Below, in pieces: positions 1 through 64,000 of a stretch of DNA of 64,000 bases. The DNA is from Eledone cirrhosa (lineage: Eukaryota), in NCBI GenBank assembly GCA_964016885.1, contig OZ024741.1, positions 343,108,001-343,172,000 of the forward strand, given 5' to 3'. Numbering within the stretch: the first letter of the stretch is position 1; each line of letters opens with the position of its first letter. The notes under the pieces are model-generated. The model saw only the letters and a program-made list of their open reading frames with translations, ran no database searches and was not told where the DNA came from. The position numbers and the translations under genes were made by a program.

Positions 1-1138
1 CACCTTTTTCCCCACATATTTGGGGGAAAAGAACACAAAAGATAAGAATCTCGGGCATCAGGCCAAATGCGAGCATTTGGTGGGTGCTAACAGGATTCTT
101 AGAAGATGAGGACACAATCCTTTCGATAGTCGAGTCCACCGGGGGCGTATTCGGCGGCAATAGCCTTGAAGTTCTGGTCCAAATGAGACCAGAACGGATA
201 GCAAGAATACCGCAGCGTGTGTCCGTGGACGGAGTCGCCTTCATAAACATTTATGTTGAGGGCAGGCGGCCTTCATGCTACCACTATTCAAGAAGTGGTC
301 ACCTGAGGACTTCCTGTCCTCGTTTAAATGCCCCCCCCACCCTTAAAAAAGACGCTTCTGCCCACCCCACACACAACAACACAACCACCACCACCACCAC
401 CACCACCACCACCACCACCACCACCACCACAAACACAACAACACAAGACACTGTACCACCCAACCCCTCCCCACCTAAAGCAAATACAAAAGCACCCTCA
501 ACCACAACAAAACCTCAAAATATACCCCTCCCCAACAACACGGACGAGGACCCCTTATCAACTTCACCCAGTGACGACGAGGGAGAACCCTTTCAACCAG
601 TAAAAAGAAAGAAAAGAAGGCACCATATTAACCACCAGCACAAACAGAACAAACATCAGAAACAAAAACCACCCCTCCCGAAAACATAACACATACTACA
701 AAACGCAAACACACAGAAGAACAACAAACAAAAACAAACACAGCACAACAAAAACAGTATACATACATCAACAGAAACAACAAAATACTTGTACAATCAA
801 TAGACAAAGACCCTTCGGTGGAAACCGAAGGGAAAACGTTCACCAACGCGGCGAATAAACCGCATTTAAAAATGATTAGGGTCCCAAGGGACACCTACGC
901 AATGCTCAAACAAAACTTTCCCGAGGACGTGGGGAACCCCTGTAATAGACCTACCAACCGCGTCTTTTTGAAATGTTTCCCCACCACCACCCCAGACACC
1001 CCTTCCCCACCAAACACCCGCACCCCACCACACACTGATTCCTCACCACATCCCAAACCACCACCCCACCAAACAACCCCTCCAACAAACACCCCCATGG
1101 AAATTGTGCAGACTGGTCCCCAGGAGAAGGAGAGGTAG
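1..1138 (+). pseudogene. ORF1 (gag-like) of the Tx1-type LINE, interrupted
   Basis: 'INIYVEGRRPSCYHYSRSGHLRTSCP' knuckle then a Pro/Thr/Lys-rich tail; stop at 689; (ACC)n expansion at ~383-430. Confidence 0.75.
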
Positions 1139-1179
1139 GTGTCTTTTCCTTTTCTCCACTTTAACTCTTCACCACCAAC

Positions 1180-4100
1180 ATGGCTGTTATAAGAGTTGTA
1201 TGTTTAAATGTGCGCGGCCTGGGGATGTCCTGGAAGCAGGGCAAACTCTTAAATGACCTCAGGTCGCACAGAATGGATGTATTAGCTATTTGCGAGTCCA
1301 GGATCAGAAGCGAGCACCAACTGGCCCCCATCTTCGACGACTTTGACATCTATGCATCTCTCTGTCAGCCGGGGGGTGGAGGTGGGGTTGTCGTTCTGCT
1401 TCGAAAACACCTGGGCTTCGCAACACGGAAGGTACACCTGGACCCGGAGGGTCGATTGGTGGTTCTAGACGTCGGCAGTAGTGAAAGTGGAGCCTTCAGG
1501 CTGGTGGGAACGTATGCCCCATCTGGGACACCGCGACCGGACTTCTTCCAACGTCTAGAGACTTTTCTGGGAACGCCCCGCTCCTTGCTTTTAGTGGAGG
1601 ACTGGAATGGTATCCTGGATGCACATTGGCACTATGTAGGGGCATGTCCCGATAGAGGGGAGTGTAACAGCCTCAAACGGTTAATCGGCCGATTTGACCT
1701 GGCCGATAGATATCGACTAGATTTTCCGACTGTGCCACTGTGGACGTGAACTAATCGTAAAGGAACATCTAGGTCGTACCTAGATAGGATCCTAGTTAAA
1801 ATTAAGGATAGGGACATATTAAACTGTCCACGAATGTTTATGGTTGACTATTCAGATCACAAGTTACTGATCTGCGTAGTCAACCTTGATAGAACCCATA
1901 GACAGAGACCCGGTTACTGGAAGCTAAATTTGTCCTTACCGACAAACAAAGCTTACAGTAAACGGATTAGCACTTTAGTTAAGCAGGGGTTGACGGGGGC
2001 TATTGTCAACAGCAGGTGGTGGGGCTCTCTCAAGAGAGCAATTAGAATAGAATCGATAGGTTTTAGTCAGGAATTAGCATTAGATAGGAATAGAACTGAA
2101 AGGGAATTGATAGATAGAGTAGAAGAGGCGAATAGGAGTGAACCAATTCTTTGACGCGAAGCATGAGGACTGCGTTGTCAGGAGTAAAATACGTGCTCTG
2201 GGTAACGAGGGAGCCAAAGCTGTTAGCTGGGCCCGAGTGACAGAGGCAAAAAGTGGAAACAAGTCCACGATTCGGTCTTTGAAGGACCAGGATGGACGTG
2301 TGATCCTTGAACCTGAGCGGATGTGCGCGGCCTTTCAGGGGCGCTTTGCACGACTGTTCGGGAGGGGCGGCGGGCCGGGGGCGACCATGGATTTCGGTCC
2401 ATACCTCGTCGGTCTGCCGCGGCTCTCGGACGAAGAGGCTAAGTCCTGCGAAAGGTCGATTTCAGCCGCTGAAATAGGGAAGCGCTGAGCCGATGCGGCA
2501 AACGCAAATCTCCGGGTCTCGATGGTCTGCCATACGAACTTTATGTAGCGATGCCGGACTTGTTCTCCGATCTCGTCGAGGCGGTCTACTGCAACTGGCA
2601 ACAGAACGGGAGAATTCCCAGTTCTGTGACCAAGGGCGTAGTCACGCTAGTGAGGAAGGACGAGAACAAGGGGGATGACATAGATAACTTCAGGCCCATA
2701 ACTCTGCTAAATACAGAGTTAAAATTTTGGCCAAGGTGTTAGCGAAGAGGCTGACGCTTGTCGTCGGGAACCTGGTGGGAGCAGCGCAGACATGCGCAAT
2801 CCCGTCCAGGTCCATACACGACAACCCCCACCTCAAGCGATACATCGTAGTGAGGGTAGGGAATGAACCAGGCTTTGGTGGGGCCCTGATCAACTTGGAT
2901 CAATCTAAAGCATTTGATAGGGTTGACCATCGGTACCTGGATGCGGTGCTCGCGGCGGCAGGCTTCGGACCCGTTTTCAGGGGCTGGATTGCTACAATAC
3001 ACAGCAGCGCCACCTGTTCGAGGGTCAAGGTGAACGGCTACCTCTCGGAGCCGTTCCAAATCACGCGATCCATCCGACAGGGATGCCCTCTCTCCTCCCT
3101 TCTGTATGTGCTGGCTCTCGAGCCACTACTGCGGAAGTTGGAGCTGTTACAGGGAACCCCTTGGAACCGGAATTGCGGAAAGCGTTGTCGGTCTACGCCG
3201 ATGGCGTGACAGTAATAGTGTCGTGCGCCTCGGAAATCGGGGAGATCGGCACCTTACTGGAGGAATACTAAAGGTTTATAGGAGCCAAGCTGAACCGGGA
3301 CAAGTCCGTCGGTTTGCAACTTGGAACGTGTAGAGGCAAACCGATGCCCTCCGACGGCGTCGTCGGACGCTGGACAAAGGGACCGGTGAAGCTGCTCGGG
3401 GTCTGGTTCGGACCAGACCTCCAGGTGGAGAAAAACTGGGACGAGGTAATGGGCAGGGTGTTTGCACTCGCCCAGAAGTGGGCCGAGTGCAAACTATCCC
3501 TGAAAGGTCGAGCGGAGGTGGCGAACACTAATAGAGCGTCCGTCATCTACTACCGCTTGACCGTCGTGTCTTGCCCAGCGAAAACGCTCACTAAAATGGA
3601 GCGCGCGCTCTTCCAATTCCTTTGGAAGTAGCGGGCTCCTTTGGTGAGATGATCCATCTGCTGTCAACACCCTTCGAACGGAGGGCTGGGGGTTGCCATG
3701 GCTGACGATGCGTAAACACCGCATTAAGGCTACGCACCTCCAGGTATTCCTCACCGGTCAACCGGTGTGGGCTCCTTTGTGAGGTGAGCCTTTCCGAGAC
3801 TCGTCTCACTCACCGAGCTGCAAACCTGGGTCAAGCAAAGACCGAGAAAAGTGGGGGACTGGCACATTAAATGTGCCCAGGCGCTCACGGCCCTCTGACA
3901 AGCGGATCCGGCAATCAGTGGAGACTCCACTTCAATATTCTATAGAGGGTTGGTGCGCAGCAAGTGCGACCACACTCTCAGAGAAACTCTGGGCATGGAG
4001 GAAGACGAACTAGCCAGTCTGTTCGGTAGGACGTTTGGCCCGGGACCGATGGACCACTTCCAAAAGTCCCTGGCTTGGCAGTGCTAGCGAGGAGCTCTAC

Positions 4101-4576
4101 CCGTTCGGGACAAGCTCTACAGACACGGGGGCCCGGGTAGGGACCCCTCGAAAAATATCTGTCCGAGATGCATGCGGGACGAGGAAACCGTTGCGCACGC
4201 ATTCGTACACTGCCCGGGCGTTGCTGACCTGTGGGGCTATGTGGAACGACTACTGTCGCGGGTGGGACCAATCCGGTTGACCACCGAGTACATTGTCACG
4301 ATCAAACCGCGTCCCCCCTTCAAAAACGAAGGAGAAGCGGTTTTCCTCTGTGTGATAGCTATGGCTAAAGAGACTGTATGGTGGACAAGGTTGAAAGGGC
4401 TCAGGTCAGACACCTTTCTCTCCGGCCAACAACTGGTCCTTTTTTTCAAATACCATTTTAGAAGAAGGATCAGAATGGAGAGAGAGGTGCTGTACCCCAG
4501 CAAGTTTTATGAAAGGTGGGTGAAAGTGGCGAGAATGCCCCGAGTAAATGGGCCTTCTCTCTATATCAGCCTGTAG
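1180..4576 (+). pseudogene. ORF2 (APE endonuclease + reverse transcriptase) of the Tx1-type LINE, multiple stops and frameshifts
   Basis: CLNVRGL, ICES, YAPS, SDH, GYWKLN, NFRPITLLN, LDQSKAFDRVDH, RQGCPLS, YADGVT (YADD decayed), CPRC..EETVAHAFVHCP, spread over several frames. Confidence 0.92.
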
Positions 4577-4810
4577 GTGAGAGAGGAGGAAAAGGAGGAG
4601 AGGAAGCGAGCACCCGCTCTGTGTGCTCCTGAGGAGGAGGGTTGCACATTTTTTCGGGGGTGTGTGCGACCCACGTCAACGCCCTCTCCCTATTGAAGAC
4701 TTTGATTGTTGAATTTGATTAGTTATATTTTTTACACGCCATTTAAATGTATGTAAACTCACCCCCTTGTATTTGTCCCAAATTTTATGCCCTGGTGGCA
4801 AATAAATAGA

Positions 4811-5225
<415 letters not shown>

Positions 5226-5559
5226 TAATTTGACATTTAAGTTCCGCCTGATCATGGAAACTTTCCGGTTGAAACGGAAATAAGGAAAATTCTATTTCGC
5301 GGAATAGGATTTTATGAGAAATACTTCATTATTTTATATTTATTTAATTTTTAAAATTCATCAAACTTGAATCTTTGTTGATGTAGAGTGTCACGGCGAA
5401 TCTCATTGCGCGTGTTTTGAAGGCTATCCACCAGTGTTCGTTATATTTTCATTAAAGTATACTCAACCGATGTTCTATATATATCTTTAAATGTACACAA
5501 GTCCGTTTCATTTTTCATATATAATTTTATTTTATTCTCGTATATCATGATATTATTGT

Positions 5560-5572
5560 TATATTATATATG

Positions 5573-5631
<59 letters not shown>

Positions 5632-5721
5632 ATATGTATGTATGTATATATATATGTATGTATATATATAAATATATATATATATATATGTATGTATATA
5701 TATAAATATATATTGCGTGTG

Positions 5722-5778
<57 letters not shown>

Positions 5779-5792
5779 CATACATACATATA

Positions 5793-5824
<32 letters not shown>

Positions 5825-5865
5825 ATATATATATACACTCACACACACACATATATATATGTATG

Positions 5866-5952
<87 letters not shown>

Positions 5953-5983
5953 TATATATATATATGTATGTATAAATATATAT

Positions 5984-6048
<65 letters not shown>

Positions 6049-6073
6049 ATATGTATGTATGTATATATATATG

Positions 6074-6132
<59 letters not shown>

Positions 6133-6150
6133 ATATATAAATATATATTA

Positions 6151-6196
<46 letters not shown>

Positions 6197-6327
6197 ACAT
6201 ATATATATATTTATACATACATACATATATGTGTGTGTGTATATATATATATATAATATATATATACACTCACACACACACATATATATATGTATGTATA
6301 AATATATGTATATATATATAAATATAT

Positions 6328-6397
<70 letters not shown>

Positions 6398-6422
6398 TAT
6401 ATATATGTATGTATAAATATAT

Positions 6423-6515
<93 letters not shown>

Positions 6516-6520
6516 AAATG
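5560..6520. repeat. Compound (TA)n/(TG)n microsatellite with internal ~430-bp duplication
   Basis: Landmarks recur: att(g/a)cgtgtg at ~5712 and ~6147; actcacacacacac at ~5837 and ~6268. Confidence 0.85.
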
Positions 6521-6656
6521 TAATACTATATAAAAGAAATTAAAAGTATAAATGTATGCGATATGTGTGTTCAACGCTCAATGGGTTTCAGTTTCAATAC
6601 ATGTCTCATAATAAACACACTAAACATTTACAGCAGTGAAATATATTTAAGTATAT

Positions 6657-6846
6657 AAGGGTGGTGGATTGGCAGTATCGGTAGAGAGTCGGACGCCATG
6701 CTTTCCAGCATAGTTACGTCCCTTTACGGTCTGAGTTCAAATCCCGTCGAGGTTAACTTTGCCTTTCATCCTTACGGGGTCGATAAAATAAAGTACCAGT
6801 AATGTACTGGGTAATTGCTGGCCTTGTGCCAATAGTAGAAACAATC
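6657..6846 (+). mobile_element. tRNA-derived SINE (Meta-domain-like), full copy
   Basis: A-box-like TGGCAGTATCGG, B-box GAGTTCAAATCC, central GCCTTTCATCCTTACGGGGTCGATAAAATAAAGTACCAG, tail GCTGGCCTTGTGCC..TAGAAACAAT; more than 20 homologues in the window. Confidence 0.9.
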
Positions 6847-6937
6847 ATGAATTATATGCATATTAATACATATATGTATAAATATATTTATACATACTCT
6901 CATTACCTACATAAATGTATTACATACATAAATATAT

Positions 6938-7262
6938 GATGATGATGGCTGCCCCCTCGTTATCGAGTATGGCCATTGTACGGTATACCATTATTAATAA
7001 TTATTAATCAATTCTATTGTGCAATGCCTGTGTGTGAAGATATTTTTTAAAGTGAGGAAAGACTGTGCACTGAGCCAATCCCACTCTCTGAGCGACAGTA
7101 GCTATAACCCGAAAAGATCAACATCATCGGTAACTACTGAGCCGCAGGTTTTATATCGGAGTTATCCCAGTTTCCTGAGTTGCCTTCTCCTAGAAGAATG
7201 CCTTTACAAGGGCTAGGGGTCCTTCACTCCCAGTGGTTTAACCGCGCGATCGGGTGACCAGC
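6938..7262 (-). mobile_element. Non-autonomous RTE-derived element related to the 608-bp family
   Basis: Reverse complement shares AGAGAGTGGGATTGGCT..TGCA..CTCACT..CTTCAC..ACAGGCATTGC and the 3' end TACTCGA.AACGAG..GGCAGCCA with copies at 54489 and 55707; (CAT)n tail. Confidence 0.75.
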
Positions 7263-7477
7263 CCGACTATTTCTATGTCCCGCGCATATACCTACATATG
7301 TACCCATGTATATACACATATACATATTGATACATATGTACATGTGTATATACATATTTACATATTGATACATATGTACATGTGTATATACATATTTACA
7401 CACTTTTGGATGGCCGTTGACTGTTATGAATTCTTCCGCCCTTTGTCTACATAAATATATACATACATACACATTTA

Positions 7478-8147
7478 CATACCTACCTATCTACCTACCT
7501 ACCTACCTACCTACCTACCTACCTACCTACCTACCTACCCACCTACCTACCTACCTACCTACCTACCTACCTACCTACCCACCTACCTACCCACCTACCT
7601 ACCTACCTACCTACCTACCTACCTACCTACCTACCTACCTACCTACCTACCTACCTACCTACCTACTAGCCTACCTACCTACCCACCTACCTACCTACCT
7701 ACCTACCTACCTACCTACCTACCTACCTACCTACCTACCTACCTACCTACCTACCTACCTACCCACCTACCTACCCACCTACCTACCTACCTACCTACCT
7801 ACCTACCTACCTATCTACCTACCTACCTACCTACCTACCTACCTACCTACCTACCTACCTACCTACCCACCTACCTCCCTACCTACCTACCTACCTACCT
7901 ACCTACCTACCTACTAGCCTACCTACCTACCTACCTACCTACCTACCTACCTACCTACCTACCTACCTACCTACCTACCTACCTACCTACCTACCCACCT
8001 ACCTACCTACCTACCTACCTACCTACCTACCTACCTACCTACCTACCTACCTACCTACCTACCAGCCTACCTACCTACCTACCTACCTACCTACCCACCT
8101 ACCTACCTACCTACCTACCTACCTACCTACCTACCTACCTACCTACC
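7478..8147. repeat. Long (CCTA)n tetranucleotide array, ~670 bp
   Basis: Directly visible. Confidence 0.97.
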
Positions 8148-8436
8148 AATAAAATAAAGTACCAGTAATGAACTGGGTAATTGCTGGCCTTGTGCCTAAA
8201 GTAGAAACAATTATTAACCAGTCTACCTGGTATTATATAGCCATCGTTAGAGAGTCGGAGAGAGTCGGTAGAGAGTCGGACACCATGCTTTGAAGCATAG
8301 AGTTACTTCCCTTTATGATCTGAGTTCAAATCCCGCCGAGGTTAACTTTGCCATTCATCCTTACGGGGTCGATACAATAAAGTACCAGTGATGCACTGGG
8401 TAATTGCTGGCCTTGTGCCAAAAGCAGAAACAATTA
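8148..8436 (+). mobile_element. SINE 3' fragment (8148-8215) plus near-full SINE copy (~8245-8436)
   Basis: Same B-box, central domain and tail as the 6657 copy. Confidence 0.85.
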
Positions 8437-9010
8437 TATAGCCATCGTTGTGGTCTTCATATTTTGTCTCTTAATTCTATTGATTCATCTTTGGTATTTC
8501 CTCTGTCTTGTGTTTTTATTAGGACACGTCTTTTGACTGTATATTCCTTATATGTATCTTTTCTTTTGAGATTTTAATAGTTTTTAAATTTATCTATGGG
8601 TGATCTTCAGATTTTCGTCCTTCTAATGTATTTTTATTATCCTTAAATCATTTTCATGCTTTGTTTTTATTCTTCATGCTTTGGTGATTTTGGTGAGGGG
8701 AATGCGTTTATTTGGAAATTGATATTTTATTAATCATATCCTAACTTTGTACAAAACATTTTGATTTTTTACGGTTCACTGGTGTGGCAAGTTATTTATG
8801 TATTTCATACTATGAGGATTTTCGGATGTGTTTTCCTCTATGTATATATACAAATATTTCTATCTGTAATCTATATGTGTATTTTGGTATGAGTGTATAA
8901 CGCTTTCTGTATGTAGTTTAGGTTAGCTGTTTGTAGTTCAAATATAGTCTTTGTGCATATATCAGGGCGTCTGTGGTTCAATTCTAACAAGTGTTTTGAT
9001 GTACATGTGG

Positions 9011-9130
9011 GGAGTTCAAATCCCACCTAGGCTTAACTTTACTTTTCATCCTTACGGGGTCGATAAAATAAAGTACCAGTAATACACTGTTTAATTGCTG
9101 GCCTTGTGCCAAAGTAGAAACAATTATTAT
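9011..9130 (+). mobile_element. SINE, 5'-truncated
   Basis: GAGTTCAAATCCC..TTTCATCCTTACGGGGTCGATAAAATAAAGTACCAG..GCCTTGTGCCAAAGTAGAAAC. Confidence 0.85.
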
Positions 9131-9179
9131 TACTAGTAAAATCCCATCTACGCTGCCGGTAAACGTATTTGTTATAGTT

Positions 9180-9230
<51 letters not shown>

Positions 9231-9344
9231 TATATTTATTTATGTATTTATTTATTTATATACGTACCTTCATAAATTGTCAAATAATGTTTAGATTGAC
9301 TTTCTCGGTGAAGATTGAATACTGTTTGAATACTATTGGACAAT

Positions 9345-9400
<56 letters not shown>

Positions 9401-10210
9401 ATTATAAAGGGAAGCATGTACTGTTGTTGCTGTTTAATTATCGTCTCTCCGCTTTATGGAATAACTTGTATTTTCCTATCATATATAAGGAGCATATGTA
9501 TAAACCATTGATATAAGGAGCACAGTCTGTTATTTTACAAATTATGGTAGCGTTTATGATAATGCCTTTAATTCTCAAGTGTGTATTTTGTATCTGTAAC
9601 TTTGACGAATTCGCTGGATGCAGCGACGTAGTTCTTTGTGATGTGTCACTCCTGTCATGCTATTGTTTTATAGACTGGTTTGGGGGCAGTTTTCTACTAC
9701 TGAGCATGGCATTAGTTCACTACTGTTGCATGCATGTTTAACTATATTGTGTGCTATAATATTTGTATAATATATTTTATGATTTTGTGTCGCCTTAGGC
9801 AAAGTTTGTTTGGTTTTATTAAATTGCTTGTGATATAATCTGTCTGAAAGTATGGATGCTTACTGATAAGACGATTTGTCATATACCCGTAGACAACACC
9901 CTTATAATAACGACGTAACAAAACACTAAGCTAGATATCAATTACAGGAATCAAGAGGCAAGTAAAGAAGACTACAATGATAAATAAATGGATATAGTAT
10001 GAAGCTGTATAAGCTTTCATTTGAATATCGCAATAGCGTTAAATTTGAGTTGCGAGGAATTAATCTAGCTTAGAAAAAATATACATTTTATAATAAACAT
10101 ATTGTGTCAGACTTTCCTCATTTGTTAACAAAAGATATATATGCATGTCTCTATGTATGTATGCATGTATTATGTATGTATGATTGTATGTACGTATGTA
10201 TGTAGGTATG

Positions 10211-13200
10211 TTCTTCTGGTTTTATAATTTCACAAATTTGTTCCCAATAAAGAGAGAATCGGTTTGTAACATAGACACAAGACTCTCTCATTGGAATTTA
10301 CACAACATCAACTAGGTAGATATGTATGTATGTATGCATGTATGTGTAGATATGGATGTTATTGTATGTGTGGATGTGGATGTTTTGAGTTGGATGTGTG
10401 CATGTGTATATGCTTTGCATTTGTACATGTGTATATGCAGTTATTAGATGCAAAATGTTTGGAATGTTTTACATATTTTTACTGTTCCATTAATGGATTG
10501 TTCTTGTAATTTCCCAACTAGTCGTGTTCTTTCTGTTCCTGTGAAGCCTAGCTTCTCAAGATTTGTATTGGGGCAGTTACTAACATACCCCAGTGCCCCA
10601 ATAATCACAGGCATAAATCTGAAGGTGTAACCAGGGTGGAGTATCTGCCGATTTCTCATCAGTTCTGCATAAATATTCTCCTTTTCGCTAATCTTTGATA
10701 TTATATTGGCATCTGCTGGACAGCTATTATCCACTACTGTGCATGTTTTCTTCTCCCCATACCATATCATAATATCTAGTCTGTTATGCCTGCATTTTAT
10801 TGGGGTTTTTACTGGAATATTCCACCAGTACTCTTTCATATTATGTACATGGATGTCTTCCACATTGCTGTAGCTTTAAATGTGTTTATTATCGGGGCTA
10901 TCTTTTTTACGAACTGCATTGTACAGTGTTTTGGCCACTACATCATGCCTCATAGGTAGATAGTACCGCGTGGACATCTTTGGACAGCTGCTGATGACAA
11001 GGGTGATATCTTCGATGTTAGTTCTGCAGAGTCTGCACTTGTTATGACATCTAGGTGTTTTGTCTGCATCCCTATCTCTTTTGTGAATCAGGTATTTCGT
11101 GTTAATCTCCTGTTCTTGGATTGCAAAAGCGTATCCTTCAAAGTGGGAGCCAATATAGCGGTTGTTGGTCCAAGATAGACTACTTTCCTTATCTATATTA
11201 CTCTCACTCTGGAGCTTCCTGGCAACATATCCATGCAGATTTTTTGCTGATAAGCATGCAGTTTTTCATTCATGGATTCACTGCGATACTGCTGAGCAAC
11301 CTCCCTGGGTGTGAGTTTTTTATTATCACACAGGGAATATCTCTCGAGGAGTTCCTTCCCAACTCTCATGATCTTATCTGTTTCATGCAGATAGACTTGC
11401 TCGAGAGACGGGCTCCTACGCTTCGAGGTTCGTAGATGTTGTCGGAGAGATATGATGCGATATTCAAATGCTGTCTGGACTGATGTTAGGCCTCTGCCTC
11501 CCTGCTTACGTTTCAAGTAAAGGCGGTCTATGTCACTGTTGATGTGGAAGTTTCCGGTGTTGTTTAGTATTTTTCCAGTTCCAACATCAACTGCTCGGAT
11601 TTCGTCTATCGTCTAATTGAGTATTCCAAACGTTGGTGTTAGGACAGGCACAGCAAACACATTGTGAGCCAGTGTTTCGTTTTGCGTAGAGAGTTCCGAT
11701 GACCAGATCTTTCTTAATCGGGTGTAGTATTCCATGGTTACGCGTTCCTTATTACAGATACCATTATAGGATATGTTCTCATCTATCCCCATGTATCTGT
11801 AGCAGTCCTCATCAGATATCGGTGAAACAGTTAGGCCATTGATGACAATGTTGCTAGATTGGGTTGTTGTTTTTCCCCGCTTTACAGTCACGTATGAGCA
11901 TTTATCTTGGCCAAACTCAATTCCTATATCCTTTGAGAACGTTGTAACCTGGTCAAGATTTTTCTTCATCCCTTCCATGTTCTTGGCATAGAGTTTCAGA
12001 TCGTCCACAAAGAAATTATGGGTTAGGTTCGTATTTCTCTTCTCCTGTGAGCCAATGATGTATCCCTCACATTTCTTGAGCAGAAAGGACAAGGGGTTTA
12101 ATGACAAGATGAATCATATCACAGAGAGACTGTCCCCCTGAAATATACCCCTGCGATATTTTATTTTATCAGTGAAAATAGAGTCCTTCCTCTTTGTCTT
12201 TAACCTTAGGATAGTAGCCCAAGAAGAAGACAGCCTCTCTATGGCTCTGACAATAATATCTGGAACTTTAGCAAGTTGGAGGGCCTCTATCATCCAAGAG
12301 TGAGGAACAGAATCGAAAGCTTTCCTGTAGTCCAGCCAGACTGTAGCCATATTCCTCCTAAGTTGTCGCACCTCCGACATCGCAGTTTTGTTGATTAGGA
12401 GTTGTTCAGCACATTCCCAAACCCCTTTCTTTCTAGCTGCTTGTTCATCTGTGATGATGTTATTATTTTCACAGTAATCTTGGAGGAATAGGTTCAGGAA
12501 GGCTTTATACATCTTATACATCAGGTTCTGGCATGCAATGGGTCGGTAGTTTTTTGCCAAGTGGGTGTCTTTGTTCTTGGGGACCAGTGATGTTTGTGCT
12601 AATGTCAACCATTCTGGTATAAGTGTATCTCCCTTAAGAACTTGTTGGTAGTGGTCAGTAAGATAGCTCCGATAGAATATCAGTTTTTCGTACCAGTAGC
12701 CGACAATCATGTCTCTTCCTGGTGTTTTCTTATCTTGGAGTTTTCCTATCACAGTCTCAACGGTACCCTCACTTATTTCGTATGTTTTTGTTGTAGTGTA
12801 GGAGCAATAGTTTTTTCGGATTTCTCTTAGCCGCACTGCATCTTGCTTGAAATTCTTCTTTTCACACCATATTTTGCTCCAAAAGGAATCTATGTCTTTC
12901 TTGGATGGGGCCTCAGTGACACGTAATATTTTGTTCTTCATATCTCTAAAGACTGATGTTTGGTTTCGTCTGAATCTTTTATTAGGCACTTTTCTCTCAT
13001 CTACCTTCTTCAGGTATCGGCGTTTTTCGCTAACAGCCCTCAATTCTTGTTTGAGGGTGATCAGCTTATATTGAAGAGTTCTGGTTCTACTGTTACCAAA
13101 CATCATCTCTATTTTATTTTTCACTCTTTGTTGGTGAGGAGTGAGGTTTTTTTGTGTTTGTTTGCATGTAAGGAGCATTGTCACATGTCCTATGATTTTT

Positions 13201-13462
13201 CGTAGGTCAGCAATCTTTTTTTCTATTTTAGTTATATATGATGGTATTTTTGGTGGTGTTTTGTTCTTGTTAATTTCTCTGCTATCACCAAGATAATGCT
13301 TCACTGTCGTTGCTAAGGCATATAAACAGGCGTTGATTTGCCAAAATTATTGGGGTTTTTATCCGTCGTAAATATTCATCCCCTATTTCGTCAATAACAC
13401 GTAATATTTCATTTTTTTTTTTTTTTTTTATTAAACATTGTCGTTTTAATACGTTCAGCAAG
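10211..13462 (-). mobile_element. R4/Dong-type RLE non-LTR retrotransposon, 5'-truncated and decayed
   Basis: RT motifs NYRPIAC, EQLLINK, WLDYRKAFDSVPHSW, RGIFQGDSLS, FVDDLKLY, KRKQGGRGL; CRLC..SSCPK..YLPMRHD; RLE motif RHNRLDI; (TACA)n on both sides. Confidence 0.92.
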
Positions 13463-13506
13463 TATGTATGTATGTATGTATGTATGTATGTATGTATGTA
13501 TGTATG

Positions 13507-13535
<29 letters not shown>

Positions 13536-13537
<2 letters not shown>

Positions 13538-13987
13538 GGGCAAAGGAGCTCTTAAGAGTCAATGGCCATCCAAAATCACCGGGAGAGATGACCCCTTAGC
13601 CTTTCTCAAGGCAGAATTCTAGGAGAAGGAAAACTCCGATGTAACACCTGCAACTCTGATGGTATCCAATGATGTTGACTTGTTCTTCTTTTTGGTAAAT
13701 ATCATCTTGGTTAAGAGAGTGGGATTGGCTTTGTGCAGTGCCTTTGCTCACAATAAAAGCTTCACGGCACAGGCATTGCTTTATATCTGGAGATCTCTCT
13801 GCACTTGTCGTCACATGGTTCCATGGGCCCAGCACTATGTGTCAATAATTGTCACAAGTGTAGTGTTTGTACCAGAGTTTTCAAGTCGCTGGCTGGACTA
13901 AAATGTCACTCGTTCAGCGCATCGGTAGGAGTTCTCCTACATGGATATAAAGTAGTGTCCGTACTAAAAAACGAGTTGGCAGCCACC
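13536..13987 (+). mobile_element. 608-bp RTE-derived element, 5'-truncated copy
   Basis: Near-identical to the 3' three-quarters of 54489-55096; lies inside (TATG)n. Confidence 0.9.
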
Positions 13988-14050
13988 ATGTATGTATGTA
14001 TGTATGTATGTATGTATGTATGTATGTATGTATGTATGTATGTATGTATG

Positions 14051-14628
14051 TTATCTCTTTCTCTTAATTTCGAGTATATTTTTTGACCGGCCACCTTCCT
14101 GGTGGCAAGGTTGTAAAAGAAAAGAAATTGTCATCCCTTGAATCGCAAGAATGTTTCGCAAATTTTGAAGGTGCCAGCTATCGCAGCCATTTGTAGACTA
14201 TGAATTAGGGAGCTGCGCTCTTTCTCGGCAAATCCAAGTTCAGTCATACTTTGGTCCAAGCGGGTTGGTATATAACCCGTAGCTCCAATAATGATGGGTA
14301 AGAAGCTAAAGGTGTATCTTGGATACTGGATTTGTAAACTCCTCATCAATGGTCCGTAGATGTCCTCCTTCTGTATTTTCTGACAACGTTTACATCAAGT
14401 GGGCAGCTGATCTCCACAACAGAACACGTTTTCAATGTGTGGTCCTAAACAACAATATCAGGCCGGTTGTGCTTTAATTTGGTGGCAGTTTTTATTTTCA
14501 GGTTCCACCAGTATTCCTTAGTGCCATCTGTCTCAATATACTCTTCCTCGTTTGTTGTTAATTTTCTTTTGCAGATGGTTCTAGCTATCCCATCGTGTCT
14601 CATGGGGAGGTAGTAGCGAGATGACATT
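14051..14628 (-). mobile_element. 3' fragment of a second R4/Dong-type family
   Basis: MSSRYYLPMRHD..YWWNLKIKTATKLKHNRPDIVV..FLPIIIGATG..KICETFL; (TACA)n on both sides. Confidence 0.88.
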
Positions 14629-14794
14629 CATGTATGTATGTATGTATGTATGTATGTATGTATGTATGTATGTATGTATGTATGTATGTATGTATGTATG
14701 TATGTATGTATGTATGTCTATGCATGTATGTAACTATGCATGTATGTAACTATGCATGTATGTATGTATGTATGTATGTATGTATGTATGTATG

Positions 14795-14825
<31 letters not shown>

Positions 14826-15070
14826 CTATCTATGAATGTATGTATCTATGCATGCATGTATGTATTTATTTATGTATATATATGTATGTGTATGTATATA
14901 TGTTTGCGTGACTACGTGTGTTTTTGCATATTTATATACGTTAGTGACAGTTTCCCCTAGTGATTGATCACAACTCTATCAGTAAGCACAATGAACTGAA
15001 CTCTCTCATCGATATCTCCTCTCCTCTCGCACATTCTCTAAATCTCTCTCTATCTATCTGCTTATCTATC

Positions 15071-15152
<82 letters not shown>

Positions 15153-15217
15153 TATATATATATATACAGTATGTGTATATATATATGTATAAATATATAT
15201 ATATATGTATAAATATA

Positions 15218-15290
<73 letters not shown>

Positions 15291-15476
15291 TAAACGGAAT
15301 AGAAAATGCTGACAAATTGTTCACAGTTGAAAAATGGTTTAATTAGGAATAAAAGAGTATTAGTGATTGTATGGGTTAGTATTCAGTTGTGGTTTTAAGT
15401 TTTTAAGTTTTTACCGGTTGCGCATTTCTAAATGCTTTTCAAAAATAATTTTGAGATAGAGTGTCCGTGCTGTTTG

Positions 15477-15545
<69 letters not shown>

Positions 15546-16787
15546 ATATATATGCGTGTGTGTGTAAATGTGTGTGTGTGTATGTGTATGCGTGTGTATG
15601 TGTGTATATATATGTGTATACGACTTCCATAATATTTCAAGAATTTTAAATAACATATTGACTGCAGAAATATTCAATATTCCAAATTAATAGAATGATT
15701 TAGATAAATTGAAAAACAATCACTTCAATAATTTCCTAGGGAGGAAGTATGATTGAACTAACTATATTTCAAACTATAATCAATAATATCGTCAAGAAGT
15801 TTGCTCCCGATATAGAATTTGTTTATGGAGGTAACCCCTGGGTCATACATATTTGCATTGACAGTGCATCATATTTTTAGGGGTGAACGGTGGGTGAGAT
15901 TGTTTTTTACATGATAAATTGAGATCTGGTGATTAAGTTGGAATAATCATGATCAAGTTTTTAATATTAATTGTGCAACTACACACAGACACAGAATACA
16001 CACGCACACACACGAACACACACATACACATAATACACACGCGCACACACACGCACACACACACATATTTATATCATTATTTATTGTTAGTACAGATTAA
16101 AGTTTAAGCAAAGAATCGCTGTTTCAACCATCTACGGGATCTTCTGAAACTGAGTTTCTTCTGTACAAATCTGTACAAATAATAAATATTTGCTCTAAAG
16201 GTTTATATATATATATATATATATATAAATGAAAGTATAGAAATTATTGTGAGCGTGAAGCCAACAGTATTCCATAATATATAAGTGACTATAACGTCAA
16301 AATGGAAAATAATTAACGGAAGATGTGGGAAAAATAATTCAAACTCAATTAAAAAATAATCAAGACAGATTTATCCTTAGAATTTTGTGAAATCCAGGGA
16401 AAAATCAATAGAGCCTTAACTCTGATTAAAATAAAGCTTAAATACTCATCCTTCAATTTGGAAAAACTTCAAATGCTCAATATAGTCTTAAAAAGACTAT
16501 TTCACGAAACTTTCAGTGGGGGATGGTCACGGTTGGAATCGTTCATTAGTAGAGCTCAACACGATAACCCTAAACCACTGCTAGAATATGCCAAAAAGGG
16601 AATTTAAAAGCAGGCTAGTTCAACTCATGCGTAAATATGAAATAAACGCACATGAAGAGACATGGCTGGTGACGTCAGAATGAGACGAATGTCTGTTTAC
16701 AGGAAACAGCAGTCAAAAAACATTCCGAAAGAAAACTCTACAAATGTAAAGAGTTCAGCAAAATATATACATATATACATATATATA

Positions 16788-16988
<201 letters not shown>

Positions 16989-17054
16989 AGGTTTGGCAAA
17001 TAAGAAAAAGTTTCAAAATAAATTTTAAAAGATTCAGTGTACTCACTATGGTTA

Positions 17055-17139
17055 CCTTTACCGAATCGGTTTCGAGTCTCAAAAATAAATGGACAGTCCT
17101 TGCGGCCTTCCATTGAAAAGATAAACTCTCGTCAGAAGG
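17055..17139 (-). ncRNA. Type I hammerhead ribozyme motif
   Basis: Minus strand: CCTT-CTGACGA-GAGTTT...AGACTC-GAAA-CCG att CGG-TA-AAGG; intact core, stems I/II/III pair, GUA cleavage triplet. Confidence 0.85.
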
Positions 17140-17542
17140 GTCTTTTCACTCGGAGAATATCAAAATTCCCGAGTTCAAATTACGAACTGGCGCTATTCAA
17201 AATTGTACCCGAGATGAGAATGAATGATGTGGAAGCAATTCTGTCCAGTGCCGTGTGTAAAGATAGAAGCAGAGGCAGGGAGGTCAGTCTACTACCACTA
17301 TAAATAGCAGCAGTCAGAACGACCAAATTTTATCTCGACCAAGAGGAGCAATAATAATAATAAAGTATATATCACTACACGCAAAAAGCGTCTAGAGACA
17401 CATGTATTGTCCAACCATATGCCAATGTGGTTCAATGGCAGGTTAATAAATTAACAAGCCAGAACATATATAATCAAGGTTTAGCAAATAAGAAAAAGTT
17501 TCAAAATAAATTTTAAAAGATTCACTGTACTCACTATGGTTA

Positions 17543-17627
17543 CCTTTACCGAATCGGTTTCGAGTCTCAAACATAAATGGACAGTCCTTGCGGCCTTCCA
17601 TTGAAAAGATAAACTCTCGTCAGAAGG
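17543..17627 (-). ncRNA. Type I hammerhead ribozyme motif (second copy)
   Basis: Same motif, 488 nt from the first. Confidence 0.85.
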
Positions 17628-17652
17628 GTCTTTTCACTCGGAGAATATAAAA

Positions 17653-17736
<84 letters not shown>

Positions 17737-17804
17737 TATACATATATATATATATATACATATAGATACACACGCACACACACACACACACACATACACA
17801 CACG

Positions 17805-17869
<65 letters not shown>

Positions 17870-17875
<6 letters not shown>

Positions 17876-19778
17876 ATCCACCAACTCCTCTCCTTCGTTG
17901 TGGATAATGCACTCTTCAATTTCCTCGGCCACACGTACAAACAAATCTCTGTGCTACCTATGGGCTCTAGTCTGTCCGGCATACTTGCGATCTCGTACAT
18001 GGACCACCTGGAACGCAAGGCACTCAATACCTGCCAACCCAACGCCGTCGCCTTCTACTCCAGATACGTTGATGATATCCTGATACTTACTTCTTTCCGG
18101 GAGATGGCGAATGAAATTCACCAAATCTTCAACGATACTGACCATCACGTCGATTTCACCATCGAACACCCAGGAGAAGACGGGTCACTCGCCCTCCTCG
18201 ACTTCCGTATCAACATCTCGGAAGAAGGAGACATAAACACCACCTTCTACCGCAAAGCAGCGTGCAAGGACTTATTTGTGCATTATAACTCAGCCCTCCC
18301 CAACAACGCTAAGAGAGGCTATGTGCTAAATGAACTGACACGGATCACTAACAGATGCAGCGACCCGATGGGTGGTCTCACCCATACCACGCAATTCCGT
18401 AATCTACTCAGATCTAATGGTTATCCCAAGCGACTGATTAACGGAATTAGAGACCCCAGACCCAATAGACAGACACCCACTAGAAAATAGAAAATTAAAT
18501 AATAGCAGGTGCTTCTTTAAAATCCCCCACCTGAGTGAATATACCACGAACGCCATCCGCAGGGCCATACGGACGGAGGGACTTGACATACATTTGGCCC
18601 ACACAGGACCTTCGCTGCGAAGATGCCTCTCCAACAAACCCGACGAGTCGGATGGGACGTGTTCCCTCAGCAACTGCCCGATACGGGGGGCAGATTGCCT
18701 ACGCACCTATGTCGTATATAAGATTCAATGCGATAAATGTAACAAGTTTTACATAGGTAGCACCATCCGACCCCTACATGTTCGTATCAAGGAACATATC
18801 AACACCAACGCATCTTCCTTCCGTAAACACATCCTTAAATGCGGAAACCCACAGGGTAGACCCTTGGTCACAGTCCTAGCGACTGAACGCAGCATCGGAT
18901 CCTTAAGGATAAAGGAAGCACTTGTTATTAAGAACCTCAGACCCCCACTTAACAACCGGGCTGAGATAAATGAGCTGACATGGCTAACTTAACCATAGTG
19001 ACCATTCACAGCCTACGGCCTGCTATCTTCACACACACGCACGTATATGCATACCCATACGCATACACACACACATCTATATTTATACACGCACACATGT
19101 TTTTACAACCTACCACCTTTCACACCCTTTGATTTCCAGCTTCTACAGCCCACTATCTTTCACACACAAACGCACTCACACATATACACACACAGTTACA
19201 CACACATGTATACCCATACGCTTACACACACACATCTATATTTATACACGCACACATGTTTTACAACCTACCACCTTTCACACCCTTTGATTTCCAGCTC
19301 CTACAGCCCACTATCTTTCACACACACACACACTCACACATATACACACTTACACTTATACACACACAGTTACACACACATATATATTTACACACACATA
19401 TCTTACGGCTTTCACACGCTAGCGCACCCTCTTGATTTAACCCATTTGGTCAGTAGCTTTTGCCACAACCTATCACGCGCACGCGCATTCTTTCCCTCGT
19501 TTAAATTTTAAATAATTTTCTCCCCATAACGGCATTCCTGTCTTAACGACATCACAACTTTCTCCGCTTGGCCTGTTCCCCCCCTTTTGGAACTTTTCCC
19601 CCGTTGATGGGCGTGAGCCCGAAATATTGGGATTAAATCTCTACTATGGTAACCCTTCTACCTTTGTTTTGTTTTCATCTTTGTCTCTCTCAATTTTCAC
19701 TTTCACCTTTTTTCCTATCTATCTTTCACTTCCTACCTCGAGATTTCCCTCTGCATTGTTGTGGCTTTCTTAAATACG

Positions 19779-19780
<2 letters not shown>
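17870..19780 (+). mobile_element. Penelope-like element, 5'-truncated (RT + GIY-YIG), disrupted
   Basis: [33 protein letters not shown] (17900-18490); GIY-YIG VVYKIQCDKCNKFYIGSTIRPLHVRIKEH..KEAL..PPLN (18594-18992); one stop/frameshift; (TA)n flanks; degenerate HHR at 19597-19632. Confidence 0.93.
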
Positions 19781-19837
<57 letters not shown>

Positions 19838-20352
19838 CCTTATCGAAACCTCTTAGGATTTTAGTCTTCACAATTATTTTTACTATATCTATCTATAATA
19901 TATAAATATCCTTCGCTTTGTGAAATCATTTCTTGAAACGAATAAAGTAATACTTTAGGATGGTCACGCTGTGAATAAAGTTAACATGCCATCAATAGAA
20001 TACATTAGAGGAATAACAAGCTCGGTACGCACTAGCGACCGATGACCATATAAGGACAGATAAGAATTTTAAACCAGGAAGTTAAGAAGTGAAAAAGTGA
20101 CTGGTGGTGGACACATTAAGTACACATAAAGCATTTAGGCTGAATGGAAGGAGAAGAAAAGGATGTAAACTCGCATATCTCGCGTGATGTCGAAAAAGAG
20201 TCGGGCGCCGTCATCTTCATTGTACCCTGAGCTGATCGATATTAAAACAATTGTAATATGCCAATAAAATTTGTACTTATGCTGCAACACTGACTTCGAT
20301 TCTTCTTAATCTCCTCCCCCCTTCCCCTCCCCCCTTCCCCTTCTCTCTGTCG

Positions 20353-21136
<784 letters not shown>

Positions 21137-21200
21137 GTATATATATATATATATTATTCAGAATATTAATAAATGAAGACATTCACATAATGAAAATATG

Positions 21201-21263
21201 TTTTATTATATATATTTCGAAGGTACTGTGGTGTTTTTTTTAGTACGTCCTCGTCAGATAAAA
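21201..21263 (-). ncRNA. Minimal type I HHR motif (same family as 33424 and 57698)
   Basis: Minus: TTTTAT-CTGACGA-GGAC GTACT..AGTAC CTTC-GAAA-T ATAT A-TA-ATAAAA. Confidence 0.7.
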
Positions 21264-21501
21264 TACATGAATTGATGTGACATACCTCAACGGTCTTTGA
21301 TGGTTGAATTCCAGTATTGGCAGTGATTTATTACAATAAATCTCAACATTTATATACCACAAATAATAACATGAATGAAGAAGAGGATGTGGAGTGAGAT
21401 ATAGGTATAAGGAGGGGTGAGTATGATAAAATGCAAGAAGAAAATAAATACATACATACATAACTATTTAGATGCGTAAATATACGTGTTAGGGAAGAAA
21501 A

Positions 21502-21538
<37 letters not shown>

Positions 21539-21875
21539 AGAAGAAGAAAGAAAGAGAAATGATGTGTGACCGTTGCTTTCAAATATTAAGTCAAATAGAA
21601 GCGACCAATTAAATACCATGACATTTTAAAAAATCTTTTGTATTTGGTTATGTTTAAGCTAATTATACAAATATATTATATGAAAATTAAACAATATAAA
21701 AATATTTTCTATAGTAATCAGAAGCATAGTTTAATCAATATATTTACTAAATATTTTGTTACAATATTCAAAAACATTTTTATCTTTAAAGCAAGTTTAA
21801 ATACCTATTAAATATGTATAAGCATATTTACTAAAACCTATGCATATATCACCATCAGTATATATATTTTATATA

Positions 21876-22041
21876 ACTGTTTCTACTTTTGGCACAAGGC
21901 CAGCAATTACACAGTACATTACTGGTACTTTATTTTATCGACCCCATAAGGATGAAAGGCAAAGTTAACCTTGACGGGATTTGAACTCAGACCGTAAAGG
22001 GATGTAACTATGCGTCCAACCCTCTATCGATACTGCCAATT
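21876..22041 (-). mobile_element. SINE copy
   Basis: Reverse complement of the SINE consensus. Confidence 0.85.
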
Positions 22042-22529
22042 CAATATAACGTTAACAATTATTATCTGAATTATTCTATTTTCATTATAAAATCATTTCA
22101 ATTCATTGGTTGTCATTTCATTATAGGATTAATTAGTAGTTATATTTACTCTTAAAATTATTATTATTTCGATTTTACTTCCGTAATTACATCTTATTAT
22201 ATAAAGTTTCCTTTTAAGGATTTTTCGTATATTATTAAACTGTATAAATCATATTAAATATACATTAGCAATCCGTTTGGACAGAACAAAATTATTTACG
22301 AAGAATGTAAACAAAGGAAGATAACTCGTTCAACATATGTGAACATTTAAGATATTTAAGTACTTTGAAAGCCAAAAGATATTTCAAACTGCAAATTCTG
22401 AAATTTCTAGCTACACAATGACCATTCTAAATCCAAACTTAGGATACCGAGTCTCATCATGAGATTAATTTACTATATGAAAACAATATACAATTTTTAA
22501 GGTAAGGCAAACCGTTATATATATAATAA

Positions 22530-22695
22530 TAATTGTTTCTACTTTTGGCACAAGGCCAGCAATTACCCAGTGTATTACTGGTACTTTATTTTATCGACCC
22601 CGTAAGGATGAAAGGCAAAGTTAACCTCAACAGGATTTGAACTCAGAATGGCAAAGCATGGCGTCCGACCCTCTACCGATACTGCCAATCCACCG
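22530..22695 (-). mobile_element. SINE copy
   Basis: Reverse complement of the SINE consensus. Confidence 0.85.
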
Positions 22696-23034
22696 TAATA
22701 ATAATAATAGTATTTCAAGAATTATTAATAGTCAATATTTTTTCTTCATAGTCAATATTTTTTCCGAAATTTGTATAATGCTTGAAAGACTTATGTAGAC
22801 AGCTTCCGAATAATTCTTTTTTCTTATTAATTAAATTACCATAATTTGTAATTATTAATATAGTTTCTATATATATATATTGACAGCACGGATTTAAAGA
22901 CTCGCATTAATCCCCTGTAATTTTATGAGCTCAAGGAATGAATTATCAATAATACAGCATATAGATACGAAAACATAAAAAGGGGTTATGCTTTCATTTT
23001 CACCGAGTAGAGAACCACTATGAAAACATAACCC

Positions 23035-23100
<66 letters not shown>

Positions 23101-23356
23101 TACACATAGTATATCCAGTGGCAAGGCTCCAGTTCTGGAGTTCGGGAGCTGTGGGGAACGTGGAGTTATCCCTTAGTTGTTATCACTCCCAGGTCTGCTC
23201 TGGCCCAGAGTAACATTACCTGTTACGGCCCCATTTATGGGTTAAATAATTACTTTTTCGAGTGGCGCCGGTAAGGTATTATCAGCCATTGAAAAGAACA
23301 ATCTCGGGAATTTTACTCGCCTTAGATATATATATATATGTATATATATGTATATA

Positions 23357-23394
<38 letters not shown>

Positions 23395-23699
23395 TACGTG
23401 TAGACGGTGTTTTGTTGGATGAACATTGGATTTCTATTTAACTGTATTTTCGTTATTATATTCCATTATAATGTATATTATATATAATACGTATTGCATA
23501 TGCATGACATCTACTACATTTGTAAGTTAAATCTGTTTTTCCGCTGTATCACATACAAGTCACAGTCATATAGTATGCATATGACATGTGTTTCATTTTT
23601 TATTTACCTCAATATATACTCTATTGTTTATATTTAGTCTGTCTTCTTATTATTCTCCTCCATGTTTGTAAATTCTGTGTATTCAAACGTATAGAATTT

Positions 23700-25310
<1,611 letters not shown>

Positions 25311-25452
25311 TGTATACCTGTGTATCGGCGTTTAGATAGTTAGTGTATTCATATGTCTGTGAATATGCGTGTCTTAGTATATTTTCGATATTTTATTTTA
25401 ATGTATATTCGTGTGTCTATTTGGCTGTTTCAGTGTCTGTGTGAATATAAAT

Positions 25453-25567
<115 letters not shown>

Positions 25568-25939
25568 TCGTATATGTGTCTGCGTGTGAATATGTATGTA
25601 TTAGTGTACATATACGTATTAGTCACAACAAATAAACAGCACTAAAACACACATGTATGCATACTTCTATATATTATACATCCGTGTATATTTACCTGTA
25701 TATAATATATGTCTGAGTTTGCTTGTATATGGCTATTTTAATATATATTTATTACTGTATATATACGTTTTTTAGGGTATATTTGTGTGATTTAGTTTGA
25801 CGTTTATACATCTTGTACATTTACCATTCTTTAATATATCAGCCTAGTATTTCCTTCAGCTGTGGCTAGATTGTATTTATTTGTCTATTGTTTATCCAGT
25901 TCTGCTTCCTTTTGCTTTACTTCTTTCATCTACAATGGC

Positions 25940-26155
25940 ATGATGATAATGACGATGATGATGATGATGCCGATAATCCTCCTAGTTGTCTTGTTGTTGT
26001 TGTTGTTGTTGCTGTTGCTGTTGTTGTTGCTGTTATTGTTGTTGTTGCTGTTGCTGTTATTGTTGTTGTTGTTGTTGTTGTTGTTGTTCTTCTTCTTCTT
26101 CTTCTTCTTCTTCTTCTTCTTCTTCTTCTTCTTCTTCTTCTGCTTCTTCTTCTCG

Positions 26156-26196
<41 letters not shown>

Positions 26197-26272
26197 CTTC
26201 TTCTTCTTCTTCTTCTTCTTCTTCTTCTTCTTCTTCTTCTTCTTCTTCTCCTCCTCCTCCTCGTTGTTGTCG

Positions 26273-26304
<32 letters not shown>

Positions 26305-26371
26305 CTTCTTCTTCTTCTTCTTCTTCTTCTTCTTCTTCTTCTTCTTCTTCTTCTTCTTCTTCTTCTTCTCG

Positions 26372-26415
<44 letters not shown>

Positions 26416-26473
26416 CTTCTTCTTCTTCTTCTTCTTCTTCTTCTCCTCCTCCTCCTCCTCCTCGTTGTTGTCG

Positions 26474-26505
<32 letters not shown>

Positions 26506-26955
26506 CTTGTTGTTGTTGTTGTTGTTGTTGTTGTTCTTCTTCTTCTTCTTCTTCTTCTTCTTCTTCTTCTTCTTCTTCTTCTTCTACCACCGCTACTACC
26601 ACCACTAAAACCACTACCACAACCACCAGGCACCAGCACCACAACCCGCGCCACCACCTGTACCACCAACACCACCATCACGGCGATGATGTCGACGACG
26701 TCGGCGACTACCACCAAAACAACCACTTTCACCACTAGAACCAGAACCACCACCACCACTATCACCCCCACCCCACCACTATCACCGCCACTACGACAAC
26801 TATCGCCACCAGCACCACCACCACCACCATCACCACTACCACCACTACCACCACCATCACCACCACCAGCACCATCACCACTACCACCACCACTACCACC
26901 ACCAGCACCACCACCACCACCACTACTATCACCACCACCACCACCACCACCATAA
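25940..26955. repeat. Trinucleotide mosaic: (GAT)n, alternating (GTT)n/(CTT)n blocks, then (CCA)n
   Basis: Directly visible. Confidence 0.95.
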
Positions 26956-26962
26956 CATTTTA

Positions 26963-28670
26963 AAGGGCGGTGTATTGAGGATATAAATCGAAATCATTAG
27001 AACGAACAGCGGGACAAAATACCTTGTGGTATTTATCTACTTCCTTTAACATTTCCAATTCAAATCCCAATAGTTTCAGCTTTGCCGTTGGGGTCGATAG
27101 AATACATATCAATCACTGTGATCGACATCATCGACTACGCCGACCCTGCAAAATATATGGCTCTGTTTGAATGTTAAAGGTCTTAATAGTATTTATTATC
27201 GTCAGATTTGAAGAGGGGTGGGAATTCCTTGAGGCATCGGATTACTGCAGTTTTCTCTTTCATCTTTCTTGTATCAATAAAATGAGTACTAAGCAGGAAC
27301 GGAGATCAATCTAATCAATTATACTATCCTCTTCTCTAAATTCGTAGCGTTTTTACCGATGTTATTATAACCAACAAGGGTGGTAGATTGGCAGTATCGG
27401 TAGAGAATCGGACACGATGCTTTGCAGCATAGAGTTACGTCCCTTTTCGGTCTGAGTTCAAATCCCACCGAGGTTTACTTTGCCTTTCATCCTTACGGGG
27501 TCGAAAAAATAAAGTACTAGTAATACACTGAGATACTTTTGCCTTGTGTCAAAAGTAGAAACAATTATTAGCCTTATTTTAAAGGCATGTCATCAATAAC
27601 ATACAGAGTACAGCTCTGTGTCCTTGGGTATGTCAGTGTTGTCATTTATATTGTATTGGGAGTACTCTTCATAATATGTGCCTAGTAGTGTTATTTTCTG
27701 TATGCTGTATATATTTATAAGTCCTGGGGTTTTGGTTATATATTTTTTTTGTATTATTGTTATTATTTTTATTTAAGGGCAGTGAATTGGCAGTATCGGT
27801 AGAGTGTTAGACGCCATGCTTTGCAGCATAGAGTTACGCCCCTTTTCGACCTGAGTTCAAATCCCACCGAGGTTAACTTTGCCTTTCAACCTTACGGAGT
27901 CGATAAAATAAAGTACCAGTAATACACTGGGATAATTGCTGGCCTTGTGCCAAAAGTAGAAACAGTTATTAGAACTAACAATGCGATGTAAAGGTAAAAT
28001 AGTTAGACCATCGGACAGAATCCCCTGAGGTACGTGTTCCGATTATTCATGTTCTGTGTTGAAATTACGCCGAGGTCACCTTTGCTTTTTCCTATTTCCA
28101 GTATCTATAAAATCGAGTACCAATGAAATACTTTGGTGTATTTCATCGACTAACTCATTTTCTCTTATGTTCTGGCTTTGTGTCCGTGTTAGAAACGATT
28201 ATTATTGGAACTAAGGGTGGTGGATTGGCAGTATCGGTAGAGCGTCAAACACCATGCTTTGCAGCATACAGTCGATAAAATAAAGCAGCAGGAATGCATT
28301 GGGATAGATTTAATCGACCTTCTCCCCCACCCTTTAACATTTCTGGCCTTGTGCCTAAAGTAGAAACTATTATTGGAACCATTGATCAGTCTATAGGATC
28401 AACTGGTCTGCTGGAAAATTGTAGTAAAATGTCCCCAATTATTGTCGCATTGTCTTTTAAAATGGAAGCCTCATTAACTACTTTTCATCACAAGTGTCCT
28501 CGATCAGATTTGACGGGAGTCACACAATTTGTCCTGGAATGTCACTGAGAGGACGGCAAATTATCGAGTCTGATAAAATTCTTGGCGGTTTTTGTTCCGG
28601 ATCCTTGCTCCCTGAGTTCAAATCCTACCGAGGTCAACTTTACCTTTCATCTTTTCAAGGTCGATAAAAA
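26963..28670 (+). mobile_element. Cluster of about six SINE copies of different ages (~26963, 27376, 27775, 27990, 28212, 28548)
   Basis: Repeated GGCAGTATCGGTAGAG, GAGTTCAAATCC and GTCGATAAAA..GTAC motifs, all on the + strand. Confidence 0.8.
27585..27745 (-). mobile_element. 3'-terminal fragment of an RLE-type LINE
   Basis: Minus strand encodes an IQKITLLGT..RVL-like C-terminus typical of R4/NeSL-type elements. Confidence 0.5.
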
Positions 28671-31384
28671 AGTAGCAGTCTACTACAAGGAACAATTCAT
28701 ATTCTATAACTCTTTCTCACTTCCTTCCTCTGACTCTCTATTTTTCTCTGGAAGTAATCGGCTGTGTTCAGACCTGGAGAGGAGATGAACTGTGCCAAGT
28801 TTTAAAATATCCAAGAAACCCCGTATATCAATATGGTGCTACTACGACTTCATCAGGTGTTAGGGATCCGTGCATGCATGAAACTAAATGCGTAGTGTTT
28901 GAATTTGTCTGTTTCGAAGCTGATTCCTCTCTATGATGGATATACTTCATAGAAGGTCCCATCATATTCACAATATTGCAGAAATACTTAACTATCAAAT
29001 GCTCTCAGACATTTAGCTGCAATTAAGCGCCAACAACTCCATGACCGCTTTCCCTTCCTGCACTGCTTTGATATATTTCAATTTCTTCTGGACAATTTGA
29101 TAAGATGGGAAAATTGTTCAGACTGCTGGAAACAAACAGATGGAAACGTTGATGAATATTCAAGATGAGGAAAATAGTATAAAAACAAAAAATAAAAATA
29201 AAACAAAACAAAATAAAATAACATACATCTATTAATGTTGTTGTTGCAGTTTCCAAGTTGACAACTGTTGCTGATGTGATGACTGTTGATTATCCGCCAT
29301 TGTATATGGCAGTTTTATCCCTGGTTGGTTTTTTTTTTTTATGTTGTTAACTTGTTGGTACAAGTGTTATAACAATTCGTGTTCGAAGTTTGTCCTTTTA
29401 TTTTTATTGCAGTTGTCTCTTGCCATTGCTTTCTGTAAAGGCAAAAATCCTTAAAAAAGGTCCTTGTCCGTATAACCATATGTAACTTCCTTTCTTCCAC
29501 AAGAACACTTGTATTTTTTAGTAGTGTATCGTAGTCGTTTTTGAGGTCGCCAGTCTTAGTCTTTTCTATCGTTATTACCACTAGCAGAAAACAACCCTTA
29601 CGGTGGTTTTCTGCTAGCATGTGTAGTGTACATATTGATATTATACGAATATATATATATATTTATGCATGTAGATATGATAGGTCAAATAAAATCGTAA
29701 TTGACAATATGCACAGAAATTGAAGAGAGACTGTGTTACACTCTCTCCTGTAATTAGTAAAGTAATCCATGATTATTTACAAAAGACGATATTATATATA
29801 AACTGCATTACGACAAAATTTTATGAAAACGAAAACAGAGAAAATTAGCGACGGAAATACCTTATATAATGATACAAATATATGAACGTTTATATAAGCG
29901 CCGTGATAATATATCATAAGCAGAAGTATTGACATTTGAAAATTTTATAGAAGTGAATCGTGAAATAAGCAATAAAATTATTTATATCTAATCAAGTGTT
30001 ACGAAATTTAGTAGATAAATTATGTAATATTCATTCATTATTTATTCAAAGTAATCCAACTTAATTTACTAACGGGATAAAAAAATATATTTAGTCCCGC
30101 AATCCTCTCTTTTTTATATTATGATAAGAAGTGCTCTGATGAACTTTTTCTTTTACTTCCAGATCACTTTGTACTATCTCGTCTTACTTGAAACTTGCAG
30201 GATCTTCATTCCGGATGCTGTTGTGGTTCTACGAATAAGTATTTATATGGTCGTAGTTTTTTTCTTCGAACTGCTAGACTTTGAAACTCTCTTCCATCTC
30301 GTTGTTTTCCTACTTCTTTTGAGCGGAACTCTTTCAAGTTCAACGCAAATCCATTCTTTTTTCTTAATTTCTCCTTCAAAATCCCTTACCCTAAGTTGCT
30401 TCAAACCTTGCTTGTGACTTCCCCCCCAAAAATAAAAAAAACTAACCATTCAATTATATATATGATTCAGTCAATGTTGATGTTTTACTGTTTTCCCGTT
30501 TTCATATGTTTATTTCATCATTCGTTTTTCTGCTGAACCCCAGAAAGGCGTCCCAGCCATGCCCACCTTGTCTTATTTCATACATATTGAATCAAGAACA
30601 CTGTCATACTATATGTCATTCTGTTATGTTTTTTGTAAAAGACGCGATTTGTGGGAAAGCTCACTGTTATTTCTTGCAGATTGACAGACCAGCTAGCGAA
30701 TCTTTTTATTGGTGTTCTTTATAGAGTGTGGAGTATCTACATGCATTGCTGCCATTGTTGCTATGGTTGCTCTTCCATATACTGTTATTATTGTTATTGT
30801 TGTTGTTATTTACACTCTTGTTTGCTATTGCTGTTATTTACTAACAGTCTCTTATATAACAAACCCATGATCAAATGTTTGCCAACGCCGACCTCCCTGA
30901 CATTTACGTTATTCAATATCTCTTTCCTATATTGGCACAGCAATATGAAGCTTGAATGCTATTTTTAGCATGTAAAACGACCACGTAGAGGCTCTCCTTC
31001 CGTTCCTGTAGCTATTGTTGTATGTATAATTTAGTGTACGTATTGTTACTGAAGTTAGTCTTCCCAGAGGAAAAGAAAAATGGCAGCTTTTCTAATTGTA
31101 GTAGTTTTTTTCCTATGCCTGTATCTGCTCCCATATACTTGGCAGATTATAAGGATATTGTTCTGCGACAAACGACAAAGGAAGAAGTTCAGTTCAAATA
31201 TCTTTCACCTAAAGGCGTAATATTGTACATCTCCATTCCATCATAATCTCTGACTACATACTACGTTCACCATAAATGTAATGAAACAATAACAAATAAA
31301 TTGTCTTCAACAGAAAAATACTGTACTTCCGTTACAATCAGATCAGCACTATGAATATCTGACTAAACTAGCAGCCAATAATAA

Positions 31385-31782
31385 TAATTGTTTCTACGCT
31401 TGGCATAAGGCCAGCAATGTGAGGGAAGGGGAAAATCGACTAAATCGACACCAGTGTGTTACTGGTACTTTATTTTATCCCCTCGTAAGAGTGAACGGCA
31501 AAGCCAACCCCGGTGGGATTTTACTCAGAACGAAAAGGGCAATAACTATATGCCACGAAGCCTGTTTTCCAAGGCTCTACCGATGCTGTCAACCCACTAC
31601 CTCTAATAATAATAATAATAATAATAATAATTGGTTTCTGATTTAGGCACCATGACAACAATTTGAAGGGTAGGGGAAAGTCGATTCAATCGACCCCAGT
31701 GCGTGACTGGTACTTTATTTTATCGACCCCGTAAGGATGAAAGGCAAAGCTAACATCGGCGAGATTTGAACTCTGAACGTAA
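31385..31782 (-). mobile_element. Two SINE copies (31385-31600 and 31630-31782)
   Basis: Reverse complement of the SINE consensus. Confidence 0.8.
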
Positions 31783-31784
31783 AA

Positions 31785-32005
31785 TCTCCTCCCAGCGGGT
31801 CCTATCAGAAGCAACCGTCTCCTACTCATCCGGCTGGATCCTCAAGCACGATCAGCCAAGTTCATAGATGTTATCCAACAATCTTGCCCATGGTCTTCCC
31901 CTGGGTCTCCTACCTGTTCATTTTGCACGTAAAATATGTCCAGCGATTCTTTCTTCAGACATTCTAACCACATGACCATAGTATCGGAGCTGTGATTTCT
32001 CAATT
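31785..32005 (-). mobile_element. RTE-clade LINE 3' fragment
   Basis: Minus strand: IEKSQLRYYGHVVRMSEERIAGHIL..GRRPRGRPWAR. Confidence 0.8.
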
Positions 32006-33000
32006 GTATTATATCTAAATACTAATAGTTCTGCTAATTAGCAGGTGTCGTAGTACGTTTTAAATTCAGCGTACAGAAAAGATGTTTTAAAGGTGGTTAT
32101 AAAACTGTACAGACAGTAAGTGATTGAACTATGTTCATGAAACAATACAGAACAAACTCGCTTTATATAAGTAAAATATTGTACACAACTATAATATCTG
32201 AAAGCTTGAGAATAACATTAACACGGAGAAACAAAACAGAGTAACATGAATCAGCAATCGCCATATTATCTCTCACTCTCAAGGCTATAGAATGGCAACT
32301 AATGAACGATAAATAGGTGCCAAATACTTCATGTTCCAAACTAATAAAATTTAGACAATGCATTCTGTTGGGAAACATTTGCCATTAATGTGGATTTAGT
32401 GCGGAAGATGAGATCCCCATAATTACTATATAACTGAAAACATCATTGATTATTCCTTTCCAAAGAGGCATTGGATGGTAACAAAATCTGTATACATTGA
32501 ATTTGGTTAAACATTTAGCCAGGAAGACTAGCACTTAAGATAGTATGCGGATGTGGAATATATACAGAATACCATATAGTAGAAAAAAAGAAGTATTAGT
32601 GAAAATGTATGAAGCATAACATCCATAATTGATAACTGGAACAACCAACGCTTAGTATATTACTAGAGGGAATGAAATTCATGGAAAAATGTTAAAATTT
32701 AATCTGTCAGTAGACGAAAATAGCACGTTAAATTGAAATTTACATGTCACATCTATATAGACAAATAATGAAAAATAAGCCGAATCAATAAAGGTGCTTA
32801 GACACTTTCACTTGACCTGTTAAAAATTGCTACCAAATGCCAGTCACATTCTATTGTGCCATCTTAAAAATAACATATAGGACAATGCACACCACGGCAC
32901 CTTATTACTGAAAACACACACACACACACACATAGACACACACACATACATACACACACACACATACAAACACACACATATATATATACATATATGTATG

Positions 33001-33084
<84 letters not shown>

Positions 33085-33093
<9 letters not shown>

Positions 33094-33534
33094 GTTTAAC
33101 AAGGTTCAATGAATTCATCAATGAATAAAGTTTCACAATAGATTAGAAGCACTCTACAGTTGGTTTTCTGGAGTTATTAATATTACTTCAAAATTTTAAT
33201 AAATATAGACATTCATGTGATCAAATATATTTTATTATTTCAGAGGTACTGAGCTATTTCAACAGTACGTCCTCATCAGATAAAATAAGTTGATGCCTGA
33301 CATACCTTGACTATGTTGATGGTTATAATTTAGTCATGGCAGTGATTAGTTTTTTGTCATAACTAATCACTGCCTTGACTAAATTATAACCATCAACATA
33401 GTCAAGGTATGTCAGGCATCAACTTATTTAATCTGATGAGGACGTACTGTTGAAATAGCTCAGTACCTCTGAAATATGTATAATAAAATATATTTGATCA
33501 CATGAATGTCTATATTTATTAATATTTTGAAGTA

Positions 33535-33540
<6 letters not shown>
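33085..33540. mobile_element. Fold-back HHR element (inverted arms 33180-33351 / 33361-33538)
   Basis: ~175-bp inverted repeat with 9-bp spacer, between (TA)n arrays; homologous to 21150-21340. Confidence 0.85.
33424..33490 (+). ncRNA. Minimal type I HHR motif
   Basis: TATTTAAT-CTGATGA-GGAC GTACTG..CAGTAC CTCT-GAAA-T ATGT A-TA-ATAAAATA. Confidence 0.65.
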
Positions 33541-33569
<29 letters not shown>

Positions 33570-34049
33570 TATATACATCAGTGCAATATTGACGGACGTA
33601 AGAATGAATATTAAATATTGAAGTAGAGTGTAAATATTCCTTATTATGGCTAAGTGTTCCATCTCATTAAGGGACTCTGTATTTTGATGAAGATTAGGCC
33701 ACTCGACTGCTGAGCCTTTATAGACATGATAAAAATAACAGCTAAATATCACTCAAATCGCGCCTTATCGTTTACAAAATAACATGGCTTAATGTTGTCC
33801 ACGATGGACAAACACAGAATAGTGATTGCTAAAATACAGCCCCAATACTGTCGTGCCATAGACCTAGACCCCATCCCTAACCCCCCCCCCATTCTTCTGT
33901 GACCCTAGAGCCCTTGTCTTTCCCTTCCTTTTCCGTTTTGATAACCACAAAAGACACTTGAATTTTTTACAATAAAGGATTGGTCTTTAAATACATTACA
34001 TAATAAGTTTAATGGATATCAAATATGTAACAACAGTAATTTATAACTC

Positions 34050-34590
34050 TTTCAAATATTGGCACAAGGCCAGTAATTTAGGGAAGTGTAAATTCGATTA
34101 TATCATCACCAGTACATGATTGCTACTTTATTTTATCGATCTCGGATGAATGAAATGCAAAGTTAAATTCGTCGGGATTGATCTCGGAACGTAGAAAGTT
34201 GTAATTAAATACCGAAAAGCATTTTGTCCGACGTTCTACCGATATTATGAATCCACAGTCCCTTGAATACTAATTGATAATAGTTTCTACTATAGGCACA
34301 AGGAGGGCAATTTTGTAGGAAGGGATAGTCGATTAAATCGACCGCAGTGTATTACTAATACTTTATTTTATCGACCCCGTATGGATGAAAGGCAGAGTTA
34401 ACCTCGGCGGGATTTGAACTCAGACCGGAAAGGGCCGTAACTCTATGCTGCAAGATACTATTTAATAATGGTTTCTACTATAGGCACAATGCCAGCAATT
34501 TGGGAGGGAGGGGAAAGTCGATTAAATCGACCCTAGTGCGACCCCGTAAAGATGAAAGGCAAAGTTAACCTCGGCGGGATTTGAACTCAA
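34050..34590 (-). mobile_element. Three tandem SINE copies
   Basis: Reverse complement of the SINE consensus at ~34050, ~34280 and ~34468. Confidence 0.8.
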
Positions 34591-35036
34591 AATCTTACGA
34601 CCTATAAACCCTCACCATGTGTAAACGCGTGTAACTGTTCTCAATAAGGCTTATGGTAGCGCAACATTGATTAAGAATAGTCTGTAGAATTGGTTGGCCA
34701 GCAAGTAATTGTCTCCGACAGGGTGAATTCCATGTTAGAGATTGAACTGAATATATTATGGTTTATATAGACTTCGTTTTTTTAATATTTATTGAAAGCT
34801 AAATTTGGGTGTATGCAAACCATGTTTCCACAACAGATACAGACACACATACACACACGCATACATACAGGCACCCCATCCCCCAAATATATATATATAT
34901 GTATATCAAATGATGGTTGTTAAGACGGGATTAAATCACCATAACTATTGCATTATATATATTTCTGTTACATGGTTATTCATGTGACTTTGTCTCTTAC
35001 GCAATCATTGGTGCAGTTATACAGACACGAGTTAAA

Positions 35037-35128
35037 ACATATCCGAGGAGCTTCCGTTTCCAGAGACAGGTTCAATCATTGTTAGATCGTTCCTCGAGCT
35101 GATCGACAGTGAAACATATGTAATATGT
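35037..35128 (+). ncRNA. Minimal type I HHR motif (U4C core variant)
   Basis: ACATAT-CCGAGGA-GCT...AGT-GAAA-C ATAT G-TA-ATATGT; perfect 6-bp stem I, palindromic loop III. Confidence 0.65.
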
Positions 35129-35246
35129 AATTAAATATGTATATGATGCAACACTCATTCTTTGTTCCCTTATATATTAATATTATTGATACTCGGTTCC
35201 TCAAGAGCATCAATACATACACACACATATATATATATATTTATGT

Positions 35247-35440
35247 ATAGGAAAATGTTTGACCCCGACGGCAGAGCTCAAGCTGTCGAAACGGCTATTT
35301 CTGGACTGAAATAGCCGTCGAAACGGCTTGAGCTCTGCCTTCGGGATCAAGCATTTTCCTATTACCCACTCTACTACCCTAAGGATTGAGTACTCTGGTG
35401 CGTTATGGTCCATCTGGTTCCTTACTACACCTCCTTCGTT
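35247..35440 (+). mobile_element. Short fold-back element with the 3' half of an HHR
   Basis: Inverted arms 35247-35362 around TGGACT; GAAA-CGGC..GCC(G)-TC-GGG. Confidence 0.65.
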
Positions 35441-35861
35441 ATATATATCTGTGTGTTATTGATGGACGTAAGAAAAAGTACTCAATACCGAAGTAGAGTT
35501 TAAATATTCATTTGATATGGCATATAAGTCACCCTTCTTACTCTGGAGTTCACCTGCACAATTGCAAAATCACCACTCAAGACTAAACTTTTTCAACTAA
35601 CACAGACAGAAAAATAGTGTAAAACTTAAGGGTGGTGGAGGAATGATGGGTGGATACATATAGTGGAATGAGAGAGAGTGAGGAAAGTGCTTTAAAAAAA
35701 GAAAGGCTAAGGAGAAGGTAACTCTAAGAGAGACATGGCATGTGTGATGATGATGTCTTACATATATATATAATATATTAGAAAGTGAACCTCTGTTCTA
35801 TACATAGAGCACTCCTAACATATATATATATAATATATAAATACATATTCTCTCTCTCTCG

Positions 35862-35964
<103 letters not shown>

Positions 35965-36019
35965 GTGTGTGTCTGTGTATAAATATAAAATATATGTATA
36001 TACAATATATACAGGTATA

Positions 36020-36097
36020 CAGGTTGTCCCCAAAACATGCATACACATACTTATTAGAATTCTGTTGAAGTGTGCATACATTTTTTGGGACACCCTG
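36020..36097. mobile_element. 78-bp Tc1/mariner-type MITE
   Basis: TA|CAGGTTGTCCCCAAAA ... TTTTGGGACACCCTG|TA: terminal inverted repeats with TA target duplication. Confidence 0.8.
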
Positions 36098-36160
36098 TAT
36101 ATACGTACACACACACATATCCATAACACACACACAGAGTTATATATATATATATATATA

Positions 36161-36752
36161 TATTGTTATACTTGGGGAGGGTCATATTGTTGTAATAATA
36201 TTGCCAGAATTAATAACGGAACACACTCACTGTCTGGTTGGTTTTCGCTTCTGTATCTTTTATATCAGTTAATTTATTCGGTCCTCAATGTTTACCATTG
36301 AGTGACCAACGGTCAAAAATACAGATATAATATAGACACAAACACATATATATAGTTTAACAAAGTTCTTTCGTTGCACATCTGCAAAATCGTCAGTGGT
36401 GCTATTATGTTTCCTCCTGCTGTTTGTATGTCTACGCCATCTTTATTTAATCTGGAAACATAATAACACCACTGATGATGTTGCAGATGTGCAACGAAAG
36501 AACTTTGTTAGAGTATATATATGTGTTTGTGTCTATATTATATCTGTATTTTTTACCGTTTGTCAGTCAATGGTAAAATTGAGGACCGAATAAATTAACT
36601 GATATAAAAGATACAGAAGCGAAAACCAAACAAACAGTGAGTGTGTTCTGTTATCAATTCTGGCAATATTATTACAACAATATGACCCTCCCCAAGTATA
36701 ACAATATTTGTTTCGACACACGATTTCATATCAAAAACCTCGCAAAACTAGT
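36161..36752. mobile_element. Fold-back Penelope pLTR-like element (arms 36161-36414 / 36454-36706)
   Basis: ~250-bp inverted repeat; HHR core CTGATGA-T GTTGCA gatg TGCAAC-GAAA-GAAC-TT; terminus TGACCCTCCC.AAGTATAACAAT shared with the Penelope end at ~44970. Confidence 0.85.
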
Positions 36753-36764
36753 ATATATATATAT

Positions 36765-36952
36765 ATTAATATAGAAAAGATTCTACAAGACTAGAACTGT
36801 TTCATTCGTGAGAAATCATCAGGAAGAATAATGATTTCTCACGAATGAAACAGTTCTAGTCCTGTAGAAGGCTTATTCTAAATTAAAAAATTTATACTCT
36901 GGTATATATTGAGCAACTTACTTACTGTGGTTACTCACGATTGAACCCGGAA

Positions 36953-36957
<5 letters not shown>
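36765..36957. mobile_element. Short fold-back HHR element (arms ~36765-36819 / 36831-36886)
   Basis: Inverted repeat between (TA)n; minus-strand arm reads TTC-CTGATGA-TTTC tcac GAAT-GAAA-CAG..TTG-TA-GAA. Confidence 0.75.
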
Positions 36958-37012
<55 letters not shown>

Positions 37013-37013
37013 C

Positions 37014-37062
<49 letters not shown>

Positions 37063-39248
37063 CGGAAATGTTCTCCTCTTGCCAACACAAAATCCTGAGT
37101 TCCTTCTTCTATTTTAAACCTAGCACAGAGACGTAACATATATCACGCAACCCCCACCTAGACTGTAGCTCCCCCCCCACCTAGACTATAGCTTCCCCCC
37201 ACCTCCCCCAACCCGTAACCCAGATAGATAGGTACCCTAAGGGTGGAACAGTCCCCTACAAGGTTGGTGTTTTTGCGTGTGTGTGTATGTGTGTGTGTAT
37301 TCTCCTTTTCTCTCTCTCTCACACACACACACACATACATATGTATGTGTGTGTGCGTACGTGTGTGCATGCATGCATGCATGTGTGCGTGCATTGTATA
37401 CATGTATATTGTATATATATATATATGTATATTGTATGCATGTGTATTGTATTGTGTGTATGTGTATATGTGATATGTATGTGTATATATGTATGTATGC
37501 GTATGTGTGTGTATGTGTATGTGTGTGTGTATGATGTGTGTATATATGTGTATATGTATGTATATTTTTTCTGTAGAAATCTTCTCTATATGTGGTGTTT
37601 GGCATGAATTCCTCCTATAATACTCTTCTTTGAGAGGAGCACGATATGTAGAGTAACACATATGTATTGTCGAAGTTGAAACTGAGAACCACCACCCCTC
37701 CTGCTGATCCAAATGTTTACTGAGGACCGGAACACCATTCTCCGCAATATAAGAGAGGAATGCGCTTGCCGGACTATTGATGACCATAACATCACATTCC
37801 AAGGTAATGGCAAAACACAGTGAATGCTATACACGACCAGAACCCCACAACATGCACATCGGAGCAACACAGATATAATATCAATAGGCGAATCAATTGA
37901 ATTTTTTTAGTTGAAATACATATAAATATGTGTCTGTGTGTATCGGACACACGTACACATAAAGAAACTGCTGACCTAAATGTACCTGTCATGCCTGTCT
38001 GAATTCATAAGAGAATTTTCGGTCAGTTACTATCTTGACAGATAACCCCACAATTACTACGTAGCGGTTCTTGCATGTGACTGCTGGACCCGGATGAAAC
38101 GAAGACGATGAATTTCCCTGCGTACCGTTTTGTACCACAGATGCGATCTCACTCTGCCTCGTTAATGTTCTATCGACACCAAAGTTCTACGTTCGGGCTA
38201 ATAGAATTGAATCCAACCACCGACAACATAGTTGGATGACCGATAATCACACCAAACCGGAGTACTGTGATCCTTGTGATTTAGAGATATACAACCACTG
38301 ACACTGTTACAAAGACCAGAAAACCATACTCCATAATATTGAACCAAGTGATTGATTTGTGCGACCAAAATAACACCACACACATATTGAACTAGGAATA
38401 TTGGATCCTCCGTCAATGTCTGGGTGAGCAAAAATAGATTTCTATCTGCATTGGAATTTACGAACTTGTGCATCTGCTGTGGTGTCAAAAACAAACGCAC
38501 ATGACCGCACAGATAAACAATGGACTATGCCACGTGGTTTGAACCTGTAAGTGAATTGAAGGTTCTGTAACTCTGATATACAGATTATTTATTATTAAGA
38601 TGTACAAACTTGACATAACTATTATTATCATCTTATATTCTCTCAACTAATCACATTTGATCATATTTCTCTATCCCGTTTTCTCCCCCCATAATTATAA
38701 TATTTTTATTTGAAAAAATCGGTTTTTTTACATTGTGTTTTCCCCTTCAAATACTTGCTTATATTTCTTTATATATTCTCTATATATTTTTTTATATATA
38801 TATTTTTTATCTTTATTCTTATTTTCACTTTTATCCTCCTTTATATTTTACCTTATTCTTACTTTTATACCTTATTATAGTGTAATCTTCCCCATGTCTT
38901 ATTATACATTATTAATTATAGATTATTATTATTACTCTTTTTCCATTTCTAATTACCTCATGTACTTTCTCCTCCGTCATATATATATATATTGTATGCC
39001 CTTTGTGTTTGTGTAGCCTCTGCACACCCTCTGCACCCTACTATCGACGCCACCCCATCTATGGTTCAGCTAACCACTCGACTCCCGAGAATGAATATGA
39101 CCGCACCTAGTAAACAAGGACCCACACCCCACCCTCCCGCACAAAAATTAGACTTATCGTCCCCTACTTTTGCTCTTTACTCTCTTTACTCTTTGTTCTT
39201 GAATGTTTGGTTGGTAGAGTCCATAACACCAATCAAACCCCTTTTATA

Positions 39249-39293
39249 GCTCTGACGAATCCTACGGTTACGTAAGGAAGAAACATTGTAAGC
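39249..39293 (+). ncRNA. Minimal type I HHR motif in a pLTR-like terminus
   Basis: GCT-CTGACGA-A TCCT..AGGA A-GAAA-C ATT G-TA-AGC, followed by AATAAA and (TA)n at ~39340. Confidence 0.7.
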
Positions 39294-39338
39294 CAATAAA
39301 AATCTTTTGATGTTGTAGACGCTCTTGTGTTCTTTATC

Positions 39339-39369
<31 letters not shown>

Positions 39370-39662
39370 ACCGCGTATCTACATAGAGGTGTGCTTAAAC
39401 TAAATAAATTCGTTTTTACGCACGAAACACACATTTTGTATGGTGGTATATATGAGGTTTTAAGTCAGCAAATTGTCTGAAGTGTATTGTTGTAAAGAAC
39501 TGCAACTAGAAAGTACCACTAGGAGAATAAGCAACATTTTGATAACTGTAATAGTGGCTAGTTGGTGATATAGTTGTAGTTTCTACAGTAACGAACGTTT
39601 TGAATAGAATTTATTGCATATCTGTATATCTCTATCTGCAAAATATTTTCTCATAGGTAGAC

Positions 39663-39736
<74 letters not shown>

Positions 39737-39741
39737 AATAA

Positions 39742-39890
39742 TAATTGTTTCTACTTTAGGCACAAGGCCAGCAATTACCCAGTGCATTACTGGTACTTTA
39801 TTTTACCGACCCTGTAAGGATGAAAGGCAAAGTTCACCTCGGCGGGATTTGAACTCAGATCGTAAAGGGACGTAACTATGCTGGAAAGCA
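39742..39890 (-). mobile_element. SINE copy
   Basis: Reverse complement of the SINE consensus. Confidence 0.85.
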
Positions 39891-39928
39891 TTAATAATAA
39901 TTATAATAATGAATGTGAAGACTAAAAT

Positions 39929-40043
<115 letters not shown>

Positions 40044-40044
40044 C

Positions 40045-40095
<51 letters not shown>

Positions 40096-40189
40096 CATAT
40101 ATATATATATATATGTACATATATATATATATATATATGTACATATATATATATATGTACATATATACATGCATATTTATATATGTACA

Positions 40190-40288
<99 letters not shown>

Positions 40289-40453
40289 TGTATATATATA
40301 TACCACATATGTATATGTATATGTATGTACGTATGCATTCATTGATATATATATAAATAAACATAAATAAATAAACCACATAAGTATATATATATATATT
40401 TGTATGTATGTAGTTATGTATGCACACACTCACACACACACACACACACACAT

Positions 40454-40502
<49 letters not shown>

Positions 40503-40949
40503 TATGATAAGCAGTGTCAATATTGATATATCCCTGCCATGGTTAAATATTACAATATCGATAACCTTAGCTCTTAGTTTTGGCAGGAATAATAATCTAT
40601 TTCTTTCTCAGTCCCTCCCCTTTCTCACACACAACTTCCCCATCTCTCTCTCCCTCCTTCCTCTCCCCTCCCCCTTTTTCTCTCTGTCTGTCTTTGACTC
40701 CAAATCCAACTTGTAGCTATCTAACTGCATACACACAAGCAGGCATGTACACACATATATGCAAACTAACATATATGTATGTATGCGTGTATTTATTCAT
40801 TTATGTATAAACATTATATATATGAACATACACACACATATATATTATATATATGTAAAAAAAATGGTTGACTTTGGAGGCACTAAAACATTTGAAATTT
40901 GAAATCGTGTACGTTCCAAAGCAAATGGCCTGTGGTTCTCAACTACTAT

Positions 40950-41115
40950 AGGGTCGGACGCCATGCTTTGACGCAAAGAGTTATAGCCCTTTCCATTCTG
41001 AGTTCAAATCCCGCCGAGGTTAACTTTGCCTTTCATCCTTACGGGATCGATAAAATAAAGTACCAGTAATGCATTGGTAATTGCTGGCCTTGTGCCAAAA
41101 GTGGAAACAATTATT
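40950..41115 (+). mobile_element. SINE copy
   Basis: SINE consensus. Confidence 0.85.
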
Positions 41116-41195
41116 ATGGTCATTTGCTTCGGGGAGCAAGCATTTCAAATGACAACAATTATACATACTAGGGCCACCCTATATATATATATATA

Positions 41196-41520
41196 TTGCT
41201 CTCTTTGCTCTCCTTTCTCCTTGCGCTCCTTGCTCTTCTTTTCTCATCGCTCTCCTTGCTCTCCATTTCTCTTTGCTCTCCTTGCTCTCCTTTTCTCCTT
41301 GCTCTCCTTGCTCTCCTTTTCTCCTTGCTCTCATTGCTCTCCTTTTCTCCTTGCTCTCCTTGTATTCCTTTTCTCCTTGCTCTCCTTGCTCTCCTTGCTC
41401 TCCTTGCTCTCCTTGCGCTCCTTGCTCTTCTTTTCTCCTCGTTCTCCTTGCTCTCCTTGCTCTCCATTTCTCCTTGCTCTTCTTGCTCTCCTTTTCTGCT
41501 TGCTCTCCTTGCTCTCCTTG
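41196..41520. repeat. Minisatellite built on the 9-mer CTCCTTGCT
   Basis: Directly visible. Confidence 0.9.
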
Positions 41521-41633
41521 GTCTCGTTTTCTTCTTTCTTTCCTTTTTCCTTGTATCTATGTATTTGTTTATATACAAATACAATAAGAAAATGGGAGCA
41601 AGGAGAAATATGAAAGCAAGGATAGTAAGGAGA

Positions 41634-41690
<57 letters not shown>

Positions 41691-41990
41691 GATAAATCTA
41701 CCAAGAGTTTACGGTAGTGTCCAATCCGTATGAAGAACTCAATGTAATTATATATATATATGCACATACTAATAATGAAAAGATATGCTGATGAGAATAG
41801 GTACAAATATGCGATAATGAATGTGTCTAAAAACGTCCATAAGTATGTATATATATGTGAAAATGTATATAAATAAGTAAATATATATATATGTTTGATG
41901 TGTATAGTTAGATGTAAGTGTATTCATGTATTAAAGTGCTTATATATATATATATATATGTGTGTGTATGTGTATGTATGTGTATGTGTG

Positions 41991-42053
<63 letters not shown>

Positions 42054-42653
42054 GTGTATATATATATGTGTATATATATATATATATATGTGTATGTATG
42101 TATGTGTATATGGATGTGTATGTATGTGTATGTGTGTACACATGGACTAGAGTATGTATGTATATATGTGTGTGTATATACGTGTGTATATATAAAGATA
42201 AGTTGAGTATGAAAATGTATACACATGAGCGCGTATGTATGTACATGAATACATGTGTGTATATATATGTGTATGCATGTGTATATATATGTAAGTATGA
42301 ATATGTGAATTGTGAGTATATGTATTTTGTAGAGGTGTGCAAATATATTTGTGTGTGAATGCGTGGGTGAAAGAATACGTACACTTGAAAGAAAAATTTA
42401 AGTCTGAATGTTAAGTGCAAACACAAAACCAACCACGCATATCTTTACTATCTCTAATCCTTCTATAGATTTAGAAAAATAACCAATAATATATTCCATA
42501 AAAAATGTCAAAACAACAGATGGGAATCTAATTACTCACTGCCACCAAGAATTCTCACTGCTATCGAAAAACCACTCCTTCAACTATTCTTCTAACAACT
42601 TCACCCCTCCCTCCTAATATTCTCTATAAAAACTAAATAGGTCCTCAGTAATA

Positions 42654-42770
42654 TTATTCTGATGAAATGACAGTAAATAATAACATTGAAATATTGAATG
42701 TCTGCATAACTAAAAGTTTGTAGATAGCTGTTTTAGGTTATGTAACTGTTATAGAAACACGTGTCAATAA
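42654..42770 (+). ncRNA. Type I HHR motif with long stem II and GUC site
   Basis: TTATT-CTGATGA-A ATGACAGT...ACTGTTAT A-GAAA-C ACGT G-TC-AATAA. Confidence 0.78.
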
Positions 42771-42956
42771 ATTCCTTTCAACTAAACTGTATCCATTCAA
42801 ATCTTTCTATTTTTCTCCGGATTACTTTTGGAACTACAACTGGAACCGTCGAGCAAACTCTACGTGAGCTGATAATCTACTGTGTGTAATATTTATATTA
42901 CAACACAACGGAAAATACTGTATATGCATATATATATGTATATATGTATATATGTA

Positions 42957-43083
<127 letters not shown>

Positions 43084-43119
43084 GTATATACATGTGTGTA
43101 TATATATATATATATATAT

Positions 43120-43418
43120 GTCAGGTCACCAGTTGGTGCTACTGGTAACATGTATCCCAGTACAACCTGTCTTATGGTCGGGTCGTTGGCGACTAAACTG
43201 GCAACCCCACCAAGGTTTCTTGGTGAGGAGGGTGACTTTGGACATCCTGCAGGACTAAAAACAAAACCTGTCAAAGGGCAAAGGAGCTCTTAAGAGTCAA
43301 TGGCCATCCAAAATCACCGGGAGAGATGACCCCTTAGCTTTTGTCAAGGCAGAATTTTAGGAGAAGGAAAACGCTGTAATAACACCTGCAACCCTAATGA
43401 TATCCAATGATGTTGACT

Positions 43419-43419
<1 letters not shown>
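43120..43419 (+). mobile_element. 608-bp RTE-derived element, 5' half, interrupted by the Penelope element
   Basis: Matches 55707-56006 and stops at the Penelope inverted arm. Confidence 0.88.
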
Positions 43420-45070
<1,651 letters not shown>

Positions 45071-45356
45071 TTATAGATAACGAGGAATCAGTGATGCATC
45101 AAAACACAATTTATTAACATATTACATATATTTCTCCGACGATCAGCTCAAGGTAGGATCTATTACAGATCGAACCTGACTCTGCATTCGCAGATCCTGC
45201 CTTGAGCTGATCGTCAGAGAAACATATGTAATATGTTAATAAATTGTGCTTTGATGCATCACTGATTCCTCGTTATCTATAATAATATACTCTGCTCTGC
45301 GCGAGTATCGAGTACTCAAACGGCATGCCGCCTATGGCCGCATTTATTGCAACCAT

Positions 45357-45365
<9 letters not shown>
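45071..45365. mobile_element. Fold-back element (arms 45071-45161 / 45192-45282) with the 3' half of an HHR; same family as 35037 and 20173
   Basis: GAGCTGATCG..GAAACATATGTAATATG shared by three loci. Confidence 0.8.
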
Positions 45366-45388
<23 letters not shown>

Positions 45389-45460
45389 TATTGTAATAAT
45401 AATTAATTTGAAGCGATTCTTTGCTTAAACTTTAATCTGTTATTTTAATATATATATATA

Positions 45461-46290
45461 TAAATAAATACAATATCGGAAAAGCTTTTTAGCGATACTC
45501 CGGCCAAATTCCAACTAACTCAACAAACATTAGGAAATAAGTGATTATATTCCCAATTATGTGTTCGGGGTGCTAACTGAAAGTATTGCGTGGAAAATTG
45601 GCTGTATTATTTCAAATGAGACATATCTAATATATCTCTTCCCAGACGGACGTCTCGTTTCATTATATGACTCCTACAATTTTGGTGAAATTATACCAAT
45701 TTATGTAGGAGCTTGTATACCATCAATAGATATATATTCAAGTGGGCTCCTATAATTCATCAGTGGGTGCCCCAATAATACTAATATTGATAATCTAACC
45801 AACATCAGCATTTAGCGATAATCACTTTCTGTGCCTGAGGTATCTGTCAGGTAGCCAGTCCAGCAGTTCTGAAAGAAGTGCTCGAACTGATTCAAAAAAT
45901 GAGGAAGTGAATTACCGCCAAAAAAAAACATACATGCGCGTGACAATGAAGTCTGAAAGGAATTCAGGCCACGTGCTAAGAACTCAATTGGAAATTGAAA
46001 AAATATCTATGTGTGTACAACATTTGATGACACACATATTTTCTCGGGCAAAATAACAGAATGAGATATAAGGAACAATCAATATTCATATATAAAAAAT
46101 AAAACAAAGAAATGCTAACCTTATACCGGGAATTTTTTTCAAATCTGCTGCGCCAAGAGTAAGTAAATAAATACAATATCGGAGAAAGCCTTTTAGCGAT
46201 ACTCCGGCCAAATTCCAACTCACTCAACAAACATTAGGAAATAAGTGATTATATTCCCAATTATGTGTTCGGGGTGCTAACTAAAAGTAT
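45461..46290 (-). mobile_element. Retrozyme-like 703-nt unit with ~125-bp direct repeat and one HHR
   Basis: 45461-45585 repeated at 46164-46290; short (TA)n on both sides; older relative at ~57310-57595 in the opposite orientation. Confidence 0.75.
45641..45767 (-). ncRNA. Type I HHR motif with long stem II and GUC site
   Basis: Minus: CCCA-CTGATGA-ATTATA...TATAAT-GAAA-CG aGACGTC CG-TC-TGGG. Confidence 0.8.
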
Positions 46291-46551
46291 ATATATATTA
46301 CTCGATACCTAGTACTCATTACTCTCACCTGTCAACCACATACGGGTATATGTATGGCCCTTAGCAATAGGTAATTTTCCGGACGTTAAAATGTTGCTGC
46401 TCCCACGGCGGAAAATAAGTGTTTGCCCTATACCTGCGTTCTATCCTCAACTTTGCAAGTTGCCTTCCCCATTATATTTATTGTTACTTATCCTTCTAAT
46501 ACCAAGAATAAGTCTGAACAAGGTTTTAATTTAAGAGAAAATTATATGATA

Positions 46552-46610
46552 CTAGACCACCCGTGACCCGTTGGGTCACGTTCACTTCAAAATATAAAAA
46601 CAAAATCATG
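46552..46610 (-). mobile_element. Helitron-like 3' terminus
   Basis: Minus: hairpin CGTGACCC-aac-GGGTCACG, then GGTGGT-CTAG|T. Confidence 0.6.
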
Positions 46611-47844
46611 TTCACTTAAAAATAATTTTTAAATAATTAAAATATACACCGGCATGTATATAATGTGAAATGAAACTGGAAGGCCCATATATATATATAT
46701 ACGTGTGTGTATGTATATATATATATAAATGTGTGTGTTTGTATACATATATGTACATATATATATGTATATATATATGTATGTATGTATATATATATGT
46801 GGGTGTCTGTATACACTGTCCATATACACACACACTCATATATATATATACACAACAACACAACCAGCTCTCGCTCTTCCATTCTCCTACTCCGTCTCCT
46901 CTCCCTCTCTCTCTATGTCTCTCTTTGAATCTACTGTCTCATAGTCACTATCTCTTTCTCTCTATCTTTCTCTCTCTCTGTTTATGAAAGTACCCAGAAA
47001 ACCCCATATCTCGGGGAAACCGTGATCCAATTTACATGAAACTTGTTTTATTCTATTTGTATTCCCATTTCAGGGGCAACTTCCTTTCAATGTTTTTTCC
47101 AGTTTTGCGCCCTTTTGACTGTATTACATCTTCAAACTTTCACGGTCGATGAGGGCCGCCTTCACTTCGCTAACATTTTGCGTAGATTGGTTTTCTGTTG
47201 GTTGGACTAATCTAGCGGGGTGGGAGCTAAACATTTACAAAGTTGAAAAATAAGGGCCACCCTAATATATATATATCCAGAGAGAGTAACGTGAAGTTAC
47301 TGTAGGTTCACCCAGGTGAGCATGTGTATGCATATCTCCGAATGTCATCTTCAAGTAATCTCTCTCAAGATCAAAGGAAAGTGAACATAACAGATAAATA
47401 TATATAAGAAACAAACATGTATATTAGATGTTGGTCAGTGTGTATATCTTTAGGTTCTCATCATGCATACCATCTCACATACTGGTTGTCCACTACCAGA
47501 CATTCAGAGATTTGCGTATGACTTTCATTGCCTTTTAATCAGTTGATCTCACCGAGTTTCACCGAATTTCATGTCATATTCTATACTAAAAGTACAAACT
47601 CGGCAACATCACCGAATCTTCGTTGTAAATAAAACTTCGCCTCACATGATACTCTACTCTGTTTATCTTCATCTACGTTTTATACAAAATACTCTAAATG
47701 CACACAACCCCCCCCCCCCCCCCTCCTCATCACCACAACATAACAACAAGAAAACGATACTATGCAACTATAAACAGATGAAGTATTATGAAATTGGTCT
47801 GCATATTGTTTTTATAAGACTGAAAATAAAATGTACTCAGAACA

Positions 47845-48042
47845 TGTGATGGCAGAATCGGTAGAGTGTCGGACAACATGCTTTGCAACATAAAGTTACG
47901 GCCTTTTATTTTCTGATTTCAAATCCCACCGAGATTAGCTTTGCCTTTCATAAAATAAAGTACCAGTTACGCACTTGGGTCGATTTAATCGACATTGCCT
48001 TCTCTCAAAATTGTTGGCCCTGTGCCTAAATGAGAAACCATT
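47845..48042 (+). mobile_element. SINE copy
   Basis: SINE consensus with internal deletion. Confidence 0.75.
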
Positions 48043-48464
48043 GTTAAAGTTGATTTTTTCTCTATTACGCTTGTCTGGATGTCCTCAGACGGTATTACAA
48101 AAAGATGTTCAATATGGCGCTTAGAATTGTAATCGAGTGTGTGTATACTACTTCTGGTGTGTCTACAGATACAGTCATGTTTTACTTTGTTTCGTCTTTA
48201 TTTATTTTACTTCGAGTTTCATTTCTCTGTTATAATTCGCTATGGCGAATGTTAGTTGTAATTTCTGCTTGTTTATATTTTGCTGTGTACATTGGTTTGC
48301 TGAGTTAAAGTGGAGTATTTCTCAGTGTTTCAAAGTCTACATTGTTTGGTTTAATTTAATTCCACTGTTGTGTTGACTATTTGAAGCAAATGTGTTCCAC
48401 ATAGTCTTTTAGCCTCCATACTCATTTCAATGTAGCTGTGACATTATTATTAACGTTGAATATA

Positions 48465-48685
48465 GCGGTGAATTGGCAGTATTGGCAGAGCACCACACAC
48501 CATGCTTTACAGCATAGGGTTACGGCTCTTTATGGTCTGAATTCAAATCCTGATGAGGTTAGCTTTGCCTTTCATCATTACGAGGTCGACAAAATAAAGT
48601 ACCAGTAATGCATTTGGGTCAATTTAATCGACTTTCCCCTCCCCACAAATTGCTGGCCTTGTGCCTATAGTATAAATCATTATTA
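48465..48685 (+). mobile_element. SINE copy
   Basis: SINE consensus. Confidence 0.85.
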
Positions 48686-49369
48686 TCAACGTTGAAGGTG
48701 TGGAAGAAGCGGAAACAGCTTGAAATCACCTTTGCACATACTAATATAAGGCTTACCCATGATTTACAAATTTCATTTGCAAAGCCCCGTTCGTTTATCA
48801 TTTGAGGATTTGCCATTTTAATACCCTTCAGTTAGGATATGCCATTCAAAAAGACTATTTAGTCTAACTGTTGCATCTATGAATCTGGTGGTTTCCTACC
48901 GAAATTAGTGCTATATATGTATCTAATTGTAATATTCTATTTTGAATAGAGTCCAGTATGCGTGGCTGGCTAGAGAGTGCTTCTTGATTAAGATAAGTTT
49001 CCAGTTACGTTGAATATTACACCTTCATCGTAGTTGAAATTTACACTTACTGAGTTTGCTCTCATATGGATCAGCAAGTGATCTATCCCTTAAACCCTCA
49101 ATCCCAACATTTCTGTATTGTTCTAATCTAATCTGGCCGAGTTTATACTCGCAAATAAGAAGAATCAGGGCCGCCCCTAGGAGCATTGGATTGGTGTACT
49201 TCATATTTGTTTCGGTTGCTGAATACAATCAGGGGTCGCTGCTTCTCCTGAAGGTCAATAGGTCTCTTCTAACTCGAGCGGGAGCGCCTTTCCATTGTCA
49301 ATTTGCACTGATCATCTGCAAAGCCGCATAGTTTCTGAGAAACACTACACAAATCTTTCGATGCGTGCA

Positions 49370-49521
49370 GCTGGAACTACTGCCGCCCATTGATTTCTAC
49401 AGCTGAGTAATCTGGAACAACGTGAAATAAGGTGTCTTACTCACAACACATCACTTGATCCGAGAATCGAACTCACAACCTTTCGATTGCAACCCGAATG
49501 CTCTAACCACTAAGCCATGCG
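49370..49521 (-). mobile_element. Second tRNA-derived SINE family (CORE/V-domain-like)
   Basis: Minus: TGGCTTAGTGGTTAGAGC..GAGTTCGATTC..GTGAGTAAGACACCTTATTTCACGTTG; homologue at 58500-58640. Confidence 0.7.
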
Positions 49522-50259
49522 TCTATCTATATCTAGATATTGTAATTTAGTTGTTGATACTGAATTTTTCCCGAATTACAATACATCCATGAGCAGAGGC
49601 TAGACGGTGGATAGAAATCTATATTGTGGAATAACATAACTTTACATTTCCTGTTTAAGCTGTACTGTAAAAGCAAACGGCTTTTACACTGCTGTTATTT
49701 TAAAGACTAAGGTCAGGGGTTCTTCTAAATTTATTGTTCAATGTATTTATTTGATTACAGAATTCGTTCTTCACCGAGTTTATCAAATTATATTTCGGGT
49801 TTCTTGTGAAATGTTTGTTGAACTCCCCCAGATAGCTCACGTTTAGTTACACAAAATTAACCCCAATAACGTAGTTAAAGTCAGTTACAGTTACAAAAAG
49901 AATGTCGATGAATGATAATCAGCAATTTATCCTTGTATATATATATATGTGTGTGTGTCTAAGACTGTGTATGTATAAGCATCCACACACATATATATAT
50001 ATATATGTATATGCGCATATATATATGTATGTATATAAATATATATATATATATATATAACGAGGCGTGTATGTTCGCGCGTGAGTACGTTCCTTCGACT
50101 TCTCATTTCTTCAATTTCTTCAGCTGTTGATGAAATACACAGCGTTTCGTAAAGACTTGTTATAAATAACAGTCGACCACTTGTAGGCTAATATAAAATA
50201 TCCCGAACGTACAAGAGGAACGAAGAGAATGAATTTGAGAACAATCACAAAAAGAAAAC

Positions 50260-51160
50260 AAATATCTTAGTGAGGCAGTGAAAATATCTTTTCGGAAAAG
50301 AATAAGGTACAACAAATCTTACTGATGCAGTGAAAATATCTCTTGGGGAAAAAAATAGGGCATAAACAGAAATCTTACTGAGGCAGTGAAAATATCTCAT
50401 GTGAAAAGAATAGGTTGTAAACAAATCTTAGTGAAGCAGTGAAAATATCTCTTGGGAAAAGAATAAGGTACAAAAATATCTTACTGAGGCAGTGAAAATA
50501 TCTCTTGGGAAATGAATAAGGTACAATATATCTTACTGAGGCAGTGAAAATATCTCTTGGGGGAAAAAATAGGGTATAAACAAATGTTACTGAGGCAGTG
50601 AAAATATCACTTGGCGAAAGATTAAGGTACAAACAAATCTTAGTGAGGCTGTGAAAATATCTCTTGGGAAAAGCATAAAGTAGAAACACAAATCTTAGTG
50701 AGGCAGTGAAAATATCTCTAGGGAAAAGAATAAAGTACAATATATCTTAGTGAGGCAGTGAAAATATCTCCCGGGAAAAGAATAAGGTACAAAAAATCTT
50801 ACTGAGGCAGTGAAAATATCTCTTGGGAAAAGAATTAGGTACAAAACATCTTAGTGGGGCAGTGAAAATATCTCATGGCAAATAAATAAGCTGTAAGCAA
50901 ATCTTAGAGAGGCAGTGAAATTATCTCTTGGGAAAAGAATAAGTTGTAAACAAATCTTACTGAGGCAGTGAACATATCTCATGGAAAATGAATAAGGTAC
51001 AAAAATATCTTACTGAGGCAGTGAAAATATCTCATGGGAAATTAATAAGGTACACAAAATCTTACTGAGGCAGTGAAAATATCACTTGGCGAAAGATTAA
51101 GGTACAAACAAATCTTAGTGAAGCAGTGAAAATATCTCTTGGGAAATAAATTAGGTCCAA
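50260..51160. repeat. Minisatellite, about 17 copies of a ~52-bp unit
   Basis: AATCTTA(C/G)TGAGGCAGTGAAAATATCTCTTGGGAAAAGAATAAGGTAC repeated in tandem. Confidence 0.95.
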
Positions 51161-51394
51161 ACCAGAAAATACCTACGGTTTATCTATTACCTAGGCACAG
51201 GTGAGATTGAAATGGCAAATCTTAATTCGTCTTATCTAGGTATTTATTCTATGATTGTGCCGTACAACAAATTAGAAATTTGTTGGGGATTATGAGGCAT
51301 GTCCGTATTAATTAGATACACAGAAAGAAGGAATAAGTTAGAATATACGTATATAAATATATACTATAGAATATATTCAGTCCTCCAAATATAA

Positions 51395-51455
<61 letters not shown>

Positions 51456-51498
51456 TATATATGTATATACATATACATTACATTGTATTTCTGGCTGC

Positions 51499-51586
<88 letters not shown>

Positions 51587-51666
51587 TCATCTATTAATCT
51601 ATTTATCACTCACTCTCTCCCTCTTTCGCCTTATATATATACATATAGGTATGCGTCTCTTTCTCT

Positions 51667-51772
<106 letters not shown>

Positions 51773-52229
51773 CATACATACATAGATACATACATGCATT
51801 CGTGCTTATATATATATATGTGTTTAAACACGCACACTCACATCACACAAAGACATGTGCACACATGAACACATGCTTACACACATACACAGATACACCT
51901 ACACCCGTGTGCAGTCATCATGCACACGCACAGTTTGCATCTTTTAACGACTTCCACTAATAAAGCGTGACGTCTCGTTTCCGCATTAAATATGGAAGCA
52001 CATCTAGTTAAGAAAAGCTCAACATTTTTTTTTCTTCGTATTTTCTTCTATATTCTCTTTAAGTTTACTTTCATTTTGTGCTTCCTAAACCACCACATTA
52101 CATCGCGTGTTCAAAGTGGATGCGAATAATGTTAGGGAGAGGTGTTCTCTATAAACCAAATCACGCAATCCTTGTATATTATAGTAGATACATCACGCTA
52201 CAGAACAGTACAGTGCACTAGAGTACAGC

Positions 52230-52519
52230 ATACATATATAGCCCGACCACACGTATACACACAAACATACATACACACACAAAGGCTTACACATTCAGAC
52301 ACACACCGGCGTACACACACCAGCGTACAGACAAAGGCGTACACACAAAGGCGTACACACAAAGGCTTACACACCCAGGCACACACCGGCGTACACACAC
52401 TAGCGTACACACAACGGTGTACACATATATAGCCCTACTACACATATACACACAAACATACCTACACACACACAAAGGTTTACACATTCAGACACACACC
52501 GGCGTACACACAACGGTGT

Positions 52520-52558
<39 letters not shown>

Positions 52559-52651
52559 CACTACGACATTCACACAATCACAAATACACACATACATACA
52601 CACACAAAGGCTTACACATTCAGACACACACCGGCGTACACACAACGGTGT

Positions 52652-52697
<46 letters not shown>

Positions 52698-53145
52698 CAC
52701 GACATTCACACAATCACAAATACACACATACATACACACACAAAGGCTTACACATTCAGACACACACCGGTGTACAGACACCGGTACACACACACATATA
52801 TATATACACCAAGACATTCACACAATCACAAACATACATACATACACACAACGGCTTACACCCCCAGACACACACCGGCGTACACACAACGATGTACACA
52901 TATATAGCCCTACTACACATATACACACAAACATACCTACACACACACAAAGGCTTACACATTCAGACACACACCGGTGTACACACACCGGTACACACAT
53001 ATATAAACCAAGACATTCACACAATCACAAATATACATACACACACAAAGGCTTACACATTCAGTCACACACCAGTCTACACACACCCGTACACATATAT
53101 ATATAGTATATAAACCAAGACATTCACACAATCACAAATATACCA
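52230..53145. repeat. Complex CA-rich minisatellite; one extra unit at ~59240-59320
   Basis: Recurring CAAAGGCTTACACATTCAGACACACACCGG and GACATTCACACAATCACAAA modules. Confidence 0.85.
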
Positions 53146-53239
53146 AGACATAATGCAATAATACATGGTGATGTAATATTATACTTCTCTATAATTTCTA
53201 TGGCTTTACATTAGTGCAGTATAAGGAATGTTATACGGA

Positions 53240-54488
53240 AAATGGATATGTATATATATATATGTGTATATATATAATAAGGGTATATATGTATGTGTAT
53301 ACATGAATGTGTATGTATGTGTATATATGTATGTGTATATGTGTATGTGAATATATATATGGGTATATATGTATGTGTATATGTATGTGTATATGAATGT
53401 GTATATATATGTGTATATATGTATGGGTATATATGTATCTGTATATATGTATGTATATATATATGTGTATATATGTACGGGTATATATGTATGTGTATAT
53501 ATGTATGTGTATGTATGTGTATATATGTATGTGTATATATGTATGTGAATATATATATGGTTATATATGTATGTGTATATGTATGTGTATACGTATGTGT
53601 ATATATGTATGGGTATATATGTATGTGTATATATGTATGTGCATATATGTATGTGTATATATGTATGTGTATATATGTATGTGAATATATATATGGGTAT
53701 ATATGTATGTGTATATATGTATGTGTATATATGTATGTGTATGTATGTGTATATATGTATGTGTATATATGTATGTGAATATATATATAGGTATATATGT
53801 ATGTGTATATGTATGTGTATATATATGTGTATATATGTATGGTTATATATGTGTGTGCATATATGTATGTGAATATATATGTGTATATATGTATGGGTAT
53901 ATATGTATGGGTATATATGTATGTGTATGTATGTGTATATATGTATGTGTATATATGTATGTGATTATATATATGGGTATATATGTATGTGTATATGTAT
54001 GTGCATATGTATGTGTATATATGTATTGGCATATATGTATGTGTATATATGTATGTGTATATATGCATGTGTATATATGTATGGGTATATATGTATGTGA
54101 ATATATATATGGGTATATATGTATGTGTATATGTATGTGTATATGTATGTGTATATATATGTGTATATATGTATGTGTATATATGTATGTGTATATATGT
54201 ATGTGAATATATGTATGTGTATATATATATGTGTATATATGTATGTGTATATATATGTGTATCTGTATATATATGTGTATGTATGTGTATATATGTATGT
54301 GAATATATATATGGGTATATATGTATGTGTATATGTATGTGTATATATGTATGGGTATATATGTATGTGTATATGTATGTGTATATATGCATATGTATAT
54401 ATGTATGGGTATATATGTATGTGTATATATGTATGTGTATATATATGTATGTGTATATATATGTGTATATATGTGTATATATGTATGT
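53240..54488. repeat. Degenerate (TATG)/(TA)/(TG) array
   Basis: Directly visible. Confidence 0.95.
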
Positions 54489-55096
54489 GTCAGATCACCA
54501 GTTGATGCTACTGGTAACATGTATCCCAGTACAACCTGTCTCATGGTCGGGTCGTTGGCGACTAAACTGGCAACCCCACCAAGGTTTCTTGGTGAGGAGG
54601 GTGGCTTTGGACATCCTGCAGGACTAAAAACAAAACCTGTCAAAAGGCAAAGGGGCTCTTAAGAGTCAATAGCCATCCAAAATCACCGGGAGAGATGACC
54701 CCTTAGCCTTTGTCAAGGCAGAATTCTAGGAGAAGGAAAACTCTGATATAACACCTGCAACCCTGATGGTATCCAATGATGTTGACTTGTTCTTCTTTTT
54801 GGTAAATATCATCTTGGTTAAGAGAGTGGGACTGGCTTTGTGCAGTGCCTTTGCTCACTATAAAAGCTTCACAGCACAGGCATTGCTTTATATCTGGAGA
54901 TCTCTCTGCACTTGTCGTCACATGGCACCATGGGCCCAGCACTATGTGTCAATAATTGTCACAAGTGTAGTGTTTGTACCAGAGTTTTCAAGTCGCTGGC
55001 TGGACTAAAAAGTCACATTCGTTCAGCGCATTGGTAGGGGTTCTCCTACATGGATATAAAGTAGTGGCTGTACTCGAAAACGAGTTGGCAGCCACC
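54489..55096 (+). mobile_element. 608-bp bipartite RTE-derived non-autonomous element, full copy
   Basis: 5'-UTR-like head joined to an RTE C-terminal zinc-finger remnant (HKCSVCTRVFKSLAGLKSHIRSAHW*) and short 3' UTR; TATG-rich flanks. Confidence 0.85.
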
Positions 55097-55706
55097 ATGT
55101 ATATATATATATGTATGTATATGTGTGTGTATATGTATGTGTGTATGTATGTATATATATGCGTATGTGTGTGTATCTATATGTATATATGTATGTATGT
55201 GTGTATGTGTATGTATGTATGTATATGTGTATATGTGTATGTATGTATGTGTGTATGTATATATATGTGTATGTATGTATGCATGTGTGTACGTATATGT
55301 GCATATGTATGTATGTATGTATATATGTGTATGTATGTATATATATATGTATGTGTGTGTGTATGTGTATGTGTGTATGTATATATATATATATATGTGT
55401 ATATGTGTATGTATATGTATGTATGTATATATATGTGTATATGTGTATGTGTATGTATGTATATGTATATGTATATATGTATGTATGTGTGTATATGTGT
55501 ATGTATGTATATATATATGTATATGTGTATGTATGTATATGTGTATATGTATGTATATATGTATGTATGTGTGTATATATGTATATGTATGTGTATATGT
55601 ATGTGTATATATGTATATGTGTATATGTATATATGTGTGTATGTATGTATATATATATGTATGTGTGTGTATGTATGTATGTATGTATATATGTATATAT
55701 ATATAT

Positions 55707-56314
55707 GTCAGGTCACCAGTTGGTGCTACTGGTAACATGTATCCCAGTACAAACTGTCTCATGGTCGGGTCATTGGCGACTAAACTGGCAACCCCACCAA
55801 GGTTTCTTGGTGAGGAGGGTGACTTTGGACATCCTGCAGGACTAAAAACAAAACCTGTCAAAGGGCAAAGGAGCTCTTAAGAGTCAATGGCCATCCAAAA
55901 TCACCGGGAGAGATGACCCCTTAGCCTTTGTCAAGGCAGAATTCTAGGAGAAGGAAAACTCTGATATAACACCTGCAACCCTGATGGTATCCAATGATGT
56001 TGACTTGTTCTTCTTTTTGGTAAATATCATCTTGGTTAAGAGAGTGGGACTGGCTTTGTGCAGTGCCTTTGCTCACTATAAAAGCTTCACAGCACAGGCA
56101 TTGCTTTATATCTGGAGATCTCTCTGCACTTGTCATCACATGGTACCATGGGCCCAGCACTATGTGTCAATTATTGTCACAAGCGTAGTCTTTGTACCAG
56201 ATTTTTCAAGTCGCTGGCTGGACTAAAAAGTCACACTTGTTCAGCGCATCAGTAGGGGTTCTCCTACATGTATATAAAGTAGTGGCCGTACTCTAAAACG
56301 AGTTGGCAGCCACC
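55707..56314 (+). mobile_element. 608-bp bipartite RTE-derived element, full copy
   Basis: Near-identical to 54489-55096. Confidence 0.85.
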
Positions 56315-56699
56315 ATATATGTATGTGTATATATGTATGTATATATGTATGTGTGAATGTATTTGTGTGGTTATATAGTTATGTGGTTGTGTATATATTT
56401 GTGCAATGTGCATGTGTGTATATGTATATGTATATGTATATATTATGTGCATATATGTGTGAATATATGTATGTGTATATGTATATGTCAGTGTATTTGT
56501 GTGGTTATGTAGTTATGTGTTTGTGTTTTTCAGTATATCTGGTTATGGTGTGTACAGGAGTATATATATTTCTATGAGCAGTCTCATTAATATATCGTCT
56601 GGTTGCTAACATATACACCTGCTTTGTGTAATTTTCTATGTATGTATGTATCCATGTAAGTATAGGTATATATATATATTAAAGTATATATATATTTAA

Positions 56700-56745
<46 letters not shown>

Positions 56746-56841
56746 ACACACACGTATATATATATATATACACATATAAACACACACACGTATATATATG
56801 TGCGTGTCTGTGTAAATGGATATATATAAATATATATAAAA

Positions 56842-56912
<71 letters not shown>

Positions 56913-57697
56913 TATTTCCAGATACTTTTTAGGTATGACTTTCCGTATTTATTCTTTGTATGAAATATTGATTGTTCTTCCGGTATCTTATCTCTGTTTT
57001 TAGCCTAAGAAAATACCTATATGCGTGTATAAATAATACATGCATATATTTATCTTTTTATATCCAATTGAGTTCTTCACGCATGGTCAAAATTATTGAA
57101 AGAATTAATTGACCCGCGTGCATATTATTTTATTATTTGCGATGACCTCCCCTCTCCGCTTGATGGCAGTGTGAGATCTCTCATTGTGAGACTACTGGAA
57201 TTTCAAATTTGGCGGTAATTCTAGCGCACAGGGGTACCATCGCTGAACATTAATATCGATAAGGTTTTTTTTTTTTTTTTTTTTCATATCGATATTTGTC
57301 GATTTATAAGTGCCCACCTATATATATTCCTACGGACTATGTGTAGGCTTCTACATAACCTGGACATTATTTTCCCAATTTGTAGAAAACTTATAATGAA
57401 ACGATCGTTTGGAAAGAGAGATGTATTTTAATTATGTCTCATATAAAATAATACAACTGGCTATCCGCAAAATACGTATAGTTAGCACCCCAAACGTAAA
57501 ATTGGGATTATACTAAGGTATATCCTAATGTTTGTTGAGTGAGACGGAAGCCGGTCGGAGTATTGCTTAAAGCTTTCTCTGTTAATGTATTAAATATATA
57601 TATATATATATATACACATTTACACAGACACGAAGCTCCAACCGATAAGGTTGTTTTTTTTCCGGGTATGTCAATATTTATTTATAAAACAAATCTG

Positions 57698-57763
57698 TAT
57701 TTTATCTGATGAAAGCGCACCATAATTTGCCTTGGTTGCCTTTGAAACATGTATAATAGAATA
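57698..57763 (+). ncRNA. HHR motif, partly degenerate (family of 21201 and 33424)
   Basis: TATTTTAT-CTGATGA-AAG..CTTT-GAAA-CATGTA-TA-ATAGAATA. Confidence 0.55.
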
Positions 57764-58499
57764 AATATCGTTTTATAAATATAGTTTCCATTCATTAATA
57801 TATTGTATATTTACTCCACTAATCTGTTGAGTGGTTTATATCAGTTATAAAAATGTTTAAGCTTGTTGAATCCCAACAAATAAAATATAACCTCTACATA
57901 TATATATATATATATATATATATGTTATAGTTGCAATTGACTAATAAGTCAATGCCCATATGAGTCTGTGAGTATTGATTTATTATTTTCTAGATCATAC
58001 AGGCAGTCCTTATGTTGTTGAATTAAGATTTTTCACTCTAGCGATCTTATTAGTCAATTGCAACTATAACATGTAAATGTTCATCAAATATTAATTTATA
58101 CTGCTCAGAAGCAATTCCTAGAGCTGAAATGATTGTAAATGACCTCTCTGAGTCTAAACTCTAAGCTATTTATATATATATATGTAAACATATATATATA
58201 TGTGGTGTGCGTGTGTATGTGTGAGTGTAATTGGAACACTCAAATATATTTACAAATATGTATGCAATATTGAACACACAAACACACATGGACATACACA
58301 CATATATGTTAATGATAAACACGAGTACAAATACAGGAAATATCCAAATAGTGCCTACACCGGATAGGGATCGCACACACGTCTATTATATATATAATAT
58401 ATATATATATATATAAATATATCTTTAACGATCGACTTTCGTGAAATCGGACCGAGGAAACAATGCTTCCACTGGTCTTTCCAGTTGCTAATACTATCT

Positions 58500-58637
58500 A
58501 TCGGTCGCAACTCCAGGTAGAAGGAGCAACGTGAAATAAAGTGTCTTGCTCAAGGAGAACGCATCGCCCGGTCAGGGAATCGAACTCACAACCTCACGAT
58601 TGCGAATCCGATTCTCTAACTCCTCAGCCACATGCCT

Positions 58638-58640
<3 letters not shown>
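58500..58640 (-). mobile_element. CORE/V-like tRNA-derived SINE
   Basis: GTGAAATAAAGTGTCTTGCTCAAGG..GGAATCGAACTC on the + strand. Confidence 0.75.
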
Positions 58641-58712
<72 letters not shown>

Positions 58713-59338
58713 ATATATATATATATAAAAATATGTTGACATACATATATATATATACATATATATACATATATGTATATCCATACACACACATATATAT
58801 ATATTCATACACACTCACACACATGTGTGTGAGTGTGTGTGTGTGTGTGTGTGTATCTGTATGTGTGTCTCTGTGTGTGTGTGAGTGTGTGTAACATTAT
58901 GCCAGCCAAACTACTTGCAGCACACAATAAACTCATACACTCTAATAAAGACACATACACACATTACTATTTCCAGTGCAACACGACATAGACATATACA
59001 TACGCAAGCTGTATACATACACTCTTGGAAATAATAATTGCGTACAATGGTCCTCACATACTAATATATAGATATATACACACAGCAAACACACACTCAT
59101 ATAGAACATTCCGAATAAGCCATACATACAAAAGGCACACACCTTTACGTTATAAAGCTTATATACACCACTTAAACTTATATACACCATATAAACACAG
59201 AGAAACGAAGAATCCTAACGTACACATGTATATATATATACACCAAGACATTCACACAATCACAAACATACCTACACACACAAAAAGGCTTACACACTCA
59301 GACACACACCGGTACACAAGACAACATATATTCTGACT

Positions 59339-59393
<55 letters not shown>

Positions 59394-59406
59394 GTATATA
59401 TATATC

Positions 59407-59437
<31 letters not shown>

Positions 59438-59438
59438 G

Positions 59439-59509
<71 letters not shown>

Positions 59510-59572
59510 GTATATATATATATGTATATATTTATATGTATATATATATATATGTATATATATGTATATATA

Positions 59573-59618
<46 letters not shown>

Positions 59619-59876
59619 GGAAAAAATGAAACGAAATTTCATTTCCCACTCTTAGTACGGCTGTTACTTAAATATAAGTATGAACACGTACATACATATA
59701 TGTATACAGACGTACAGTAGTATGTATATATACATACATGCACACATATATATATGTACGTATGGATTCACCGAACATTTATTATAATGCCCGGTGTGTT
59801 TGTAAACAAACATCCCGTTTTAAAGCCGTAGTGTCTAGCAACCATCGTTGCTCGTTTGTTCAACACTGACAACGGA

Positions 59877-59919
59877 ACGCTGTACTAGTTTCAAGCTTAT
59901 TAGCTATCGTCAGCAACGT
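59877..59919 (-). ncRNA. Minimal type I HHR motif
   Basis: Minus: ACGTTG-CTGACGA-T AGCT aata AGCT T-GAAA-CTAG-TA-CAGCGT. Confidence 0.82.
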
Positions 59920-60264
59920 ATACCTTCCTGCCAGATTGTTGAACGTATATACTTACCTTATGCATATTAACGGCTGAGTAGCCCAATTTGCATATCGAGT
60001 GGGTTAATCGGCCGGGTGCACCGAAAAGGATAAACGGAAACAATGAAACGAAATTTCATTTCCCACTCTTAGTACGTCTGTTACTTAAATATAAGTATGT
60101 TCACGTACATACATATATGTATACAGACGTACAGTAGTATATATACATACATGCACACATATATATATGTACGTATGGATTCACCGAACATTTATTATAT
60201 GGCTACTCAGCCGTTAATATGCATAAGGTAAGTATATACGTTCAACAATCTGGCAGGAAGGTAT

Positions 60265-60307
60265 ACGTTGCTGACGATAGCTAATAAGATTGAAACTAGT
60301 ACAGCGT
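60265..60307 (+). ncRNA. Minimal type I HHR motif (one stem II mismatch)
   Basis: ACGTTG-CTGACGA-TAGCT aata AGATT-GAAA-CTAG-TA-CAGCGT. Confidence 0.7.
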
Positions 60308-60508
60308 TCCATTGTCAGTGTTGAACAAACGAGCAACGATGGTTGCTAGACACTACGGCTTAATATGGGATGTTTGTTTACAAACACACCGAGCATTATA
60401 ATAAATGTTCGGTGAATCCATACGTACATATATATATGTGTGCATGTATGTATATATATATGCATACTACTGTATGTCTGTATACATATATGTATGTACG
60501 TGGACATA

Positions 60509-60558
<50 letters not shown>

Positions 60559-60562
60559 ATAT

Positions 60563-61210
60563 ATAAAATTAAAAAAGTGGAGAGTAACATGGTCAACAGT
60601 ACAAAAAAGGAGATTTATTTACAGTCTAACAATTGATTCACTGATAGAGTTGTCTAAAAATCGCTAAACACTGAAAGTAGTGCCACTCAATTTAAAATAC
60701 ATGTCATCTGCATCATATCCTCAGAGTCTAAGAGAAAATATAAATATATGCGTAACCGGCAAATTTATAAATTCAAATTGCCACATCAATAATAATATTA
60801 ATAATAAATATATAGAGAGAAAAAAAGGATAGATATAGTAAAGATAGAAAGGAAGGGAAGAAGAAAGACGAAAGAGAAAATATAAATATATGCGTAATGG
60901 GCAAATTTACAAATTCAAGTTTGAATTTGTAAATTGATTTGCATTTTAAATTGAATGGCACTACTTTCAGTGTTTAGCGGCTTTTAGACAACTCTATCAG
61001 TGAAACAATTGTTAGACTGTAAATAAATCTCCGTTTTTGTACTGTTGACCATGTTATTCTCCACTTTTTCAATTTTATTACTCCAAGTTAAACTTACATA
61101 GGAATACAAGGGAAGTCACCCACGTAAACCTCTTGTTGAGTCATACAACGCTGTACGCTAAAACTATCCACAACCTCTAATCGGATTACCTGTAACGATA
61201 TCTTGTTATC
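60563..61210. mobile_element. Fold-back element (arms 60563-60698 / 60943-61078) with degenerate HHR
   Basis: ~135-bp inverted repeat; GAAA-CAATTG-TT-AGAC in the right arm; CTGAGGA on the minus strand at ~60720. Confidence 0.75.
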
Positions 61211-61600
<390 letters not shown>

Positions 61601-61799
61601 CCGACCCTCTACACTGAGATAATTGCTGGTCTTGTGCCAAAAGTAGAAACAATTATTTTTTGTAATATATCAAATCAAAATTACATTATTAAATCTCATT
61701 CTTATTTTGCTTCTTGTAAATAATTTTTTCAAAATATCAATTCAAAACTTTTGTGAATAGTCATAATATCTTCTCATTTATCTATGGTTTAAATTTCAT

Positions 61800-62090
61800 A
61801 TGAATCGAAGGGAAAACGTTTTCAGCGGGGGTTTGTCCCTTCGGGGAACCCTAATAGGGGTTTTAATCCCCATTAGGGTGTCTTAATATTATTGAAGGGT
61901 AAACATCGAAGGGTAAACATTTTCAGCGGGGGTTTTGTATCCCAGGGGACCCCTTTGATTAAGATGAAATATACTTATCCAAGTACCCTGGGCAATGTAG
62001 TTTCAGAATATATATGGTTTTGGGAGTCTATCTCCTAAACGATAGGATTTCGTGAACAAACAAACAGGAATATAACTTTATATATAGAGA
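61800..62090 (-). mobile_element. Helitron-like non-autonomous element, 5' part
   Basis: Minus strand starts TCTCTATATATAAAG..TGTTTGTTTGTT; internal repeat GAAGGG.AAAC.TTTTCAGCGGGGGTTT. Confidence 0.5.
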
Positions 62091-62803
62091 TATACACACA
62101 CACACACACCCCCACGCACGCACCCCACCCCCCCACACACATACACTCATAAACACACACACACACACACACACAGTAGTAGGAGCACTAACACAGCATG
62201 ATTCATCATAGAGGCGTTCTTCACTTCAGTCTGTATCATTTCATTCTGAATCCCGATCCGGTCTGGTTCCTTCTCATCGTCATTACAGAGGTCGGAGGCA
62301 ATGGACAATCTATAAATCCTTGACTTTCATCGAGACAAAAGTGACGACCATTACCCGGAAGCTGGTTACTGAGGTTCCTTCATGACAAACGTGAAATCAT
62401 TGGATTCTGATAAATTATAAAGAACAGTAGATTCTACATTATCACAGATTGTGTACAGACAGAGTACAGCAACATATTATATACAAACGTGACAAGTACC
62501 CTCCTCCTCCTCCCCATCCTCCTCCCCATCCTCCTCCTCATCCCCCCTCTTCCCCGCATATCCCCCCTCCTCCTCCTCTTGCTCCCCCCTCCTGACCCTT
62601 CTCCTACCCCAAGCCTTCCCCTTCCTCCTCCTCTTGACCCCCCCATCCCATCTCGGGCAAATAGTTGACAACAACAACAACATGAACGTCAACAAGAATA
62701 TCAACTATCGCCCTGAATCTAGGACACAAAACGGCTCATTTAAAAATATTTATCTTTATATTAAAACTTCCTACTATAATTTTATTTTAAAAAAATTGTT
62801 AAA

Positions 62804-62986
62804 TAATTGTTTCTACTTTGGCACAAGGCCAGCAATTATCTCAGTGTAATACTAGTACTATATTTTATCGACCCCGTAATGATGAAAGACAAAGTTAACC
62901 TCGGCGGGATTTGAACTCAGATCATAAAATGCCGCAACTCTATGCTACCATGCTTGGCGTCCAACGCTCTACCGATACTGCCAATC
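62804..62986 (-). mobile_element. SINE copy
   Basis: Reverse complement of the SINE consensus. Confidence 0.85.
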
Positions 62987-63379
62987 AAAAGCCATTTGTA
63001 ATTTTATTAAATAATATTCTAATATTCTAAATATCAGCCTACTACTAAAAGATTCGGTAATTTTTAAAATTCCTTTACATTTTTATTTGTTTTCAAAATT
63101 AATTGAAACGCATAGACAGTTTCAATTAAAACCGGTAAAATAGGTTGCGTTGTGTAGTAAATGGCCTACACGTTTTAACTTTTCTTTCATCTTAATTAAA
63201 TAATTAGTCAAGTACTGGAAGTAATTTTATCACCTAACCTCCCCTTCAATGTCGGATATAATGGAGGGCGAATTGAGTGTCGTGTAGAATGGTTTGCGGT
63301 ATATATTCCTGTTTTCTATCTTTTGAATTCATATCCTGCTCAGGTCAACTTTGACTTTTATACATCCTGGTTAGATAAA

Positions 63380-63465
63380 TACAGGGTCGACTGAAAAGTT
63401 TATAGACTGTCCAAGATACTCTTATTGAATGACAAGATGAGGTTTATTCTTCAGCATAGTCCCCG
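63380..63465 (+). mobile_element. Mariner-like terminal fragment
   Basis: TA-CAGGGTCGACTGAAAAGTT.. resembles mariner TIR starts; no partner TIR seen. Confidence 0.45.
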
Positions 63466-63639
63466 AAAAGAAACATTGCAGTTATAAATACGAAGAGTTG
63501 AAATTAATGCATGCAAGATTTCACAGCTCCAGCATCAACACTACATAGTCAACAGATGGATACTTCAGCTGATTCTCGTATATTATCAGTCTAGAATGAA
63601 CTATAAAGATAACAAACACAACCACAGGGATATGGTCTA

Positions 63640-63870
63640 AACGTGGAAGAGCTGAACTCCCACTGTCATCGCCTCTCTCTCTCTCGCCCTCCCCCATCTC
63701 TCTGTATGGTGAGCAAATGGGGTCCCACGTGCTGGCCTACCCACAACCCCGGCGGTCAGAATGGAGAAGGCGTTTCCCCGGAGGATGGTAAGGGAGATGC
63801 TCTGGAAGAGCCATTCCAACTCGCGAGGCTCACACCTGCAGCTGGCCAGCTCAGCGACAGCTCAATTCTG
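63640..63870 (-). mobile_element. CRE-clade non-LTR element, 3' fragment
   Basis: Minus strand: EWLFQSISLTILRGNAFSIL, matching the CRE C-terminal (L)FQRxSxxxxRGNA motif. Confidence 0.7.
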
Positions 63871-64000
63871 CATTCATTTTTCTCTCTGACTTTCTCACAT
63901 TCTTTTAGGAAGAAATCGGTTATGGTTGTGAATACATATAAGGGGGAAAAAATCAAAGCAAAAATCATGAAGATGGGTGGTTACAGTTGGAATGGTATTA

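Follow-up and report, generated by a model that had tools for sequence, protein, structure and literature searches.

Positions 36160–36752 of the window, by which we mean the entire 64,000-nt stretch analysed here, hold a palindrome whose two arms (36160–36414 and 36454–36707) align over 255 columns with 12 mismatches and one gap (94.9% identity) around a loop of 39 nt. The ~250-bp-arm palindrome of the original prediction is thus real. The window is AT-rich, eukaryote-like and laden with repeats, with many (TA)n tracts and broken retroelements, a repeat landscape reminiscent of octopus genomes, and a (TA)n microsatellite served as the insertion site, from which no target duplication could be distinguished. 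The unit reads as two 5′-truncated copies of a Penelope-like element (PLE) end repeat (pLTR) placed head to head, with both 3′ ends pointing outward into (TA)n. By arm alignment, the left arm and the loop form the longer copy (36160–36453, minus strand), which ends straight in the target tract at 36141–36160 without a tail. The right arm is the shorter, inverted copy (36454–36707, plus strand), and its conserved terminus (36682–36707, plus strand) is followed by a one-sided 44-nt tail (36708–36752, plus strand) preceding (TA)n. The earlier description of both elements as running into (TA)n consequently fits the left arm and the PLE discussed below, but not the right arm, which bears the intact hammerhead quoted in that description. 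Long inverted arms in a TA context would also suit a foldback DNA transposon or MITE that had captured a PLE end in its terminal inverted repeats. We rejected this very improbable origin because the unit is asymmetric, with its tail on one side, and shows no duplication separable from (TA)n; moreover, the arms are pLTR-like over their whole length.

A coding remnant was not detected in the palindrome beyond one chance-level match (15 aa, E 0.046, against 150 proteins), which upholds its description as non-coding. A repeat search of the whole window was swamped by (TA)n and was replaced by masked self-BLAST, in which longer copies of the family, with or without an ORF, as the original prediction had suggested looking for, did not appear in the window. 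Head-to-tail repeats of the unit are likewise absent, the window containing one copy, and the 24-mer of its terminus had 0 matches in a prokaryotic genome collection, as expected. Directly after the unit, and sharing its (TA)n tract, lies a separate small hairpin (36756–36896) with 60 extra nt on the right and a degenerate hammerhead at 36822 (minus strand).

Each arm of the palindrome bears one outward-facing hammerhead, the two being on opposite strands. The minimal type I hammerhead of the right arm (36468–36509, plus strand; motif at 36472; predicted cut after 36505) combines CUGAUGA, an extra U at 9b, a 6-bp stem II closed by G10.1–C11.1, GAAA, a 2-bp stem III and a CUU cut triplet; its stem I is weak (2 bp, a mismatch, 1 bp), and in the predicted fold the pair probabilities are 0.92–1.0 for stem II and 0.0 for stem I. 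Its counterpart in the left arm (36358–36400, minus strand; motif at 36396) is damaged: it reads CTGACGA, the G10.1–C11.1 pair is lost through a G>T change at 36388, and stem II is unformed in the predicted fold (pair probabilities up to 0.01). The 3′ pLTR of the PLE carries a minimal type I hammerhead (44773–44815, plus strand; motif at 44777; predicted cut after 44811) with a 4-bp stem I, a 6-bp stem II and the layout of the 36472 motif. The hallmarks of the minimal type I class (CUGANGA, 9b insertion, G10.1–C11.1, GAAA, UH) are all present in the right arm and the PLE, and the left arm departs from them at G10.1–C11.1.

How specific is this shared layout? The pattern CTGANGA-N-GTNNCAG-loop-TGNNAC-GAAA-GAAC-TT occurs at two sites in the window, 36472 and 44777 (both plus strand), and in none of 100 shuffles, although it was written from these very motifs and hence measures specificity rather than discovery. 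Stem II reads GTTGCA/TGCAAC in the palindrome and GTCACA/TGTGAC in the PLE, so that two pairs are altered on both sides (U-A to C-G and G-C to A-U), as is one pair of stem I; the common layout and the compensatory stem II changes noted at the outset are thereby borne out, with the proviso that 16 of 500 shuffles reach such changes and that the three rows compared are really two lineages. Across the window, our descriptor found 13 hammerhead motifs, five of which belong to the strict class, where 100 shuffles gave 0.12 on average and 1 at most. At a threshold of E 10, the 18 and 1 Rfam matches from local scans of the two loci included no hammerhead family, and the 150 matches listed of 382 in a whole-window scan were nearly all microsatellite-driven miRNA matches under gathering scores.

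Folding predictions separate the two loci. The catalytic fold of the PLE hammerhead is at the minimum (−10.6 versus an MFE of −10.7 kcal/mol), whereas those of the palindrome hammerheads, taken alone, lie 7 and 10 kcal/mol above it. A read-through RNA of the palindrome is predicted to collapse into one extended hairpin (about −393 to −398 kcal/mol) that would bury the ribozymes, the probability of stem II being 0.0 on both strands. Since its ribozymes occupy opposite strands, and since it is a single unit without head-to-tail repeats, the palindrome was rejected as a retrozyme. Stem III, AGAACU, is not a true palindrome, its two end pairs enclosing A-A mismatches (self-duplex 0.0 kcal/mol, compared with −5.6 to −9.4 kcal/mol for three other helix III motifs in the window), and dimer activity of the palindrome and PLE hammerheads is therefore uncertain. 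The palindrome locus is a dead end, unable to mobilise itself or to act as a retrozyme.

The PLE itself (43418–44973) had been regarded as coding, which needs correction: it is a 5′-truncated, frameshifted relic that lacks the reverse transcriptase (RT) core and has a 5′ hairpin of its own, and so does not represent machinery. Its inverted 5′ copy, derived from the ORF region past the RT core, occupies 43418–43772 (minus strand) including a 14-nt loop, through which the copied part (43418–43758) joins the sense copy at a GTAC microhomology. The sense strand then continues with an ORF remnant (43773–44571, plus strand) comprising the post-RT region, a CX4CxxC linker and a GIY-YIG endonuclease, and the terminus (44948–44973, plus strand) passes directly into (TA)n. 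Gaps near 43859 and 44003 and a frame change near 44160–44190 interrupt this copy, which covers about residues 771–1038 of a 1047-aa homologue (tblastn); an RT motif was absent from all six frames. The GIY-YIG domain is encoded at 44161–44571 (Pfam PF01541, E 6.9e-5). An exhaustive protein search with this fragment returned 1776 relatives with E values no higher than 0.001, the best at 56%, and word-indexed searches (117 and 2 candidates) returned nothing at that threshold. Pfam assigned no family to 9 of 10 homologues and a sub-cutoff GIY-YIG to the tenth; their RT was recognised by its motifs and by tblastn similarity to the RVT_1-positive frame at 17888–18433. The linker, CIDKKCITC, precedes the C-terminal GIY-YIG and fits the CX2-5CxxC motif that has been named for Neptune and Nematis (Craig et al. 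2021, PMC8557442). On this motif, which Nematis shares, rather than on an RT tree, the relic would be of Neptune type. It is built like the palindrome, but its truncation lies further upstream.

Several repeats accompany this relic. The outer end of its inverted copy adjoins a copy (43124–43419) of a young dispersed repeat, 92–97% identical between copies and found at (TA)n-like tracts (also at 54495–55092, 55711–56310 and 13539–13983), which resembles an RTE-type element; the 43124 copy is cut where the inverted arm of the PLE starts. A second, different PLE (17870–19780, plus strand), with RT (RVT_1) and GIY-YIG split by a stop, ends in (TA)n and is preceded by a 176-bp direct repeat (16989–17164 and 17477–17652) that contains a long-stem-II hammerhead on the minus strand. 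The window further includes two broken LINE-type retroelements (632–4576 and 10444–13346, the latter with RVT_1 at E 1.5e-10), an abundant 190-bp SINE-like repeat (6650–6850 and about 20 more copies, with tandem clusters at 31380–31780 and 34040–34590) and a tandem array at 50256–51168 with a unit of about 53–54 bp.

Palindrome and PLE relic correspond in three colinear blocks, namely the hammerhead, the 3′ terminus and, weakly, an upstream 9-mer that is confined to these two loci and carries little weight when taken alone. The terminus, TGACCCTCCC.AAGTATAACAAT, matches at 24 of 25 nt; at up to three mismatches it has three sites in the window (36162–36184, minus strand; 36683–36705 and 44949–44971, plus strand) and none in 100 shuffles; elsewhere, among about 128,000 positions, the score never rises above 19/25. 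BLASTN aligned the terminus at 28/30 (E 4e-7) and the hammerhead block at 78% over 51 columns (E 2e-4). From hammerhead to end, the global alignment scored 149 compared with 52.9 ± 10.4 for shuffled sequences, none of 1000 shuffles reaching this value. When the 36472 motif was scored against 10 other hammerhead-like motifs, its own left arm came first (79), then 44777 (51), with the next at 33.5. The alignment that the original prediction called for is thus significant overall, its signal being concentrated in the cis-acting ends. Both regions are AT-rich and the core letters of a hammerhead are obligatory, which could in principle yield a chance resemblance or convergence; yet letters outside the core (stem II ends, loop II, GAAC, flanks) and the terminus agree in the same order, and the shuffling results led us to reject such an origin. 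The same verdict applies to an assembly fold-back, given that the arms differ at 13 columns, not expected when a read folds back on itself. We consider chance and artefact together extremely improbable.

Since 44777 is the best match to the 36472 motif after its own left arm, and since the terminus is shared as well, common descent of the palindrome arms and the PLE pLTR is supported. Do they belong to one family? The middle stretch between hammerhead and terminus (130–170 nt), considered alone, is not significant locally (335/1000 shuffles) and marginal globally (6/1000); not being locally alignable, it argues for two related families rather than one. Lying 7 kb apart and having their ends in common, the two loci might suggest that the palindrome derives from the very family at 43418–44973, as a solo pLTR or a local duplication. 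However, the arms are 95% alike while their middle cannot be aligned to the PLE, the distance from cut site to terminus is 200–201 nt in the palindrome versus 160 nt in the PLE, and under neutral decay the ends would have eroded like the rest, with no maintenance of compensatory pairs. We gave this origin very little credence and rejected it, for the unalignable middle and the differing spacing.

The ends are likely alike between the families because they comprise cis-acting parts, that is, the ribozyme and the RT start region together with the probable ORF start, while the spacer drifts. The claim that orphan hammerhead elements are tied to Penelope machinery is therefore sustained as regards the descent of these arms from a PLE pLTR, with hammerhead and terminus in common, and overstated as regards machinery: the relic is frameshifted and without RT core, the middle points to a different family, and shared ends leave autonomy unsaid. 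The other hammerhead elements of the window have neither a 36472-type hammerhead nor the shared terminus, and their tie to Penelope is only via similar architecture.

Another head-to-head hairpin lies at 33180–33538; both its arms carry long-stem-II hammerheads, the left one also a 93-nt tail (33087–33179). A single copy related to it occupies 21158–21340 (motif at 21257, minus strand), and a more distant motif is at 57706 (plus strand). The 45070–45283 hairpin family (relatives at 35061–35183 and 20225–20293) has GAAA-CATATG-TA on the outward strand and an 81-nt tail on the right arm, with no canonical CUGANGA where it would be expected. Nested inverted repeats at 59766–61599 hold three minimal hammerheads (59913, minus; 60271, plus; 61571, minus) whose helix III is the palindrome ACUAGU, surrounding an inner 136-bp inverted pair (60566–61075). 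Finally, the 9-mer AACTTTATT recurs at 33132, 21101, 20467 and 19982 (all minus strand), always with CA after it, each site near a repeat end or in a tail; two of these sites fall within a 39-nt direct repeat (20460 and 21094), after half a hammerhead without GAAA.

The 44-nt extension of the right arm is found neither at the left arm nor at the PLE and, taken alone, has no match above background. A third, degenerate relative (19966–19921, minus strand) nonetheless shows the terminus at 19/25 followed by the tail in register at 16/21 (binomial 6e-6 for a fixed register; 46-nt local score 37, 0 of 2000 shuffles), from which we conclude that the tail is encoded by the element rather than being flank. 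This relative spans 19829–19990 on the minus strand, with ~90 nt more to (TA)n, and no hammerhead was found upstream of it. Read from its ATG, the terminus at 36682–36707 (ATG ACC CTC CCC AAG TAT AAC AAT) gives MTLPKYNN; this frame then meets no stop codon in the tail, an outcome with a chance expectation of 38%. The sole difference between the termini of palindrome and PLE is a synonymous third position in this frame, and both families have an A at −3. The ATG might mark the first codons of the element ORF, although the putative N-terminal peptide had no match among 150 homologues (best BLOSUM score 32).

How did the palindrome arise? In our preferred reading, to which we assign a probability of roughly 0.7, 36160–36752 is one dead insertion of a Neptune-type PLE from a family related to, but distinct from, that of 43418–44973, the source being most likely a coding sister. 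By analogy with PLE biology, an RT–GIY-YIG protein would have nicked the (TA)n tract, reverse transcription would have stopped just upstream of the hammerhead, and the inverted second copy would have arisen in the same event, the two ends of the palindrome corresponding to two RT start sites, at the end of the pLTR and at the end of the tail. The source RNA would most likely have been that of the ordinary coding sister family, only its last 300 nt being copied. This parent is inferred, the window containing no longer copy of the family. The palindrome as an autonomous PLE was rejected, in view of its being non-coding beside a frameshifted neighbour without RT core.

Alternatively, and closest to what was originally proposed, the palindrome might belong to a family that derives from a pLTR and is non-autonomous, either SINE-like or representing the monomer form of a non-LTR retrozyme. 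Such a family would be copied in trans by a Neptune-type PLE and would keep hammerhead and terminus for that purpose. Conserved ends around a diverged middle are equally expected for such a passenger; the palindrome has no coding remnant beyond the chance-level match, and non-autonomous PLE derivatives as well as trans-mobilisation by pLTRs have been published. However, all of the 293 nt present correspond to sequence that does not code in the PLE either, and truncation alone would account for the missing ORF; there are no head-to-tail repeats and just one copy in the window, and the in-frame ATG kept at the terminus speaks, weakly, in the same direction. By sequence, the shared ends fit a truncated copy of an autonomous sister family and a passenger alike and do not say which. 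We favour the truncated autonomous sister because truncation and inversion are shown next door, the neighbouring PLE being truncated with the same kind of 5′ hairpin and thus demonstrating both for this clade within the window, and because no retrozyme hallmark is seen; the passenger is an unlikely, though not far-fetched, origin.

The hairpins of the window may share a polarity. Among the seven examined, five have one arm at a microsatellite and the other with 44–93 extra nt, the exceptions being the hairpin of the PLE relic, whose arm ends lie more than 300 nt from any (TA)n, and a non-conforming hairpin of 16 bp. Two of the five asymmetric hairpins (35247 and 45070) show no hammerhead by our descriptor and resemble PLEs in architecture alone. 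In all three hairpins in which polarity can be read (36160, 45070 and, weakly, 33180), it is the shorter arm that bears the tail, a result that is not significant (two-sided p 0.25), two further hairpins having no relative to compare. Correspondingly, the loop belongs to the tail-less arm at 36160 (27 versus 0 identities), at 45070 (19 versus 4) and weakly at 33180 (6 versus 0; scores 40 versus 38). In the first case, the palindrome loop aligns to the PLE region upstream of the hammerhead only on the minus reading; this match is weak alone (39 of 2000 shuffles locally, and not significant semi-globally). A second arm copied from the first cDNA cannot hold element sequence that is absent there, and a tail on the short arm therefore argues against simple fold-back of that cDNA. 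The hairpins might record an unresolved step of PLE integration. Our boldest reading, which we offer tentatively and regard as doubtful, is twin priming, in which nicks in both target strands would each be extended from a different one of the two RT start sites and the resulting cDNAs joined by microhomology, as at the GTAC of the PLE relic junction. Twin priming would be consistent with the both-strand activity and the predicted dimer of Poseidon_Ac; the polarity could also be accounted for by self-priming of an antisense RNA (PMC3846280) or by one tail having been trimmed afterwards.

Each of the following is a published PLE feature: end repeats placed head to head, a tail at one end only, insertion at (TA)n and pairs of hammerheads on opposite strands. 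Also published is the link between PLE end repeats and orphan or opposite-strand hammerheads (PMC4209133; bioRxiv 10.64898/2026.07.22.740005). Most PLE copies are 5′-truncated, and they are often accompanied by a neighbouring inverted copy and a one-sided tail (PMC8557442). The palindrome agrees with the inverted pLTRs of EN+ PLEs (PMC3846280; PMC8557442) in its inverted, 5′-truncated adjacent copy, head-to-head junction, one-end tail and (TA)n target, but both its copies are cut back to the pLTR, without ORF body, and its 44-nt tail is slightly longer than the published 30–40 nt. The pLTR of Adineta Pen2a contains the first 12 codons, a number that the tail raises to 22 (PMC3846280); the corresponding figures for the palindrome would be 8–9 and about 23, if our ATG reading is right. 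With the minimal type I hammerheads of metazoan PLEs (PMC4209133), it shares the extra nucleotide between 9 and 10.1, G10.1–C11.1, a long helix II, a short helix I and a tiny helix III. Compared with the usual dimer-forming examples, however, helix III is only partly self-complementary here, and the palindrome copies have a weak helix I. Opposite-strand hammerhead pairs have been described by Cervera and de la Pena (2014, PMC4209133), who found them ~100–700 bp apart and ascribed most scattered motifs to truncated PLEs.

Animal non-LTR retrozymes (PMC7229834; bioRxiv 10.64898/2026.07.22.740005) are likewise non-coding, with a unit of about 300 nt, a type I hammerhead and a relation to pLTRs, from which they have been argued to derive (Li, Clavereau and Pollet, bioRxiv 10.64898/2026.07.22.740005). 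In contrast to the head-to-head pair with opposite-strand minimal ribozymes seen here, they are built of units repeated head to tail and contain two or more ribozymes on the same strand. Mechanistic detail is available for Poseidon_Ac of Anolis (Frangieh et al. 2024, PMC11167929): a PLE protein that nicks AT-rich DNA, and RT that starts at either of two sites bounding the tail. The same two start sites defining a tail, AT-rich targets and a hammerhead upstream of the start sites would apply to the palindrome, but Poseidon_Ac represents a different PLE clade, and its ORF starts inside the hammerhead, compared with a candidate ATG about 175 nt past the cut site of the palindrome. Neither the palindrome family nor its tail polarity was found in a literature search covering mostly open-access main texts, passages of PMC12602865 and PMC13282606 likewise contributing nothing on hammerheads, and the family is probably unnamed.

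As a discovery, the palindrome thus matters little, being a clear local example of a published pattern. For the genome it comes from, it suggests that many short palindromes in (TA)n tracts probably represent PLE debris and could be mistaken for MITEs or hairpins of miRNA type. The way in which PLEs come to have inverted ends has been named as an open question (Craig et al. 2021, PMC8557442), and in a genome this rich in hairpins, tail polarity and junction microhomology can be counted over thousands of copies, which could discriminate between models of inverted-end formation. If the tail polarity seen here were general, it would exclude simple fold-back of the first cDNA and favour twin priming or the antisense self-priming of Arkhipova et al.

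Follow-up and report, generated by a model that had tools for sequence, protein, structure and literature searches.

A non-coding 703-nt repeat unit with a type I hammerhead motif and a long helix II arm in Eledone cirrhosa

Architecture of the insertion and its older relative

The analysed window is a 64,000-nt stretch of the Eledone cirrhosa genome (contig OZ024741.1, forward-strand positions 343,108,001 to 343,172,000), which consists of AT-rich animal DNA rich in microsatellites and retroelement remains. It contains a non-coding insertion at 45461..46290 (minus strand), composed of a 703-nt unit (45461..46163, minus strand) and a 127-nt partial copy arranged in partial tandem. With a length of 830 nt, the insertion amounts to 1.18 units, in agreement with the roughly 1.2 units given in an earlier note on this DNA. 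Alignment revealed that positions 45461–45586 are repeated at 46164–46290 at an offset of 703 nt, with 123 of 127 alignment columns identical (three substitutions and one indel). On the minus strand, which carries the ribozyme motif, the order is the 127-nt copy of the 3′ end, the full unit, and a (TA)n tract. The upstream copy of the 3′-terminal 127 nt, or pseudo-LTR (pLTR; 46164..46290, minus strand), ends 57 nt before reaching the hammerhead cleavage site. By sequence inspection, (TA)n tracts (no strand assigned) were located at the 3′ end, as the target site (45448..45460), and at the 5′ end (46288..46298), and no target-site duplication is resolvable in these microsatellite flanks. At the internal junction, the 3′ end passes directly into unit sequence without any (TA)n, and the ribozyme site was copied intact. 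Given the 3–4 differences between the 127-nt arms and the rate of 0.0036 per million years quoted by Bonar 2026 (PMC13282606), the insertion is roughly 3–4 million years old, with a wide error, if the arms were identical at insertion.

The longest ATG-started frames of the unit, read as a circle, encode 39 aa (sense) and 40 aa (antisense), and a tblastn comparison with 10 Penelope-like element (PLE) protein queries found no coding remnant (best E-value, 0.58); a hidden ORF was rejected after these checks. An ORF for reverse transcriptase (RT) plus GIY-YIG endonuclease, the criterion for an autonomous PLE, is absent from the element. A tRNA-derived SINE was likewise rejected, as the unit contains no tRNA detectable by ARAGORN and no Rfam tRNA match. 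One pattern scan of bacterial and archaeal genomes for stray copies gave no matches, as expected for an animal repeat. The GC content around the unit is 0.34–0.36 (2-kb bins), below 50%, as expected of non-LTR retrozymes, which are non-coding repeats with a type I hammerhead.

Extensive folding of the unit is predicted for the minus strand, with z-scores of −6.6 for the sense and −3.4 for the antisense strand (40 shuffles each) and −5.1 for the sense strand as a circle; the sense value had been −11 with 20 shuffles. Background windows ranged from +2.0 to −5.8, and four of 22 were below −3 (22 of 30 candidates folded, 12 shuffles each). The folding of the unit sits at the tail of this background and not far outside it.

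An older relative of the unit is found at 56911..57595 (plus strand) as a colinear monomer of approximately 0.97 units between (TA)n tracts. Its counterpart in the unit extends from roughly 46137 to 45461; the relative begins about 26 nt inward of the junction and has the same 3′ end point ahead of (TA)n. Sequence identity is 63% overall, rising to 72.5% in the 3′-terminal 320 nt and to 80% in the final 121 nt. The earlier note had placed this inverted relative at 57310–57595 and had read GAAA-CGATCG-TT-TGG in it; the motif is present, but the copy extends to 56911, which makes it almost a whole unit, and its core is decayed. The relative has folding z-scores of −5.0 on the ribozyme strand and −3.7 on the other. 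A profile search of the window retrieved no further copies, leaving two, in neither of which a 30–40-nt tail or an inverted 5′ copy, both optional in non-autonomous PLE derivatives, was seen. Both copies are colinear and have a fixed 3′ end at (TA)n, so that the circular permutations for which the earlier note had proposed a check were not encountered. The same note had regarded fixed ends together with an upstream ORF as the mark of an ordinary pLTR; a fixed 3′ end was found, and no ORF.

The best-conserved part of the unit is the last ~120 nt of the 184-nt tail located 3′ of the cleavage site (45461..45644, minus strand; 80% identity to the relative over 121 nt). The hairpins of this tail include two compensatory pairs relative to the older copy, and its last ~120 nt are likely to form the signal for the mobilising RT. 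Covariation over the whole unit was rejected as strong evidence: for double changes, p-values of 0.061 and 0.002 were obtained with sense folds, and 0.008 and 0.54 with antisense folds, which is borderline and not strand-specific, and two of eight control comparisons also gave p < 0.05.

The arrangement could in principle have arisen by a template switch between two 5′-truncated 3′ ends, derived from an autonomous PLE whose 3′ UTR is long; in that case 703 nt would be a truncation length and no unit would exist. PLE copies are typically 5′-truncated and arranged in partial tandems (Craig 2021, PMC8557442), and octopus Naiad consensi have, judged by eye, AT-rich 3′ regions of about 0.9–1 kb (PMC8557442). 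Nevertheless, this origin is unlikely, since the start points of two copies at 63% identity are no more than about 26 nt apart, suggesting a genuine 5′ boundary, and the tblastn comparison described above revealed no trace of a coding region.

Hammerhead motifs and their helix II arms

Descriptor matching identified a type I hammerhead at 45641..45767 (minus strand). It contains CUGAUGA (45763–45757), GAAA (45661–45658), and GUC, with predicted cleavage after 45645; helix I is formed by 45767–45764 and 45644–45641. The motif thus has the CUGANGA, GAAA, and NUH elements of the type I core and three helices in type I order. Positions are numbered according to the standard hammerhead scheme. The cleavage site lies 184 nt from the 3′ end of the element, on the strand of the fixed end. 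The perfect core, GUC, 6-bp helix II base, and GACGTC palindrome of the earlier note were all recovered, on the minus strand, but its description of the hammerhead as strong could not be upheld. Helix I has only 4 bp, and helix II opens with A–U pairs and lacks a G10.1–C11.1 pair. Helix III (45646..45658, minus strand) consists of 3 bp closing a 7-nt loop that contains GACGTC (45654–45649), and is unstable as a hairpin (0.0 kcal/mol). Moreover, no Rfam hammerhead family was matched, either at the gathering threshold on the whole window or in E-value mode on 43000–47000 and 45470–46290.

The self-complementary helix III loop would act as a dimerisation element, with a predicted homoduplex energy of −14.7 kcal/mol. 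The active monomer fold could be forced at a cost of 8.6, 12.2, and 8.9 kcal/mol in three sequence contexts, with pair probabilities below 0.01, and is disfavoured because a competing hairpin buries the core. The dimeric active fold (−71.1 kcal/mol) is within 1.7 kcal/mol of two free monomers (−72.8 kcal/mol) and 9.6 kcal/mol above the best two-strand fold (−80.7 kcal/mol), tertiary contacts being outside the model. According to these calculations, the hammerhead does not take the canonical fast form, with a G10.1–C11.1 pair and a stable monomer fold, and it probably cuts slowly, as a dimer through the palindromic helix III. For a possible pseudoknot, the 4-bp complement between the stretch 5′ of helix I and loop II is not significant in this hammerhead taken alone (p = 0.28). 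Slow, dimer-type PLE hammerheads have been described (Cervera 2014, PMC4209133; Weinberg 2019, PMC6765202), and pseudoknots between helices I and II are known in hammerheads (Perreault 2011, PMC3088659).

The strict descriptor retrieved three motifs from the 64-kb window and none from 100 of 100 locally shuffled windows, and the relaxed descriptor seven and none in 100, respectively; the descriptors were composed after the motifs had been seen, which makes the shuffle test somewhat favourable. These counts bear on the proposal that the partial repeat was made by two separate insertions or by DNA-level duplication, and that the hammerhead is a chance match. Elements targeting (TA)n do accumulate at the same tracts, and the ribozyme fold differs from the minimum-energy fold. 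However, the junction contains no (TA)n remnant, shuffled sequence yielded no descriptor matches, the helix II arm and the palindrome are kept in the relative, and the same layout recurs in unrelated families, all of which make this proposal very improbable.

Helix II is extended by an arm of 95 nt (45662..45756, minus strand), for which a 6-bp base, a three-way junction, two hairpins, and an unpaired CCCAC stretch are predicted. Folded alone, the arms of the unit and of the relative yield a similar junction with two hairpins. In the relative, whose core (57296–57302) and helix I are decayed, the arm is preserved (57303–57397). Among the 33 arm pairs predicted from the 703-nt copy, 19 are the same in the relative, two are changed on one side, five are compensatory, and seven are broken, compared with 14.4 broken pairs expected (p = 0.0006); double changes gave p = 0.023, from two sequences. 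Helix III is also self-complementary in both copies despite different sequences, and in the relative it is a perfect 8-nt palindrome (57401–57408). Based on the two sequences, the long helix II arm looks real.

The other unit-plus-fraction periods reported in the earlier note (488, 417, and 634 nt) were confirmed, with two hammerheads in the 488-nt, one in the 417-nt, and none found in the 634-nt repeat. The first comprises a 488-nt unit and a 182-nt fraction between (TA)n tracts (16987–17655, minus strand), with two intact hammerheads detected by descriptor match and only a short TA-rich stretch at the junction. Its hammerhead has a 55-nt helix II arm and a palindromic helix III, and the isolated motif folds into the active form at no cost. 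The start of loop II is complementary to the 8 nt that directly precede helix I (p about 0.0005); this predicted pairing could be a pseudoknot or an inhibitory hairpin instead. Since it has two hammerheads, compared with one at the 703-nt locus, the 488-nt unit would be the best candidate for a circular RNA in the window.

A third long-armed type I hammerhead occurs at 42640–42922 (plus strand; core at 42659, 88-nt spacer, palindromic helix III, predicted cleavage after 42765). The motif is followed by a (TA)n tract 157 nt further on and shows no sequence kinship with the 703-nt unit. The 417-nt family includes a unit plus fraction followed by an inverted copy (59618–60555) and a truncated second copy (61331–61599), with short, Hydra-like hammerheads at 59913 and 61571 (minus strand). 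At its junction, the 3′ end runs on into unit sequence without (TA)n, and both its inverted 5′ copy and its two 3′ ends about 51 nt apart, resembling a PLE tail, are PLE signatures. The 634-nt unit and its 45-nt fraction (20458–21136) again sit between (TA)n tracts. Their sole hammerhead trace is a half core, CUGAUGA, on the minus strand; in one copy a GAAA precedes it, and published octopus Naiads, inspected by eye, show the same arrangement at their 3′ end. At all six tabulated hammerhead sites, cleavage would occur 72–265 nt upstream of a 3′ end adjoining (TA)n. The 703-nt unit was compared with the 488-, 417-, and 634-nt units, the element at 42659, two PLE 3′ regions, and the palindrome at 45070, and no similarity was found in 16 comparisons (|z| ≤ 1.3), whereas the same strand of its relative gave a z-score of 58.

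Thus, the window contains three unrelated families with helix II arms of 55 nt (488-nt unit), 88 nt (42659), and 95 nt (703-nt unit). Compared with shuffles, the folding z-score is −4.3 for the 88-nt arm and −2.0, which is marginal, for the 55-nt arm. The published descriptors consulted limit loop 2 to 10 nt (PMC4209133) or the core-to-GAAA spacer to 17 nt (Craig 2021, PMC8557442), and the longest loop 2 regions in the hammerhead table of Craig 2021 are, by eye, about 28–35 nt and flagged as deviant (PMC8557442). Among the papers listed by literature searches, no title or opening of an abstract described cephalopod retrozymes or natural hammerheads with such arms. What is unusual about the 703-nt element is its helix II arm, which is long and conserved and has counterparts in two other families; the architecture is already known.

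As a rather speculative extension, several unrelated (TA)n-targeted, non-autonomous PLE families of this genome might carry active hammerheads with 55–95-nt arms, gated by dimerisation and a helix I–loop II pseudoknot, invisible to Rfam and to published descriptors, and in some cases expressed as circles of ~500–700 nt. If so, hammerheads and retrozymes would be undercounted in metazoans, and such motifs might lie concealed in some PLE families regarded as 'ribozyme-less'. The long-armed hammerheads of the window escape Rfam and exceed the limits of the descriptors consulted, and it is this ribozyme form that could matter.

Mobilisation, template and known relatives

Two PLE remnants accompany the insertion, so that RT and GIY-YIG sequences occur in the same 64-kb window. 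The first is a 5′-truncated PLE with an inverted 5′ copy (43418–44970, plus strand), which includes a palindrome (43418–44101, 87%), a Cys-rich linker preceding a GIY-YIG frame (44161–44571), a minimal hammerhead at 44777, and (TA)n at 44970. Its cleavage site lies 158 nt upstream of its 3′ end, and the remnant ends about 500 nt from the 703-nt element. None of 117 candidate homologues of the endonuclease piece at 44161 passed. The second, a 5′-truncated PLE identified by domain matches (17865–19782, plus strand), has RT and GIY-YIG in two frames, and neither strict nor relaxed descriptors detected a hammerhead in its 3′ region. The only named homologue among seven matches to its RT (17888–18487) is a protein of Octopus bimaculoides (55% identity), a single transposon protein that would make an octopus the probable host.

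The absence of an ORF, the partial tandem, the fixed 3′ end, (TA)n on both sides, and a sense type I hammerhead suggest that the element is probably a non-autonomous, retrozyme-like retroelement of Penelope type with a unit of ~700 nt, and that the template copied by a PLE protein was an RNA of this passenger exceeding one unit in length. Most likely, the element is mobilised by enzymes that Penelope retrotransposons supply. In published descriptions, PLE insertions take the form of partial tandems with a truncated copy before a longer one, often in (TA)n, with a hammerhead near the 3′ end (Craig 2021, PMC8557442). Counted against this interpretation are the two copies only, the borderline covariation, and the position of the dimeric fold 9.6 kcal/mol above the best one. 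Comparison with the two PLE 3′ regions and the other units of the window yielded no autonomous partner sharing a homologous 3′ end. None of five short words from the element matched in the published Naiad/Chlamys/Hydra consensus file, where a match may be masked by line breaks. An origin from Naiads was considered, given that those of octopus also target (TA)n and that one of them bears the label 'half core' (PMC8557442), and was rejected, their 3′ ends showing no resemblance by eye.

In the proposed mechanism, a master locus would be transcribed as an RNA longer than one unit, and the RT/GIY-YIG protein of an autonomous PLE would bind the conserved 3′ region, nick a (TA)n tract, and start reverse transcription at a fixed internal site. 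The RT would then read through the intact ribozyme into the preceding unit and stop after 1.18 units, or after about 0.97 in the relative. The hammerhead, probably a slow and dimeric cutter, would play no part in setting the insertion ends. For an anole PLE, reverse transcription was reported to begin at fixed internal positions 3′ of the hammerhead that share no homology with the AT-rich target; cleavage by the ribozyme was dispensable in vitro, and the main substrate was uncleaved RNA (Frangieh 2024, PMC11167929). By subtraction of the positions given there, initiation falls about 85–92 nt 3′ of the cut site.

That the template exceeded one unit is supported by the lack of (TA)n at the junction and by the intact copying of the ribozyme site. 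The fractions of the 703-, 488-, and 417-nt repeats are 127, 182, and 165 nt long, and the distances from cleavage site to end are 184, 72, and 265 nt, respectively; in none of these three cases does the end of the fraction coincide with the cleavage site, which argues that the ribozyme does not define insertion ends. The earlier note's idea of reverse transcription past one round of a circular or tandem RNA is therefore retained as regards a longer-than-unit template, while a circle is not favoured over a linear multimer. A circle, a linear multimer, and a template jump all yield the observed pattern, and a circle is not needed. For the template, an uncleaved linear multimer is given about an even chance, a ligated circle comes second as a distinctly less probable choice, and a template jump between monomers is less probable still.

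The circle would make the element a true circRNA retrozyme, in which two hammerheads cut tandem loci and ligation produces a 703-nt circle as the RT template. This special case of the preferred reading is considered possible though doubtful. The core is perfect, the sense strand is predicted to be folded also as a circle, circular forms of other repeats with type I hammerheads have been demonstrated in metazoans (Cervera 2020, PMC7229834), and more-than-unit copying of circles was proposed in 2014 to explain PLE tandems (PMC4209133). Fixed ends are compatible with a circle as well, because PLE reverse transcription begins at a fixed internal site. On the other hand, the active monomer fold is disfavoured, and the 703-nt locus could not release unit-length RNA alone, because it has a single hammerhead. 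In addition, eight of nine Xenopus retrozyme dimers were uncleaved in vitro (Li 2026, 10.64898/2026.07.22.740005), and the PLE studied by Frangieh 2024 (PMC11167929) could do without ribozyme cleavage in vitro. Furthermore, the relative ends about 26 nt from exactly one unit, which is seldom expected of random stopping, although this is one post hoc case.

The element resembles metazoan non-LTR retrozymes in being non-coding, AT-rich, and folded, with a type I hammerhead and coexisting PLEs (PMC7229834). Its 703 nt fall inside the range of retrozyme units, 51–972 bp, for which monomer copies are common, and a descent of retrozymes from pLTRs has been argued (Li 2026, 10.64898/2026.07.22.740005). 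However, the unit is longer than invertebrate retrozyme circles of 170–400 nt (Cervera 2020, PMC7229834), and the locus, with 1.18 units and one hammerhead, differs from 'active' retrozymes as defined by two hammerheads (Li 2026). No cephalopod is among the taxa named in the main text portions on retrozymes of Cervera 2020 (PMC7229834) and Li 2026. The 95-nt helix II arm also sets the hammerhead apart from those of known metazoan retrozymes.

The partial tandem, (TA)n target, and sense hammerhead near the 3′ end are likewise those of pLTRs of PLEs with a C-terminal endonuclease (EN), by resemblance the Hydra clade, and also Neptune/Poseidon (PMC8557442). A Hydra family is listed for Octopus bimaculoides (Craig 2021, PMC8557442). 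In many Hydra hammerheads of File S2, inspected by eye, helix I has 4 bp, helix II is flanked by one additional nucleotide on either side, and helix III is near-palindromic with 3–4 bp, as in the 703-nt motif (PMC8557442). Their loop 2, however, is ~3–10 nt in the File S2 table, compared with the 95-nt arm (PMC8557442), and the element, unlike Hydra-clade PLEs, has no RT-EN ORF and no sequence match to a known family in the window or in the consensus-file word search. With minimal dimer-type PLE hammerheads it shares a short helix I, a longer helix II, a palindromic helix III, and a probable dimeric and probably slow mode of action, but it has no G10.1–C11.1 pair, and its branched arm is far over the 10-nt limit for loop 2 (PMC4209133). 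Non-autonomous Chlamys PLEs, e.g., MRC1, similarly form pLTRs (Craig 2021, PMC8557442) and head-to-tail copies; they are algal, mostly without hammerheads, and have 3′ ends in common with known autonomous partners (PMC8557442). The class of partial-tandem elements and the idea of more-than-unit copying are already published, and the architecture by itself is unremarkable. Small PLE passengers that lack coding capacity and have fixed 3′ and variable 5′ ends offer a compact system for the question of circles versus linear multimers in PLE partial tandems.

Further repeats in the window

The retroelement remains of the window comprise frames for LINE-type RT and endonuclease in addition to the two PLE remnants with GIY-YIG, one of which also has RT. 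Two decayed LINEs are located at 1165–4576 (plus strand) and 10444–13346 (minus strand), one with an exo/endonuclease-phosphatase domain and RT and the other with RT. Long palindromes, mostly adjoining (TA)n, were observed at 45070–45283 (with relatives near 35061–35183), 33180–33538, 36160–36707, 36756–36896, 35247–35362, and 60563–61078, and are probably inverted truncated ends of PLE type. A ~190-nt SINE-like family is abundant (6652–6857, 8265–8440, 21859–22043, 27376–27972, 39722–39891, 40947–41117, 62800–62986, and others), with more diverged relatives near 31380–31790, 34040–34590, and 47850–48690. A tRNA-like sequence at 49414–49540, with a second copy at 58523–58658 and a weak Rfam tRNA match at 49460–49517 (minus strand), is probably a tRNA-derived SINE head. 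A 606-nt direct repeat with a period of 1218 nt and a microsatellite in between (54491–55096 and 55709–56314) has truncated copies at 43122–43419 and 13537–13681, and a 53-nt minisatellite is present in 17 copies at 50264–51162. The stretch at 45392–45447, between two (TA)n tracts beside the 703-nt insertion, seems to be the end of another repeat, and a 29-nt exact inverted match links 45412–45440 with 16092–16120.
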